The notes: generated from the sequence alone by a model not told the origin. DNA of 63,865 nt, filler included, from Candidatus Rokuibacteriota bacterium (GCA_031406795.1; 6 parts of 6 records of this genome joined end to end with filler, not necessarily neighbours in it), one strand, 5' to 3'; shown: positions 1 to 63,865, counted from the whole stretch's first letter. Numbers and translations are program-made.

Positions 1-107
1 AGGGCCCAGGTGCAAGGAAGGCGACAAGCAGATGCCGAGACGCACTGGTGTGCGTCGCAGGCAGATGCGCGGAGCCTGACGCCGCAGATGGGCCCTTTTC
101 AGCGGCC
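1..107 (-). repeat. Palindromic MITE/REP-like element, family A (cut by the window start)
   Basis: Shares its GGCCGCTGAAAA end and the internal motifs GCGGCGT, TGCGRCG-hairpin-CGYCTC and CCTTGC with 7024-7142. Confidence 0.8.
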
Positions 108-397
108 GTCACGGTCCGTCGCGGGCTGCCAGCCTGCGACGCGCTTGAACTCGCCGATCACCGCGCTGTGGATGGCCCGGCGCGCCTCGCGCGTCAGGGG
201 CACGACCATCTCGACGAGCTTCTCCCGGCGCGCCCGCTGGGCGGGATACCCGACAAAGAGCCCGCGGCTCCCGGTCTCCATGACACGCAGGCCGCGCAGC
301 AGCAGGCCGCCGTCGATCTCGATCTCGGCATAGGCCACGGTGCGACCGCCGGCTTCGCGTGTCTCGAACGGGAAGATGCGCACCGCCGTGATGTTCA

Positions 398-398
<1 letters not shown>
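99..398 (-). CDS. spoVG: SpoVG family nucleic-acid-binding protein
   Basis: MNITAVRIFP...AYAEIEIDGGLLLRGLRVME...GLFVGYP matches the SpoVG pattern; ATG overlaps the upstream stop (TGATG). Confidence 0.8.
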
Positions 399-2657
<2,259 letters not shown>

Positions 2658-2665
<8 letters not shown>

Positions 2666-3704
2666 CCCCGGCGAGACACCGCGCGATGGAGCGCCGGTAG
2701 GGCGCTCTCAGAACCCCGCGCTCGGTGATGATGCCGCTCACGTAGCGCGCGGGGGTCACGTCGAACGCCGGGTTGAGCGCCGGGACTCCGGGAGGCGTCA
2801 ACCGGCGGCCGCCGGGGTGCGTAACCTCCGAAGCGTGGCGCTCCTCGATCGGGATCGCGTCGCCGTCCATCAGGTCCGGGTCGAACGTGCTCACGGGGGC
2901 GGCCACATAGAACGGCACGCGATTGGTGCAGGCCAGAACCGCCACCTGGTAGGTGCCGATCTTGTTGGCGACATCCCCGTTCGCGGCGATGCGGTCGGCG
3001 CCGACAACCACCTTCTGCACCGCGCCCTTGCGCAGGAAGTACCCGGCGGCCGTGTCCGCGATGACGGTCACCGGGATCCCGTCACGCGAGAGTTCCCACG
3101 CCGTGAGTTTGGCGCCCTGGCATCGCGGACGAGTTTCGTCGGCGAGCACGGAAATCCGCTTGCCCTCTTCCCAGGCGGCCCGGATCACCCCGAGGGCGGT
3201 GCCGAAACCGGCCGTCGCCAGCGCGCCGGCATTGCAGTGGGTGAGTATGACGTCCCCGTCGTCGATCAGCACCGCGCCGTGTCGGCCCATCGCGCGGTTG
3301 ATCGCGATGTCCTCGTCGAGAATGCGCACGGCCTCAGCCTCCAGCTCCGCGGCGATCTCGCGGGGCGGGCGGGCGGCCTCGGCCTCGATCAGCCGGCGCA
3401 TCCGCGCGAGCGCCCAGAAGAGGTTGACCGCGGTCGGCCGCGAACCGGCGAGCAGCCGCTCGGCCTTGACCAGCTCGCGGTGAAAGGCGGCGGGGCCGAG
3501 CCCGGCGGCCTGGCGGGCGGCGAGCGCCATGCCGAAGGCTGCGGTGACGCCGATGGCGGGAGCCCCGCGCACGAGCATCTTGCTGATCGCCCCGGTCACC
3601 TCCCGCACGGTCCGCAGCGGGCGATAGATCACCTTCTCGGGCAGCAGGGTCTGGTCCAGCAGGTCCAGCCGGCCCTTGTTCCAGCGCATGGTCTCGACCA
3701 TCAT
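2658..3704 (-). CDS. mtnA: S-methyl-5-thioribose-1-phosphate isomerase
   Basis: [52 protein letters not shown]. Confidence 0.95.
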
Positions 3705-3783
3705 TCCTCCCCGGGAGATCGCGGAAAAAGGTAAATAGCAGGAACGACTGCGCCGGCTCCGGACCCTCGCCCGGAGCCGGCGG

Positions 3784-4257
3784 TCATTCCCGCTTGAAGA
3801 CTTCCAGCCATTCGGCGACTTCGACGGCATCCGGCGCCTCCGGCTTCTCGGCGGCCGGTTCGTCGACGAAGGCAGTGGCGACTTCGGCGAGAAAGGCGGG
3901 GCTGCGGACCCCCTTCGCGCCACTGCTCACGATGGCGCGCAGCACGACTTCGTCCGAGGTGACCACCTCGATCTCCGTCGGCCGGGCGGCGGAGCGAACT
4001 TTGCGCGTGATGACCGCGTCGGCCGTCTCGCCGAGCGCCCACTCCACCTCGATCCCCAGCTGGGTGTAGCGGCGCGGCCCACTGGCCAGCCGGCCGTAGT
4101 GCCCGTCGAAGACGACCAGCGTCGCCTGCCGGCTGCGGCGGCGGGAGCGGTAGGAGGAAAGCAGGCGCAGCAGCCGGTCTTCCTTGTCGGGGAGCGCGAG
4201 CGTCAGCCCGAACTCGCCAGCCGCGCCGATGACATTGTAGCCGTCGATGATGCGCAC
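3784..4257 (-). CDS. NYN/YacP-like ribonuclease domain protein
   Basis: [25 protein letters not shown] motifs; GTG start behind GGGAGG. Confidence 0.85.
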
Positions 4258-4384
4258 GCCCCCTCCCGGTTCCTCAAGCAGCCCGTTCCCCCGCGATTGA
4301 TTATCCTCTTCGGCCGGGCCGCACGCAAGCGTCCCCCTGTTGTTTTTCGGGTCTTGTGGCTTACACCGGACCGTGCTGCTCACT

Positions 4385-4496
4385 GCAAGCGTTGTCTGAC
4401 CGGTGCCCCCTGCTCTTCGCGAGCGAAATCAGGCTTTTCCCGGTGAGTTGAGATGCCTGCGGTACTGCTGGATCCGCGCGTGCGCGCGGATCTAGG
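4385..4496 (-). repeat. Structured dispersed repeat, family B
   Basis: Similar to 60541-60654 (opposite orientation): GATCCGCGCG-N-CGCGCGGATC hairpin plus nested stem GCAGGCATCTC...CCGGGAAAAGC...GCTC-GAGC. Confidence 0.8.
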
Positions 4497-4534
4497 CCTG
4501 ACATTTTCCGCCGCCTGATGGTATTCTCCAGGGC

Positions 4535-6832
4535 ATGCCATCCCAGAACGACGCGCTGCGCGACCAGGTGCTCGTCCTGCTGCGCGCAAAAGGCGCGCAT
4601 CCGATGAGCCTTCGCGACATCCAGCACCTGCTCAAAGTGTCCCCGGACGGGAAGCGCGACCTGCAGTCGCTGTTGCGCCGGCTGTGCGAATCCGGGGACC
4701 TGGTCCGCACCCGCGGCAAACGCTTCGGCGTCAGCGCCGAGATGAATCTCGCGCCCGGGCGCCTCCAGATGCATCCGGACGGGTACGGCTTCGTGGTCCT
4801 GGACGAGAAAGCCACCGGGGATGTTTTCGTCAAGGCGCGCGAGGTGGCCGGCGCGATGCACGGGGATCGCGTCCTCGTGCGCATCGAGCAGGAGATTCCC
4901 GGCGGTCGAGGCCCGGAGGGCAGCATCGTACGCGTACTCCAGCGCGCGCGCGCCAGCGTCGTCGGCCGGATCGAGCGCACTGGTGAATACGCCTACCTGA
5001 CACCCGCCGACCCGCGCCTGACACAGGACGTCTTCATTCCGGATGGCCGCGTCGGTGAGGCGCGGACCGGGCAGATGGTCGTCGCCGAAATCACCGCGTG
5101 GCCGGCGGCCAGGCGCCCCGCGGAGGCGACCGTCGTCGAGGTCCTCGGTGACGAGGGCGCCCCCGGCGTCGCCGAGGAAGTGATCATCCGGCAGTTCGAC
5201 CTGCCGCATCGTTTCCCGCGTCGCGTGCTCGTCGACGCCGAGACCGTGCCCGCCGAAGTCGGCAGCGCCGAACGCGCCGGGCGTTCCGACCTGCGCGGGT
5301 TGCTGACGGTGACCATCGACGGCGAGACCGCCCGCGATTTCGACGACGCCATCTCGCTCGAGTTCACGCCCAAGGGGACCTGGCTGTTGCGCGTGCACAT
5401 CGCCGACGTTTCGCATTACGTCCCCGAGGGTGGCGCGATGGATCGGGAGGCGTTCGCTCGCGGCACCAGCATCTACTTCCCCGGCCGCGTGCTGCCAATG
5501 CTCCCGGAGCGGCTCTCGAACGGCATCTGCAGCCTCAACCCCGGGGTCGACCGCCTGGCCTTCACGGCGGTGCTCGAGTTCTCGCGACAGGGGAAGCTGC
5601 TCAACCACGATTTCCTCGAGACCGTGATCCACTCCGACGCGCGACTGACGTACACGGCGGTCGCCCGGGCGCTCGAGGGAGGCGACCCGGCGGCGCTGCC
5701 GGCGGTCCCCGGGCTCGCCGAGATGCTCGAACAGGCGAAAGGCCTGGCCCTGGCCATCCGGGACCAGCGGGCCCGCCGCGGCAGCATCGACTTCGACCTG
5801 CCGGAGGAGCAGATCCTGCTCGACCTGCAGGGGAGCATCACGACCATCATCCGTTCCGAGCGCAACATCGCGCACCGCATCATCGAGGAGTTCATGATCG
5901 CCGCCAACGAAGCCGTGGCCGGCTACTTCGGCTGGATGAAGGTGCCCGGCATCTACCGGGTGCACGAGGTCCCTTCGCAGGAGAAACTCGCCGCCTTCGC
6001 CGAATTCGCGGCGGGGTTCGGCCACAAGATCCGTCTCCCGCTCGAGCCGACCTCGCGGTTTTTCGCCGACTTCATCGAAACGCTCCGCGGGCGGCCGGAG
6101 GAGCGCGTGCTCAACGAGGTTCTGCTGCGCAGCATGAAACAGGCGGTCTACGCGGCCGAAAATATCGGCCACTTCGGACTGGCGAGCACGGGCTACACGC
6201 ACTTCACCTCGCCGATCAGGCGCTACCCCGACCTGGTCGTCCACCGGCTGCTGCGCGAACTCGTGCGCCGCGGCCGTTTCACCCCGGCGCACGCGGAGGA
6301 ACTCGACGCCACGCTGCCGGAGACCGCGGCCCACTGTTCCGCGCGCGAGCGCACGGCGACGGAGGCCGAACGCGAGGTCGTCAATCTGCACAAGACGGAG
6401 TATCTCGCGCGACGGGTCGGCGAGACAGCCGCCGGTTTCATCACCGGCGTGACCCACTTCGGACTCTTCGTGCAGCTGGCCGACGTGCCGGTGGAGGGGC
6501 TGGTGCACGTGAGCACGCTCGGGGACGACTATTACAAGCACCGGGAGGACTTGCGCGCGCTGGTCGGCACCAACACGGGGACGACGTTTCGTCACGGCGA
6601 CGCGGTCACGGTGAAGATCGCCGCGGTGAACACCGCTCTGCGCCGGGCGGACTTCATACTGGTGCGCGAGCGCACCGGCGCGGTGGACGCCGCCACGCCC
6701 GCGCCCGCCCGCGGCGCGCGCCCGGCCCGCGCGACGCGCGGGCAGAAATCGGAATCTCGCCGTCCTGCCGCGGCACAGCCCGCCGCGGCGGCGAAACCGA
6801 AGTCCAGCCGCCGCGGCCGCCGCTCCCGCTGA
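4535..6832 (+). CDS. rnr: Ribonuclease R
   Basis: HPDGYGFV cold-shock domain, TIDGETARDFDDAIS, HFTSPIRRYPDL, C-terminal S1 domain and basic tail. Confidence 0.96.
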   Translation: MPSQNDALRDQVLVLLRAKGAHPMSLRDIQHLLKVSPDGKRDLQSLLRRLCESGDLVRTRGKRFGVSAEMNLAPGRLQMHPDGYGFVVLDEKATGDVFVKAREVAGAMHGDRVLVRIEQEIPGGRGPEGSIVRVLQRARASVVGRIERTGEYAYLTPADPRLTQDVFIPDGRVGEARTGQMVVAEITAWPAARRPAEATVVEVLGDEGAPGVAEEVIIRQFDLPHRFPRRVLVDAETVPAEVGSAERAGRSDLRGLLTVTIDGETARDFDDAISLEFTPKGTWLLRVHIADVSHYVPEGGAMDREAFARGTSIYFPGRVLPMLPERLSNGICSLNPGVDRLAFTAVLEFSRQGKLLNHDFLETVIHSDARLTYTAVARALEGGDPAALPAVPGLAEMLEQAKGLALAIRDQRARRGSIDFDLPEEQILLDLQGSITTIIRSERNIAHRIIEEFMIAANEAVAGYFGWMKVPGIYRVHEVPSQEKLAAFAEFAAGFGHKIRLPLEPTSRFFADFIETLRGRPEERVLNEVLLRSMKQAVYAAENIGHFGLASTGYTHFTSPIRRYPDLVVHRLLRELVRRGRFTPAHAEELDATLPETAAHCSARERTATEAEREVVNLHKTEYLARRVGETAAGFITGVTHFGLFVQLADVPVEGLVHVSTLGDDYYKHREDLRALVGTNTGTTFRHGDAVTVKIAAVNTALRRADFILVRERTGAVDAATPAPARGARPARATRGQKSESRRPAAAQPAAAAKPKSSRRGRRSR

Positions 6833-7023
6833 GGGAGCCCTCGCCGGTCCCGTTCGGACTGCGGGGTCCTGACGCTGCGGACTTCCATCGTGCTCACTTT
6901 TTTTCCGCCGATGGAGTCCACCCCTCCGCGCCACCCCCTCGACCCGCACGTGCTGCCGCAAGGCAGCGTGTTCATGAACGACCGCAGATCGCCACTTTTC
7001 AGCGGCCGTAACGGTCGCGGAGA

Positions 7024-7142
7024 GGTCGCTCAAAAGGGTCCAGGTGCAAGGCGCACCCCGAAGTGGATTCCGAGGCGGGCTAGTGCCCGCCGCAGGAAGA
7101 CACGAGGAGTGCAACGCCGCAGATGGGCCATTTTCAGCGGCC
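7024..7142 (-). repeat. Palindromic MITE/REP-like element, family A (complete copy; partial duplicate at ~6981-7015)
   Basis: Imperfect ~19-bp terminal inverted repeats GGTCGCTCAAAAGGGTCCA / TGGGCCATTTTCAGCGGCC. Confidence 0.8.
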
Positions 7143-7149
7143 GTAACGG

Positions 7150-7236
7150 TGGTGCCGAAGGGGGGACTTGAACCCCCACAAGCTTGCGCTCACATGACCC
7201 TGAATCATGCGCGTCTGCCAATTCCGCCACTTCGGC
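7150..7236 (-). tRNA. tRNA-Leu(CAG)
   Basis: GCCGAAGTGGCGGAATTGGCAGACGCG, anticodon arm CATGA-TTCAGGG-TCATG, long variable arm, GGTTCAAGTCC, encoded CCA. Confidence 0.97.
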
Positions 7237-7252
7237 ACTTCTTGTGGGGCGA

Positions 7253-7281
7253 GTTATACCTGCGCGCCTGCCGGATGTCAA
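7253..7281 (-). promoter_or_regulatory. Sigma70 promoter of tRNA-Leu
   Basis: TTGACA-17 bp-TATAAC on the minus strand. Confidence 0.75.
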
Positions 7282-7667
7282 TTGCCCGGCGTGCTTCCTT
7301 CAGGCAGCCGCCGGCACTTCAGCCGACGTTCGGCCACCGACATGACGACCGCATTTACTCGGGTTTCAGGCGAGAAAGTGCTTGTCACCTTCGGGCCGTT
7401 TGACGCAAGGTCAGTCCTTCATTGCCCGTCGCCGCGGGAAGAAGATCATCCTCACCCTGGTCGAGTAGTCTGTCCGTCGCCGCACTGCCGGGGGGGCGTC
7501 CCGCCCCCCGTTGAGCGGCGCCATCTTGCGCACTGGACCGCGCACGAGTACGCAGCGGCCGCGCCATCGCTTGACCGGACGCTGGGCACTTCCTCATGTT
7601 GATTCACAAGTAATTGTTATTGTGCAGTTAATCATAAGCGCTCGGCGTCTTTGACTTTATGCCGGGA

Positions 7668-7683
7668 CGGCACGTCTATTGCA
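7668..7683 (+). promoter_or_regulatory. Sigma54 (-24/-12) promoter
   Basis: CGGCACGTCTATTGCA has GG-N10-GC spacing; an AT-rich tract lies upstream; precedes the cytochrome gene. Confidence 0.7.
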
Positions 7684-7755
7684 TTTTCCCGGCATGGGCG
7701 TTATTATAGCAGACCATTGTGGTATGGATACGATAGGGTGCGAGGAGCGGTGGGA

Positions 7756-8682
7756 ATGAATCCAGTGCGGTTATGGTTGACGGGCGTGGCAATGGTTTTC
7801 GCCGGCATGGCCGCGGTTCCGGTCGCTCCCATTCGGGCGGAGGAGCCACCCTGCTTCGAGTGCCACGATGATTTCCCTCAGAAGATGAAATCCTACAAGT
7901 TTACCCACGACCCCGCGGCCGGGGGCGAGTGCACCGCCTGCCACCTCGACCACAAGGACGAGGAGAAACTGATGCTCGTCAGGGAAGGCGCGGCTCTCTG
8001 CTACGAGTGCCACGACGACCTGGCCGTCGGAGCTTCGGTCCACTCCCCGGTGGCGGATGGCAAGTGCACCGCCTGCCACAACCCCCACGGTTCGGGAACC
8101 AAGAAGCTGCTCGTCGCGGCCGGTCGCACACTCTGCGAAAAATGCCACGGCGCGAGTCCGGAGTTCAAGGGGCGGGTCACCCACGCCCCGATCGACGACG
8201 GGTGCAGCGACTGCCATCGCCCGCACGCCTCGGAAAACAAGGGTCTGCTCGCAAAGAATCTCCTCACCGATCGACTGGCGCTCTTCGACCCCAAGCAGGC
8301 GGCCCTTTGTCTCGAATGCCACGAGTTGGAGACGTTCACCAAGCCGCAGACCGAAGATACCGGCTTTCGCATGGGGACGCTGAACCTCCACGCGCTGCAC
8401 CTCAACGGCGGCGCCGTGCCGAACAAGTACGGGATCATCAAGAAGAAGGACGGCCAGACTTGCTTCGCCTGCCACCTCCCGCACACCGCGCATCAGGACA
8501 AGCTGCTGCGCACCGAGTACCAGTGCACCGGGGTCTTCTGCTACACGATGCGCTACGTCCCGAACGCGAACGGGGGCACCTGCATCGTCGGGTGTCACAA
8601 GCCGAAAGCCTATTCGCGGACGGGAGTGGATCCGAACGCGACGGCCGGCACTACCCCCGGGGAGAAGCCGCTCGCCCGTTAG
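7756..8682 (+). CDS. Periplasmic multiheme cytochrome c (paired CXXCH type)
   Basis: Signal peptide, 8 CxxCH motifs plus one CxxxCH (CIVGCH). Confidence 0.92.
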   Translation: MNPVRLWLTGVAMVFAGMAAVPVAPIRAEEPPCFECHDDFPQKMKSYKFTHDPAAGGECTACHLDHKDEEKLMLVREGAALCYECHDDLAVGASVHSPVADGKCTACHNPHGSGTKKLLVAAGRTLCEKCHGASPEFKGRVTHAPIDDGCSDCHRPHASENKGLLAKNLLTDRLALFDPKQAALCLECHELETFTKPQTEDTGFRMGTLNLHALHLNGGAVPNKYGIIKKKDGQTCFACHLPHTAHQDKLLRTEYQCTGVFCYTMRYVPNANGGTCIVGCHKPKAYSRTGVDPNATAGTTPGEKPLAR

Positions 8683-8737
8683 CCGCCAGGGCCGCCCGAC
8701 CGGACCCACCCGGGACCGCGCGGGCAGCCGCGGTTCG

Positions 8738-8766
8738 TTGACAAACCCCGACGTGCCCTCTAGATT
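8738..8766 (+). promoter_or_regulatory. Sigma70 promoter
   Basis: TTGACA-17 bp-TAGATT. Confidence 0.6.
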
Positions 8767-8803
8767 AGAATCCCGTTTCGCGAACCGGAGGATGGAGACG
8801 ATC

Positions 8804-10657
8804 ATGTTGCGCTGGAGCCAACACCGCCGCCTGCTCACGAGTGCGCCGAGAAGCCGCGCCGCATTCCCGCTGATCGAAGTCAGTGAGCCAAACCTGATGC
8901 GCGACCTCTTCCCCTACAAGGAGGTCTGCAAACTCGACTTCGACCACCAGACGGTGATGCTCGACCCGGCGGAGGACATGTTCATCACGGACACCACCTT
9001 CCGCGACGGCCAGCAGGCGCGCCCGCCCTACACCCCTGAACAGGTCGTGCACCTGTACCAGTTGCTGTCGAAGCTCGGCGGGCCCAACGGCGTGATCCGC
9101 CAGTGCGAATTCTTTCTGTACCGTGACGACGACCGCGAAGCCGTGCGCCGCTGCCAGGAAGTCGACCTGCGCTTCCCGGAGATCTCCGGCTGGATCCGCG
9201 CCACCGCCAAGGACCTGAAGCTGGTGCGCGAGATGAAGCTGCCCGAGACGGGAATGCTGACCTCGGTGAGCGACTACCACATCTTCCTCAAGCTCGGCTG
9301 GGACCGCAAGAAGGCCCTCGAGAACTACCTCGCGGTCGTCAAGGAGGCGCTGGCGTTCGGCATCCGCCCGCGCTGCCATTTCGAGGACATCACCCGCGCC
9401 GACATCTACGGCTTCTGCGTTCCCTTCGCGATCGAGCTGATGAAGCTCTCCGAAGAGGCGCGGGTCCCGATCAAGATCCGCCTCTGCGACACCATGGGCT
9501 ATGGCGTGCCCTACGACGGCGCCGCGCTGCCGCGCAGCGTGCAGAAGCTCGTGCGGGCGATGATCGACGACGCCGGCGTCCCGGGCCAGCACCTGGAGTG
9601 GCACGGCCACAACGACCTGCACAAGGTCCTGATCAACCCGACGACCGCCTGGCTCTACGGCTGCGCGGGCGCCAACGGCGCGCTGCTCGGCTTCGGCGAG
9701 CGCACCGGCAACACCCCCGTCGAGGGGCTGATCATCGAGTACATCCAGCTGCGCGGCGAAACCAACGGCGTCGACACGACGGTGATCACCGACATCCGCA
9801 ACTACTTCGAGCAGGAGATGGGGGTGGTCATCCCGCCGAACTATCCGCTGGTTGGGCGCAATTTCAACGTCACGAGCGCCGGCATCCACGCGGACGGGCT
9901 GATCAAGAACGAGGAGATCTACAATATCTTCGACACCCTGCGCATCCTCAAGCGGCCGGTCGGGGTGACGATCACCGACAAGTCGGGCCTCGCGGGCATC
10001 GCGCACTGGGTGAACTCGCGCCTGACGATCCCCGGCGGCAAGCGCCTCGAGAAGCACCACCCGGGCCTCCAGAAGATCCACAAGTGGGTGCTCAAGCAGT
10101 TCGAGGATGGGCGCACGACCTCGATCGCCGACGAGGAGATGGAGGCGCTCGCCAGCCAGTACCTCCCCGAGCTGTTCGTCTCGGAGTTCGACCGGCTCAA
10201 GAAGAAGGTCCACGAGATGGCCCGTTCGATCGTGAGCGAGCTGATCCGCCACGAGGAGATCTCGTCGATGGACCCGGGTCGCGCCGAGATCGAGTTGCGC
10301 CGCTTCATCGACGAGCACCCCTACGTGCAGTTCGCCTACCTGACGACGCTCGAGGGGAAGAAGATCACCCACAACGTGACCCAGCTGGCGGACAAGGGCA
10401 AATTCGAGAAGATCGGGCTGCACCAGGACTTCTCGGACCGCGAGTGGTTCTCCCAGCCGCTGGCCACCGGGGATGTCTGCGTGACGGACTTCTACTCCTC
10501 GAAGATCACCGGGCGGCTCTGCATCACCGCGTCGGCGCCGGTCTGGCGCGGCGAGGAGATGGTCGGCGTGCTCGGTCTGGACTTCAAGTTCGAGGACATG
10601 GCGCGGCTGCACCCGGTCGAAGGCGCCCCCGCCCGCCTCTTCGTCGAAGAAGATTAG
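8804..10657 (+). CDS. Re-citrate synthase-like DRE-TIM enzyme with C-terminal Cache/PDC-like domain
   Basis: TDTTFRDGQQ, CHFEDITRAD, HGHND, GFGERTGN, AGIHADG; C-terminal DFSDREWF...YSSKITGRLCITASAPV...GVLGLD. Confidence 0.8.
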   Translation: MLRWSQHRRLLTSAPRSRAAFPLIEVSEPNLMRDLFPYKEVCKLDFDHQTVMLDPAEDMFITDTTFRDGQQARPPYTPEQVVHLYQLLSKLGGPNGVIRQCEFFLYRDDDREAVRRCQEVDLRFPEISGWIRATAKDLKLVREMKLPETGMLTSVSDYHIFLKLGWDRKKALENYLAVVKEALAFGIRPRCHFEDITRADIYGFCVPFAIELMKLSEEARVPIKIRLCDTMGYGVPYDGAALPRSVQKLVRAMIDDAGVPGQHLEWHGHNDLHKVLINPTTAWLYGCAGANGALLGFGERTGNTPVEGLIIEYIQLRGETNGVDTTVITDIRNYFEQEMGVVIPPNYPLVGRNFNVTSAGIHADGLIKNEEIYNIFDTLRILKRPVGVTITDKSGLAGIAHWVNSRLTIPGGKRLEKHHPGLQKIHKWVLKQFEDGRTTSIADEEMEALASQYLPELFVSEFDRLKKKVHEMARSIVSELIRHEEISSMDPGRAEIELRRFIDEHPYVQFAYLTTLEGKKITHNVTQLADKGKFEKIGLHQDFSDREWFSQPLATGDVCVTDFYSSKITGRLCITASAPVWRGEEMVGVLGLDFKFEDMARLHPVEGAPARLFVEED

Positions 10658-10798
10658 CCCGGGTCATTCAGGAGGCCCTGATCCGCCCTGGCGGCGTTGC
10701 GGGTCGGGCCGCTTGTGCGGCGCACACGAGTGCGCCTCCGCGCGCCCTTCCCCGCTGCCTTGCCAGGACGAATCATGACGCTCCTGACTGACTCGGGC
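10657..10798 (+). repeat. Palindromic element with the family A core but different outer arms; partial duplicate at ~10835-10901
   Basis: Arms GCCCGGGTCATTCAGGAG / CTCCTGACTGACTCGGGC; core GCGGCGTT...TGCGGCGCACACGAGTGCGCCTC...CCTTGC. Confidence 0.7.
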
Positions 10799-10974
10799 AG
10801 CAGATGTGCACATCTCTTCTGGTATGTGTTCACTGCCTCCGCGCGCGCTCTTCACTGCCTTGCCGGGACGCACCCGGACGCTCCCGATCGACTCGGGCAG
10901 CTTGTGCACGGAAATCGAGGGGCCGTTCAGGAAACGTTGCCTTCGCTTGGCTGGGCCCTTTTAGCAATCTCGGT

Positions 10975-11000
10975 GTAGGGGAGGGGTTCACCCCCTCCCG
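10975..11000 (+). repeat. GTAG-type REP, left
   Basis: GTAGGGGAGGGGTTCACCCCCTCCCG; inverted partner at 12564-12589. Confidence 0.75.
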
Positions 11001-11088
11001 TTTCCACGCACCCGGCCAAGTTCCTTTGTCAGGACGGAAAGACCGCCCCCCCCGAACGACGCTGCTACAATACGCGGAGGAGGGACGC

Positions 11089-11213
11089 ATGGAAATCAAG
11101 CCCATCAGGTCGACCCGCCGGACCCCATCGAGGCCATCCACTACCATCTCGAAAGTCGCGGACTCGCCCGCAGTGTGCTCGAACCCTGCATCGGCCGCCT
11201 GAGCGGAGCCTGA
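11089..11213 (+). pseudogene. Internally deleted HigA-type antitoxin remnant
   Basis: RBS and MEIKPIR joined out of frame to DPPDPIEAIHYHLESRGL...LEPCIG. Confidence 0.7.
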
Positions 11214-11364
11214 TTCTCAGCGGGCGCGACATTGACTGCCACAGATCGCTTTCTTTCTACTTCCTCTTCTTGGGCGGACTTCTTTAACAGAACATCCGCC
11301 TTGCCTGCCAGCGCCCGCGAAGAGAGTCTACATACGGTGTCCTTTGCAGCTGCCGGAACGATAC

Positions 11365-11575
11365 CAGCGAGGCGGCTGGGGCGTTCCTGAGGGAAGATGC
11401 GCGAAGACGCCGATCAGCCCGGAGTGCCGGCCGGGGCGGTTTCCGCAGGAAACGCGGGCTCGTTGTTTGAGCCCGAAGGGCGAGTTACGAGACCGCGAGC
11501 CCCGGGCGGCGCTCCGGGCCGGCGGCTGAGACGCACGACCGAAGGAATGCCCCCGCAGCCTCGCACACGGGAACA
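11365..11575. repeat. ~210-bp long-hairpin direct repeat, family C copy 1
   Basis: Near-identical to 12341-12552; folds back on itself. Confidence 0.92.
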
Positions 11576-11600
11576 TCCGTCCCCGGGTCAGGCTTCACAA

Positions 11601-11975
11601 TCATACCCGGGGCGACTCGGGGAGCGGGCGCTGACGGGCGGTGAAGTCCCTGTCCACCACAGTGAAGAACCCGGCGCAGGTCACCCCTGCGTCACGGAGG
11701 AGGGCGTCCACCACCTCCCCGGCATGTATAGAGTAGTCCGGGTCGAACCGAAGGTAGATCACCCCGGCGGGGGCGGGCATCCTGTGCCTGAAGACGAGTT
11801 CTCCAAAGTCACGGTCGAAGGTGAGGATGACGCGGCCCTCCTCGTGGGCAGCCCGGAGGTTTGCGGCGTCACTCTCGCCGGGGGAGTCCTCGGCCACGAA
11901 ACGAACATCATGCCCACGCTCGCGGAGGAAGTGGACACTTGGGGCGGGAATGTTCTCGTCCGCGAGAATCTTCAC
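11601..11975 (-). CDS. DUF5615 PIN-like toxin
   Basis: KILADENIP...GHDV...SD...RVILTFDRDFGEL; GTG overlaps the DUF433 stop. Confidence 0.88.
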   Translation of the reverse strand: MKILADENIPAPSVHFLRERGHDVRFVAEDSPGESDAANLRAAHEEGRVILTFDRDFGELVFRHRMPAPAGVIYLRFDPDYSIHAGEVVDALLRDAGVTCAGFFTVVDRDFTARQRPLPESPRV

Positions 11976-12208
11976 TTGCCCGTGGGTAGGGCGTAGAGAG
12001 CCTCTTCGCTCATGCACTCGGCCGCGTAGGCGAAGACCGCCTGCATGTCGTCCGGGGTGAGCCGGGGATAGGAGTCCATGACTTCCTGAACCGTCCACCC
12101 GTTGCCGAAGAGCCGCAGAAGGAAGTCAACGGAGAGCCGAGTCCCCCGCACTATCGGCTTTCCTGCCAGAATGGCTTGATCCGCATGGATGTGCTCCCGC
12201 CAGTTCAC
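11972..12208 (-). CDS. DUF433 antitoxin
   Basis: ILAGKPIVRGTRLSVDFLL...YPRLTPDDMQA. Confidence 0.9.
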   Translation of the reverse strand: MNWREHIHADQAILAGKPIVRGTRLSVDFLLRLFGNGWTVQEVMDSYPRLTPDDMQAVFAYAAECMSEEALYALPTGK

Positions 12209-12340
12209 CACCCGCTTGCCTGGTCTCGTCGGAATCTCTGCTTTTCCCACAGTCTGCCCTCCTGCCATCGACTATTACTCGTGATTTCTAACACACCCAG
12301 TGCAGCCCGTCTAGAATATCGGCCGCAACCTTCACGATCA

Positions 12341-12552
12341 CAGCGAGGCGGCCGGGGCGTTCCTGTGGGGATGATGCGCGAAGACGCCGATCAGCCCGGG
12401 ATGCCCACCGGGGCGGTTTCCGCAGGAAACGCGAGCTCGTTGTTTGAGCTCGAAGGGCGCGTTACGAGACCGAGAGCCCCGGGCGGTACTCCGGGCCGGC
12501 GGCTGAGACGCACGACCGAAGGAATGCCCCCGCCGCCTCGCGCATGGGAACA
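12341..12552. repeat. ~210-bp long-hairpin direct repeat, family C copy 2
   Basis: Near-identical to 11365-11575. Confidence 0.92.
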
Positions 12553-12563
12553 GCCGGAGCTGC

Positions 12564-12589
12564 CGGGAGGGGATCAACCCCTCCCCTAC
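12564..12589 (-). repeat. GTAG-type REP, right
   Basis: Reverse complement GTAGGGGAGGGGTTGATCCCCTCCCG, 24/26 identical to 10975-11000. Confidence 0.75.
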
Positions 12590-12670
12590 GTTGAACTACA
12601 ACGATTGAGAATGACCACAGATCATGGCAGCAGAGTTGTTGCGATCGGCACGCTGGCCCGCGGCAGCCAA

Positions 12671-13120
12671 TCACCCTCTGCCGAAATCACCAGTCTTTGC
12701 CTCTGTTTTTGCCAGGACCATGCGGGCATCCATCGCTTTCCGGTAAAAAGTTCTCACCTTTCCGATGCTCTTCGCAGCCACCGCCTTGAAAAGGTCGGCC
12801 TCTGCCTCGGAGATGTCCAAACGCCTGTAGTAGTCGAGCGTTTCGAACAGATGGGCCAGGACAATCTTGCCAGTGACGATCGGATGGTTGTTCGTTATGT
12901 TCGCCTCTTTGAACCGCGTACCATGTTCGAGTTCCACCACAAGACCTCTCCTGAACTGCTCAGGATCGATCTTCAGCCCGGCGCTGTCGATCTGCTTGAG
13001 GACGACCTTCGCCTCCTTCAGGCTGATCTTCGGGTCCTTGATCTTTGTCCAGTCACGAAGCTTTAATTTCTTGCAGACCCGCCGAACTTCTTCTCTTGTG
13101 ACATATTCAGGCAGTTTCAT
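12671..13120 (-). CDS. DUF5661-like protein
   Basis: QFRRGLVVELEHG...TGKIVLAHLFE..DYYRRL. Confidence 0.7.
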   Translation of the reverse strand: MKLPEYVTREEVRRVCKKLKLRDWTKIKDPKISLKEAKVVLKQIDSAGLKIDPEQFRRGLVVELEHGTRFKEANITNNHPIVTGKIVLAHLFETLDYYRRLDISEAEADLFKAVAAKSIGKVRTFYRKAMDARMVLAKTEAKTGDFGRG

Positions 13121-13164
13121 GCTTCCTCCGATCGGCTCGTCAGGAGTGCTGTAACATCGGGGCT

Positions 13165-14529
13165 CTACAGCACCCGCATGAAGGCCACAAGATCCTGCTT
13201 CTCCTGTTTATTCAGCCTCACCCCCAGGACCAGGTTGAAGAACTCCACCGCGTCCTCCAGCGTCAGCAGCCGGTCGTCGTGCAAATACGGCGGCGAGTCC
13301 TTGATGCCGCGCAACGGGAAGGTCTTGATCGGGCCGTCGGCCGACGCCTTGCGACCGTTCACCGTGACCTCCTTGAAAAATCGCTCCACCTTCAAGTTGT
13401 GCATGAGGTTGTCGGTGTAGTAGGGCGGGGTGTGGCAGGTCGAGCACTGGCCCTTACCGGAGAAGATTTCCTGGCCGCGCATTTCGTTCTCTCCGGCTTT
13501 GGCGGGATCGAGTTTGCCGAAGACATTGAGCTTCGGCGCGGGCGGGAAGTCGAGCAGCGCCTGAAACTCCGCCATGAAATGCACCTGGCTGCCGCGTTCG
13601 AGGACGTTGGTGCCTTTCCGCGCCGCGTCGGCCGGGATGCCGTCGAAGTACGCGGCTCGCTGCTCAAACTCGGTGAAATCTTCCACGGTTTTCAGCGCAC
13701 GCTGGGAACCGAACAAGCGCTGAATGTTTACGCCGCGCAGCGAGGGCGTGTCGATCCGATGGCGATGCTCGTCGGGCCGGATGTCGCCGACCGTGTGGGT
13801 GGCGGCGTTCGTGTGGCCGTTGGCGTGACAGTCGAAGCAGGCAACGCCCTGATGCGCCTTCAAACTGCGGCGGTCTTCGATGGCGTTGAACTGCTGCTGC
13901 GGAAACGGCGTAACCAGCAACCGCAAGCCTTCGAGTTGCTTGGGATTGAGGATATCCTTGAACAATTCGTTGAAGTTGCCGAGCGTCACCAGTTTCCCCT
14001 GCGAGACGTCGCCCAGATCCGGCCGCGTCGTCAGAAAGATTCCTGCCTGTGGCTCGGGCAGCAAATGATCCGGCAGGTCGAAGTCGAGGTCGAAGCGAGT
14101 CAGATCACGATCGGTCTGCTTCTTCGTTTCCTCGATGAGGAACTTGGGGAAGATCATGCCGCCCGCTTCGTGGTGGGGATGCGGCAACGGCAGAAAGCCG
14201 GCCGGCCAGAGCTGTTTTTCCCTGACTTCCTCCGGCGGCAAGGCGGCGAGTTTCTCCCAGGTCAGGCCTTCGGGCAACTTGACGCGTACGCCCACTTGCA
14301 CCGGCTTGCCGCGCGACATGGTCGTTCCCTGGGCCGGCCGGTCGGCGAGGTCGTAGCGCTGAGCGAGCAGATCCTGTTGCCGCTTCGCGAACTGCGGTTT
14401 CTCCGCTTGAAGGCGTTTGACCAGCGCGGGGAAGTCCTCATCGGCGGCCGAAGCTGTCAGTGCGAAGCAGACAACCGCCGTGGCGGGCAATGCGGCCAGG
14501 AACCAGCGGATTCGAGACGAAACCGACAC
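13165..14529 (-). CDS. Diheme cytochrome c peroxidase/MauG-superfamily protein
   Basis: Signal peptide, CFDCH, DTPSLRG, CSTCH, KTFPLRG...PPYLHD. Confidence 0.8.
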   Translation of the reverse strand: MSVSSRIRWFLAALPATAVVCFALTASAADEDFPALVKRLQAEKPQFAKRQQDLLAQRYDLADRPAQGTTMSRGKPVQVGVRVKLPEGLTWEKLAALPPEEVREKQLWPAGFLPLPHPHHEAGGMIFPKFLIEETKKQTDRDLTRFDLDFDLPDHLLPEPQAGIFLTTRPDLGDVSQGKLVTLGNFNELFKDILNPKQLEGLRLLVTPFPQQQFNAIEDRRSLKAHQGVACFDCHANGHTNAATHTVGDIRPDEHRHRIDTPSLRGVNIQRLFGSQRALKTVEDFTEFEQRAAYFDGIPADAARKGTNVLERGSQVHFMAEFQALLDFPPAPKLNVFGKLDPAKAGENEMRGQEIFSGKGQCSTCHTPPYYTDNLMHNLKVERFFKEVTVNGRKASADGPIKTFPLRGIKDSPPYLHDDRLLTLEDAVEFFNLVLGVRLNKQEKQDLVAFMRVL

Positions 14530-14556
14530 GAAAAGCTCCTTCTCTTTCAGTTGAAG

Positions 14557-15378
14557 TCACCCCTTGAGGAATGCGAGCAGGTCGGCGTTGATCTGATCCT
14601 TGTGAGTCGAGCACATGCCATGTGGCAAGCCCGGGTAGACTTTCAGCGTGGCGCCTTTGACGATCTTGGCCGTGAGCATGGCCGCGGCGCCGATCGGTAC
14701 GATCTGGTCGTCGTCGCCGTGCATGATGAGGGTCGGGACGTCGAACTTCCTGAGGTCTTCGGTGAAGTCCGTCTCGGAAAAGGCCTTGATGCAATCAATG
14801 ACGCCCTTGAAGCTGGCGAGCATCCCTTGCAGCCAGAACGAATCCCGCAGCCCCTGCGAGATCTTTGCGTTTGGCCTGTTGGCGCCGTAAAAAGGCGTGG
14901 TGAGATCCTTGAAGAACTGCGACCGGTCGGCGAGCACGCCGGCGCGGATCTTGTCGAACGCGTCGATCGGCAAGCCGCCGGGATTGGCGGCCGTCTTCAA
15001 CATCAGCGGTGTCACCGAGCCGATCAGCACCGCCTTGGCCACACGCTTGGTGCCGTGACGGCCGACATAGCGGGAGACTTCGCCGCCACCCGTGGAATGG
15101 CCGACAAGGATCACGTCCTTCAGGTCGAGCTTTTCCACGACCGCCGCGAGGTCGTCCGCGTACGTGTCCATGTCGTTGCCATCCCAAGGCTGGCTGGATC
15201 GGCCGTGGCCGCGGCGGTCGTGGGCGATGCAGCGGTAGCCGCGAGCCCCGAGAAACACCATCTGGTCTTCCCAGGCGTCCGCACAGAGCGGCCAACCGTG
15301 GCTGAACGCCACGGGCTGTCCGCTGCCCCATTCCTTGTAATAGATCTGCGTGCCGTCGTTCGTTGTGATCGTGCTCAT
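14557..15378 (-). CDS. Alpha/beta hydrolase (non-heme chloroperoxidase/arylesterase type)
   Basis: [33 protein letters not shown]. Confidence 0.93.
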
Positions 15379-16757
15379 CGGCTACCTCCGTTGATGTCTC
15401 GGCGTAACAGCGTCCTCTCATTCTTGGCGAGAGACTTGCGAACGCGGGCGACCTGCTCGCTCTTGACCGCTGGCGCATGATTGCCCCAGCTGGCGCGGAT
15501 AAAACTGAGGACGTCCGCCAGATCCTCATCGCTCAGGCGCCACCCGAAGTCGGGCATGGCGATTGCGGACGGCGCGGTTTGCGTCGACGGCATTGCCGAC
15601 CCCGCCAGCAGCAGGTGAATCAGCGACACCGGGTCTTTGGTGTTGACCGATTCGTTCCTCACCAGGTTCGGGAAGATCCGTTGAGCGCCGGCGCCGTCCG
15701 AATGATGGCAGGCGCAGCAATTGTCCAGATAGATCCGTGATCCGCGCATCCCGGTTTCGCCCGTTTTCAACGCGCGCGTCGCGGCATGGTCGGCATCCGC
15801 CTGCAACCGGGAATCCCCGCTGCCCTTCACGTCCTGATCATCGGCCGGCAGCGATTTCAGGTATTCTGCGATTGCCATCAGGTCAGGGTCGGTCAGATAT
15901 TGTGTGCTCTTGGCGACCACATCCGCCATCATGCCGGTTGCAGCGACACGCGCCGTTCGGCCGCTTCTGAGCGATTCGACCAGTTCGTCCTGCGACCAGG
16001 CCGCCAACCCCGTTACCGCCTCGCCCCTCAGGGAAGTTGCGTACCAGTCGTCAAGAGCGGCGCCAGCGAGATAATTCGCGCCGTCCCGCTCACTTCCCGC
16101 CTTTTCCTGGCCGGCGATGCCTCGGGGCGTGTGGCAGGCGCCGCAGTGCCCGAGACCCTGCACGAGATACGCGCCGCGGTTCCACGAGTCGCTCTGACGC
16201 GGGTCGGCGGCGTATTCGCCCTTCTTGAAATAGAGCGCATTCCAGACCGCCAGGAGCGAACGCGAACCGAGCGGCCAACTCAGGTGCGCTCGGCGGGCGG
16301 GAGCGCGCACCGGCGTTACCCCTTGCATGAAGTAGGCATAGAGCGCCGCAAGGTCTTCGGGCGAGACCTTGGCGAAGGACGGGTAAGGCATGGCCGAGTA
16401 CAGGCGGCGGCCATCCTTTGCCACGCCCTTGCGCATGACTTTCACGAAATCGTCCCTGCTGTAGAGACCGATCCCGGTTTCGCGGTCCGGCGTGATGTTG
16501 GTCGAATACACCGTCCCGACCTTGACGTCGAACGGCAGTCCCCCCGCGAACGGCTTTCCCTGCTGCGCGATGTGGCAGGCCAGGCAATCGCCGGCTCGCG
16601 CCAGGTAGGCGCCACGCTGCACAAGTTCATCCGTGGCGGGTGCCGATTGCCCACTCGACCAGGTCGGGAGCGGCACGACGACGAACGCAACGGCCACGAT
16701 CGTGGCGACGAGAAGATGCAGCGGCGTGATTCGCGCGGGTGTTTTCACGTTAAACAC
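15375..16757 (-). CDS. Gluconate 2-dehydrogenase-like triheme cytochrome c subunit
   Basis: [28 protein letters not shown]. Confidence 0.9.
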
Positions 16758-16770
16758 TCCTTGTCCACGT

Positions 16771-18543
16771 CTACGCCAGCGGCCCGGGCGTCTTGAGATA
16801 GGCCGTGCGAATGGCTTTGGCGGACCAGTAGGTCAGCGCGCCCGCCAAACCCAGCGGGTTGTAACCGATATTCTGCGGGAAGACGCTCGATCCCATGACG
16901 AACACATTGTGCGCGTCCCAGGCCTGCAAATAGCGGTTGACCACGCTGCTCCCGGGATCCTCGCCCATGATCGCGCCGCCGACATTGTGCGTGGTCTGGT
17001 AGATGCGCGTGTCGTAGTGGTCGCCGAATTGCTTCATCTTCACCTCTACCGACCTGCCGCCCATCCCTTCCGCGATCTCCTTCGCCTTGCCGGTCACGAA
17101 GTGGGTCATTCTGATGTCGTTTTCCTTGAAATCGAATGTCATGCGCAACAACGGCTGTCCGTAACTGTCGCGATAGGTCGGATCGAGGTCGAGGTAGTTG
17201 TCGCGGTGGGACATGATCGTGCCGTGGGTCTGGATGTTGACGGTGTACAAATAATGGTCCTTGATCGCCTGCTTCCAGGCGGATCCCCACTGCGGCGTCC
17301 CTTTGGGAAGCGACATCTGCTGGATGGGTCGGCCACCGGTCTGGATCACGCCGATATACCCGCCGCCGATGAAACCGAGCGGCGCGTGATCGAAATGATC
17401 GCCGTTGAAATCGTCGATGACCTGGCCGCCCGCTCCGCTGCCGATGAAGGGGTTCATCGGCTTGTCCTTGCCGAAGAACACCTGAACACCCCCGGTCATC
17501 TGATAGGTGTAATTTCGCCCGACAACCCCTTGGCCAGTCCCCGGGTCGTAGGGTTGGCCGATTCCCGACTGCAGCAGCAGCCTGGTGTTGTTGAGTTGAT
17601 AGGCGCACAAGACGACAATCTCCGCCGGCTGGTGGACCGTGCGGCCCTGCGCATCGATGTAGGTGACGCCGGTGGCGCGCTTGCCCGACGAGTCGAGATT
17701 GATGCGCACGACGTTGGCCTGGGCGCGCAACTCGAAATTCGGCCTCTTCAGCAGCACCGGCAGGAGGGTCGTCTGCGGCGAGGCCTTGGCGTACTTGTAG
17801 CAGCCGAAACGTTCGCAGTAGCCGCAGAAATTGCACGGACCGAGTTGAGCGCCATGGGGGTTTGTGTACGCGCGCGAGGCATTCGAGGCCGGTTCTGAAA
17901 AGGGATGGTAGCCGAGGTTCTTCGCCGCTGCGGCGAACAACGTGGCGCCGTAGGCGTCTGCAAGCGGCGGCAACGGAAATTCCCGAGAACGCGGCCCCTC
18001 GAACGGGTTCCCCCCCGCGACTTGTTCGCCGTTCAGGTTGCCGGCTTTGCCCGAGGTGCCGCAGACGCGCTCGAACTGGTCGAAGCAGGGCTCCAGTTCC
18101 TCATAGCTCACGCCGAAATCCTGGATCGTCATGCCGTCGGGGATAAAGCCTGCGCCATAACGCTCCGTAATGTGACTCTTGAGGCGCAATTCCTCGGGAA
18201 GAACGCGCCAGTGCTGGCCATTCCAGTGCACCCCCCCGCCACCGACACCGTTACCCGGCATGAACGACCCAAACTGGCGATACGGCACGGCACGGTCCCG
18301 GGGAGCATGGCGAATGGTCAACGTTTCGCGCGACAGATCCTGAAACAGCTCGTGGCGTATGCCGTAGGTCAGTTCGTCGGCAATGCGCGGATAGGCGAAA
18401 TCCGGAGAGGTGTCGCGGTTCTCGCCCCGCTCGAGGGCGACGACGTTCAGGCCGGCTTCGGTCAGTTCCATACCCATGATGGCGCCGGTCCAGCCGAAGC
18501 CGACGAGCACCGCGTCCACCGGGGGTTTCCTGATATCGTCCAT
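16771..18543 (-). CDS. Gluconate 2-dehydrogenase-like GMC flavoprotein subunit
   Basis: VGFGWTG, GVGGGGVHWNG, CNFCGYCERFGC, YQTTHNVGG. Confidence 0.92.
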   Translation of the reverse strand: MDDIRKPPVDAVLVGFGWTGAIMGMELTEAGLNVVALERGENRDTSPDFAYPRIADELTYGIRHELFQDLSRETLTIRHAPRDRAVPYRQFGSFMPGNGVGGGGVHWNGQHWRVLPEELRLKSHITERYGAGFIPDGMTIQDFGVSYEELEPCFDQFERVCGTSGKAGNLNGEQVAGGNPFEGPRSREFPLPPLADAYGATLFAAAAKNLGYHPFSEPASNASRAYTNPHGAQLGPCNFCGYCERFGCYKYAKASPQTTLLPVLLKRPNFELRAQANVVRINLDSSGKRATGVTYIDAQGRTVHQPAEIVVLCAYQLNNTRLLLQSGIGQPYDPGTGQGVVGRNYTYQMTGGVQVFFGKDKPMNPFIGSGAGGQVIDDFNGDHFDHAPLGFIGGGYIGVIQTGGRPIQQMSLPKGTPQWGSAWKQAIKDHYLYTVNIQTHGTIMSHRDNYLDLDPTYRDSYGQPLLRMTFDFKENDIRMTHFVTGKAKEIAEGMGGRSVEVKMKQFGDHYDTRIYQTTHNVGGAIMGEDPGSSVVNRYLQAWDAHNVFVMGSSVFPQNIGYNPLGLAGALTYWSAKAIRTAYLKTPGPLA

Positions 18544-18548
18544 CGCAA

Positions 18549-19253
18549 TCAGCCCCTTTCGCCTGAGATGGCGACCGGGCCGTACGGATAGCGCACACCG
18601 TGCCTGTCGACCCAGTCGAGAAAATCCGCTCGGGCGCCGGGAAAGCCGATCATCTTCCAGCTGGCCATGCCCTTGTTGCCGCCATGGATCGGATCGGCAA
18701 GATACCCCTCCTTGGTGTTCTGGAGCAGAAAGCCGAAGAAGATCTTGCCGGAAACGTTCTCGAAATCGAGCGCACCGCTTTCCAGGTCGGCCAGCACCGC
18801 GTCCTGCGTCGCGACGGGAAGTCCGGAAAAGGACTTGTTGCCGAACATGCGCCGGCAGTGCGCATCCACCGCGGCGAAACCGGCGCGGTAGACCGCGCGC
18901 GGCGTAAGCGGCGACTGGTACCCGAACTCGGGCGAAGCGGAGACGAACGGCCCCTGCATATACCAAGTCGCGGCATGCCCGAACGCGCCGTTCATTTCCC
19001 GGTCGATGAATTCCGGAACGCCCAGTTCAACGGCACCGGGACCGTTCTCGTCGGCGGGGATCAGGCGCGCGCACGCTGCGTTCAGGAAGGCCCATTCCTC
19101 ATCGGTAAAGTAACGGTGCGCGACAGCCGGCGCCGTGGATGTCCTCAACGCCGGACGGGGCACGCAGGCTGCCAGCGAGACAGCCGGAACCAGGACCATC
19201 ATGCCGCGCAGGAAATCGCGACGACCAAGCGGTGCGAACGACGGCACTCTCAT
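18549..19253 (-). CDS. Gluconate 2-dehydrogenase subunit 3 (gamma)
   Basis: Tat motif GRRDFL, LIPADE, EGYLADPIHGGN, WKMIGFPG. Confidence 0.92.
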   Translation of the reverse strand: MRVPSFAPLGRRDFLRGMMVLVPAVSLAACVPRPALRTSTAPAVAHRYFTDEEWAFLNAACARLIPADENGPGAVELGVPEFIDREMNGAFGHAATWYMQGPFVSASPEFGYQSPLTPRAVYRAGFAAVDAHCRRMFGNKSFSGLPVATQDAVLADLESGALDFENVSGKIFFGFLLQNTKEGYLADPIHGGNKGMASWKMIGFPGARADFLDWVDRHGVRYPYGPVAISGERG

Positions 19254-19276
19254 ATCTTGCGGAGGTTCCGTCGCCG

Positions 19277-19432
19277 TTAGTGCAGCCGGCCCATCAGCAA
19301 CAACACGAGCAGAATCAACAGGACAAGTCCAAGTCCACCGCTCGGGAAGTAGCCCCAGCTCTTGCTGTGGGGCCAGGTGGGCAGTGCGCCCACCAGCAAG
19401 AGAATCAGGACAATCAGCAGTATCAGTCCCAT
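19277..19432 (-). CDS. DUF3309 small membrane protein (absent from the ORF track)
   Basis: MGLILLIVLILLLVGALPTWPHSKSWGYFPSGGLG; AAGGAG RBS. Confidence 0.88.
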   Translation of the reverse strand: MGLILLIVLILLLVGALPTWPHSKSWGYFPSGGLGLVLLILLVLLLMGRLH

Positions 19433-19448
19433 GGCCAAACTCCTTTCG

Positions 19449-20120
19449 CTACTCGTGGAACTTCTTCGGGAACTGCTTGAGGATCCCGTCCGTCAGCGCA
19501 TCGGCGAACATCAGCATGTGCGCGTGACCTTTGTCGTAGGCCTGGATATCGGCCGCCCAGTCCTTTTTGAGGCGCGAGACAACCTCGGCCGTCGTGTAAT
19601 CGAGGTGCTTGTAGAGCAGCTCCTTGAGCGTCAGCACCGGCCAATTCGGGTTTGCGCCCGCGAGGAACACCGCGATCTCGTCCGCGTTCTTCTTCCAGCG
19701 CTCCTGACCCTTGCCCACGCCGTCGTTATCGCCGGCCTTCGCGGCCTTGACGATGTCGGCGGCGATCAGGATGTGGTCGCGCAGCAGCGCCGAAAGCTTC
19801 TTGCCGGCTTCTTCGCCGTAGACGGGCTTGATCGCGTTGCCGATGTCGTCCTGGTTGCGCAGGAGCCGCTCCGCGATCGGGCCGGCATCCTCGAGGCCGG
19901 CGAGCGAACTGATGATGAAATTGCGCGTGTAGACGATGTGCTCCTCCCAGAGCATGCGCATGGCGTTGCGCAGTTCCTGGTGGCTCATCGTCACCGACGC
20001 GGCACCGCCGCCCTTCTGAGACTCCTTCGCTGCCGGGCCGTTGGCCTTGACCGGCACATCGACCATCAGGAACACGGCGGCGACAAATGTTACGAAAGCC
20101 CCCAGCAAGTTCTTCTTCAC
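19449..20120 (-). CDS. Exported helical conserved hypothetical protein
   Basis: Signal peptide; MRMLWEEH, RLLRNQDDIG and spaced His residues. Confidence 0.75.
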   Translation of the reverse strand: MKKNLLGAFVTFVAAVFLMVDVPVKANGPAAKESQKGGGAASVTMSHQELRNAMRMLWEEHIVYTRNFIISSLAGLEDAGPIAERLLRNQDDIGNAIKPVYGEEAGKKLSALLRDHILIAADIVKAAKAGDNDGVGKGQERWKKNADEIAVFLAGANPNWPVLTLKELLYKHLDYTTAEVVSRLKKDWAADIQAYDKGHAHMLMFADALTDGILKQFPKKFHE

Positions 20121-20465
20121 GGTGGATCCTCCCTTTTGTCCCTGTTGTCCATGTTACCCGTCAGTAACGAATTGCATTAAGCGTGCCGTTGATATTTTCG
20201 ACGGGACACCAGTCACTCAACTGTTCAATATTACAAAGGTATTAAGATACAGCCGGCCTGGAGGCCGCCGGGGAATGGTTCGGGATTCCAGCGCACCCGT
20301 GAGACGGCCGTTCGCGATTACCGCCTGATGAATCATGGGTTCTGATACAGGAATTGCCCAGTTATTGAGTTCTTCTGCAGCTGAGGATGGGGGCGGCGGG
20401 AAACAGTTGTTCCATAATTGATTTCCGATACATTTGATACAAGGAAACGTCCTTCCCGATTGACG

Positions 20466-21539
20466 CTAGCGTTTCCTGAGCAGATAGGCATGGGCCGAGA
20501 GCCCCGCGCCGAAGGCGACCATGATGCACCACTCGCCTTTGGCTACTCCCCGCTTCTCGATCTCCCGCAGCACGAACCAGACGGTGGGCGACGACATGTT
20601 CCCGTACTCTGAGAGCACGGAGCGCGTCGGCAGGAGTTGCTCCTCCGAAAGCCCGAGCTCGTCCCGGACGGCGTTGATGACCTTTTCCCCGCCGCTGTGA
20701 AGTGCCCAGTGCTTGATGTCTCCCGCCGCCAGCGAATGCGGCGTCAGAACATCGGCAACCACCTGCGCGGCCGCCTTTCGGACCAGGTCCGGCAGTTTGG
20801 TCGAGAGCTGGTTGTAGAGCTGGCCATGTTTGTGGACGTAACGGATCGAATCGCGCTGCTCCGGCACATACCGCCGTGCCGAGGCGACAAGCTCGTAGCC
20901 CTGCGGTCTCGTCCAGAGCACGGCGGCGGCGGCGCCGTCTCCGAAAAGCGTGTTCGACAGCAGGAGGCTCAGATCGTCCTCCATCTGGAACGTCGTGGAG
21001 CAGATCTCCACCGACACGCTCACGACGACCCCGGATCCCTGCTGCCTCGCGAGCGACTCGGAGACCTCGAGGTTGGGGATCGCTCCGCCGCAACCGCTCC
21101 CGACCAGATCGTACGCTCGCACGCTGCGTGAGAGGCCGAGCCTTTCGATCAGATAGGTTGAAATGCCGGGACAGATATACCCCGTGCACGTGTTCACGAC
21201 CAGGCCGGCCACATCGCCTGTGCCCAGACCGACTTGTGCCAGCGCCACCTCGATCGCCTGAGCAGAGAGTTCCCGTGACCAGTGCGTAAAACGGGCGATG
21301 CGCGCATCGGGGTCCTCATCGAGGAGAATCTCCACATTGTCGATGGCCAGGCTGCGTCGCTTGATGCTCGGATGGGAGAAGAACGAGTGAATGAGCTTCA
21401 GGCTCCGCGGATTCAGCTTTTTCTGATAATGCTTGTGCGCGAGCCGTCCGAGTTCCTCCTGGTCGAAGGTGCAGGGGGGCGTCGCAACGGCACATGACGC
21501 GATATGCGGCCCCGCAGCGGTCCACTGTTCTTTTTTCAT
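20466..21539 (-). CDS. Type III polyketide synthase
   Basis: Cys-His-Asn triad: GSGCGG, WALHSGG, YGNMSSP; LFGDGAAA. Confidence 0.93.
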   Translation of the reverse strand: MKKEQWTAAGPHIASCAVATPPCTFDQEELGRLAHKHYQKKLNPRSLKLIHSFFSHPSIKRRSLAIDNVEILLDEDPDARIARFTHWSRELSAQAIEVALAQVGLGTGDVAGLVVNTCTGYICPGISTYLIERLGLSRSVRAYDLVGSGCGGAIPNLEVSESLARQQGSGVVVSVSVEICSTTFQMEDDLSLLLSNTLFGDGAAAAVLWTRPQGYELVASARRYVPEQRDSIRYVHKHGQLYNQLSTKLPDLVRKAAAQVVADVLTPHSLAAGDIKHWALHSGGEKVINAVRDELGLSEEQLLPTRSVLSEYGNMSSPTVWFVLREIEKRGVAKGEWCIMVAFGAGLSAHAYLLRKR

Positions 21540-21752
21540 GTCATCATCCTTTCAGTTCTTCTGGGCAATCCTGTTTTACTACTCCGTAAAATCATCGCTC
21601 GGCGCGACGATTTCAAACTGCCTTTTCAACGATACCGATGGAGATACCGAATGGTGAAACATGTGCTGATAGACAAGCCTGCATAGTCTTGCGGGCAAAA
21701 AGCCCGCGCTAGGAGAGCAGCCGGTCTTCCTGCGTTTCGCCGTACGCGGGCC

Positions 21753-22678
21753 TCACACCCGCATCCCGACCAATCGCAATCCCCTTCGGATAAAGCGCGC
21801 ATACCGCCAGAGCGGCGGTTTGAATCCCAGCCGATGCCCCAGACGGCTGATCCGGGGAAGATAGGAAACCGCCAGTGAATCCCCGCTCATGAAGTTCATG
21901 TGGCCGTTCATCGATTGCTTCACCTGCTGCGTGATCCAGCCGGCCTGCACTTCGGGAGCAACATAGAAGACCGGCGCCAGCATGCCGTCGGCGGGAACAG
22001 CCAGCACCCCTTGCCGCCGGGCTATGGTTTCCAGCTCGGTCCCCGGGTAGATGCGGATACCGACGGTGAATAATGCGGCATCCCGCGGCCGGATAGACCG
22101 CTCCGCGAAACGCAGTGTTTCCCGGACAGTCTCTTGGGTCTCCCCGGGGCCGCCAAGCAGGAAGATCCAGAGGCACGGCAGCCGGCTGCGTTTGACCACC
22201 TCCGCCGCGGCATGGACCTCGCGCGCGGTGAAACCTTTCCGAAGGCCTTTCAGGACCGGGTCGGCTGCGCTCTCGACGGTCAACCCGATCCCCACGAAGC
22301 CGGCGCGCTCCATGGTGGAGAGCAGCCGCTGATCGAAGGAAACCGGGTTCATCTCGATGCTCTGAAGGCGCGCGCGGCTCTTGGACCGGATGAGCGACTC
22401 GCAGACCGCGAGGGCATGGTCGTAGGGAGCATTGAACACATTGTCGACGAACTCGATGTCGACGAATCCCGACGCGGCATACCGGAGCGCGGTCTCGGCC
22501 ACGCTCCCGGGATCCGACAACCGGTAGTCCTCGCCTTCGATCTTGCGGTAGGTGCAGTAGACGCACTGAAAGCGGCAGCCCAGCTTCGTCTGAAGCGGTA
22601 TCGTGGACAAATGGGAACCATAGGCCTTCATGTCGAGCCAGCGGCCATAATCCGGCCCTGCGCAAAAGTGCGCCAACC
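21753..22678 (-). CDS. Radical SAM protein, probably B12-binding class (5' end cut by contig end)
   Basis: TKLGCRFQCVYC, FVDNVFN, LGGPGET. Confidence 0.85.
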
Positions 22679-22778
22679 NNNNNNNNNNNNNNNNNNNNNN
22701 NNNNNNNNNNNNNNNNNNNNNNTTAATTAATTAANNNNNNNNNNNNNNNNNNNNNNNNNNNNNNNNNNNNNNNNNNNN
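22679..22778. other. Artificial contig linker
   Basis: N-run, TTAATTAATTAA, N-run. Confidence 0.99.
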
Positions 22779-23985
22779 CCGCGTTCGTCGCGGCGATGAT
22801 CCGGACATCGACGGGGATGGAACGGGATTCACCCAGGCGCTCGATCTCCTTGCGTTCCAGCACCCGCAGCAGGCTCAGTTGCAGCTTGGGAGAGATGTCG
22901 CCGATCTCGTCCAGGAAGATCGTTCCTCCCTGGGCGCTCTCGAATCTCCCCTCGCGCCGGCTCAACGCTCCCGTGAAGGCCCCCCGCACGTGGCCGAAGA
23001 GTTCGCTCTCCAGAAGGTTGTCGGAGAGCGCCGAGCAGTTGACCTTGACGAGAGGGCGCGCGCGCCGAGACCCAAGAAAATGCAGCGCCTCCGCGACGAG
23101 CTCCTTGCCCGTTCCGCTCTCTCCGGTGATCAGCACGGTCGTCTCCAGGGCGGCGAGACTCTCGATGAGGGAGTAAACTCTTCGCATGGCGGCGCTCGCC
23201 CCGATGATGCCATGGAATCCCTCACACTCGCCGGCTTCACCTGCCGTCTGCGCCCGCGGTGATCCGTTCCGCGCCACCAGCGCCGCGCCTACGAGCCCGC
23301 CCCCTGCGCCCTTTAGGGGATAGGCCGACACCGCCAGGACCGAAACGGAGGCGCCTGCACTCCGGCACTCGATTCGCGTCTCCCCGACGCACTCCGCGGT
23401 GGCGAGGCACTCCCTGAGAACGCCGAGGAGTCCCTCCCGGCCCGGCAACTTGAGCCCGGCCAGGTTCTTGCCGACATCCTCGCCGGTCACGCCGCAGTGC
23501 GATTCGGCAGCGTCGTTGACCTCCAGGATCGTCAACCCCGCATCCACCGTAACGATCCCCTCACCGAGACCCGCAAAGACGCACCGCAGCCGGGCGTGGG
23601 CGCGCTCAATCTCGTCCACCGCCTTCTTGCGCGCGAGCGCCGCCGCCGTCAGTCGCAGCAGCGTCTCCTGCACCACCGGCTTGGCGACGTAGTCGAAAGC
23701 GCCAAGGCGAACGGCCTCCGCGGCGGTCTGGAGCGCCGGATAGCCGGTGATGACCACGACCGGACAGTGCAGACCACGGACGGTCACCTCCCCCAGAAGA
23801 TCAATCCCCGTCTTGCCGCCGAGCACGATGTCGGTGAAGACCAGGTCGATGTCGGCCGCATCGAGCCGCCCCAACGCCTCCTCAAAGGTTCTGGCGACCA
23901 GGACGTCATGCCCTTCGTCGGCCAGGAAACTCTCGAACGTGAAGACGATACTCTCCTCGTCGTCGACGATCAGGATTCTAGCCAT
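22779..23985 (-). CDS. Sigma54-dependent response regulator (REC-PAS-AAA+), 3' truncated
   Basis: [27 protein letters not shown]. Confidence 0.93.
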
Positions 23986-25888
23986 CGACGTTGCCCCCCG
24001 CCGGCAACTCGATGATCACCTTCGTGAATCGACCCTCGACGCTTTCAACGAGTATCCTGCCCCCGTGATCGCCGATGATCCCATGGCTGATGCTCAGCCC
24101 CAACCCCGTCCCCGTCTGCTTGGTGGAGAAGAAAGGTTCCATGATTTTCGGCAACACCGCGGCGGCTATGCCCGTGCCGTGGTCGAGGAAGACGACACGG
24201 ACCCGGCGCCGCCCGTCGACCTCGGCCGCGTCGCCGCTGATCTCGAGAATCTTGTCGCCTTCCGGTCCGGGATACTTCTGGTTCAGGGCATACCGCGCGT
24301 TGCTGATGACGTTCATGAAAACCTGCTGGATTTGCTGCGCGTTGGCGAACACCGGCGGCAGGCCGGGCGGCAGTGCGACATGGAGTTCGATCCCTTCCTT
24401 CCCCATCTGGTACTTCGTCAAGTCGAGCGCATCGGCGAGAATGTCGGCGATCGCGGCCAGCTGCTTCTCCTCCGTACGGTTGCGGGCGAAGGAAAGCAGG
24501 CCGCGAACAATGTCAGCGATGCGACGGCCTTCCTTGTTTATCCGCTGCGCAAGGTCGTTCACCCGTCCGTCCGCGGCGCACTTGTTGAGGAGTAGCTGGG
24601 CATAGTTGATGATCCCGTTGATCGGGTTGTTGATCTCGTGGGCGACCCCGGCGGCCAGCTCGCCGAGCGAAGCGAGGTGCGCCGTGCGGGCGGCTTCCGC
24701 CTGCAGAACGGACTTTTCCGTCACGTCGACGGCGACTTCCAGCACCTTCGCCACCCTCCCGGTCTCATCATGGATCGGGAAGACCCGCACCTCCCAGAGC
24801 CGGCCGTCGGTTGCCTTGATGTTCGCCGACGCGGCGCGTCCGCTCTCGAAGCACCGCACAGCCGCGCAGTTGACGCAGGGCTCCGATCGGCCATGCCAGA
24901 CGCTGTAGCAGAATCGCCCTTCGGGGGCGGTCTCGCCATCTCCAGTTAGTCGCGCCGCGCCGCGATTCGCCCAGAGCAGTCTGAGATCCGCCGAGAGGAG
25001 AAGCAGCGGATCGTCGATCGAATCCAGCAGCACGTGAAATTCCTGCGAGAGCAGCTTGAATTGCAGTACGCTCTCCTTCAGCTCCAGCGCCTTCCCGAGG
25101 TGCTGGCGGATCTCCCACTGCAGCCTCTCGTTCATGCCTTCGAGTTCCCGGGTGCGCTGCTCCACACGGGACTCGAGGGTGTCGTTCGCAATCCGCAACT
25201 CCGCCTCGGCCTGCGCGCGTTTCAGCTCCCTGCTCCAGAGCCCGACCGTAGCGATCAGGAGCAGCGACATCCAGGCTGCGAAAAGCCACAGGAAGAGGCT
25301 CCGCGTGCGGTCGTGGTTCTCGCGCTCGTTCTTTTCCAGGACGCGCTCCAGCGTCGCGGTTCTTGTCTGGAAATCGGCGAAGAGCCGGTCGGTCCGCAAG
25401 TCCAGCGGCGTGCCGATCCCCGATCGCCGAGGATCGGCCGCTCTCTGAATCGCGACCGCCTGAAAATCTCTGAGCAGGCCGCGAATCTCCTGGGCCTGAC
25501 GGCGGAGATCGGGGTCTTGCAGCGGCAGGAGACTGGTCCCCTCCTCCAAGGCGCCGCCGGTGACGATCAACTCCGAGATCCGGACGGCGGCGGCGATGTC
25601 CACAAGGACCTCCTGCAGGGAATGCCCGGGATCGCCGCCAAGGGCCTCCTCCAGCCAGAGGTGGGACGTCGCGGTCAGGATCTGCAGATCCGCGAAGGCA
25701 CCGTCGAGCAGGAAGCCCGCACGCTGGCGCTCATTGATGTCGTTGGCCCAGCCGATCAACGCCAGCGCAATAACGCCGAAGAGCAGGGCCACCAGGGGCA
25801 ACGCGGCTTTCCGGAAGGACGAAGTTCCGCTTTTCACGGTAATGCTCGTCTGCGAATCTTGACGGGCATCAACCTCCATCTCCCTCAC
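23978..25888 (-). CDS. Membrane PAS sensor histidine kinase
   Basis: Two TM helices, AHEINNP, DHGTGI, GTGLGL. Confidence 0.93.
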
Positions 25889-26113
25889 CGCCTCAACCGT
25901 TCATACGAATTGCCTTCCGCGCCCAGAAACGGACAACCCGGACAGAGGACCCGGATCGACTTGGGCAGCGTGCCGCTGGGATGAGTTTCCGGCTGTTCAA
26001 GGCGCAAGTCAAGGTTGGGTGCCTTGACTTCGTCCGCCGACCGCGTGAGTATCTCCGTCGACAAGGTCTGGCAGACGGCGGGAGGATGTGCGGCGATGAG
26101 GCACGGGTAGGAC

Positions 26114-26704
26114 ATGCTCCATTTGTTGCGCCACGCTCGTTTTCTTATTTCCTCGACCGACGCGAAACAGCTCGGGGCCTGTCACGCGGAGGTGGCGCTC
26201 GTGGGTCGCTCCAACGTGGGCAAGAGCTCGCTGCTGAACGCGCTGACCAGCCAGACCCAGCTCGCGCGCGTCTCCAGGACTCCCGGCCGGACGCGGCTCA
26301 TCAACGTCTTCCTGGCCGCCCCGGATCGCTGGATCGTGGACCTGCCGGGCTACGGCTATGCGGCTGGCCCCCGGGCCGAAAAGGACGCCTGGCAGGAGAT
26401 GATCGAAGGCTATCTCCTCGGCCGCCCTTCCCTGCGCACGGTCTTCGTGCTGGTGGATGCGGAAGTGGGACCCACGAAGCTGGACCTGCAGATGCTGGAC
26501 TGGCTCCACCATGTGCGCATGGCCCATCGCATCGTCGCCACCAAGGCGGACCAGGTCACGCCCGGCCGGCAGGCCGCCCGGCGCCGGGAAATCGCTGCCG
26601 CGCTGGGTCTGGCCCCTGACGCCGTCGCCTGGGTTTCCTGCAAGAAGGGAAAGGGACTCACCGAGCTGCGCAACGAGATGGCGGCCCTGCTGGAGCTGTT
26701 CTAG
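26114..26704 (+). CDS. engB: Ribosome biogenesis GTPase YihA/YsxC
   Basis: GRSNVGKSSL, PGRT, DLPGYG, TKAD. Confidence 0.93.
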   Translation: MLHLLRHARFLISSTDAKQLGACHAEVALVGRSNVGKSSLLNALTSQTQLARVSRTPGRTRLINVFLAAPDRWIVDLPGYGYAAGPRAEKDAWQEMIEGYLLGRPSLRTVFVLVDAEVGPTKLDLQMLDWLHHVRMAHRIVATKADQVTPGRQAARRREIAAALGLAPDAVAWVSCKKGKGLTELRNEMAALLELF

Positions 26705-26706
26705 CG

Positions 26707-27672
26707 ATGAGGTTGGCCTGCAGGGTATTGATCCTGGCGGCGATCCAACTCGTGAATCTGCTGTTTTCATCGGCATGCACTTCTGATGGCAGAAACCTCA
26801 AGCGCTTGCCGCTGCCGGCAGGCGCACGTTCTTCGGCTGCCGTCCCGTCGCCCGGAGGCTGGCTGGATCACCTCAACTATTATCGCGCAACAGCATGTCT
26901 GTCCCCGGTCACTGAAAACACCGTGTGGAGCCATGGGGCTCGCAACCACGCCATCTACATCGTGAAGAACGACGTCTTCCAACATGACGAGGACCCTGAC
27001 AACACGTGTTTTTCTCCGGAAGGCCAGATTGCCGCCCGGCAGAGCAATCTGTTTGGTGGTTACGACACGAATGATACGGACTGGTCGGCAATCGACACCT
27101 GGATGCAGTCCCCCTTTCATGCTCTGGGAGTACTTGACCCGCGGTTGGTTCAGGTGGGTTACGGGAGCTACAAAGAGGCGGATGGCAATCTCAAGATGGG
27201 CGCAGCGCTGAACGTGATCGCCGGCATCAGACGCACCGCAGGCGCGGCCTATCCGATATTCTGGCCCGGCAATGGGACCACCATACCGATAAGCCTCCAC
27301 CTGGGCGGGTATCCTGACCCGCTCGCCAGCTGTCCCGGCTACCGCACGCCGAGCGGGCTTCCTCTCCTCGTCCAGATCGGTTCGGGCGATCTCACGCCAG
27401 TGGTTTCGGCGACATCCTTCACACAGGAGGGTCGGTCACTGGAGCATTGCGTCTTTGACGAAACCACCTACCGCAATCCGGACGGCCTTCAACAAGACCT
27501 GGGGCGCACCATCTTGGGGGCGCGCGACGCCATTGTACTCATCCCCCGCTCCCCCTTGTCGGCCGGAACGACCTATACGGCTTCCGTCACGGTCAACGGG
27601 CAGAGGCACACTTGGTCATTCAGCGTCGAAGGAAGCAGGGTCTCCTTCCTCAACCGCCGAGTCCGGCCATAA
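26707..27672 (+). CDS. CAP/SCP domain exported protein
   Basis: LNYYRA, ARNHA, HDED, WMQSPFH. Confidence 0.8.
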   Translation: MRLACRVLILAAIQLVNLLFSSACTSDGRNLKRLPLPAGARSSAAVPSPGGWLDHLNYYRATACLSPVTENTVWSHGARNHAIYIVKNDVFQHDEDPDNTCFSPEGQIAARQSNLFGGYDTNDTDWSAIDTWMQSPFHALGVLDPRLVQVGYGSYKEADGNLKMGAALNVIAGIRRTAGAAYPIFWPGNGTTIPISLHLGGYPDPLASCPGYRTPSGLPLLVQIGSGDLTPVVSATSFTQEGRSLEHCVFDETTYRNPDGLQQDLGRTILGARDAIVLIPRSPLSAGTTYTASVTVNGQRHTWSFSVEGSRVSFLNRRVRP

Positions 27673-28270
27673 ACCGGGCGCCGCTGCGGGACCCGCCAAA
27701 GCGAACTTCCCGTACCGGCGTATCTCTTCCAGGCCGCAGGATGGCACCAGCTCTCCCTGATAGAGGATGGCGTCCGGGCAGGCATCGCAAAGATCCCGTT
27801 TTCCTCTGACAAAACACGGCGGCGAGACGACGGTCACCGCCTGGTGGGTCGAGGCGGCGAAAAGCAGCCAGGGCTTGCACAAGGCACGAGCCAGGTAAGC
27901 GCGGACGATCGCTCTCAATCCGGCGTTGACCAGCACGCCGGCCAGCAGGACCGGCAAGTGGACCCGGGTCTGCTCCTTGTCCAGAAATGACAGATACTTT
28001 CCGGTGCCCCAGTGACAGCAAATCTGAAGAAGTTCGGCAAAACGTTTGTCCGTGTACCCAAGCGTTCTTCCATCCAGCACGAAGCTGAAGGCCTGCAGCG
28101 TATCCACCCGGATCGAGATGCCGGCCAGGCCCGCGCGCTTCAGGGCTTTGAGCCGGGCCTCGTCGAGCAGCCTGCCGTTGCTCAGGATCATCGGCCTCAC
28201 GCCCTTCCGCCGGAGGTAGCGGCCACGATACAAACCGTGGATGGAGCAGAAGCTGCAGACGATATGGCGG
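27670..28270 (-). pseudogene. Decayed, internally deleted radical SAM remnant
   Basis: CSFCSIH, ILSNGRLLDE..LKRAGL, then C-terminal CDACPDA...VPSC; far too short for an intact gene. Confidence 0.55.
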
Positions 28271-28379
28271 ACTTAGCGCCCTCCGGCTTCGGCCCGGGCT
28301 GCTGCGATCAGCATGCGCACGGCTTCGGGATGGCCAGGTCGAGCCTCGAAGAATGCGATCTGCAGAACCGGCAGGGCGG

Positions 28380-28809
28380 GGTGATGGATCAGCAGGCATT
28401 CGCGAATGTCGGCGCGGCGGTCGACATAACCGTCATTGGCAACTTCGCCAACGCCCCCGCTCCCGCAGGAGGTGCCATCGAGGACGGCACCTACGTCCTC
28501 ACGCGCCGAGACATCTATGCATCGGGCGGCTTCGGGTGTCCCGGTCGCCGCAGAGAGACGATCGTCATCGCGGGCGGCACCATCGAATCGATCGCGCACG
28601 AGGACAACGACTGCTGCCCCGAGCCCGGGAGGATACCGGACCGCCGCAGCACAGCCAGCTTCACCACCTCCGGCAGCACCATCCACTCCAGGCGGACCTG
28701 CCCCGCGCGGCTCGACCTCGAGCGAGGCTTTTCCGCAACTCCGACGACCCTGCAGTTCTTCGAGAGCGAAGGCGGCCTCGTCGAGGTCAGGACGTTCACG
28801 CGGCGGTGA
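28380..28809 (+). CDS. Hypothetical protein or fragment of a secreted protein
   Basis: APAPAGGAIEDGTYVLT, beta-rich; start unclear. Confidence 0.45.
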
Positions 28810-28818
28810 TCAATTCGT

Positions 28819-28908
28819 CTTCCTGTACTTCTCGGCCGCCATCGGGATCACCGCGCCCTCGACACCGGCATTGATCACGATCTGCCGGATCGGCTACTCG
28901 AGCGCCCG
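28819..28908 (-). pseudogene. groEL: groEL remnant A
   Basis: RALE*PIRQIVINAGVEGAVI. Confidence 0.85.
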
Positions 28909-29078
28909 GTTCCGGGAGCCCGCCTCTCTTGAGTAATTGGCCGCCCGGGATAACCGCCGGTGCAGCCGATGGGGGACGGTAGCGAACCCAGCCACGGCCG
29001 TTTGCGGGTTTAGTCGGGAGTTTTTGTGATACCTTGCCCGGGCGGAGTGGCGAAACGGTACCTCGAAGGGAGGATGCG

Positions 29079-29567
29079 ATGAGCGAGCAGAGCGAGTGGT
29101 ATTTCATCGTCGAAGAGGCCGGGGAACGGCGCCAGGAGGGACCCGTCCCGACGGAAAATCTCGTCGATATGGTTTCCTCCGGAGCCGTCACGGGCGACAC
29201 CCTCGTCTGGGGGGAAGGCATGGCCGAGTGGCTCCCGGCGTGCGAGGTGTCCGAATTCTCCCGGCACATTCACCAGGAGGTTGCCCCGCAGATTCTTGAG
29301 CCGGAGCCGGTGCCCGAGCCGGAGCTGATCGCCCCCCAGGAGGTTCCCCCCGCGGAGGTAGTTGAGGAGGACGCGGCCGGCGCCGTCGAGCCATCGGACC
29401 TCGTGACACTCGGGGATTTCGGCAACCACAGCGTCCAGTTCTCGAGATCCCGCAAGACGCTCCTGATCGGCACCAACGACTACCATGCGGGACCGCTCGA
29501 GCTGACGAAGCTCGATCTCCTGGAGTTCCTGACGGAGATGGAGAAGGCTGCCGGGCAAAGCGAATGA
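29079..29567 (+). CDS. GYF_2 (DUF4339) domain protein
   Basis: WYF...QEGPV...TLVWGEGMAEWLPA; GGAGG RBS. Confidence 0.85.
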   Translation: MSEQSEWYFIVEEAGERRQEGPVPTENLVDMVSSGAVTGDTLVWGEGMAEWLPACEVSEFSRHIHQEVAPQILEPEPVPEPELIAPQEVPPAEVVEEDAAGAVEPSDLVTLGDFGNHSVQFSRSRKTLLIGTNDYHAGPLELTKLDLLEFLTEMEKAAGQSE

Positions 29568-29589
29568 GTCTCAGCCGCCGTCACCGACG

Positions 29590-29745
29590 ATGATCGTCGA
29601 CTCGCTGGACCGCTTCCGCGACTACCTCGGCGTGCACCCGCGCTTCGCCGGCGTGGCGGAATTTTTCGAGGCAACGGACCTCGCGGCGCTCGCCGAGGGC
29701 CGTCACGAGATCGGCGAGCAGGGCTGCTTCGCGTTCACGCAACAC
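29590..29745 (+). pseudogene. YhcH/YjgK/YiaL family N-terminal fragment
   Basis: MIVDSL..Y.GVHPRF...DLAALAEGRHEIG, after which similarity stops. Confidence 0.7.
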
Positions 29746-29788
29746 GATGACCGTCAAATGGAGAATCATCCCCAAGACAGCGCGGCGG

Positions 29789-31294
29789 CTACTCGCCCAG
29801 AAGGCGGATCGCTTCCCCGGCGAGGACGATCCAACCGTCCCCGGTCGCTGCGTCGAGCGACCCACGCTTGACGAGCTGGCGCACATGCGCGGTGAACCGC
29901 TCGAGCGCCTGGCTGGCCTGGTGGGCGTTCTCGCCGTCCCTGAACGCGAGAGCTTTTTCGAGCGCCTGCAGCAGCTCGGTAGCACCGGCGTGGGTGAGCC
30001 CGCCCGCAGCCCGCAGCTCGGTCACCTCGCGGATGAGCCGCGCGATCTGGTCCTCGTCGTCCGGGAAGGCCGAGCCGAGGTCCGGAATCGTCCAGATCAC
30101 CGGGACCTGCGTCATGTACCCGGTTGAGTCGTCGATCGTCGCCACCATCCCCGCGATGCGGCCGCGGTCGCTGATGTCATACGCCTCGCTCGCCTGCCCG
30201 CCGTTGGTCCCGAGGTCCTGCATCCCGGTGGACGGGCTCCAGAGGAAGGCGCGGCGCTCCTGCCGGCCCGAGACCGGGTTTGCCGCCCAGCTCCACCCGA
30301 CCACCTGGTCGTGGTTGTTCATCGCGTGGGGTATGGTGCTGTTGAAGCTGCCGCCGAGGTTTCCCAGCGGGATCGTGCCGGTCTCGGGGGACCAGAACCA
30401 GGCCCCGCCCTGGTACGAGATCCCGGCCATGTGCCCGCGATCGTTGAACCCGGTCACGTCGACAAAGTCCCCTTCGACGAGCTGGCCGCAGTCCACGAAG
30501 CCGGCCTCGGCGCTCCAGACGAAGGGGTGCTTGTGGCCGTGGTGGTCCATCGAGAACACGCCGGCCACCTGGCCACGCTCGTTGACGAACGAGGCGGCGG
30601 AGTAAAACTCGCTCGGGGTCCCCAGCTCGAGGAATGAGCCGTCCGGCCGCCAGAGTGCGGCGTGGAAGGAGAGATCGTACTCGTCGGTGCCGCGCGCGTA
30701 CTCACCCACGACAAGGCCGTTGTCGTTGATGTCCGTCGGGAAGCCCTCGAGCCCGCCGGGGGGAAGCGTGAGCCGCTCGTAACCCCCGTCGCGCGTCCAG
30801 AGAAAGCCGGAGTTCCCAAAGGCGGAGGGACCCCAAGGATCGTCGCCGCTGCCGACGATGTCTCCCCGGTTGTTCATGGCAGAGATTGAGATCCCCGCGC
30901 CCCCCGGGAGCGCCCCAAGCGCGAGCATTCCCTCCACCGGGCTCCAGCGGAAGAGCTGAAAGCTCGGGGAGCCCCAGGCGTTGTCGACGGTGATGGTGCC
31001 CGCGATCTGGCCGCGCTCGTTGAGGGCGTCAGGGAAGAGTGCGTACCCATCCGCGGGGGGCTGCAGCACGAGCGGCTCAAGCAGGGGGGACCAGGAGACG
31101 CCATACCACAGTCCGTTGGCGTAGAGCCCGCCGACGACCTCCCCGCGATCGTTGACCATGTACGCCGAGTCCGAGTATCCGTCCATGGGAACCGGGAGGG
31201 GCGTGAGGGTGACCGGCTCGACGCCGGCGGCGAGGGACGGTGCGGCGGCGAGGAGCAGACAGGCACACAAACGAAGCGCGCTCGAAGCGATCAC
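29789..31294 (-). CDS. Secreted HAF-repeat protein with C-terminal FIMAH-like domain
   Basis: Repeated NxRGxVVG...AFxWS...GMxDLG units; signal peptide. Confidence 0.85.
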   Translation of the reverse strand: MIASSALRLCACLLLAAAPSLAAGVEPVTLTPLPVPMDGYSDSAYMVNDRGEVVGGLYANGLWYGVSWSPLLEPLVLQPPADGYALFPDALNERGQIAGTITVDNAWGSPSFQLFRWSPVEGMLALGALPGGAGISISAMNNRGDIVGSGDDPWGPSAFGNSGFLWTRDGGYERLTLPPGGLEGFPTDINDNGLVVGEYARGTDEYDLSFHAALWRPDGSFLELGTPSEFYSAASFVNERGQVAGVFSMDHHGHKHPFVWSAEAGFVDCGQLVEGDFVDVTGFNDRGHMAGISYQGGAWFWSPETGTIPLGNLGGSFNSTIPHAMNNHDQVVGWSWAANPVSGRQERRAFLWSPSTGMQDLGTNGGQASEAYDISDRGRIAGMVATIDDSTGYMTQVPVIWTIPDLGSAFPDDEDQIARLIREVTELRAAGGLTHAGATELLQALEKALAFRDGENAHQASQALERFTAHVRQLVKRGSLDAATGDGWIVLAGEAIRLLGE

Positions 31295-31548
31295 GGGCTA
31301 CCTCCATTCGATACGGGGATTTCGCCAAAACTAGAACAATCCGCCGGCGACGTCAAGTCATGTCCGCATCTCCCGCTCGAATCGACGTGCTGAACCAGCC
31401 CGACGCAGGTCGTGCCAGACTTGCCCATGGCGTCCGAACATCCGGGGCTTTCATTCCTTGCGCCTGATCCTCGCGGTCTCCACGCCGGAGGAACGGATGG
31501 CGGCGGTTCTCCTCCTTGAGCAAAGCGGCGCGCATCCTCCGATCATCC

Positions 31549-31656
31549 CTTCTTCCCGTTGATCAGGATGCAGGCGTCCTCGAGGATGGCCTCCATCCGC
31601 TCGGGCTTGGTCACGAAGTAGGGGCTCAAGTAGCCGCGGTCGAACTGCATCCCCTC
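31549..31656 (-). pseudogene. groEL: groEL remnant B
   Basis: [36 protein letters not shown]. Confidence 0.92.
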
Positions 31657-31914
31657 GGCGTAAATGGTCCGCCACAACTGGATATCCTGCGCTCGGTGTT
31701 TCAGCCGGCTGCGAGACATGTCGAGCAGGATGATGCCGACAACGCGCCGGACTCAGGAAATCAAGCCAGACCGCCGAACGCGCATTCGAGACCTGCGCTC
31801 AAGTTCAAGAGACAAGAAAGCTCCGCCTCTGCCGGCGCCACGATCGGGATGAACAACCGCCCCGAGAAAAGATAACCCTCCCCTGAATCGTCCACCACGC
31901 GCACCATAGAGTAC

Positions 31915-32138
31915 TCAGGCGGCTGCGTAACGACGAACCTCAACTTCGACTCCGGCGCGGACGGCTTCCTCCGCCTTCTTCAGCAGAGCGGTAGCTACAA
32001 TCTCGCCGACGTACTCCTCGCCGCAGTTCACGCAGACCTCAGCGGGGACCTTTTTCACCACGAGCGTTGTCCCGCCCCGCTCGAGCGTGATTGTCACCTC
32101 GCCGAGGCGCGTCTCACCGTTCTTGCAGACGACACAAA

Positions 32139-32142
<4 letters not shown>
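31915..32142 (-). CDS. YgiT-type zinc finger (MqsA-like) antitoxin
   Basis: CVVC...VPAEVCVNCGEEY. Confidence 0.9.
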
Positions 32143-32676
<534 letters not shown>

Positions 32677-33379
32677 TCAGAGTACACGAGAATCAATGCA
32701 AAAAAAAGCGGCAGGGCCCTGTCTCGGTCATGAAGAAGGTTCCCCGCAACGATCCGATGACCAGGATCCTGGCCCGATTTCGAGTACCGGGTCATCGTCG
32801 GGCTCACGACGCTCATCACCGCTCGCCATGAACCACGTCCACACCGGCACCTATTCCCCCTGAGACGGCGCGCAGCCGCAGGACTCCACCAACGCCTGCA
32901 TCGAAGCGGCGGAAGTGGGCCGCGACATACCTTACGAGAATATCGGAAAGCTCTTCGACCCCTGTTTTCCCGACGGGACTGCTTTCCAGGAAACTGTACT
33001 GTTGTGTCATCTGGTGCGAAATTGAATTATGAGGCAACCGTATCGACTCTATCCCCGCGGCGGCAGAATATCAGGGGATTTTTGCATTCGCCTTCAACGG
33101 ACAAGAGACATCAAGCGGCAACCTCGCCCGATTGTCTCACGGGGAAACTCAGGGATCCGGTGAGCCCCCATGGCTGTTTCTGATCCTGAATACTAATAAT
33201 CGCGAAACATTCCCTGCGGTTGCGTGCTCCGTGCTTCAGACGAAGCGTCGAATGGCGCATTTGTTGCAGTGAACGAGGCTCAAGGGATGCATCCTGACGA
33301 CACGGAGCAGATGCAATCCTGAAAAGCGATTCATCGGGCGGACCGTGCACGAGGATCCGAGCGGCTTCACGAGGGTTCA

Positions 33380-35122
33380 ATGACAGGACGGTCTGGGCAG
33401 GTGTTCGTCACGGCGCTCGCGGGGGTGCTGCTGGTCGTGTACTCAGCGGCGGCTAACCAAGGGCGAACGGTTGTCGACCTGCAGATCAATCGTACGACCA
33501 GCTCGATCCGGATCAAGAGTGCCGAAGGCGCAGCGGGGCTCGCCACGCTGATCAACCTCAACCCCGCGATCAATTCGTGGTATCTGCTTCGGCTCGAGGG
33601 GGGCGCCGCCGCGTCTGAAACAACGTACCACCTGCAGAATGCGAACCCCCGGGGCCAGACTCTGCTGCTTGAGGAGAGCAATCCGGGTGGCATCGTCATC
33701 GCGCAGGGGAAAGAACGCGCGGGGTGTGACCTCTGGAGCAACAAGGATGGCGGAGCCCTGGCGGCCGCCCGGCGATCAGCCGTCCCCTATGCCCCGCTGT
33801 GCAGCGAGAGAATCTATCTGCTCAATCCGACGCAAGGGCATCAGACGCCGATTGAAGCGGTCACCGATCTCTTGCGCGAGAGGGTTCCCGGCGGTGAAAA
33901 GATAGTTTCATTCGTGCGCGACACGTTTTTCGCGCGTTCGTACCTCAAGAAAGCGGAAGAAGAAGTGGCGTCGGTGCCAGTGGCTGTGCCGCCACAGAAG
34001 AAGCCGGTTGAGGGGCCGGCACCGGCCCTGGTAGATCCTGACGCAACTGCCGTAGCCGTGAAACCGCTCGATCTGGGCATCGAAATCGAGGGCTCGGTTG
34101 CCGGAAGCGCCATTCCGGGCGATTGGTATCCGGCAAGGGATATCCCGGGCGTTTACGTGAGCGTGATCACGCCGGGCAGAATCGCGCCGAAGATCCTTCG
34201 GAGCTACCCGATGCGCGTGAACAACCTCGGAAGCGGCGAGTCTGGCCAACTCGTGTACCTCGTCTCCTTCGATCTTGCCCAGTTCGATGTGCACTATGTC
34301 CTCGGAACCACGCACCCGGGGGTCGAGTGGTCCGGCCGTGTTCAGAACCGGATGAAGGAGACGTCACTCCCGGGGCCAGACGGAATCGGCACCGGCAGAC
34401 CCTTAGTCCGGACCGGCTTCATCAACCCGTCAGACGCGCCCCGCACCGTAGCCGGTTTTGTCGGCGGATTTAAGCGCTACCACGGCGCCTTCAGGGACGG
34501 GCCGCTCGCTCAGAAGAATCACGGCAGCCATTACGGCTTTCTGGAGGAAGGCGTGCTGTTCAGCACCCTTCAGCCGGAACTTGCGACGCTGTACGTGCTC
34601 GACGACGGCCGGGTCGACATGAAGACCTGGACGGCCGAAGACAACAAGATTCTGCTGCCGCGGGCCAGATCCGCTCTGCAAAATGGCGTCCCCCTCGTCA
34701 CGGAGCTTGACGCGACCGGGCGCGTCCCGCTTCCCGGCCCCCTGGTCAACCGCTGGGGTGATGGCAACTGGTCGGCTGCCGCGGATTTGAAACAGCAGAC
34801 CATGCGCGCGGCAGTTGCGCTGCAGGAATCCCAGGGGCGGAGGTATCTCGTGTATGCCTTCTTCTGGAGCGCCACGCCGTCAGCCGTTGCCCGGGTCTTT
34901 CAGGCTTACCAGTGTCGCTATGGCATGCCTCTCGACATGAATGCACTTGAACACACCTACCTCGCCGTGTACAAGAAGCAGGGTTCGAACATCGCCGTCC
35001 AACACCTGATCCGCACGATGGCGGACGTGGACATGACGGGCAAAGGGAAGCGTGTCCCCCGTTTTCTCGGGTATCCCGACGACAGGGATTTCTTCTACCT
35101 GACGAGGAGGGAAACGCCATGA
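33380..35122 (+). CDS. Exported protein with phosphodiester glycosidase (NAGPA-like) C-terminal region
   Basis: GFVGGFK, QNGVPLV, TMRAAV, PLDMN pattern; family call tentative. Confidence 0.6.
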   Translation: MTGRSGQVFVTALAGVLLVVYSAAANQGRTVVDLQINRTTSSIRIKSAEGAAGLATLINLNPAINSWYLLRLEGGAAASETTYHLQNANPRGQTLLLEESNPGGIVIAQGKERAGCDLWSNKDGGALAAARRSAVPYAPLCSERIYLLNPTQGHQTPIEAVTDLLRERVPGGEKIVSFVRDTFFARSYLKKAEEEVASVPVAVPPQKKPVEGPAPALVDPDATAVAVKPLDLGIEIEGSVAGSAIPGDWYPARDIPGVYVSVITPGRIAPKILRSYPMRVNNLGSGESGQLVYLVSFDLAQFDVHYVLGTTHPGVEWSGRVQNRMKETSLPGPDGIGTGRPLVRTGFINPSDAPRTVAGFVGGFKRYHGAFRDGPLAQKNHGSHYGFLEEGVLFSTLQPELATLYVLDDGRVDMKTWTAEDNKILLPRARSALQNGVPLVTELDATGRVPLPGPLVNRWGDGNWSAAADLKQQTMRAAVALQESQGRRYLVYAFFWSATPSAVARVFQAYQCRYGMPLDMNALEHTYLAVYKKQGSNIAVQHLIRTMADVDMTGKGKRVPRFLGYPDDRDFFYLTRRETP

Positions 35123-36141
35123 GCGCGCGCGGGGCGCTCTCGGCGAACCTCGCCACGCTGGTGTCCCTGCTCGTGATTCCGCACTCCCTTGCGACGGCGC
35201 AGACGCTCAAGGAGCAGAACGAAGCCCTGCTTGAAAAGATTCGGGTGGTGCACAACTTGTCCGAAGTGCAGAGCGCTGCGGTCGGTGAGATTTTTCGTGC
35301 CTCCGGTGCTCTCGGCCAGGGAAACCCGGCCGTGACGAAACACCCGATGAGTCCGTCGGAGTGCGAGAAGAAGGTGGTCGCCTCAGGCGCCCGCCATGAG
35401 AGTGAGGCCTTTGAGAAGATATGCCGGGCAAAATACATGGCCCCCCTCTACAACCCGGCCACAGAAAGACCCGAGAACGCCACTGCCTGCATCGACCGGT
35501 TCGAGTTCCCCGACATCCCCTGCGTCTACCCCGTGGTCTGGGTGCGCGCCCGCGAGGCCGCGCTGATCTGTCAGGCCATGGGCAAACGCATCTGTGACGC
35601 CCATGAATGGGAAGGCGCCTGCGCGGGGGCGCTCCTGCCCCCTGATTATCGCTTCGACCTTGCGCGAGGCGTCCCGCCGAACGCGGCGGTGGAGCGGATG
35701 CGCGCCATCCACAACAGGAACCGCGAAGCCGGCAAGACCTGGGCGTACGGCGAGCGGTATCAGAAAGGCATCTGCGCTTCTTCAAGCACCAAGACCTCCG
35801 GCTGTACCGGAGGAAGCTGGGACGGGTGCGGCTCGAACACGTTTCCTGCGGGGAGTTTTCCTGAATGCCGCAGCGCGCTGGGTGTGTACGACCTCCAGGG
35901 CAATGCGGCGGAACACATGAACCTGCCGTTCAACGAAAGCCAGATGTCGAGCCGCGGCAGCGGCGTACTTGGGTATACGGAGATGAAAGGCAGTTGGTTC
36001 ATCTTCGACACGTACTATGCGCATCCCGACTGGTGCCGCTGGCGGGCGCCGTTCTGGCACGGCAGCCGGGTGATGGACGAGCACAGCCACGAGAACTACC
36101 ATCTCGGTTTTCGTTGCTGCAAGACGATCGAGGGAGAGTAG
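35119..36141 (+). CDS. Exported FGE-sulfatase (SUMF1) fold protein
   Basis: CIDRFEFP, GKRICDAHEWEGAC, GVYDLQGNAAE, GFRCC. Confidence 0.85.
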   Translation: MSARGALSANLATLVSLLVIPHSLATAQTLKEQNEALLEKIRVVHNLSEVQSAAVGEIFRASGALGQGNPAVTKHPMSPSECEKKVVASGARHESEAFEKICRAKYMAPLYNPATERPENATACIDRFEFPDIPCVYPVVWVRAREAALICQAMGKRICDAHEWEGACAGALLPPDYRFDLARGVPPNAAVERMRAIHNRNREAGKTWAYGERYQKGICASSSTKTSGCTGGSWDGCGSNTFPAGSFPECRSALGVYDLQGNAAEHMNLPFNESQMSSRGSGVLGYTEMKGSWFIFDTYYAHPDWCRWRAPFWHGSRVMDEHSHENYHLGFRCCKTIEGE

Positions 36142-36156
36142 CGCAGGCCCGCGGGG

Positions 36157-37143
36157 TCAGTTTCGGGGGGACAAATGCGCGTGCTGAACCGGCTGCCCCT
36201 GCTCACGCATCATGAATCGTCGGGCTGCCGGCATGGCGCCCTCATCGCTCAACAGACTGGAGAGCTTCGGGTCTTCGAGAATGTCGTACAGGGATCGCGG
36301 TTCGCCGTCGATCAGGACGACCTCGCTGACAAGCCTGATTCCGTGGCTGTAGTCCGCATAGTTCGCGCGGTGAATCGTGCTCAGCGGCTGAATGGGCTTT
36401 CCCGAAGGCCGATGCCAGCCGTAGATGGCGATCTTCCCCTGATTTTCGATCAACCGATTGCTGAGCACGACATCTTTCTTGTGGCCGGAAACCAGGGCGC
36501 CGGGGGGACAGCCAAGGGCTTTGAACTGCTCCTTGATCTTCTGGTCGTGCGCAACGTAGTAGCCGGTGGACCGCATCCGGGGGCCGGCGGGAAGCGGTGC
36601 CGGCGCGCAACGGACGTCTGCCTGCTGGAAGATCGCGTCCACGATCTTCCTCGTCGGCAGGGCAAAGCCGAGCCTGGTCGCTGTCTCCTTCGCCGTGTAC
36701 AGGTTCATCGGCACGTGAAGAAAATCGCGATCGGAACCGACCGAGAGATAGTCGGGCATGGCAAACACCGTTGCCGTCACGGTTTTCCCGTCGTCGAACT
36801 TCCGGGTGAGCTGAACGGGCTTCAGTTTCCTCAGGAAATCGGGAATGTTGCCCTGGGTGAGCTGGGTCTCGATGACCTGCTCTCGACCGGGCTCGTCCAG
36901 TTCCGAGACGGAGGCTGCGAACATCGATCCGGTCGGTGCGCAGTCCTGCCTTTGCGGAATCTTGGCAGCCAGATCCGCCAGCAATGTCTGCACATCGGCC
37001 GCTTCTTTGCTCTTTGCGGAGGGAGACCCGAGGCAGAACACCACGCTGCCGAAGAGCAGCAGCACCCAGACTTTCATTCCGCTTCCCTGGTAGGTCATGG
37101 GGAACGTATAACACATCGAATCCGCAGCAGTCATCTTATTCAT
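36157..37143 (-). CDS. Conserved exported hypothetical protein (GHKKDVV type); true start may be further in
   Basis: PDYLSVGSD, GHKKDVV, IYGWH, PIQP, YADYSHGIRL. Confidence 0.75.
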   Translation of the reverse strand: MNKMTAADSMCYTFPMTYQGSGMKVWVLLLFGSVVFCLGSPSAKSKEAADVQTLLADLAAKIPQRQDCAPTGSMFAASVSELDEPGREQVIETQLTQGNIPDFLRKLKPVQLTRKFDDGKTVTATVFAMPDYLSVGSDRDFLHVPMNLYTAKETATRLGFALPTRKIVDAIFQQADVRCAPAPLPAGPRMRSTGYYVAHDQKIKEQFKALGCPPGALVSGHKKDVVLSNRLIENQGKIAIYGWHRPSGKPIQPLSTIHRANYADYSHGIRLVSEVVLIDGEPRSLYDILEDPKLSSLLSDEGAMPAARRFMMREQGQPVQHAHLSPRN

Positions 37144-37193
37144 TCGCGCGACGGCCGCAATTTCCCCTGAGGCAACGCGCGCGGCGCTGGCGG

Positions 37194-38273
37194 TCAGGTC
37201 TCGGGGTCGGTTCCCTTTTCCGTCACTGGCTGATTGCTGTCAAGGGGCACCTCGGGTCCAAGGAGTACCGCAATCCAGTGCGCGCTTTCATTGTTCTCGC
37301 AGGCAAACTTCAAGGTCATGGTCAACGGTATGCACAGAACCATGCCGATCGGACCGAGCAAGCTTCCCCAGAAGACCAACGAGAGAAAGACAACCAGTGT
37401 GGACAGGCCGAGTTTTTGCCCCATGAGCCTCGTTTCGATTACATTGTCGAGAATGAAGTTGACGGCCATGAATCCGGCCGTTGCCAGCACGGCGGGGCCT
37501 ATCCCCAATTGGACAAGAGCAAGAAGCACTGCAGGAACGGCGGCGATTGAGGAGCCGACACTCGGCACGTAGTTGAGCAGAAAGGCCAGGAAGCCCCAGA
37601 GAACGGGAAAATCCACGCCGAGAATGAACAGCCATGCCCCGATCAGAACCCCGGTGGCCAGACTGACGAGGGTCTTGATGACCACGTAACGCTCAATATC
37701 GACGTAGAACCGTGTGAACTCGGGAAATGTTTGGCGAGGATCACCGAGAACAGCGCGGAGCTTGACGGGAAAACTAGAAGCCTCGAACAGGATAAAGGCC
37801 ACGGTGAGCAGGATCAGGAGGAAGTACTTGAACACCGAGCCCAGCTTCGCGAGCAAACGGGGAGTCAGGCTCAACACTTTGTCCGGATTTACGATTTGCA
37901 GCAGGATCTGGTCCATGCCCCGGATGCCTTTGCTCGCGAAATACTCCTGCAATTCCGCGACGTGCGCCTGTATCCGCGTTTGATACGCAGGCAACTCGTT
38001 GTAGAAATTGGTGACGGCCACGGCCGCGATTGCGCCGAGAATCAGCAGGATGGCGACCATGCCGGTCACCACGAGCAGGACCGCGACGATGGAGGGAAAG
38101 CGTTTCCGCTCGAGCCAAAGTACCGGCGGCGTCCCGAGCATGGCGAGGAAGACCGCCATCAGGGAGGACTCCATGGCCGTCCGCGCCTGATAGATGCCCC
38201 CGATGACGAGAACGAGCGCTGCTGCGCTCACGAGGAATCTGATTCCCCGCCGAGAATCAACCGGTTCAATCAC
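37194..38273 (-). CDS. AI-2E family transporter
   Basis: Multi-TM; LNYVPSVGS, WGSLLGPIGMVL..PLT. Confidence 0.9.
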   Translation of the reverse strand: MIEPVDSRRGIRFLVSAAALVLVIGGIYQARTAMESSLMAVFLAMLGTPPVLWLERKRFPSIVAVLLVVTGMVAILLILGAIAAVAVTNFYNELPAYQTRIQAHVAELQEYFASKGIRGMDQILLQIVNPDKVLSLTPRLLAKLGSVFKYFLLILLTVAFILFEASSFPVKLRAVLGDPRQTFPEFTRFYVDIERYVVIKTLVSLATGVLIGAWLFILGVDFPVLWGFLAFLLNYVPSVGSSIAAVPAVLLALVQLGIGPAVLATAGFMAVNFILDNVIETRLMGQKLGLSTLVVFLSLVFWGSLLGPIGMVLCIPLTMTLKFACENNESAHWIAVLLGPEVPLDSNQPVTEKGTDPET

Positions 38274-38457
38274 GGACCAGCCCCTGTTGGATCCTGAAAA
38301 CCCTCGGCCGACGCGGGGAGGCCGGCCAATCGGTCACCTTCTCCGCGACAAGTCAGGAGAAGTCTACCACCGCAGTAACGGAAGCAGGGGCTGCGGACTC
38401 GGACAGCTCCCAGGACTTCAGCCGCCGCCCCATCGGCGCAAGCCGCCCGGCCGACCG

Positions 38458-38769
38458 TTACTTTCGTCGGGCAAGCGTGCCGAGGATGTACCCGAGCCCC
38501 GCTGCGATGGCGACGGCCTGCCACGGATTCTCATGGACATAGACGTCCGTGGCCTTGGCCGCCTCTTTGGCCTTTTCCTCCGCCGCCTGCTCAAGCTCTA
38601 CCACCCAAGTTCTGGCGGCGTCGAGGGAACCCTCCACGCGGGTTCTCACGGCGTTGATCTTCTCACCCTGCTGTGCGGCGGTTGCCTTCAACAGGTCCTC
38701 GGCATCGGCGATGACGACCCTGAGGTCCGCGGCCAGCTTCTCCTTCGACGTAACACGTTTCCTCGGCAT
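38458..38769 (-). CDS. DUF883 (ElaB/YqjD) family
   Basis: DAEDLLKAT...YVHENPWQAVAIAAG. Confidence 0.9.
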   Translation of the reverse strand: MPRKRVTSKEKLAADLRVVIADAEDLLKATAAQQGEKINAVRTRVEGSLDAARTWVVELEQAAEEKAKEAAKATDVYVHENPWQAVAIAAGLGYILGTLARRK

Positions 38770-38795
38770 GTCCCCCTCCTGCTTCGACCAGCATT

Positions 38796-38885
38796 CTACC
38801 TTCTGCGGCCCCAATAATAGCCGCCGCCCCCGCCGAACAGGACGACCAACACCACAATCAGGATGATCAACTCTGTTGAACTCAC
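38796..38885 (-). CDS. 29-aa membrane microprotein
   Basis: [38 protein letters not shown]; paralog at 42673-42759. Confidence 0.75.
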   Translation of the reverse strand: MSSTELIILIVVLVVLFGGGGGYYWGRRR

Positions 38886-39133
38886 GGCTCCGCTCCTTTG
38901 AAGTTGGAGACGACCAATCACCCAACTGGAATATGATCCGAATTCATCGACCCGTCGATAGGGCAAAACCATACCATGGGACCTTTTCCCTCTCCAGGTT
39001 GCGCCACATCTGGGCGTAGCCCGACCTGAGTCGCAGGGCCCTGCGGAAGGGCTCGGCCTTGACTTTGGCCGCTGCGGAACCCAAATTGATCTTGAGACGG
39101 AGAACAAACCCCCAGTAGTGAAAGGAGCGTCCC

Positions 39134-39334
39134 ATGCCAGTCGCGAAAGTCATCGAGTTGATCTCCGAAGGCGCCACGATGGAGGAGGCCGTGTCGAAAG
39201 CGGCCGCGAAGGCCACGAAGACCCTGCGAAATGTCACCGCCGTCAACGTGAAGAACATCAAGGCGCTGGTGGAGAATGGCAAGGTCGTCAGATACCGGGT
39301 GAACACCAAGGTGACCTTCGTCCTCGAGGACTGA
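39134..39334 (+). CDS. Dodecin family protein
   Basis: VAKVIELI...YRVNTKVTF. Confidence 0.9.
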   Translation: MPVAKVIELISEGATMEEAVSKAAAKATKTLRNVTAVNVKNIKALVENGKVVRYRVNTKVTFVLED

Positions 39335-39436
39335 CACCACCCAGGATCGAACTTCCGGCCCGCCATCGGGGAGACTGTCTTCAGTACCTCGGCCGCGGCG
39401 ACCTGAAACATGGGTTCGTGCGCGCTCGCTGCTGGC

Positions 39437-39826
39437 TCAGTCCAGCAGGTCCCGGGGCACGTTGCCGCCGTTGGCGGCGATGCGCGCGAGCACGGTCTTG
39501 TGCAGCCACATGTTCATCTTCGCGGAGTCCCCCATCAGCTCCGCGGGACAGCCCAGCTCCGTGGCCAACTCCTTGCGCGCCGCGAGGCTGCTGTCGATCT
39601 CGAGGAGCTTCAGCAGGTCGACGATGGAGGTACGCCAGTTCAGCTTCTGCGGGTTCGCCGCCGCGCGTTTTTCGAGCTGCGCGACGACGTCGACGAGCGC
39701 GACGGGCGTGGGTGGAGGCGGCGCGACTGGCGCTGCAGGCGGGCCCGCGGGTGCGGCGGAGGGGGGAGGGGCGGCGGCCGCCTTGCCGAGGCCGAGCTTT
39801 TCGAGGATCTTCCCGAAGAATCCCAT
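39437..39826 (-). CDS. DUF3597 domain protein
   Basis: LNWRTSIVDLLKLL..DSSL.ARKELA...DSAKMNMWLHK. Confidence 0.9.
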   Translation of the reverse strand: MGFFGKILEKLGLGKAAAAPPPSAAPAGPPAAPVAPPPPTPVALVDVVAQLEKRAAANPQKLNWRTSIVDLLKLLEIDSSLAARKELATELGCPAELMGDSAKMNMWLHKTVLARIAANGGNVPRDLLD

Positions 39827-40179
39827 GGCGCGCTCCTTGGTGGCTGGTGGCACGGGGCGGCCCTGTCGGATTGACCGGGCGCGGCCTCCGTCGATATGAC
39901 ATAAGCTAGCGACAAACGGGGCGGTGGTCAAGCGGAGGGGGCGCACGCCGCCGCCGCGGGGCGCTCCCGATCTTCCGCGAGATCATGCTCCAGATCTACA
40001 AGGACCGGCTCGTCGGGGAGGCGCCGCGGTTCCCCCGCGAGATCGAGGACGGGATCGACGCGTACCTGGCGCTGCAGGCGGTGCCGGAGGCGATCCGCGT
40101 CGAACGCCAGAGCGGATTCACGACAGCCAACGATTGCTTCTGACGACGGCGAGAATCAACCATCCCCCCGCGTCGTAGG

Positions 40180-40521
40180 TCAACTCCGCCGCTCTGCGCC
40201 CCTCAGCGCCGGAAAACCAAGCGCGAACTGAAGGGCGTTCCCAGCCTCGAGCATGCGGGGCCGAGGCAGGGTTGTAATCAGCGCACCGATCCTGCCCCTG
40301 GAAACCGTCTGAAGGTGATCGAGGTTCACGGCGCACTCGCGGAGCATTCCATCGCCCGGTCCCAGCACGACTTCGGTCGGAATGTCGCGTATGACGGAAG
40401 TCACCGGTGCAACCGTGACTTCTCCGAGGAATTCAAGTGCGGAGTCGCGTGTCAGGATCAGGACCGGGCGACGTTTGTCCGGCGCGTCGAAGCGGTACCA
40501 GCGGACCTCGCCGCGTCTCAT
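40180..40521 (-). CDS. PemK/MazF family toxin
   Basis: MRRGEV...KRRPVLILT...VTVAPVT...VNLDHLQTV. Confidence 0.92.
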   Translation of the reverse strand: MRRGEVRWYRFDAPDKRRPVLILTRDSALEFLGEVTVAPVTSVIRDIPTEVVLGPGDGMLRECAVNLDHLQTVSRGRIGALITTLPRPRMLEAGNALQFALGFPALRGAERRS

Positions 40522-40751
40522 GGCTCACCCCAGACCTGCTCACCCTCCCACGCTGAAAACTCCTTCTCGCCGACCGGCTTGCCTCGATAGCCGTCGCGGT
40601 GCTTGAGTTCCAGTTCCTTCGTCTTGAGCTCTTCGAGGGCGCGTCGCAGTGCGGTTCGCGCGAACGCCGAGCGCGTTGTGCCAAGTCGTTTTGCTGCGCG
40701 GTCCACCGCAGTCACCAGGCTTTCGTCGAGAGTCATCTGAACTGTTTTCAT
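40518..40751 (-). CDS. CopG/RHH antitoxin
   Basis: MKTVQMTLDESL..VD......TRSAF.R.AL; stop overlaps the toxin start. Confidence 0.9.
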   Translation of the reverse strand: MKTVQMTLDESLVTAVDRAAKRLGTTRSAFARTALRRALEELKTKELELKHRDGYRGKPVGEKEFSAWEGEQVWGEP

Positions 40752-40769
40752 CGTCCGCCCTCCATCGTG

Positions 40770-40791
40770 CATAGCTATCCTGATGGCTATG
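40770..40791. promoter_or_regulatory. Putative TA operator inverted repeat
   Basis: CATAGCTATC-CT-GATGGCTATG just upstream of the antitoxin. Confidence 0.5.
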
Positions 40792-40840
40792 ATACTCCAC
40801 ATGACGGATGACAGCAAAGCTGACGTGAAAGAACACCTCC

Positions 40841-41048
40841 GGCGATCACGCACTCGGTCGCAATCATCGCCCTCTTCCTGTTCTTCTTGACTTCCATCAC
40901 GATCACCGCGCCCTCGACGCCGGAGTTGATCACGATCTGACGGATCGGCTCCTCGAGCGCGCGCTTGACGATCGAAACGCCGACCGCCTGGTCGCCTTCG
41001 AGCTTCAGATCGTCGAGATCCGACACGCAGCGCAGCAGCGCCACGCCG
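40841..41048 (-). pseudogene. groEL: groEL remnant C (internal deletion)
   Basis: GVALLRC...GDQAVGVSIVKRALEEPIRQIVINSGVEGAVIV joined to MIATECVIA. Confidence 0.92.
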
Positions 41049-41060
41049 GTCAAGTTCAAC

Positions 41061-41414
41061 CTGATGAGCAGTGTCTCGGTGAATCATCCGGCCGGACGCG
41101 ACCCGCAACGCGGCTAATTCGAGAAGGGGGTCGTGTGGCTGCTCCGCGGTGTGCTGCCGCCTGCGAGGGACAATCAGGAAGCAGCCGACTTTCTCCATGA
41201 CAGCACAGGTACATCGAGTTCGTACGTGCGCTGGGCGGCGGTCCGCCCGGACACACTCCTGGAAGGCGACGTCTCCGAGTACACGCTGCACGAAAACCTC
41301 GTGAGCAGTCTCTACCGTCCGAACAGCACCAACAGGGCGATCATCGCGCACTTCATGCGCGAGATGGTGAGAAGCGAAGTGGCGTTGGATCGTTGGAGCG
41401 GGAGGTCCTGGTAA
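41061..41414 (+). pseudogene. NAD(P)H-binding oxidoreductase C-terminal fragment
   Basis: LMSSVSV, internal stop, WAAVRPDTL, NRAIIAHFM. Confidence 0.6.
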
Positions 41415-41616
41415 TCGTCAACGCCAACGCTCCGAGCAACTGACGTCCGCGAGACCTCACAAAACAACTGCGCAGACGGTCACCCCGGCGGGGATGTTGC
41501 TATTCAGCTTGACCCCCGCCTCGGTTCCGCATAAATTCATTTCATTCACCGCGTCGTCGCCACTCTGGCCTTGGCGCATGGCGCATCTGGACGTCGATTG
41601 CGGGAGGGGTCGTGGC

Positions 41617-42180
41617 ATGAAAAAAATTCTGATGGTATTTGTCGCGGGGCTCGTGCTGCTCTCCGTGGCGGCTAGAGCAGGGGCGGCCGACGATCTCGCG
41701 AAGCGAATGAGCGACCTTCTCGTCACGGCGCCGGCTGCCGGGCACTGGCAGTTCAAAGTGGCCGACGTGTCGAAAATGATCGCCGAGAAGAAGGGCGACT
41801 TCATCGTCGTCGACGTGCGCCCGGAGAAGCCGGGGCAGCAACCGGGGAAGATCGCGGGTTCGATCTACATCCCTTACAGCCAGATTCTCACTGCGGAGAA
41901 TCTCGCCAAACTGCCCAAGGACAAGAAGGTCATCCTCGTCTGCGTGACCGGGCAGACCCAGAATCTCCCCGTACTCGCCCTGCGGACGCTCGGTTACGAC
42001 GCGTACACGATGTCCTTCGGTATGTCATCGTGGATCAAGGGCTACCTCGGCGGCAAACTGATGCAAGATGCGATCGCAGCAGCAGACTACCCGGTCGAGG
42101 CAATCAGCACGGCGCCTGCAGCCCCCGCGCCGACTCCGACCCCGACCAAAGCCCCGGCGTCGGGCGGGTACGGCAACTAG
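41617..42180 (+). CDS. Exported rhodanese-like protein
   Basis: Signal peptide, [24 protein letters not shown]. Confidence 0.88.
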
Positions 42181-42189
42181 CCGCAGCTG

Positions 42190-42376
42190 GGCCGCCGGGC
42201 AGGCCGCCCATCTTCTTGTCTTCCTCGGGCTTGTCGGCGATCACGCACTCGGTCGTGACCATCAGGCCGGCGATCAACGCCGCGTTCTGCAGTGCTGGCC
42301 GGGTGACCTTGGTCGGGTCGATGATCCCCGTCTCGATCATGTCTATCGCAAGTCGCTCCTGCAGCTTCTCCTTGTC
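42190..42376 (-). pseudogene. groEL: groEL remnant D (internal deletion)
   Basis: [10 protein letters not shown] joined to [46 protein letters not shown]. Confidence 0.93.
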
Positions 42377-42379
42377 GCA

Positions 42380-42660
42380 GCCCCTTGACGGCAGGCTGAC
42401 GATCGAAATCGCCGCCGTCGAGTTCGACGACGCGCACGCCGCGGCACGCGGGACAATCCTGCCCGGAAGGTACGTGGCGCTTCTGCTGACCGACACCGGC
42501 TGCGGCATGGACGCGGCGGCCCTGGAGAAGATCTTCGACCCGTTCTTCACGACCAAGCCGAAGGGCGTGGGCACCGGCCTGGGCCTGGCCACCGTGTACG
42601 GGATCGTCAAGTAGTCCGACGGGCACATCTGGGCCGACTCGGAGCCCGGCGTCGGCACGA
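42380..42660 (+). pseudogene. Histidine kinase HATPase fragment
   Basis: GRLTIE...DTGCGM...[19 protein letters not shown] ; resembles 46480-46750. Confidence 0.85.
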
Positions 42661-42672
42661 AGGACCGGAAGT

Positions 42673-42759
42673 CTACCTTCTGCGACTCCATTAATAACCG
42701 CCACCGCCGCCGAACAGAATGACCAGCACCACGATCAGGATGAGCATCTCAGTCGACAT
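42673..42759 (-). pseudogene. Microprotein paralog with premature stop
   Basis: [27 protein letters not shown]. Confidence 0.75.
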
Positions 42760-42995
42760 GGCACCCTCCTTTTGGTTGCAGACGACCAATATTCCATTTG
42801 AAATGTATGCAGGATTCATCGATCTGTCGACGGGGTGAAAACCCCATTATCCTCTGCGGCGACCCGGGTCAGCCCTCGCCCGCAGGTCCACCCGCTCACC
42901 CTTGACTTTGGCCGTTGCGGAACGGAGAATCAACCTCCGGGGAGAGTCTTCCGAACGGCTCGAGAGAAACAGCGGGGGGCAGGAGGGAGGAATCT

Positions 42996-43856
42996 ATGCC
43001 CGCATATGTCGTGGACAAGCCCGGCAGGAAGATCAGACTCAAGGAGATCTCCGCCGAGCCGCCGAAGGGGATGACCCGGGAGAAGGCGGAGAAGCGCTTC
43101 GTCACTCTCGGCAAGGAGCTCTTCGAACTGCAGGAGGCGATGTACGCCGCGAAGGTGACGAGCGTCCTCGTGGTCCTGCAGGGACGCGACGGCGCCGGGA
43201 AGGACGGCACAATCAAGCACGTTGTGGGTCACCTCAACCCGCGCGGCGTGGCCGTCACGCCCTTCGGGGTCCCGACGCCGGAAGAGCGCGACCACGACTT
43301 TCTCTGGCGCATCCACGGTCACACGCCGCGGCTGGGCGAGTTCGCGATCTTCAACCGCTCGCACTACGAGGACGTGCTGGTGGCGCGCGTCCACGACCTG
43401 GTGCCGCGGTCAACCTGGAAGGAGCGCTATGGCCACATCAGCGACTTCGAGGAGTTGCTGGCCGAGCACGGCGCCGTCGTCCTCAAGTACTTCCTGCACA
43501 TCACGAAAGGCGAGCAGGAACAGCGTCTCCTCGAGCGCGAGAAGTCGTCCGAGACTGCGTGGAAGCTCAACCCCAACGACTGGAAGGAGCGCGACCACTG
43601 GGACGAGTACACCGCGGCCTACGAGGATGCGATCTCCAAGACGGCAGCGAAGCACGCGCCGTGGACGGTCGTGCCGGCGAACGCGAAGTGGTATCGCAAT
43701 CTCGTGGTCGCCGAGTCCATCGTCAACGCGCTCAAGCACCGCCGCAGCGATTGGCAAGAGACACTCGCGGACATGGGGAAAGCGCGCAGGGCCGAGCTCA
43801 GAGCTTACCGCGCGCAGAAGACGGCCGCGAAGGGAGCCAAACGCAAGCGGCGGTGA
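42996..43856 (+). CDS. ppk2: Polyphosphate kinase 2 family (probably class III)
   Basis: QGRDGAGKDG, HDFLWR, FNRSHYEDVL, APWTVVPA. Confidence 0.93.
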   Translation: MPAYVVDKPGRKIRLKEISAEPPKGMTREKAEKRFVTLGKELFELQEAMYAAKVTSVLVVLQGRDGAGKDGTIKHVVGHLNPRGVAVTPFGVPTPEERDHDFLWRIHGHTPRLGEFAIFNRSHYEDVLVARVHDLVPRSTWKERYGHISDFEELLAEHGAVVLKYFLHITKGEQEQRLLEREKSSETAWKLNPNDWKERDHWDEYTAAYEDAISKTAAKHAPWTVVPANAKWYRNLVVAESIVNALKHRRSDWQETLADMGKARRAELRAYRAQKTAAKGAKRKRR

Positions 43857-44593
43857 TTGCAAGCCGTGGCTTTCGCCCCCTCTGTCTTGGCCTGGCGTTC
43901 CTGCTTTTCTGGTGCGGCGGGGCGGCTGCCGCGGAGACCCTCGTGCTCAGCAGCGCGGACATCTTCCCCGGCTCGACGCCGGAGGACGGGGGCTACGAGG
44001 ACCTGATCCTCAAGGCGGCTCTCGCCCGGATGGGGTTCGCCCTGGAGATCGTGCACCTGCCTTCGGAGCGCGCCCTGACAAACGCCAACGAGGGTATCGA
44101 GGACGGCAACTACTCCCGCGTCGCGGGTCTGGAGCGGCTCTACCCGAATCTCGTCAGGGTTCCCGAGGCTATCATGGAGTTCGAATTCGCCGTCTTCGCG
44201 AAGGACCCGACCCCGAAGATCGACGGCTGGCGGAGCCTCGCGGCCTACCACGTGGGGATCGTCACCGGCTGGAAGATCCTCGAGGCCAACGTAGTCGGCA
44301 CGAGATCGCTGACGAAGGTCGGCACGCCGCAGGCGCTCTTCGAGATGCTCGCCTTGGACCGCGTTGACGTGGTGGTCTTCGACCGTGCTCAGGGGCTGGC
44401 CCTCCTCGCCGCCGGGAGACACCGCGAGGGGATTCGGCCCCTGGAGCCCCCCCTCGCGCGCCAGCAGATGTTCCTCTACCTCAACCGCCGTCACGCCGCC
44501 CTCGTGCCGCGGTTGGCGGAGGTCCTGCGCGAGATGAAACACGACGGGACTTTCGGAAGCCTGGTGCGTTCGGTGACCGGGAGCGCGCCCTGA
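43853..44593 (+). CDS. Periplasmic substrate-binding protein (family 3-like)
   Basis: Signal peptide, LPSERAL...G..DG, MLALDRVDV. Confidence 0.82.
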   Translation: MIASRGFRPLCLGLAFLLFWCGGAAAAETLVLSSADIFPGSTPEDGGYEDLILKAALARMGFALEIVHLPSERALTNANEGIEDGNYSRVAGLERLYPNLVRVPEAIMEFEFAVFAKDPTPKIDGWRSLAAYHVGIVTGWKILEANVVGTRSLTKVGTPQALFEMLALDRVDVVVFDRAQGLALLAAGRHREGIRPLEPPLARQQMFLYLNRRHAALVPRLAEVLREMKHDGTFGSLVRSVTGSAP

Positions 44594-47500
44594 TGGCCGC
44601 GGCAGCGGATCGGCGGCCCCCCCAGCGCCTGGGGAAGATCCTCCTCCGGCGGGTCCTGCTCGCCGGGCTCGCGCTCACCGCGGTTCTCTCGATCCTTGCG
44701 GCGGGCCTGGACTACCGCCGGCGAGTCGCCGATCTCCAGGGCAAAATCTCGCAGCTCGAGGTCACCCACGGGAGGGTCCTCGCGGAGTCTCTCTGGAAGC
44801 TGGACCGGCAACTCGTCGAGGCCCAAGCGGATAGCATCCTCAACATCCCCTATGTCGTCCACGTTGCGATCGTCGAGAAGGGCGTCACCACTCACGAGAA
44901 CGGGCGAAGGGCGGGGCGCGGCGCCATCAAGCGGGAGCTGCCCCTCTCTTATGAGCACCGCGGGACGCGAGTGCCCCTCGGAACGCTCCAGATCGAAGCC
45001 GACCCCGCCCTCGTGCGAAGCGACACAATGGCGCGGCTCGCGCTGATCCTCCTGTTCCAGCTGGCCACGGTGGGAATCACGAGCGCGATTATGCTCCTCG
45101 TGTTCAACCGCCTCGTGACCCGGCATTTCAACACAGCGTCGCGCTATTTCGAGGCGGTTGCGGCCGACGGCATGCCCCCGCCGCTGCGGCTCGGGAAAAC
45201 GAACCGCCAGGATGAGCTCGACCTGCTCGCCGAGTCCTTCAACGACCTGCTCGAGCGGCTGAACGCCAGCCAGCGCAACCTGCGGGAGAGCGAAAGGAAG
45301 TATCGGGATCTGGTCGAGTTGACCCACGACCTGGTGTGGGAAGTGGACACCGAAGGACGGATCACCTTCATGAGCGCGGCGTCGCGTCGCATTTACGGAC
45401 GCGAGCCGGAGGAGATGATCGGTCGCCCGTTCTACGAGTTCGTTTCGCCGGAGGAAGTCGCCCGGGACAGGGCGGAACTGGAGCGGGCGCTGGCCTCCGG
45501 GGAGGCCAGCCTGAAATTCGAGAACCGTGTGCTTCACCGGGATGGCCACGAAGTCGTTCTGCTCGCCAATGCGGTGGTGCGCCGGGACGAGGCGGGCGGC
45601 ATCGTGGGCACGGTGGGCACGTCACAGGACGTCACCGAGCGCAAGCGGGCGGAAGAAGCGCTGCATGCGTCGCAGCAGATTCTCGAGAACATCCTCAACA
45701 CGATCTCCGTGCGGGTGTTCTGGAAGGACAAGAATCTCGTCTACCTGGGCTGCAACGCCGCCTTCGCGCGCGATGCCGGATTTGCCGACCCGAAGGATAT
45801 CGTCGGCAAAGACGATTACCAGATGGGGTGGCGCGCGCAGGCGGACCTGTATCGCCGCGACGACCGCGAGGTCATCGAGAGCGGCCGCCCCAAGCTCCTC
45901 GTCGAAGAACCCCAGACGACCCCTGGGGGGGATATCGTCACGTTTCTCACGAGCAAGGTTCCGTTGCGCAATGCCCAGGGCGAGATCGGCGGGGTGCTCG
46001 GGACGTATCTGGACATCACCGATCGGATTCGCGCCGGGAAGGAAAAGGCGGCGCTCGAAGGTCAGCTGCGGCAGTCCCAGAAGATGGAGGCGATCGGGCG
46101 GCTGGCGGGAGGGGTGGCGCACGACTTCAACAACCTGACGGCAATCGTCCTTGGTTTCGGCGCGATCCTCCTGCGCGAGCTGCTCCCGGAGGATCCCCTG
46201 CGCAGGAGCGCGGAACAGATCGTGGCGGCCGGGAGGCGCTCGGCCGCGCTGGTCAGCCAGCTTCTGGCTTTCGGCCGGAGGCAGGTGTTGCAGCCGAGGG
46301 TGCTGCATCTCAACGGACTTCTCCAGGGATCGGAAGCGATGTTCGCCCGGCTCATCGGGGAGGACGTGGAACTGATGTACAAGCTCGCGGCGGACCCGGA
46401 CCTGATCAAGGCCGATCCGGGACAAGTCGAGCAGGTCATCGCCAACCTCGTGGTCAATGCCCGCGATGCGATGCCGCTGGGGGGCAGGCTGACGATCGAA
46501 ACCGCCAACGCCGAGTTCAGCGAGACGTGGGTCCAGGGGGGCGTGAACGTCCTCCCCGGGAAGTACGTGGCGCTGTCCGTGACCGATTCCGGGAGCGGCA
46601 TGGACCAGGCGACGCTGGCGAGGCTCTTCGAGCCGTTCTTCACGACCAAGGCGAAGGGGAAGGGCACCGGCCTGGGGCTGGCCACGACCTACGGGATCGT
46701 GAAGCAGTCTGGCGGGTACATCATGGCCGAATCGGAACCCGGGAAGGGCACGACCTTCAGGATCTACCTGCCGCAAAGAGACGAGGAGCCGGAAGCCCTG
46801 GAAGACGCAGCCGTCGAAACCGTGGCGGACGCGCCGCGGGGCAACGCCGAGCGGATTCTGCTGGTGGAGGACGAAACGCCGCTGCGGGAGCTGTGTGCGA
46901 CCATGCTGGAGAGGCTTGGCTACCGCGTCAGCAGCGCCGCCGGCGGACTCGAGGCCCTGGTGCTCGTGCGGGAGCAGCGGCTCGAGCCCGACATGGTCCT
47001 CACCGACGTGATCATGCCCGGCATGGGCGGCGCCGAGTTGGCGCAGAAGCTCCGAAGCCAGCGGCCGGGTCTCGCCGTGATCTTCATGTCCGGTTACCCC
47101 GATGAAGCCATCGCCCCGCACGGCGTTCTCGAGCCGGGCCTGCCCTTCCTCCAGAAGCCCTTCTCGGAAGAGGTGCTCGCGAGGAAGGTGCGGGAGGTCC
47201 TGGCGGGCAAGACCGCGGGCGCGCATCAGCGGCGGCGCGTCCTGATGATCGACGACGACGCGGAGTTCGTCGACCTGGTCCGGCACTTCACCACAAAGCG
47301 GGGTCACGCCTTCGAGGGTGTGGACTCCTCGGCCGCGGCGCTGACGGCCATGACCGGCCAGCCCTTCGACGTGCTGCTGGTCGACATGAGCCTCCCGGGA
47401 ACGGATGGCGTGCGCATCTTGCGGGAGATCCGCGGCGCGGGCCACGTTGCGCCTGCGATCCTGCATACCGGCGACGCGTCCTCTGCGGACATGGCCGTGC

Positions 47501-47619
47501 TGGGCCCGCTCGGCGTGGTGTCCGTCCTGGAGAAATCGGGCCGAGCCGAGCCGCTGCTCCAGGCAATCGAGGCCGCGGGCGAGCTGAACGATCGTCCTGG
47601 GCAAACAGGCCTGCGCTGA
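44593..47619 (+). CDS. Hybrid sensor kinase (TM-HAMP-PAS-PAS-HK-REC-REC)
   Basis: AHDFNN, GTGLGL, two receiver domains (LLVEDE, LMIDDD). Confidence 0.93.
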   Translation: MAAAADRRPPQRLGKILLRRVLLAGLALTAVLSILAAGLDYRRRVADLQGKISQLEVTHGRVLAESLWKLDRQLVEAQADSILNIPYVVHVAIVEKGVTTHENGRRAGRGAIKRELPLSYEHRGTRVPLGTLQIEADPALVRSDTMARLALILLFQLATVGITSAIMLLVFNRLVTRHFNTASRYFEAVAADGMPPPLRLGKTNRQDELDLLAESFNDLLERLNASQRNLRESERKYRDLVELTHDLVWEVDTEGRITFMSAASRRIYGREPEEMIGRPFYEFVSPEEVARDRAELERALASGEASLKFENRVLHRDGHEVVLLANAVVRRDEAGGIVGTVGTSQDVTERKRAEEALHASQQILENILNTISVRVFWKDKNLVYLGCNAAFARDAGFADPKDIVGKDDYQMGWRAQADLYRRDDREVIESGRPKLLVEEPQTTPGGDIVTFLTSKVPLRNAQGEIGGVLGTYLDITDRIRAGKEKAALEGQLRQSQKMEAIGRLAGGVAHDFNNLTAIVLGFGAILLRELLPEDPLRRSAEQIVAAGRRSAALVSQLLAFGRRQVLQPRVLHLNGLLQGSEAMFARLIGEDVELMYKLAADPDLIKADPGQVEQVIANLVVNARDAMPLGGRLTIETANAEFSETWVQGGVNVLPGKYVALSVTDSGSGMDQATLARLFEPFFTTKAKGKGTGLGLATTYGIVKQSGGYIMAESEPGKGTTFRIYLPQRDEEPEALEDAAVETVADAPRGNAERILLVEDETPLRELCATMLERLGYRVSSAAGGLEALVLVREQRLEPDMVLTDVIMPGMGGAELAQKLRSQRPGLAVIFMSGYPDEAIAPHGVLEPGLPFLQKPFSEEVLARKVREVLAGKTAGAHQRRRVLMIDDDAEFVDLVRHFTTKRGHAFEGVDSSAAALTAMTGQPFDVLLVDMSLPGTDGVRILREIRGAGHVAPAILHTGDASSADMAVLGPLGVVSVLEKSGRAEPLLQAIEAAGELNDRPGQTGLR

Positions 47620-47649
47620 CCGGAGGCCTCACTCAGGCCGAACCCGCAG

Positions 47650-47985
47650 CTACTCACGGGCCACGGCGGCCACGGCGGGGATCTTGGCCGGGTCCTCAAG
47701 CAGGAACTGAGGGTTGATCCGGGCGCCGTGCCAGCGGATGCCGAAGAACAGATGAGTTCCGGTGGAGCGGCCCGTTGTGCCGACCAGACCGAGCGTGTCG
47801 CCCTTGCTGACCTGTTGCTCCGCCTTCACCCCGATCTCGGAGAGGTGGAAGTACATGCTGATGTGTCCGTCGCCGTGGTCGATAAAAACAGCGTTGCCTG
47901 GGAAGAACAGATCCTCAGCCATCACCACCGTTCCGTCGGCGACTGCCAGGACCCTCGTGCCCTCCGGAGTGGAATAGTCGCCCGC
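47650..47985 (-). pseudogene. M23 peptidase C-terminal fragment
   Basis: GNAVFIDHG..SMYFHL...GRSTGTHLFF; no N-terminus and HxH altered. Confidence 0.8.
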
Positions 47986-47986
47986 A

Positions 47987-48055
47987 GTACTAGTCACCGC
48001 ATACCGCCCCGACACCGCGCGATGGAGCGAAGATTTCAGGAGGAGGCTGTCATGA
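47987..48055 (+). pseudogene. DUF4258 toxin C-terminal remnant
   Basis: VLVTAYRPDTARWSEDFRRR; stop overlaps the next ATG. Confidence 0.65.
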
Positions 48056-48267
48056 GAAAAAGGAGAACCAGGAAGCTTGTGCATGAAGGTTCGTACGCCG
48101 CCGAAGTCGAGGTTGATCTGATCGACGCCGACGAGGGATGGTCCCCCTACCTGTCGGTCGGGGATGCGTACAAGCTCGACGATGTCCGCGATGCGTTGCG
48201 GCGGGGAGATCTTGCGACCGCGGCGCGGCAGTCGAGGGTATTCACGTTGACGCCGATCGCCGTCTGA
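48052..48267 (+). CDS. Small putative antitoxin-like protein
   Basis: KLVHEGSYAAEVEV...WSPYLS..DAYKLDDVR; coupled to the toxin remnant. Confidence 0.7.
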   Translation: MRKRRTRKLVHEGSYAAEVEVDLIDADEGWSPYLSVGDAYKLDDVRDALRRGDLATAARQSRVFTLTPIAV

Positions 48268-48287
48268 ACAAACTCGGGGCGGGCCCC

Positions 48288-48387
48288 NNNNNNNNNNNNN
48301 NNNNNNNNNNNNNNNNNNNNNNNNNNNNNNNTTAATTAATTAANNNNNNNNNNNNNNNNNNNNNNNNNNNNNNNNNNNNNNNNNNNN
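48288..48387. other. Artificial contig linker
   Basis: N-run, TTAATTAATTAA, N-run. Confidence 0.99.
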
Positions 48388-49706
48388 TGCGGCGCGGGCT
48401 GGCCGGACGGGGCCGGGCGCGGGGCGTGATGCCCCTGGCCCGAAGACTGCGGACGCTGCTGCTGGCGCGGAGGATAGCCCCCGCCGCCACCACCGCGGCC
48501 GCCGTGCTGCGGGCGCTGACCTTGCGGGCGCTGCCCCTGGGCGGGTGCGGCGCCCTGGAAGCCCATGGCGGGGCGCGGCTGCGCGCCGTAATTGAAACCC
48601 TCGAGCTGGAGTTGCGGCACCTTCTGGCCGATGAAGCGCTCGATGGCCCGGATGTCGCCGGCCTGGTCGGGCGTGGTGAGCGTGAAGGCGTCGCCGATGG
48701 CCGCGGCGCGGCCGGTGCGGCCGATGCGGTGGACGTAGTCCTCGGGGTTGGCGGGAATGTCGTAGTTGATGACGTGCGACACGCCGGCGACATCGATGCC
48801 GCGGGCGGCGATGTCGGTGGCGACCATCACCTCGTATTTGCCGGACTTGAAACCCTCGAGCGCTTCGACGCGCTGCGACTGCGAGCGGTTGGCGTGGAGG
48901 ACGGCGACCGAGTGGTTGGCGGCCTTCAGCTTGCGGGCGATCTTGTCGGCGCCGTGCTTGGTGCGGGAGAAAATGAGGCAGCTGTGGAAATCCGTTTCCT
49001 CAAGCAAGGCGACCAGCAGGTCGAACTTCAGACCCATGTTGACGGGATAGAAGGCGTGCGTGACCGACTTGTTAACGGTGCGGGCGACGCCGATCTCGAC
49101 GCGGGCGGGATTGCGCAGGGCGAAGCGGGCCACTTCCTCGATCTCCGGCGGCACGGTGGCGGAGAAGAACAGGGTCTGGCGCTCGCGCGGGCACATCGCG
49201 ATGATCTTCTTCACGTCCTTGACGAAGCCCATGTCGAGCATCCGGTCGACCTCGTCGAGGATGAGGATCTTGACGGCGTCGAGCCGGAGGGTGCGTTCCT
49301 GGAGAAAGTCCATGAGGCGGCCCGGGGTGGCGACGACGATGTCGGTGCCGGCCGAGATCTCGCTGCGCTGGCGGCCGTAGCCGACGCCGCCGTGGACGAC
49401 GGTGGCGCGGAGGTCGGTGAAGCGGCCGAAGTCGCGGAAGGCGGTCTCGACCTGCGCGGCGAGTTCGCGGGTGGGCTCGAGCACGAGCACGCGCGGGCCG
49501 CGGGCCTCGTGCTTGGCGAGGCGGGCGAGGACGGGGAGGGCGAAGGCGGCGGTCTTGCCCGTGCCGGTCTGGGCCGAGCCGATGAGGTCGCCGCCGCCGA
49601 GGACGACGGGGATGGCGCGCAGCTGGATGGGCGTCGGATCGGTGTAGCCCATGGCTTTCACACCGTTGAGCAGGGCGGGCGTCAGCCCGAGCTTGGAAAA
49701 TGGCAT
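48388..49706 (-). CDS. DEAD-box RNA helicase (RhlE-like), 3' truncated
   Basis: AQTGTGKT, PTRELA, DEVD, SAT, HRIGRTGR. Confidence 0.95.
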
Positions 49707-49774
49707 AGAGGGTCATTACCCCGGGATTCCCGGCGCAACGCGAGGCAATTCAGCGTCGCGCGCCCAACCTGCCG

Positions 49775-49868
49775 GTCATTCTGAGCGGAGCGAAGAATCC
49801 ATCAGAATGTCCGTGGCTCGGGATGGTCGCGAATGTTGCGATGGATCCTTCGCTTCGTTCAGGATGAC
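49775..49868. repeat. RPE-like palindromic element
   Basis: GTCATTCTGAGCGGAGCGAAGAATCC ... GGATCCTTCGCTTCGTTCAGGATGAC. Confidence 0.8.
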
Positions 49869-49889
49869 AAGCCAATGAGAACTTTGGTT

Positions 49890-50170
49890 TTACTCGGTCA
49901 CCAACCGGTAGCCAATGCCCGCGTCGGTCTTGAGGTGCCGGGGCGTGTGCGGGTCAGCCTCCAGCTTCTGCCGGAGGTGCGTCATGTGGACGCGAAGGTA
50001 GTGGGTGCTTTCCTCGGCGTTGGGGCCCCAGAGCTCGCGCAGGATCTGCCGGTGGGTGACGACCTTGCCGCGATGTTGCACGAGCAGCTGAAAAAGCGCG
50101 TATTCCTTGGCGGTCAGGCGCACCTCGACGCCAGCCCGACGCACGACGCGCGCGGCCTGGTCGATTTCGA
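49890..50170 (-). CDS. KdpE-like OmpR response regulator, C-terminal part
   Basis: LTAKEY...GKVVTHRQIL..WG...YLRVHM..LRQKLE.DP..P...GIGYRL. Confidence 0.88.
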
Positions 50171-50270
50171 NNNNNNNNNNNNNNNNNNNNNNNNNNNNNN
50201 NNNNNNNNNNNNNNTTAATTAATTAANNNNNNNNNNNNNNNNNNNNNNNNNNNNNNNNNNNNNNNNNNNN
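50171..50270. other. Artificial contig linker
   Basis: N-run, TTAATTAATTAA, N-run. Confidence 0.99.
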
Positions 50271-50362
50271 GGCTCCCCGGGCGGCGCCGCGGGCGGCGCG
50301 CCGGCGCAGGCCGCGAGCAGCAGCGCGGCGGCGGGGAGCAGCAGAACCGCGATCCGCTTCAT
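50271..50362 (-). CDS. Lipoprotein N-terminus (cut by contig end)
   Basis: MKRIAVLLL...LLAAC lipobox. Confidence 0.6.
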
Positions 50363-51393
50363 CGCAGGGCTCTGCGATCGCTCGTCACGAGATTCTTCTC
50401 GAACCGGGCGAGATCGAAGTCGTCGAAGATCATCGAGCGGCCGAGCCGGAAGTTCGACGCGAAGAAAGGATTGGCTTCGCGCGTGACCGTCACGGCCGCC
50501 CGGTAGCCCTGCTGCTTCAACAGCGCGATCGCGAGGCCGTTGGTCTCGCCGTAGGGGTAGGCCAGGATTGTCGGGCGCTTGCCCAGATTCTGCTCGATGG
50601 CGCGCGTCGACTCGGTGATCTCCCGGGCGACCGCCGTGAAGTACTGATCGGCGCTCTCCTGGGCCAGGGGGAGCGCCAGGTTGCGGTGGCTGATGGTGTG
50701 GCACTGCACGTCGATGCCCTCGGCCGCCATCTCGCGCACGTGGTCCCAGGAGAGCGTGTTGGCGCCGCCGGTGATCAGCTGGGTGTAGACGAAGAGGGTG
50801 GCCGGGTAGCCGTACTTCCTGAGGATCGGGAACGCGATGTCGTAGGCGGTGCGCCAGCCGTCGTCGATGGTGATCACCACGGCCTTCTCCGGCAGTTGCC
50901 CGCGGAATTCCAGAAAGTCGAGCAACTGCCCGAAACTGACGACCCGATAGCCCTTCTCCTTGAGCAGGCGCATCTGAGCCTCGAAATTCTCGCGCGACAC
51001 GGTCATCCGGTTCGTGCTCTTTTCGGCGAACTGGTGGTAGCTGAGCACCGGAACGGTTTGATAACGCTCCTGGGTCAGCCCGCCGCGACGGAAGGGGAGC
51101 AGCGGGACGACCAGCTCCTGGCCGGGGGCCGCGTCGGCGACGCCGTTGTACTCGGCGATCTCCCAGGCCCGGGACGGGTCGCCGAGCCAGCTCTCCGCGA
51201 GCGTCGCGAGGGTCTCCCCGGGTCGGACGACCACTGCGGCGAACCCGGGCGTCCGCACGAGCTGCGTCGCGTCGAGGGCCGGCCGCGACCCCGGCTGCGG
51301 GGCGACCGCGGACTGCGTCGCGCAGCCGGCGAGCGCGACGGCCAGGACCGCCGCGGCGCGGCCCGCGCGCCGCAGGAGCTTCGGGATCGCCAT
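50359..51393 (-). CDS. Lipoprotein LysM-polysaccharide deacetylase (CE4)
   Basis: LAGC lipobox, VRPGETLATLA LysM, TIDDG, HTISH, AYPYG. Confidence 0.88.
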   Translation of the reverse strand: MAIPKLLRRAGRAAAVLAVALAGCATQSAVAPQPGSRPALDATQLVRTPGFAAVVVRPGETLATLAESWLGDPSRAWEIAEYNGVADAAPGQELVVPLLPFRRGGLTQERYQTVPVLSYHQFAEKSTNRMTVSRENFEAQMRLLKEKGYRVVSFGQLLDFLEFRGQLPEKAVVITIDDGWRTAYDIAFPILRKYGYPATLFVYTQLITGGANTLSWDHVREMAAEGIDVQCHTISHRNLALPLAQESADQYFTAVAREITESTRAIEQNLGKRPTILAYPYGETNGLAIALLKQQGYRAAVTVTREANPFFASNFRLGRSMIFDDFDLARFEKNLVTSDRRALR

Positions 51394-53060
51394 CAGGCTT
51401 CGTCCTCTTTCACCCCGGAGACCTCGAAGATCTCGATCGGCTCGGACTTGCCCTTGACCCGGGCCGGCGGCAGGGCCACCACCTCGACCAGGTCCCCTGC
51501 CGCTTCGCGGGTGCTGCGGGTGATGATGGTTATCCCCCCGCCGGCCAGGGCGTTGACCCGGGAGGCGACGTTCACGCAGTCGCCGATCACGCTGTACTGG
51601 CGCTTGACCTCCGAACCCAGATCGCCGGCAACCGCGACCCCGGAATTGATGCCGATGCCCACTTGCGACAGCAGCGGGTTGCGTCCCGCGTCCTGGGCGA
51701 GCAGTTCGCGCTGCATCGCGACCGAGGCCCGCACGGCGCGCAGCGCATGGTCGGGCTGCACCAGGGGGGCGCCAAAGACGCCGAGCACGGCGTCGCCGAT
51801 GAACTTGTCGACGTAGCCCCCGTGGTTCTGAATGTGGCGCGTGGCGATCTCGAAGTACTCGTTGATGGCATCGACGACGTGCTCCGGGTCTTTGGTCTCG
51901 GCGTAGGCGGTGAAGCCGCGGATGTCGGTGAAGACCACGGTGACTTCCATGCGCTTGCCGCCGAGCAGGACCCCGTCGGGGTGCGCCATGACCATCTCGA
52001 GGATCTCCGGGCTGACGTAACTGCCGAAGGACTTGGTCATGACGAGCTTCTTCCACAACTCGCGGGACATGTAGTTGAAGGCCGAGGCCAGGTCGCCGAA
52101 CTCGTCCCCGCGCACCCGCTCGACGCGGTACTGGAAGTTGCCCTTGCCGATCTCCCGGGTGGCGAGCACGAGCTGCGAGATCGGGCGCGCGAAGCCGACG
52201 CCGATCATGATCGCGATCGAGATCCCGAGGAGCACGATGAAGAGCGACAACACGATGATCGTCAGGCTCTCGCGGCGGATCTGGGTGTCGATGAAATCGA
52301 GCGAGATCCCGACGTTGGCCTCCCCGAGCGTGGTGCCGGAGTAGACCACCGGGCGCGCGAGATTCATCAGGTGCGCCCCGTCGGCCCCCCGGTAGGTCAC
52401 CGACTTGAGGCTGCCCTCGGCGCGGGACCCCTCCGTGACCGGCAGGGCCGGGGCGGCCGAACCGATCCGCGTGGTGTCCGTGTGCGCCCGGATCACCCCG
52501 GCGCGGTCGACGATGCTGGCGTAGACCAGCCCCTCGACCGAGGCCGAGTCCTTGATCAGGCTGTTCAGCCGCAGGGTGTCGTCCTCCAGCAGCGGCAGCG
52601 CCGCATCGCCGGCGAAGTAGTTCAGGCTGACCGTGCCGGTGCGCATCGTCTGGGCGTAGAGCCGGTCACGCTGCCGGGCGAGCATGACGACCGAAAGGGT
52701 CAGGATCGTCAGCCAGATCATGAACGTGATCGCGATGGAGAGCTTGATGCCGATCGGGATGCGCAGGTGCGCCAGCTTGTCGCGCCAGGTGGACTTGCGC
52801 GGCTCGAGCAGCGCCGCAAAGTCGTCGGAGAGGGCGGTCGCCGAGACGCGGTAGTATTTCGCGATCGCCTGGAGCACCGCGTATTCGGAGGCGAACTTCT
52901 GCTCGACGATGATCCGCCCCAGCTGCTGCTTCGAGAGCCGCTGGATTTCCAGCGCGGCCCGCAGTTGCTCCTCGTCGATGACCCCCGCCCGGACGAGCAT
53001 CCGCCCGAGCGGTTCGCGGCGGCCGAGGCCGATGCGCTCGAACAGACTGCCGAACGGCAA
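51393..53060 (-). CDS. Class III adenylate cyclase (MshEN-like-TM-HAMP-CHD)
   Basis: PLGRMLVRAGVIDEEQLRAALEIQ; FTDIRGFT, DKFIGD, IGDCVNVASR. Confidence 0.9.
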   Translation of the reverse strand: MPFGSLFERIGLGRREPLGRMLVRAGVIDEEQLRAALEIQRLSKQQLGRIIVEQKFASEYAVLQAIAKYYRVSATALSDDFAALLEPRKSTWRDKLAHLRIPIGIKLSIAITFMIWLTILTLSVVMLARQRDRLYAQTMRTGTVSLNYFAGDAALPLLEDDTLRLNSLIKDSASVEGLVYASIVDRAGVIRAHTDTTRIGSAAPALPVTEGSRAEGSLKSVTYRGADGAHLMNLARPVVYSGTTLGEANVGISLDFIDTQIRRESLTIIVLSLFIVLLGISIAIMIGVGFARPISQLVLATREIGKGNFQYRVERVRGDEFGDLASAFNYMSRELWKKLVMTKSFGSYVSPEILEMVMAHPDGVLLGGKRMEVTVVFTDIRGFTAYAETKDPEHVVDAINEYFEIATRHIQNHGGYVDKFIGDAVLGVFGAPLVQPDHALRAVRASVAMQRELLAQDAGRNPLLSQVGIGINSGVAVAGDLGSEVKRQYSVIGDCVNVASRVNALAGGGITIITRSTREAAGDLVEVVALPPARVKGKSEPIEIFEVSGVKEDEA

Positions 53061-53133
53061 TGACGCCTCCTTCGTTCAGGACTCTTGCCACTCTAGCCAA
53101 AATCACCCGCCACCGCAACCTTCGGCGCCATTC

Positions 53134-53161
53134 TTGACTTCCGAGTGATTTTCTGTAGAAT
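53134..53161 (+). promoter_or_regulatory. Sigma70 promoter of the yceD-rpmF-plsX operon
   Basis: TTGACT-16 bp-TAGAAT. Confidence 0.65.
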
Positions 53162-53223
53162 TTCGCGCACCTCGACGAAAGGACATGTGCCGCCGCCCGG
53201 CGAAAGAAAGCGGCGTTGAAAAG

Positions 53224-53760
53224 ATGGAACGCTTTGATTTTGTTGTTTTATTGAACAAGATCCCGCCCGAGGGACAGGAGGTCTCGTATGAGATCGCCGA
53301 TCCCGCCAAGGTCGGGATCGCGGTGGCTGTCCCACTGGAGGGGCCGATTCTTGCGGACTTCGAGATCCAGCGGCGCGGCAACGAGATCCAGGTGGAGGGC
53401 ACCGTTCGAGCCCGGGCCCGGCTGCAGTGCTCGCGCTGCCTGGCCTCGTTCACCTTCGCGGTCGCCGGCGAGGTTGAGGCGATCTTCGCGCCCCCGGCGA
53501 AGCTCGTCGAGGGCGATCACCAGCACGAACTCGCCCAGGACGAACTGGAGGTCGAACCTCTGGTGCAGGGGGGGGCCGACCTGCGCGGGGTCATCGCCGA
53601 GCAGATCCACCTCAACCTGCCGCTCAAGCCGCTCTGCCGGGACGACTGTCCGGGGATCTGCACATACTGCGGCCGACCCGGCGCCGACGGGGAGTGCGGG
53701 TGCGCGCCGCCGGCGGGGGATTCCCGCTGGGAGGCGCTGAGGAAGCTGAAGGTTCCCTAG
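53224..53760 (+). CDS. yceD: YceD/DUF177 protein
   Basis: CSRCL, PLKPLCRDDCPGICTYCG, DSRWEAL; upstream of rpmF. Confidence 0.9.
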   Translation: MERFDFVVLLNKIPPEGQEVSYEIADPAKVGIAVAVPLEGPILADFEIQRRGNEIQVEGTVRARARLQCSRCLASFTFAVAGEVEAIFAPPAKLVEGDHQHELAQDELEVEPLVQGGADLRGVIAEQIHLNLPLKPLCRDDCPGICTYCGRPGADGECGCAPPAGDSRWEALRKLKVP

Positions 53761-53824
53761 TCAGTCGCGCCGCCAGCAGGCCGACGGCGTTTGTTGCCAC
53801 CGCACCACAAGGAGAGAGTAGACC

Positions 53825-54007
53825 ATGCCGAATCCCAAGCGAAGACACACCACGGCGCGTCGCGACAAGCGGCGCGCTCACGATGCGCTCACCCCGGCGG
53901 CCCCGACGGCCTGCCCGCAGTGCCAGCAGCCGAAGCTGTCGCATCGGGTTTGCGCCCACTGCGGTTATTACCGCGGGGTCGAGGTCATCACGCCCCGCGA
54001 GGAGTAG
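53825..54007 (+). CDS. rpmF: 50S ribosomal protein L32
   Basis: MPNPKRRH...CPQC...HRVCAHCGYY. Confidence 0.96.
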   Translation: MPNPKRRHTTARRDKRRAHDALTPAAPTACPQCQQPKLSHRVCAHCGYYRGVEVITPREE

Positions 54008-54039
54008 CGGGCGGGCCGTCTGCCGATCCCGGACTGACC

Positions 54040-55209
54040 ATGAGCATCGCCGTCGACGCGATGGGGGGCGACCGCGCGCCCTTCGTAGTGGTTCAGGGTG
54101 CCGTCGAGGCTGCCCGTGACTACGGCGTCCCCGTGATCCTCGTCGGCAACGCCGAGATCGTGCGCGCCGAACTGGCCAAGTACGACACGGCCGGGCTGCC
54201 GATCACGGTCAAGCACGCCGACGAGGTCATCGGCATGGGCGAGCCGCCCTCGCAGGCCGTGCGGCGCAAGAAGAAGTCCTCGATCTGGATCGGCGTGCAG
54301 ATGGTCGAGTGCGGCGAGGCCGAGGCGTTCGTCTCCGCGGGCAACACGGGCGCCGCGATGGCGGCCTCCGTCCTCTGCTGGGGGACGCTGCCGGGAGTCG
54401 AACGGCCGGCGATCGCGGTGCTGTTGCCGACGCTCAACGGCGTGACCTCGATGCTCGACGTCGGCGCCACCGTGGACTGCAAGCCCAAGCACCTGGTGCA
54501 GTTCGCGATCATGGGCGAGATCTACGCGCGCTGTATCCTCAAGCGCGAGAACCCCAAGGTCGCCCTGCTCTCGATCGGCGAGGAGGCCGGCAAGGGCAAC
54601 GACGTGATCCGCGAGACCTTCTCCATCCTCAAACGCATGCCGATCAATTTCATCGGCAACGTCGACGGCAAGGAGGTCTACAAGGCCAAGGCCGACGTCG
54701 TGGTCTGCGACGGCCTGATCGGCAACGTCGCGCTCAAGATCAGCGAGAGTCTCGCCGAGATGATCGGGGAGCTGCTGCGGGTCGAGCTGACCCGCACCTG
54801 GCGCTTTCGCCTCGGCGCCCTGCTGCTCAAGCCGGCGTTCGCGAATTTCAGGAAGTCCGTCGACTACAGCGAGTACGGTGGCGCCCCCCTGCTCGGCGTC
54901 AACGGCATCTGTATCATCGGCCACGGGAGTTCCACGGCCAAGGCGATCAAGAACGCCATCCGCATCGCCGCGGAATTTTCGGCGCAGAAGGTCAACGAGC
55001 GCATCGTCGCCGACCTCGCGGCCCGCACCAATCTTCGCGATTTCGAAGAGAAGACGATTCCGTTCTGGAGCCAGGTCAAGGAGAAGACGCGCGCGGTCCT
55101 CGAGGAGCGCGTCCGCCGGCGGGTCGCCGCGGCGACCGCGCCCGTTCCGGCCGCCGTGGGCGGCGCGGCGCCGGCCGCCGCGGACGGCGACCCCGGGGCG
55201 GCGATATGA
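54040..55209 (+). CDS. plsX: Phosphate acyltransferase
   Basis: IAVDAMGGD, SAGNTGA, GGAPLLG, HGSS. Confidence 0.96.
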   Translation: MSIAVDAMGGDRAPFVVVQGAVEAARDYGVPVILVGNAEIVRAELAKYDTAGLPITVKHADEVIGMGEPPSQAVRRKKKSSIWIGVQMVECGEAEAFVSAGNTGAAMAASVLCWGTLPGVERPAIAVLLPTLNGVTSMLDVGATVDCKPKHLVQFAIMGEIYARCILKRENPKVALLSIGEEAGKGNDVIRETFSILKRMPINFIGNVDGKEVYKAKADVVVCDGLIGNVALKISESLAEMIGELLRVELTRTWRFRLGALLLKPAFANFRKSVDYSEYGGAPLLGVNGICIIGHGSSTAKAIKNAIRIAAEFSAQKVNERIVADLAARTNLRDFEEKTIPFWSQVKEKTRAVLEERVRRRVAAATAPVPAAVGGAAPAAADGDPGAAI

Positions 55210-55348
55210 AACTTCTTCGAAACCATGGCTTGGGCCGCGAGAATGCTTGTCCTGTTCGACGGGAAGGATCCCGTTGTCGTATGCAGGAATCAGCTCCGGC
55301 GTTCTTGGGCAAAAGCCTCTGTAGTCTGGCGGGCGAGGCGCCCGCGAT

Positions 55349-56335
55349 ATGAACCGTTTGCGCAGCCGGATTGTCGGCACGGGGTCCTACCTGCCGGAGA
55401 AGGTGATGACCAACCGCGACCTGGAACTGCTGGTCGACACCAACGACGAGTGGATCGTCACGCGCACCGGCATCCGCGAACGCCGCATCGCCGCGGACCA
55501 CGAGGCCACCTCGGATCTGGCCTACGAGGCTTCCCGCCGGGCGCTGGACGCCGCGGGCCTGCGCGCGCAGGACATCGACATGATCGTCGTCGCGACGCTG
55601 ACCCCGGACGCGCCGCTGCCGGCCACGGCCGTCTATCTGCAGCGCCGGCTCGGCGCGAAGAGGGCCGCGGCCTTCGACATCCTGGCGGCCTGCACCGGCT
55701 TTATCTACGGGCTCTCCGTCGTCGACGGGCTGATCCGCACCGGGGTCGCGAAGAACGTCCTGCTCATCGGGGCCGAGGTGCTCTCCCGCGTGCTGAACTG
55801 GAAGGACCGGGGCACCTGCATCATCTTCGGCGACGGCGCCGGCGCGGCCGTCCTCGTCCCCACGCACGGGCGCAGCGGCGTGCTCTCGACGCACCTCTAC
55901 GCCGACGGAGCCCATGCCGAGCTGCTGTGCATCCCGGGGGGCGGCTCGCGCATCGCCGCCTCGCACGAGGCCGTCGATCAGGGGCTGCAGTACGTGCACA
56001 TGAAGGGCAACGAGACCTTCAAGCTCGCCGTCAAGGGGATGACCGAGGCGGCCGTCGCGGCGCTCGAGGCCAACGACGTGACCGCGGCCGACATCGCGCT
56101 GCTGGTGCCGCACCAGGCGAATATCAGGATCATCGAGGCGACTGCGCAGCGGCTGCGCGTGCCGATGTCGAAGGTTTTCGTGAACATCCAGCGCTACGGA
56201 AACACTTCGGGGGCGACCGTCCCCATCGCTTTGGACGAGGCCGTGCGGGAGGGGCGCGCCGCTCCCGGGGACCTGGTTCTGCTCGACGCATTCGGGGCTG
56301 GCTTCACCTGGGGGTCCGCGCTGATCCGCTGGTAG
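55349..56335 (+). CDS. fabH: 3-oxoacyl-ACP synthase III
   Basis: AACTGF, PHQAN, GNTS, FGAGFTWG. Confidence 0.96.
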   Translation: MNRLRSRIVGTGSYLPEKVMTNRDLELLVDTNDEWIVTRTGIRERRIAADHEATSDLAYEASRRALDAAGLRAQDIDMIVVATLTPDAPLPATAVYLQRRLGAKRAAAFDILAACTGFIYGLSVVDGLIRTGVAKNVLLIGAEVLSRVLNWKDRGTCIIFGDGAGAAVLVPTHGRSGVLSTHLYADGAHAELLCIPGGGSRIAASHEAVDQGLQYVHMKGNETFKLAVKGMTEAAVAALEANDVTAADIALLVPHQANIRIIEATAQRLRVPMSKVFVNIQRYGNTSGATVPIALDEAVREGRAAPGDLVLLDAFGAGFTWGSALIRW

Positions 56336-56383
56336 GCGCCCTGCGCACGCAAACACACACGAGTCAAAGGAGTCGACGACGAC

Positions 56384-57547
56384 ATGGACTACTTCCTGAC
56401 CGAGCAGCAGATGATGATTCGCGAGACCGCCCGGCAGGTCGCGCGCGAGAGGATTGTCCCCGTGCGGGCCGAACTCGACGAGCGGGAGGAGTTCCCGTGG
56501 GAGGTCATCAAGGCCTGCGCCGCGGCCGATCTCTTCGCCATCTGGGTCCCCGAAGCCTACGGCGGGCTCGGCGGCGGCATCCTCGACCTGTGCCTGTGCG
56601 TGGAGGAACTCTCGCGCGCCTGCGCCGGCGTCGCCGTCTCCTATGCGGCCTCCGCCCTCGGCACGATCCCGATCGTCCTCTTCGGCACCGAGGCGCAGAA
56701 GGCGAAGTACCTCCCCGACGTGGCCTCCGGCCGGCGGCTCGGGGCCTTCGCCCTCACCGAGGCCGGGGCCGGCAGTGACGCCGGCGGCGTGCAGACCACG
56801 GCGCGGCTCGACGGCGACCACTACGTGCTCAACGGCACGAAGCAGTGGATCACCAACGGCGGGGACGCCGAGATCTACACGGTGGTCGCGATCACGGACC
56901 GCAACCGCGGGGCGCGGGGCGCGAGCACGTTCATCGTCGAGAAGGGCACGCCCGGCTTCACCTTCGGCAAGAAGGAGATCAAGATGGGGATCCGCTCCTC
57001 CTCGACGCGCGAGCTGGTCTTCACGGACTGCCGGGTCCCGAAGGAGAACCTGCTCGGCAAGGAAGGGCAGGGGTTCATCGTCGCGATGAAGACGCTCGAC
57101 AAGAGCCGCCCCGGCATCGGCGCCCAGGCGCTCGGCATCGCCCAGGGGGCCTTCGACGAGGCCGCGATCTACTCGCGCCAGCGGGTGCAGTTCGGCCACC
57201 CGATCTCCTCGTTCCAGGCCGTGCAGCACATGCTCGCGAACATGGCGATCAAGATCGAGGCCTCGCGCTCGCTGATCTACTCGGTGGCGCGCTACATCGA
57301 CTCCGGCGCCAAGGACTACTCCAAGGAATCGGCGATGGCCAAGGTCTTCCCCTCCGACATGGCGATGGAGGTCACGACCGACGCCGTCCAGATCCTCGGC
57401 GGCTACGGCTACATGCGCGACTACCCCGTCGAGAAGATGATGCGCGACGCGAAGATCACGCAGATCTACGAGGGGACGAACCAGGTCATCCGCAACGTGA
57501 TCGGACTCGCGATCATCAAGGATTTCGCCAAGCGCGCGCAAGTATGA
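56384..57547 (+). CDS. Short-chain (butyryl-CoA-like) acyl-CoA dehydrogenase
   Basis: FALTEAGAGSD, NGTKQWITN, RDAKITQIYEGT. Confidence 0.93.
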   Translation: MDYFLTEQQMMIRETARQVARERIVPVRAELDEREEFPWEVIKACAAADLFAIWVPEAYGGLGGGILDLCLCVEELSRACAGVAVSYAASALGTIPIVLFGTEAQKAKYLPDVASGRRLGAFALTEAGAGSDAGGVQTTARLDGDHYVLNGTKQWITNGGDAEIYTVVAITDRNRGARGASTFIVEKGTPGFTFGKKEIKMGIRSSSTRELVFTDCRVPKENLLGKEGQGFIVAMKTLDKSRPGIGAQALGIAQGAFDEAAIYSRQRVQFGHPISSFQAVQHMLANMAIKIEASRSLIYSVARYIDSGAKDYSKESAMAKVFPSDMAMEVTTDAVQILGGYGYMRDYPVEKMMRDAKITQIYEGTNQVIRNVIGLAIIKDFAKRAQV

Positions 57548-58332
57548 AGATAATAGTCTGCATCAAGCAGGTCCCGGACACGGTCCACGTCCGGATCAAC
57601 GAGAAGACGGGGGCCATGGAGCGCGAAGGCGTGCCGGCCGTCGTCAACCCGTACGATCTCTACGCGCTCGAGGAGGCCCTGCGCCTGCGCGAAGCGCACG
57701 GCGGCACGGTCGCGGCGCTGACGATGGGGCCGCCGCAGGCCGAGGCGGTGCTGCGCGACGCGATCGCGCTGGGGGTCGACGAGGGGTATCACCTGAGCGG
57801 CCGCGAGTTCGCCGGCGGCGACACGCTGGCCACCTCGTACGCGCTGGCCAAAGGCGTGGAGAAGATCGGCGAGTACCACCTCGTGCTCTGCGGCAAGCAG
57901 GCGATCGACGGCGACACCGCCCAGGTCGGCCCCGAGCTGGCGGAGCACCTCGGCCTGCCGTTCCTCGGGTTCGTGCGCCGCGTGCGCGAGTCGGGCGCGG
58001 GGCGCATCGTCGTCGAGCGGATGACCGAGGACGGGGCGGATGTCGTCGAGTCGACCCTGCCGGCGGTCATCTCCGTCGTCAAGGAGATCAACACGCCGCG
58101 GCTGCCCTCGCTCAAGGGCAAGATGCGCGCCCGGTCCTTCAAGGCCACGACCTGGAATGCCGAAGCGCTGGGCGCCGACGAGGCGCGGCTGGGTTTTGCC
58201 GGGTCGCCGACCAAGGTCGTGAAGATCTTCCACCCCGAGGCCCGGCGCGGCGGCGAGATGCTGACGGGCGAGCCCGCCGAGGTGGCCGCGCGTCTGGCCG
58301 AGAAGCTGCGCTCCCTGGGAGTCTGCCGATGA
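57544..58332 (+). CDS. etfB: Electron transfer flavoprotein beta
   Basis: CIKQVPDT, DTLATS, GKQAIDGDTAQVGP. Confidence 0.95.
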   Translation: MKIIVCIKQVPDTVHVRINEKTGAMEREGVPAVVNPYDLYALEEALRLREAHGGTVAALTMGPPQAEAVLRDAIALGVDEGYHLSGREFAGGDTLATSYALAKGVEKIGEYHLVLCGKQAIDGDTAQVGPELAEHLGLPFLGFVRRVRESGAGRIVVERMTEDGADVVESTLPAVISVVKEINTPRLPSLKGKMRARSFKATTWNAEALGADEARLGFAGSPTKVVKIFHPEARRGGEMLTGEPAEVAARLAEKLRSLGVCR

Positions 58333-59516
58333 CCACGGTCAGGGTGCTTCCCGAACAGTGCACCGGCTGCGGCGAGTGCGTCCCTTCCTGTCCGGTTGCC
58401 GCGATCGAGATGCGCGGCCCCGCGGCCTTCATCACCGACGCCTGCACCGTCTGCGGCATCTGCGTCACCGTCTGCCCCGTCGAGGCCATCGAGATGCAGC
58501 ACGTGGCTCCGGCCGCCCGGCCCTGCGAGCCCTGCCGCGGCGTCTGGGTCTTCGCCGAGCTGCACCGCGGCCGGCTCGTCGGCGTCGCGCGCGAGCTGAT
58601 GGCCAAGGGACGCCAGCTCGCCGACCGCAAGGGCACCGAGCTGACGGCGCTGGTCTTCGGCGCCGCCGTCGAGGCTCCCGCCCGCGAACTGGTCGCGCTC
58701 GGCGCCGACCGCGTCCTCGGCGCCGAGCACCCCGTCCTGGAGCTGTTCCACGACGACGCGTACGTCGCCGCCTGCCTGGCGCTGGCCGACGGGCAGCGCC
58801 CCGAGATCATGCTCTGCGGCGGCACCGTGCTCGGCCGCGCCTTCTTCCCGCGGCTCGCCGCGCGCCTCGACACGGGCCTCACCGCCGATTGCACCTCCCT
58901 CGAGATCGACGAGGAGAGCGGCATCCTGCTGCAGACCCGCCCGGCCTACGGCGGCAACCTGCTCGCGACCATCGCCTGCCCCGACCGGCGGCCGCAGATG
59001 GCCACGGTGCGCCCGAAGGTGTTCCCCGCCGGCGCGAGCGACCCGGCCCGCATCGGGGAGATCGTCATCCGCCGCGACTGGGACGGGCGGCTGCACTCGC
59101 GCACGAAGGTGCTCGAGGTTCTCGAGGAGGTCGTGCAGACCGTGAACATCGCTGAGGCCGACGTCATCGTCGCGGGCGGCCGCGGCATGGGAGCGGCGGA
59201 GAACTTCGCGCTGCTCGAGCAGCTGGCCCGGGTGCTCGGCGGCGCCGTCGCCGCCAGCCGCGCCCCGGTCGACGCCGGCTGGGTGCCCTACGCGCGCCAG
59301 GTCGGGCAGACCGGCAAGACGGTGTGCCCCAAGCTCTACATCGCCTGCGGGATCTCCGGCCAGGTGCAGCATCTGGTGGGGATGCAGTCTGCCGACGTCA
59401 TCGTGGCGATCAACAAGGACCCGCAGGCGCCGATCTTCTCGGTCGCGACGTACGGGATCGTCGGGGACGCGCTCGAGATCGTCCCCTTGCTGATCAAGGC
59501 GCTCGGTCGCCCCTAG
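58329..59516 (+). CDS. etfA: Electron transfer flavoprotein alpha with N-terminal 2[4Fe-4S] ferredoxin domain
   Basis: Two CxxCxxCxxxCP motifs; GLTADCT, QVGQTGK, GISGQVQH. Confidence 0.95.
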   Translation: MTTVRVLPEQCTGCGECVPSCPVAAIEMRGPAAFITDACTVCGICVTVCPVEAIEMQHVAPAARPCEPCRGVWVFAELHRGRLVGVARELMAKGRQLADRKGTELTALVFGAAVEAPARELVALGADRVLGAEHPVLELFHDDAYVAACLALADGQRPEIMLCGGTVLGRAFFPRLAARLDTGLTADCTSLEIDEESGILLQTRPAYGGNLLATIACPDRRPQMATVRPKVFPAGASDPARIGEIVIRRDWDGRLHSRTKVLEVLEEVVQTVNIAEADVIVAGGRGMGAAENFALLEQLARVLGGAVAASRAPVDAGWVPYARQVGQTGKTVCPKLYIACGISGQVQHLVGMQSADVIVAINKDPQAPIFSVATYGIVGDALEIVPLLIKALGRP

Positions 59517-59528
59517 CAGAGGAGGACG

Positions 59529-60328
59529 GTGTTGAAGACGGCATTTCTCTTCCCCGGACAGGGGTCGCAGTACGTCGGCATGGGCCGCGACCTCTATGCA
59601 GCCTACCCGAGCTGCCAGAGCCTCTTCCACGAGGCGGACCGCATCCTCGGCCTCGAGCTCTCGCACCTGGCCTTCCACGGTCCGGGGGAGAAGCTCATGC
59701 TCACCGAGTACGCCCAGCCGGCGATCCTCATGGTGAGTGCGGCCCTCGACTCGCTGCTGCGTTCGGGGGGGATCGCTCCGGACTACGTCGCCGGCCACAG
59801 CCTCGGGGAGTACTCGGCTCTCGTCTCCGCCGGGAGCTTGAGCTTCCCCGACGCGATCCGGCTGGTGCGTCGCCGCGGCGTCCTGATGGAGGAGGCGGTC
59901 CCCGCCGGCCAGGGCACGATGGCCGCGGTGCTCGGCATGGAACTGGTTGCGGTGGAGGAGGTCTGCCGCGCGGCGGCCGCGGCGACCCGCGCGGTCGTCG
60001 AAGTTGCGAACATCAACTGCCCTGGCCAGCTCGTGATCTCGGGGAGCAAGGACGCGGTCCTTGCGGCCATGGATCTGTTCAAGAAAGCCGGGGCGCGCCG
60101 GGTCATCCCGCTCGCGGTCAGCGGCCCGTTCCACTCTCAGCTGATGCTGCCGGTCGCCGAGGTCTTCGAGCGCCACCTGCGCCAGGCCGTTTTCCACGAC
60201 CCGAAGGTCCCGGTCGTGACCAACGTCGGGGCGAAACTCGTGCGCCGCAAGGAGGAGCTCGAGCAGCTGCTGAGACGCCAGATCTACTCCCGGGTGGAGT
60301 GGGAGGCCTCGATGCGCCGGCTTCTGGC
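59529..60328 (+). CDS. fabD: Malonyl-CoA:ACP transacylase (3' truncated)
   Basis: FPGQGSQ, GHSLGEY, VSGPFHS. Confidence 0.96.
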
Positions 60329-60428
60329 NNNNNNNNNNNNNNNNNNNNNNNNNNNNNNNNNNNNNNNNNNNNTTAATTAATTAANNNNNNNNNNNNNNNN
60401 NNNNNNNNNNNNNNNNNNNNNNNNNNNN
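60329..60428. other. Artificial contig linker
   Basis: N-run, TTAATTAATTAA, N-run. Confidence 0.99.
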
Positions 60429-60540
60429 CGTTGCCCATATCTGATCGCAATGCATGCTTCAAGCGAAACTTGACCTCTGCCACCCCATGCTTCCTGCAAG
60501 AAATCGTGCTTTTTCAGCGGTTGAAATGCCTTCTCTGCTG

Positions 60541-60654
60541 CTGGATCCGCGCGTACGCGCGGATCTGGGGACGAACAGCAGGCATCTCAACGCACCGGGA
60601 AAAGCTTGATTTCGCTCACGAAGAGCAGGGGGGGCAGCGGTACACGAGACGCTT
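60541..60654 (+). repeat. Structured dispersed repeat, family B copy 2
   Basis: Matches the reverse complement of 4385-4496. Confidence 0.8.
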
Positions 60655-60686
60655 CAGATCGATCTGCTCCGCTGGCGCTTTTAGCA

Positions 60687-60823
60687 GGTTGCTGAAAAAC
60701 GGCCAAGGAACGTCATTGCGAGCGTAGCGAAGCAATCTGACGACGCGAAAACACCGAGTATTCGTCAGATTGCCGCGTCGCTTCGCTCCTCGCAATAACA
60801 GGATTCAGCGTGTTTCAGCACCC
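60687..60823. repeat. RPE-like palindrome (60712-60799) inside GGTTGCTGAAA / TTTCAGCACC inverted ends
   Basis: GTCATTGCGAGCGTAGCGAAGCAATCT...AGATTGCCGCGTCGCTTCGCTCCTCGCAATAAC. Confidence 0.8.
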
Positions 60824-61614
60824 GGCTGGCAGGCTGCCAGGGCGCGAATTGCGGGCAGGGCGGCGCGGGCCGCATCGCGCCCGCGCCGGAGCAAGTCCGC
60901 GCCCCGGGCGAGATCCTGCAGCGCGATACCGCGCGCATCCACGCCAATCACCAGGTCGGCTTGCGCCTCCTCGTCGCTGGCGGTGCGGGCGGCCCAGAGC
61001 ATCGCAAGATGCATCGCCACCTCGAGGACCGAATCCAGCCGCGGCTGCTCGAGCCCGCCGACATTGACATCCACGGCTATCACCGGGGTCACGCCCAGCG
61101 TTTCCCGCACGGCCCGCACCGGGAGCTGGCTGGACACCCCGCCGTCCACGAGCAGGCGACCGCCCTTCCGCACCGGCTCGAGCAGCACGGGGAAGCTGCA
61201 GCTGGCCAGGACCGCGCGCGCCAGCACTCCGGAGGTGCAGTCGACCCGCTTCCCCGTCGCCAGATCCGTCGCCACCGCCGCGAAAGGCAGCCGCAACTCG
61301 GCGAACGTCCGCGCGGGCAGCAGACGCCCGAAGAACTTCTCGAGCCCCTCGCCCGAAACCATGCCCGCACGGGGCAGCCGCAGGCAGAGCAAGTCGTTCC
61401 AGCGTGTCCGGAGCGCGAGAGTCCCGATCGCACGCGGGGACACCCCGGCAGCGAAGAGCGCCCCCACGATCGCGCCGGCACTGGTGCCGGCCAGCGCACG
61501 GATGGGGATGCCGGCGTCGACGAGCACCTCCAGTACCCCGGCGTGGGCGATCCCGCGCGCCGCACCCCCGGAGAGAGCCAGCCCGATGCCCTCTCTGCGC
61601 TCATTCTTCATCAT
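60805..61614 (-). CDS. Patatin-like phospholipase
   Basis: LSGGAARG, GTSAG, DGG. Confidence 0.93.
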   Translation of the reverse strand: MMKNERREGIGLALSGGAARGIAHAGVLEVLVDAGIPIRALAGTSAGAIVGALFAAGVSPRAIGTLALRTRWNDLLCLRLPRAGMVSGEGLEKFFGRLLPARTFAELRLPFAAVATDLATGKRVDCTSGVLARAVLASCSFPVLLEPVRKGGRLLVDGGVSSQLPVRAVRETLGVTPVIAVDVNVGGLEQPRLDSVLEVAMHLAMLWAARTASDEEAQADLVIGVDARGIALQDLARGADLLRRGRDAARAALPAIRALAACQPGAETR

Positions 61615-61710
61615 CGACCACCTCCTCGCCGATCAGCAGGAACCGGCTCCCCGCGAGATCGGACGCCTGCCGCAGTTGCCTATCGTCGATAATGGCGGTA
61701 TATTATCCTT

Positions 61711-62061
61711 ATGAAGAAGCGGTTGCTGGTTGCCGAGGACGAACATGACCTGCTGGTCATCTATCGGATGATGCTCGGCGATGCCTACGAGGTCATGGAG
61801 GCCCAGAACGGCCGTGAAGCAGTGCAGATGTGGAAGGAGTTCCGCCCCGACCTGGTGCTGATGGACATTCAGATGCCCGTCATGAGCGGCGATGCCGCCA
61901 TTCGCGAGATACTCGGGGTGGACCCGCTTGCCAAGATTCTTGCCGTGACGGCCTATCGCTACACGCCCGAGCAACTCGGCGTACCCGTGCTGAGCAAGGG
62001 GTTCGGTCCTTCCGAATTCATCACAGCCGTGGAGACGATGCTCCACGGTCAAGCCGCCTGA
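61711..62061 (+). CDS. Single-domain response regulator
   Basis: LVAED, LMDIQMP, VTAY. Confidence 0.9.
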   Translation: MKKRLLVAEDEHDLLVIYRMMLGDAYEVMEAQNGREAVQMWKEFRPDLVLMDIQMPVMSGDAAIREILGVDPLAKILAVTAYRYTPEQLGVPVLSKGFGPSEFITAVETMLHGQAA

Positions 62062-62159
62062 AGCGAGTCTCCCGCGTTGGTCGGCTGCCGCCTCGGCCGC
62101 TCGAGCACCCGCTACCTCACTTTCAAGAGTACTTCGAGCGCACTTCGGTAATCCTTTGT

Positions 62160-62259
62160 NNNNNNNNNNNNNNNNNNNNNNNNNNNNNNNNNNNNNNNNN
62201 NNNTTAATTAATTAANNNNNNNNNNNNNNNNNNNNNNNNNNNNNNNNNNNNNNNNNNNN
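62160..62259. other. Artificial contig linker
   Basis: N-run, TTAATTAATTAA, N-run. Confidence 0.99.
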
Positions 62260-63099
62260 TTTGAAGATCCGAAAAAATACCGCGCCGCCGTCGCCCGCTT
62301 CCGCGAACTCCAAGCGGCCGAACCCCAGAACCCAGACCAGAAATCCCAGACCCAAAACCCTGGACCCCAGACCCCACCTTCCATCTGGGTCGCCGCTCCC
62401 CGCATTTTCAAACCCGGCGAAGACTGGATTCTCCAACAAGTACTCTCCTGCGAAGCCGATGGTTATCTCGTCCGCAATTACGACCACTTGAAATTCTTCG
62501 CCGGCAAACGCCGTCGCGGAGATTTTTCCCTCAACGTCGCCAATCCGGTCACCGCCGCCTATTTCCTCGAACGCTACGGCCTCGAACGCGTCACCGCGTC
62601 CTACGATCTCAACGTCGCCCAACTCGAAGCCCTCCTCCAATCCGCGCCGCCCGCGTGGTTCGACATCACCCTGCACCAGCACATGCCGATGTTTCATATG
62701 GAGCACTGCGTGTTCTGCGCGTTCCTCTCCACCGGCACCGACTACAGGAACTGCGGCCGCCCCTGCGACACGCACGACGTCCGCCTGCGCGACCGCGTCG
62801 GCGCCGAGCATCCGCTCAAGGCCGACGCCGGCTGCCGCAATACGGTTTACAACTCCCGCGCGCAGACCGGCGCCGAGTTCGCCGACCGCCTGCTCGCGCT
62901 CGGTGCCCGCTCCTTCCGCATCGAGTTCCTCAACGAGGATGGCGACGAACTCTCGCGCACGGTCGGCCGTTACCGGCAGCTCCTGCGCGGCGAGATTTCC
63001 GGCGCGGAACTGTGGCGCGAGTTCAAGCTCATCAACCAGCTCGGCGTCACCCGCGGCCAGATGGAGACCGCCCCGCAGGTGATCAAAAGAAAATTGTAG
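62260..63099 (+). CDS. U32 peptidase family (RlhA-like) C-terminal part
   Basis: GDFSLNVAN, HMPMFHMEHCVFC, CGRPC, GCRN; frame open from the contig start. Confidence 0.85.
   Translation, partial: FEDPKKYRAAVARFRELQAAEPQNPDQKSQTQNPGPQTPPSIWVAAPRIFKPGEDWILQQVLSCEADGYLVRNYDHLKFFAGKRRRGDFSLNVANPVTAAYFLERYGLERVTASYDLNVAQLEALLQSAPPAWFDITLHQHMPMFHMEHCVFCAFLSTGTDYRNCGRPCDTHDVRLRDRVGAEHPLKADAGCRNTVYNSRAQTGAEFADRLLALGARSFRIEFLNEDGDELSRTVGRYRQLLRGEISGAELWREFKLINQLGVTRGQMETAPQVIKRKL
62323..62378 (+). repeat. Degenerate heptamer tandem repeat inside the CDS
   Basis: CCCCAGA ACCCAGA CCAGAAA TCCCAGA CCCAAAA CCCTGGA CCCCAGA. Confidence 0.7.
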
Positions 63100-63209
63100 G
63101 GCGGGATCGCCGATCCCGCCGGCTTGCCGCTGGAGGGTCGGGCTCCTGCCCGACCTAGGCCGGTCGGCCCTCCATTTCCAATCATGCTGGATCAGCGATC
63201 CAGCCCTAC
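63096..63209. repeat. Inverted GTAG REP doublet (REPIN-like)
   Basis: GTAGGGCGGGATCGCCGATCCCGCC and, on the minus strand, GTAGGGCTGGATCGCTGATCCAGC. Confidence 0.8.
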
Positions 63210-63305
63210 AGCCGGGCGCCCTACCCCACCCCTTCCGGACCGTCCGACCCCCGGCAATTTATGTCGCCTCGGGCGGGCGGCGCCCTTTATTTGCAGCCCT
63301 CCCGC

Positions 63306-63865
63306 ATGGACCAACCCAACGGCAAATCCACTCCTCCCGGCACCCCGCCCGACCTTGAGATCAAGGACGCCCAGGTGATCTTCAAACCCATCTGGGAGGA
63401 CTTGGAGGCGCACTTCGGCCGCGAGCACCTCCGCTTCCCCAAGGAGATCATTCTCCTCGGTGGCGCGCCGGGCGCCGGCAAGGGCACGCAGACCGGCTTC
63501 ATCTCGCGCACCCGCGGCCTCACCTGCCCGCCCATCGTGATGAGCTCCCTGCTCGACACGCCGGAAATGAAGCGCGTGAAGGACTCCGGCCACATGATCG
63601 GCGACCGTGAGGTGCTCGCCGTCCTCCTCCGCCAGCTCCTCAAGCCCGAATACCGCGACGGCGCCATCCTCGACGGCTTCCCCCGCACCACGGTGCAGGT
63701 CGAGTGCCTGAAGATGCTTTATGAGAAAATGACGCAGCTGTGGCGCGAGTACTACGGCACGCCGCTCGCCATCCATTTCCGCCAGCCCGTCATCCAGATC
63801 GTCGGCCTCTTCATTGACGAGAAGGAGAGCGTGGCCCGCCAGCTCAAGCGCGGTCGTGAGACCAA
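63306..63865 (+). CDS. Adenylate kinase-like NMP kinase (3' truncated; absent from the ORF track)
   Basis: DLEIKDAQ...LLGGAPGAGKGT...ILDGFPRT. Confidence 0.88.
   Translation, partial: MDQPNGKSTPPGTPPDLEIKDAQVIFKPIWEDLEAHFGREHLRFPKEIILLGGAPGAGKGTQTGFISRTRGLTCPPIVMSSLLDTPEMKRVKDSGHMIGDREVLAVLLRQLLKPEYRDGAILDGFPRTTVQVECLKMLYEKMTQLWREYYGTPLAIHFRQPVIQIVGLFIDEKESVARQLKRGRET

Follow-up and report, generated by a model that had tools for sequence, protein, structure and literature searches.

Four separate pieces of groEL, all on the minus strand, lie among unrelated accessory genes on one 25.5-kb metagenome contig (22779-48287), together with a relic of a groEL stop codon and terminator flank. With about even confidence, these remains are explained as the non-functional scars of a groEL-anchored accretion array, in which DNA was acquired repeatedly at groEL, possibly with the help of an IS91-family element. 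The contig belongs to the window, a 63,865-nt stretch of Candidatus Rokuibacteriota DNA (GCA_031406795.1) that was analysed in full and consists of six MAG contigs and N spacers. The layout in relatives, where similar arrays are less decayed, suggests that groEL has been a reused landing pad for new DNA.

The four pieces had been noted in a preliminary description of the DNA, and translations, HMM and PDB searches confirmed them. Searching 1,688 six-frame segments of the whole window with an HMM built from 66 full-length GroELs gave exactly four matching places, all on the minus strand. No GroEL piece was found in a first control set of 44 loci (634,169 nt), and a second set of 41 loci (283,317 nt) contained a single full-length groEL and no pieces; because the controls yielded nothing beyond this one full-length gene, a chance origin of the four pieces is excluded. 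Each piece spans only 32-66 codons, compared with an open frame of about 545 codons in the full-length gene. Homology to GroEL (PF00118) is indicated by E values of 1e-14 to 7e-19 for pieces B, C, and D, and for piece A by an E value of 0.005 together with nucleotide identity.

Piece A (28795..28911; core match 28819-28911) covers approximately codons 442-473, followed by a decayed continuation from about codon 513, and contains an in-frame TAG (HMM match 28837-28893). It is 85% identical to piece C over 94 nt and 86-87% identical to groEL of G002, the nearest relative, labelled Rokubacteria. Directly upstream of A, and abutting it inside the second hairpin, is the stop-codon and flank relic (28899..29014, minus strand; TAA at 29012-29010), which is 75% identical to the G002 groEL flank; nothing remains of the coding part of the copy to which it belonged. 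Piece B (31549..31659) represents codons 190-226 (HMM 189-225, E 1.2e-14), with 93% identity to the G002 partial copy F3 and 91% to the intact G002 gene; B breaks off on its 3′ side at codon 226, at which F3 is also broken. Piece C (40841..41048) joins codons 415-473 to 513-522, lacking codons 474-512, and is 92% identical to G002 groEL; its HMM match extends from 40871 to 41047 (HMM 415-474, E 1.7e-16), the TECVIA portion lies at 40841-40868, and the PDB search gave E 1.7e-12. Piece D (42191..42383) joins codons 358-370 to 485-538, lacking codons 371-484, and is 90-92% identical to the G002 copies. Its larger part matched the HMM at 42206-42343 (HMM 486-531, E 7e-19), and its smaller part (42347-42379, HMM 359-369) is weak alone but has 84% nucleotide identity to G002 groEL; the PDB search with D gave E 5e-14. 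At the 3′ side, D is cut by the end of a rhodanese gene about 14 codons short of the stop.

The internal deletions in C and D, the overlaps of A with C and of C with D, and the non-colinear order of the pieces were all as first described. The suggestion that A and C come from two different genes did not hold, as both carry the inner deletion joint 473|513. This joint also occurs in G004 (G004:C315:40523-40785), so the rearranged fragment is found in three different contexts in two genomes, and A and C are two copies of one fragment rearranged beforehand. Overall, the window pieces are 86-93% identical to G002 groEL at the nucleotide level. The protein encoded by D is 81-88% identical to copies within G002 and G004 and at most 70% identical to those of 35 outgroup genomes; therefore, the pieces stem from the lineage's own groEL. 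No intact groEL was found on the window contig within 6 kb upstream of D. The flank relic before A, the common joint of A and C, and the IS91 relic described below had been overlooked in the preliminary description.

As the pieces consist of GroEL's most conserved motifs, an assembler could have joined unrelated contigs through groEL words common to many organisms. Per-run Logan contigs bridged A as a whole. For B and C they cover the junctions on either side, for C also its inner joint, and for D the left junction, the right junction and inner joint of D not being among the Logan pieces listed. Inside B, C, and D these contigs are interrupted, at places where other organisms raise the depth 3- to 20-fold; therefore, contiguity across these three rests on the original assembly. 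On the other hand, the contig of every flank includes its own groEL/non-groEL junction, runs of three samples reproduce these junctions, and independent assemblies of relatives contain similar pieces, with the identical inner joint in G004. An assembly artefact is thus very improbable.

In G002 (G002:C1:375411-394993), an intact groES-groEL pair is followed on the plus strand by four co-oriented partial groEL copies, F1 to F4. Copy F1 contains codons 87-96, 272-290, 444-459, and 479 to the end; F2 contains codons 228 to the end; F3 runs from start to end with two deletions; and F4 contains codons 487 to the end. All of these copies extend through the 3′ end and the flank to one point (G0 nt 377192), whereas their 5′ limits differ (codons -6, 87, 228, and 487). 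Between them lie MNT-HepT (toxin-antitoxin), surface-protein genes, a glycosyltransferase, and DUF433-DUF5615. Identity to the intact groEL, over 233-1009 nt, is 84% for F4, 89% for F1, 92-95% for F3, and 96% for F2; at 84-96% for these copies and 86-93% for the window pieces, the homology that an anchor would need is present. Inner joints bear short shared motifs, such as GCTCGAGGA at the 290|444 joint of F1, and represent deletions and not acquisition joins.

In G003, an island of type I restriction-modification and toxin-antitoxin genes interrupts a groEL copy after codon 85, and more pieces lie downstream. The contigs of G004 break in groEL or its flank and carry groEL pieces, including the 473|513 fragment. 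G006, of the same group, has one groEL and no array within 6 kb. Among 40 genomes, one groEL match was found in 33, two full-length genes in two (G018 and G024), and none in three; extra partial 3′ copies occurred only in G002 (5 matches) and G004 (4), and in 0 of the 35 outgroup genomes. The alternation of fragments and cargo has a counterpart in G002, where IS91 genes also stand behind F1 and F3, and groEL pieces occur in G003 and G004 too.

These distributions bear on plain paralog decay, in which a local segmental duplication of groEL was followed by loss of function, deletions, and unrelated mobile insertions, groEL being no anchor. Pseudogene features such as the stop codon in A and the multiple internal deletions would be expected from such a history, two full-length genes are kept in G018 and G024, and the region contains another duplication: a small-membrane-protein segment at 38786-39080 has a second copy at 42663..42923 (minus strand; 71-90% identity), the pair being a segmental duplication inside the array. 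Other single truncated genes also lie nearby. Decay would, however, leave unexplained the co-orientation, the one common flank end, and the different cargo after each copy in G002, the presence of the 473|513 fragment in three contexts, and the restriction of the arrays to a small group among the 40 genomes; we consider it improbable.

The accessory genes between the window pieces are diverse. Toxin-antitoxin cargo at 31915..32692 (minus strand) comprises DUF433 (32422-32649), a frameshifted DUF4258, and an MqsA-like antitoxin (31915-32142), and a cassette of an RHH antitoxin and a MazF/PemK toxin (40180..40750, minus strand) begins about 90 nt downstream of C. A three-gene module (33380..37143) encodes a 580-aa unknown protein, an FGE-sulfatase-like protein, and a 328-aa unknown protein; it is also present in the MAGs of an uncultured delta proteobacterium and a member of Bryobacterales (Acidobacteria), and a Terriglobia locus has only its first gene before the contig ends. 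Further cargo (37194..39946) includes an AI-2E transporter, DUF883, a small 'GGGGGYY' membrane protein, dodecin, and DUF3597. Between C and D lies the rhodanese gene (41494..42180, plus strand), at whose stop codon the similarity to two metagenome relatives ends; beyond it, their genes differ. Cargo beside groEL varies among relatives and is not common to them, as a capture hotspot would predict. Truncated genes other than groEL are also present, once each. They are an N-terminally truncated radical-SAM fragment (27619..28272, minus strand; a weak match, E 0.0012, below the Pfam cut-off), a DUF386 (YhcH) fragment (29590..29760, plus strand; profile positions 1-54 of 145), the frameshifted DUF4258, and a histidine-kinase catalytic-domain fragment (HATPase_c; 42380..42680, plus strand), which stands back to back with D and is 76% identical to a nearby hybrid kinase gene (46473-46753).

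Six-frame Pfam scans revealed no recombinase domain in the window contig (347 segments) or the other window contigs (117 segments), in line with the earlier remark that no integrase was visible, and no tyrosine or serine recombinase domain in the G002 array (204 segments). The description of the locus as integron-like is accordingly not borne out with respect to an intI-type recombinase, which the scans of both regions did not yield. Nor did the window have a repeat family flanking the pieces or a common junction repeat. The co-oriented 3′ fragments behind the intact groEL of G002 resemble the products of integrase-driven elements that target a gene's 3′ end, bring a replacement end, and leave the displaced one behind, as at tRNA genes. 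Such tandem islands, a weak alternative already, are very unlikely here given the scans, the fragment lengths, which vary from 55 to more than 540 codons, and the junctions without a common repeat.

The same scans agreed with the statement that no transposase was visible as far as intact genes are concerned, but an 84-nt relic of an IS91-family (Y2 HUH) tnpA gene is present at 39352..39435 on the plus strand, opposite to the groEL pieces and 1.4 kb from C. It covers the zinc-binding N-terminal region with a 1-nt deletion and is 80% identical to G002:C1:378761-378845. In G002, F1 and F3 are immediately followed, at the same point of the flank, by transposase genes of this family. These genes account for three of the five Y2_Tnp matches in a 3.6-Mb genome search set, the three strongest ones; the two weaker matches lie elsewhere (G002:C1:164135 and G003:C51). 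With 48% and approximately 35% identity to plasmid transposases of the family, the G002 enzyme clearly belongs to IS91. When the uninterrupted flank of F2 was used for comparison, the insertion was bounded to about G002 378533-379927; GTTC, which like CTTG is a target motif beside oriIS in such elements, lies near the right end.

These observations raise the possibility that one-ended rolling-circle transposition by IS91/ISCR was itself the driver: an element behind the groEL terminator would overrun terIS and copy variable lengths of the groEL 3′ part, units of this part, flank, and IS91 would re-insert nearby to form the array, and the window would hold its decayed remains. The constant 3′ end and variable 5′ ends fit this mode, which occurs at a frequency of 1-14% in IS91 and IS1294 (PMC13181058), and groES-groEL-ISCR and truncated intI1-groEL fusions are known from resistance contexts (PMC12542671 and PMC4606065). 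Nevertheless, the flank contains no IS91 in F2, where the site is uninterrupted, in F4, or in the intact gene; no groEL piece lies within 1.5 kb of the IS91 relics at G002:C6, G003:C51, and G006:C4; groEL gave no match on a Trichlorobacter plasmid on which 14 places match the G002 transposase; the interruption in G003 is without IS91; and the window relic lies on the opposite strand at a distance from C. We regard transposition as the driver as unlikely.

The accretion reading keeps IS91 in an auxiliary part. The relatives uphold the original idea of repeated cargo gain tied to groEL, with scars and a link to IS91/ISCR. From the pieces, their homology to the lineage's groEL, the relatives' arrays with constant 3′ and variable 5′ boundaries, and the IS91 association, all directly observed, we infer how recombination proceeded, in which order, and what part, if any, the transposase played. 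Incoming DNA starting inside conserved groEL would undergo homologous crossover with the resident gene, its other end being closed either by illegitimate joining at a site further upstream or, where the molecule is circular, by a single crossover. Each event would restore one intact groEL, put new cargo behind its terminator flank, and push the older 5′-truncated copy and earlier cargo downstream, where displaced copies would decay through internal deletions and fragments would be shuffled and duplicated. The IS91-family (ISCR-like) element in the flank of some units may supply circular intermediates and would be dispensable for others.

Several findings fit accretion less well. Neither a donor nor a circular form nor a product of recombination was observed, and divergence of the G002 copies departs from the predicted age order. 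Apart from the flank before A, the 3′ end and flank typical of G002 units are missing from the window pieces; therefore, the order D, C, B, A requires extra deletions and rearrangements. The single groEL of G006 and the lack of an intact gene near D also count against it, and the shared breakpoints could reflect common descent instead of mechanism.

A bolder extension, which we hold tentatively and consider doubtful, is that groEL acts here as an integrase-free, RecA-dependent 'universal attachment site', with exchangeable cassette arrays between the scars and fragments of the 473|513 type travelling with cargo. Given the near identity of groEL between species, any DNA starting inside groEL would then be capturable behind it, and interchangeable cassettes with defence, toxin-antitoxin, and stress genes would accumulate there as arrays. 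With IS91/ISCR in the groEL flank, this would also explain why clinical ISCR elements drag truncated groEL.

Truncated groEL beside ISCR elements has long been noted as a curiosity in resistance regions, and to our knowledge all ISCR3-group members carry groEL remnants. The present arrays resemble such modules (the ISCR3 group beside intI1-groEL; groES-groEL-ISCR21/27 in Tn125) in that an IS91-family gene lies just downstream of groEL or a groEL 3′ fragment in G002, an IS91 relic persists in the window, and accessory genes travel beside groEL remnants. They differ in being chromosomal, in an uncultured soil/sediment lineage labelled Rokubacteria, with up to five groEL copies derived from the host lineage's own gene and not a foreign one, with toxin-antitoxin, restriction-modification, and stress genes instead of resistance genes, and with several units without IS91. 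The constant flank end and varying 5′ starts of the G002 copies recall the one-ended transposition of IS91, IS801, and IS1294, in which one end is constant and co-mobilised neighbouring DNA varies, but two of the copies have no IS91. At tRNA/tmRNA genes, tandem arrays likewise place islands between displaced, co-oriented 3′ fragments behind an intact target, but the fragments here are long and very unequal, no integrase was found, and the target is an essential protein-coding gene. Sedentary chromosomal integrons also line up small accessory cassettes, many of them toxin-antitoxin pairs; here no intI was found and the spacers are gene fragments, not recombination sites. Homology-facilitated illegitimate recombination, known from transformation experiments, similarly uses a conserved anchor to gain unrelated DNA, and the G002 copies offer such identity over hundreds of bases. 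We know of no natural array built on one housekeeping anchor; literature searches found none, which is not proof of absence.

If groEL homology does anchor acquisition, the locus would represent recombinase-independent gene capture exploiting one of the most conserved bacterial genes, and would provide a natural model for the origin of ISCR-groEL modules. In practice, groEL arrays break short-read assemblies at groEL, as happened in G004, and both cpn60-based typing and the counting of marker genes in MAGs can be misled by them.

The window comprises six MAG contigs linked by N44-TTAATTAATTAA-N44 spacers (22679-22778, 48288-48387, 50171-50270, 60329-60428, and 62160-62259) and is not a single molecule; features are not to be read across the spacers. 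All groEL remnants were confined to the contig at 22779-48287, and minus-strand translation gave clear GroEL residues in all four stretches, A (28819-28911), B (31549-31659), C (40841-41048), and D (42191-42383). Piece D matched loci from many phyla among species representatives at 53-79% identity; these matches were rejected as the closest groEL and served for HMM building alone, a GroEL HMM being trained on 66 full-length GroELs from these loci. When 1,688 six-frame window segments of at least 10 residues each were scanned with this HMM, matches were found at the four places only, at HMM positions 486-531 (E 7e-19) plus a short piece at 359-369 for D, 415-474 (E 1.7e-16) for C, 189-225 (E 1.2e-14) for B, and 449-467 (E 0.005) for A. 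Piece A, weak by profile, was 85% identical to C over 94 nt and 86-87% identical to groEL of the nearest relative, G002. Searches of solved structures identified C as GroEL residues 414-471 and D as approximately 357-369 plus 486-538. No intact groEL was found in the whole window. Applied to 44 loci containing rhodanese homologues (634,169 nt), the same HMM gave zero matches at E ≤ 1; in 41 metagenome loci (283,317 nt) it gave one ordinary full-length groEL and nothing else. Four groEL pieces in 14 kb are thus far beyond chance. The four minus-strand remnants of the preliminary description were upheld by HMM and translation, and C and D by structure searches as well, with near-empty controls.

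The stretch was present in three runs of one study, for which per-run contigs were built independently. One such contig (27500-31601) ran through A, including its two flanks, and across the left junction into B; the right junction of B lay on contigs beginning at 31599 in two runs. Another (40034-40909) carried the left junction and inner joint of C, while contigs starting from 40944 in two runs carried the right junction of C and the rhodanese gene, with the left junction of D in one run; none of the per-run contig pieces listed included the inner joint of D or its right junction. The points where groEL meets other sequence are thus real and reproducible. Checking them against independent contigs bridged A as a whole and the outer junctions of B and C; it also showed that per-run contigs end inside B, C, and D, where depth is higher because conserved words of other organisms pile up, and contiguity across the middle of these three pieces rests on the original assembly. 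With such breaks on one side and the reproducible junctions on the other, an assembly artefact is unlikely.

RNase R of the first contig was 92% identical to that of G002, a Candidatus Rokubacteria MAG, and 85% identical to that of the MAG G003; G002 to G006 are the sole members of one phylum-level group in the collection. A PF00118 search of 40 genomes around G002 gave exactly one match in 33. With the C-terminal 52-residue part of D as query, five matches were found in G002, four in G004, one in each of 33 genomes, two in two genomes, each with two full-length genes, and none in 3. Among the 35 genomes outside G002 to G006, nearly every match lay within a full-length open frame (at least 538 residues), the sole shorter frame (192 residues, G017) being a single frameshifted gene. 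The identity of D was 81-88% to the in-group copies versus at most 70% to those of other genomes, indicating that the pieces stem from the lineage's own groEL.

PF00118 matches in G002 were clustered on a single contig, all in one orientation, and the cluster was resolved by HMM and blastn. Following groES (375026-375355) is an intact groEL, G0 (375411-377065), with two frameshifts that may be long-read errors. Downstream are four partial copies: F1 (378026-378357; codons 87-96, 272-290, 444-459, and 479 to the end), F2 (384701-385670; codon 228 to the end), F3 (391340-392650; from 19 nt before the start to the end, without codons 133-165 and 227-320), and F4 (394654-394830; codon 487 to the end). 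The terminator flank downstream of the gene is present behind all five copies and in each extends to one and the same position (G0 nt 377192); the 5′ limits of the copies are unlike one another. Pfam annotation of 204 six-frame segments placed an MNT-HepT toxin-antitoxin pair between G0 and F1. The interval from F1 to F2 opens with an IS91-family transposase gene immediately behind F1 and continues with pieces of surface-protein genes, while F2 and F3 are separated by a sigma-factor fragment, unknown genes and a glycosyltransferase. An internally deleted IS91 copy immediately follows F3, and a DUF433-DUF5615 pair lies between it and F4. Beyond F4 is an ordinary Fe-S/CCG oxidoreductase gene. 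The alternation of fragments with cargo, together with IS91 elements, that the preliminary description suggested looking for in relatives was therefore present in G002. A short GC-rich REP-like palindrome was also noted in the F2 and F4 flanks (385757-385788 and 394918-394944); it recurs at 10972-11003 and 12561-12590 in the first contig of the window with 89-97% identity.

An intact gene in first position, a common flank end, variable 5′ limits and differing cargo form the pattern expected from repeated groEL-anchored recombination, which is our first-ranked explanation and to which we give about an even chance. The steps proposed here are read from sequence patterns. A crossover inside groEL would import the 3′ part of the donor, its flank and whatever followed; a second join could occur upstream in the resident copy, leaving a 5′-truncated resident copy after the new cargo, or a single crossover of an incoming circle could suffice. 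Four successive events would reproduce the G002 order exactly, and the displaced copies would later lose internal segments; F1, C, and D each consist of colinear pieces patched together. On this reading, the window would represent an older, more eroded and reshuffled array. Identities of the G002 copies to G0 (F4 84%, F1 89%, F3 92-95%, F2 96%) are out of step with a simple age order.

Circles carrying variable-length upstream DNA could be supplied by an IS91-family element, for which a route to such circles is known. One-ended transposition is put at 1-14% in a passage of PMC13181058, and ISCR elements are paired with groEL in resistance regions in passages of PMC12542671 and PMC4606065. Both G002 IS91 copies are inserted at the same flank point, the uninterrupted site being seen in the F2 flank. 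A Y2_Tnp search of G002, G003, and G004 gave five matches, the three strongest belonging to the two IS91 copies after F1 and F3 and the two weak ones lying elsewhere. A Trichlorobacter plasmid transposase shares 48% identity with the G002 transposase, and annotated IS91-family transposases share approximately 35%. That plasmid, pIAE1 of Trichlorobacter lovleyi (290 kb), is its closest plasmid relative and has 14 matching places, one of them beside a Phd/YoeB pair, which points to an expanded IS91-family element. Copying driven by IS91 alone is at odds with the absence of IS91 at two of the four partial copies and at the intact gene in G002, with IS91 relics elsewhere without groEL nearby, and with the plasmid, whose 14 places are accompanied by no groEL match. 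On these grounds it is ranked second, below groEL-anchored recombination, and is rather improbable. Full-text literature searches turned up no account of groEL-fragment arrays in chromosomes; the nearest known systems are the modules of ISCR with truncated groEL.

Other broken genes were sought on the window contig with Pfam, in all 347 six-frame segments that reached 40 residues. Fragments of a radical-SAM gene (27619-28272), a DUF386 gene (29590-29760), and a histidine-kinase catalytic domain (42380-42680, back to back with D) were detected, as was a frameshifted DUF4258 gene. The concern that fragments of other genes might be equally frequent was not borne out, each being seen once versus four groEL pieces. 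The DUF4258 toxin-like gene (32142-32692, minus strand) follows a DUF433 antitoxin gene and is split over two frames, being either a frameshift pseudogene or an assembly error. Pfam found no integrase or transposase domain in these 347 segments or in 117 long segments from the remaining window contigs, and arrival of the cargo as integrase-borne islands is unlikely. A blastn match at 39352-39435 has 80% identity to the transposase gene of G002, in the N-terminal zinc-binding region, and reads as that protein with one base missing; it is an IS91 relic within the array, on the opposite strand. The earlier statement that no integrase or transposase is visible thus held for domains and failed for this relic. 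Unmasked tblastx of the G002 IS91 against the window gave GC-rich noise only.

Directly upstream of A, at 29014-28899 on the minus strand, a groEL stop codon and its terminator flank survive as a relic, 75% identical to the G0 flank and joined to A within the second hairpin. This indicates that A stands behind the end of a groEL copy since lost, the position that F1 holds relative to G0 in G002; the first codon of A (442) is close to that of the third F1 piece (444). An inner joint from codon 473 to codon 513, with a few filler bases, is common to A, C, and a fragment in G004 (C315:40523-40785; codons 418-473 joined to 513-543). A and C had been attributed to separate genes; the shared joint indicates instead that they are two copies of one already rearranged fragment. 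The fragment in G004, another species, stands in a third context, with an ISL3 transposase remnant before it and the groEL stop, flank and a convergent kinase gene after it. Breakpoints also recur at codons 226-228 (3′ end of B, break in F3, 5′ end of F2) and 485-487 (main piece of D and F4), besides codon 473; they may reflect common descent of fragments or preferred break sites. A 226|321 joint in B, as in F3, was dropped for too weak an alignment. The words CTCG, GTTC, and CTTG occur at some breakpoints (F2, A/F1) and not at others, uncounted against chance. Segment 38786-39080 is duplicated at 42663-42923, showing that array pieces were copied within the array. Plain duplication with decay, under which the pieces would be simple degenerating copies, is ranked third, slightly less probable again than IS91-driven copying. 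The duplicates hold two paralogous tiny minus-strand genes with the membrane peptide motif LFGGGGGYY (38796-38880 and 42691-42819), each with approximately 200 nt conserved upstream, one beside DUF883 and the other beside the kinase fragment.

Beyond groEL pieces, the window contig shares almost nothing in common order with G002, G003, and G004. Two metagenome contigs are 82-86% identical to it over the rhodanese gene; similarity ends at the stop codon, after which a membrane protein or NUDIX gene takes the place of D. No groEL pieces were found beside rhodanese homologues in genomes and metagenomes (44 + 41 loci). A three-gene module (33380-37143) encodes a 580-aa protein without Pfam family, an FGE-sulfatase-like protein and, on the opposite strand, a 328-aa protein. 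It recurs at 45-72% identity in two MAGs, one of an uncultured delta proteobacterium and one of Bryobacterales; a Terriglobia MAG matched its first gene only. The module may be conserved or transferred. Its flanks differ, and synteny through the 580-aa protein (L001 to L003) revealed the module alone in common, with no groEL pieces; the genome of L002 had no PF00118 match. Contigs of run X4, from a 90-95% similar organism in another study, join 32819 to 37226, 37158 to 39097, and 38518 to 42894, skipping cargo blocks including that at 33-37 kb. The sides of these joints are short (29-64 nt), and the joints hint at presence/absence variation of cargo.

Pieces of groEL were also scattered in other relatives. 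G003 contig C9 (18807-19742, minus strand) has an open frame that joins groEL codons 1-85 to a PRiA4_ORF3 domain (plasmid pRiA4b ORF-3-like). Behind it lies a type I restriction-modification island of 11 kb that includes a HigB toxin, in the order HsdM, DUF4143 ATPase, HsdS, HigB with M78 peptidase, and HsdR; the arrangement resembles the insertion of a defence island into a copy of groEL. Downstream on the same strand are groEL pieces 136-197, 282-340, and 334-397. A second G003 contig holds pieces 207-227 and 277-337. G004 has an intact groESL at a contig end, the contig stopping in the flank, two contigs starting inside groEL, and a separate piece of codons 144-168. G006 has one groEL, with no array within 6 kb. 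A second chaperonin gene of G006 (C2:249053-250516) matched PF00118 strongly (E 1e-104) and the bacterial GroEL profile weakly, suggesting a divergent or group II-like chaperonin.
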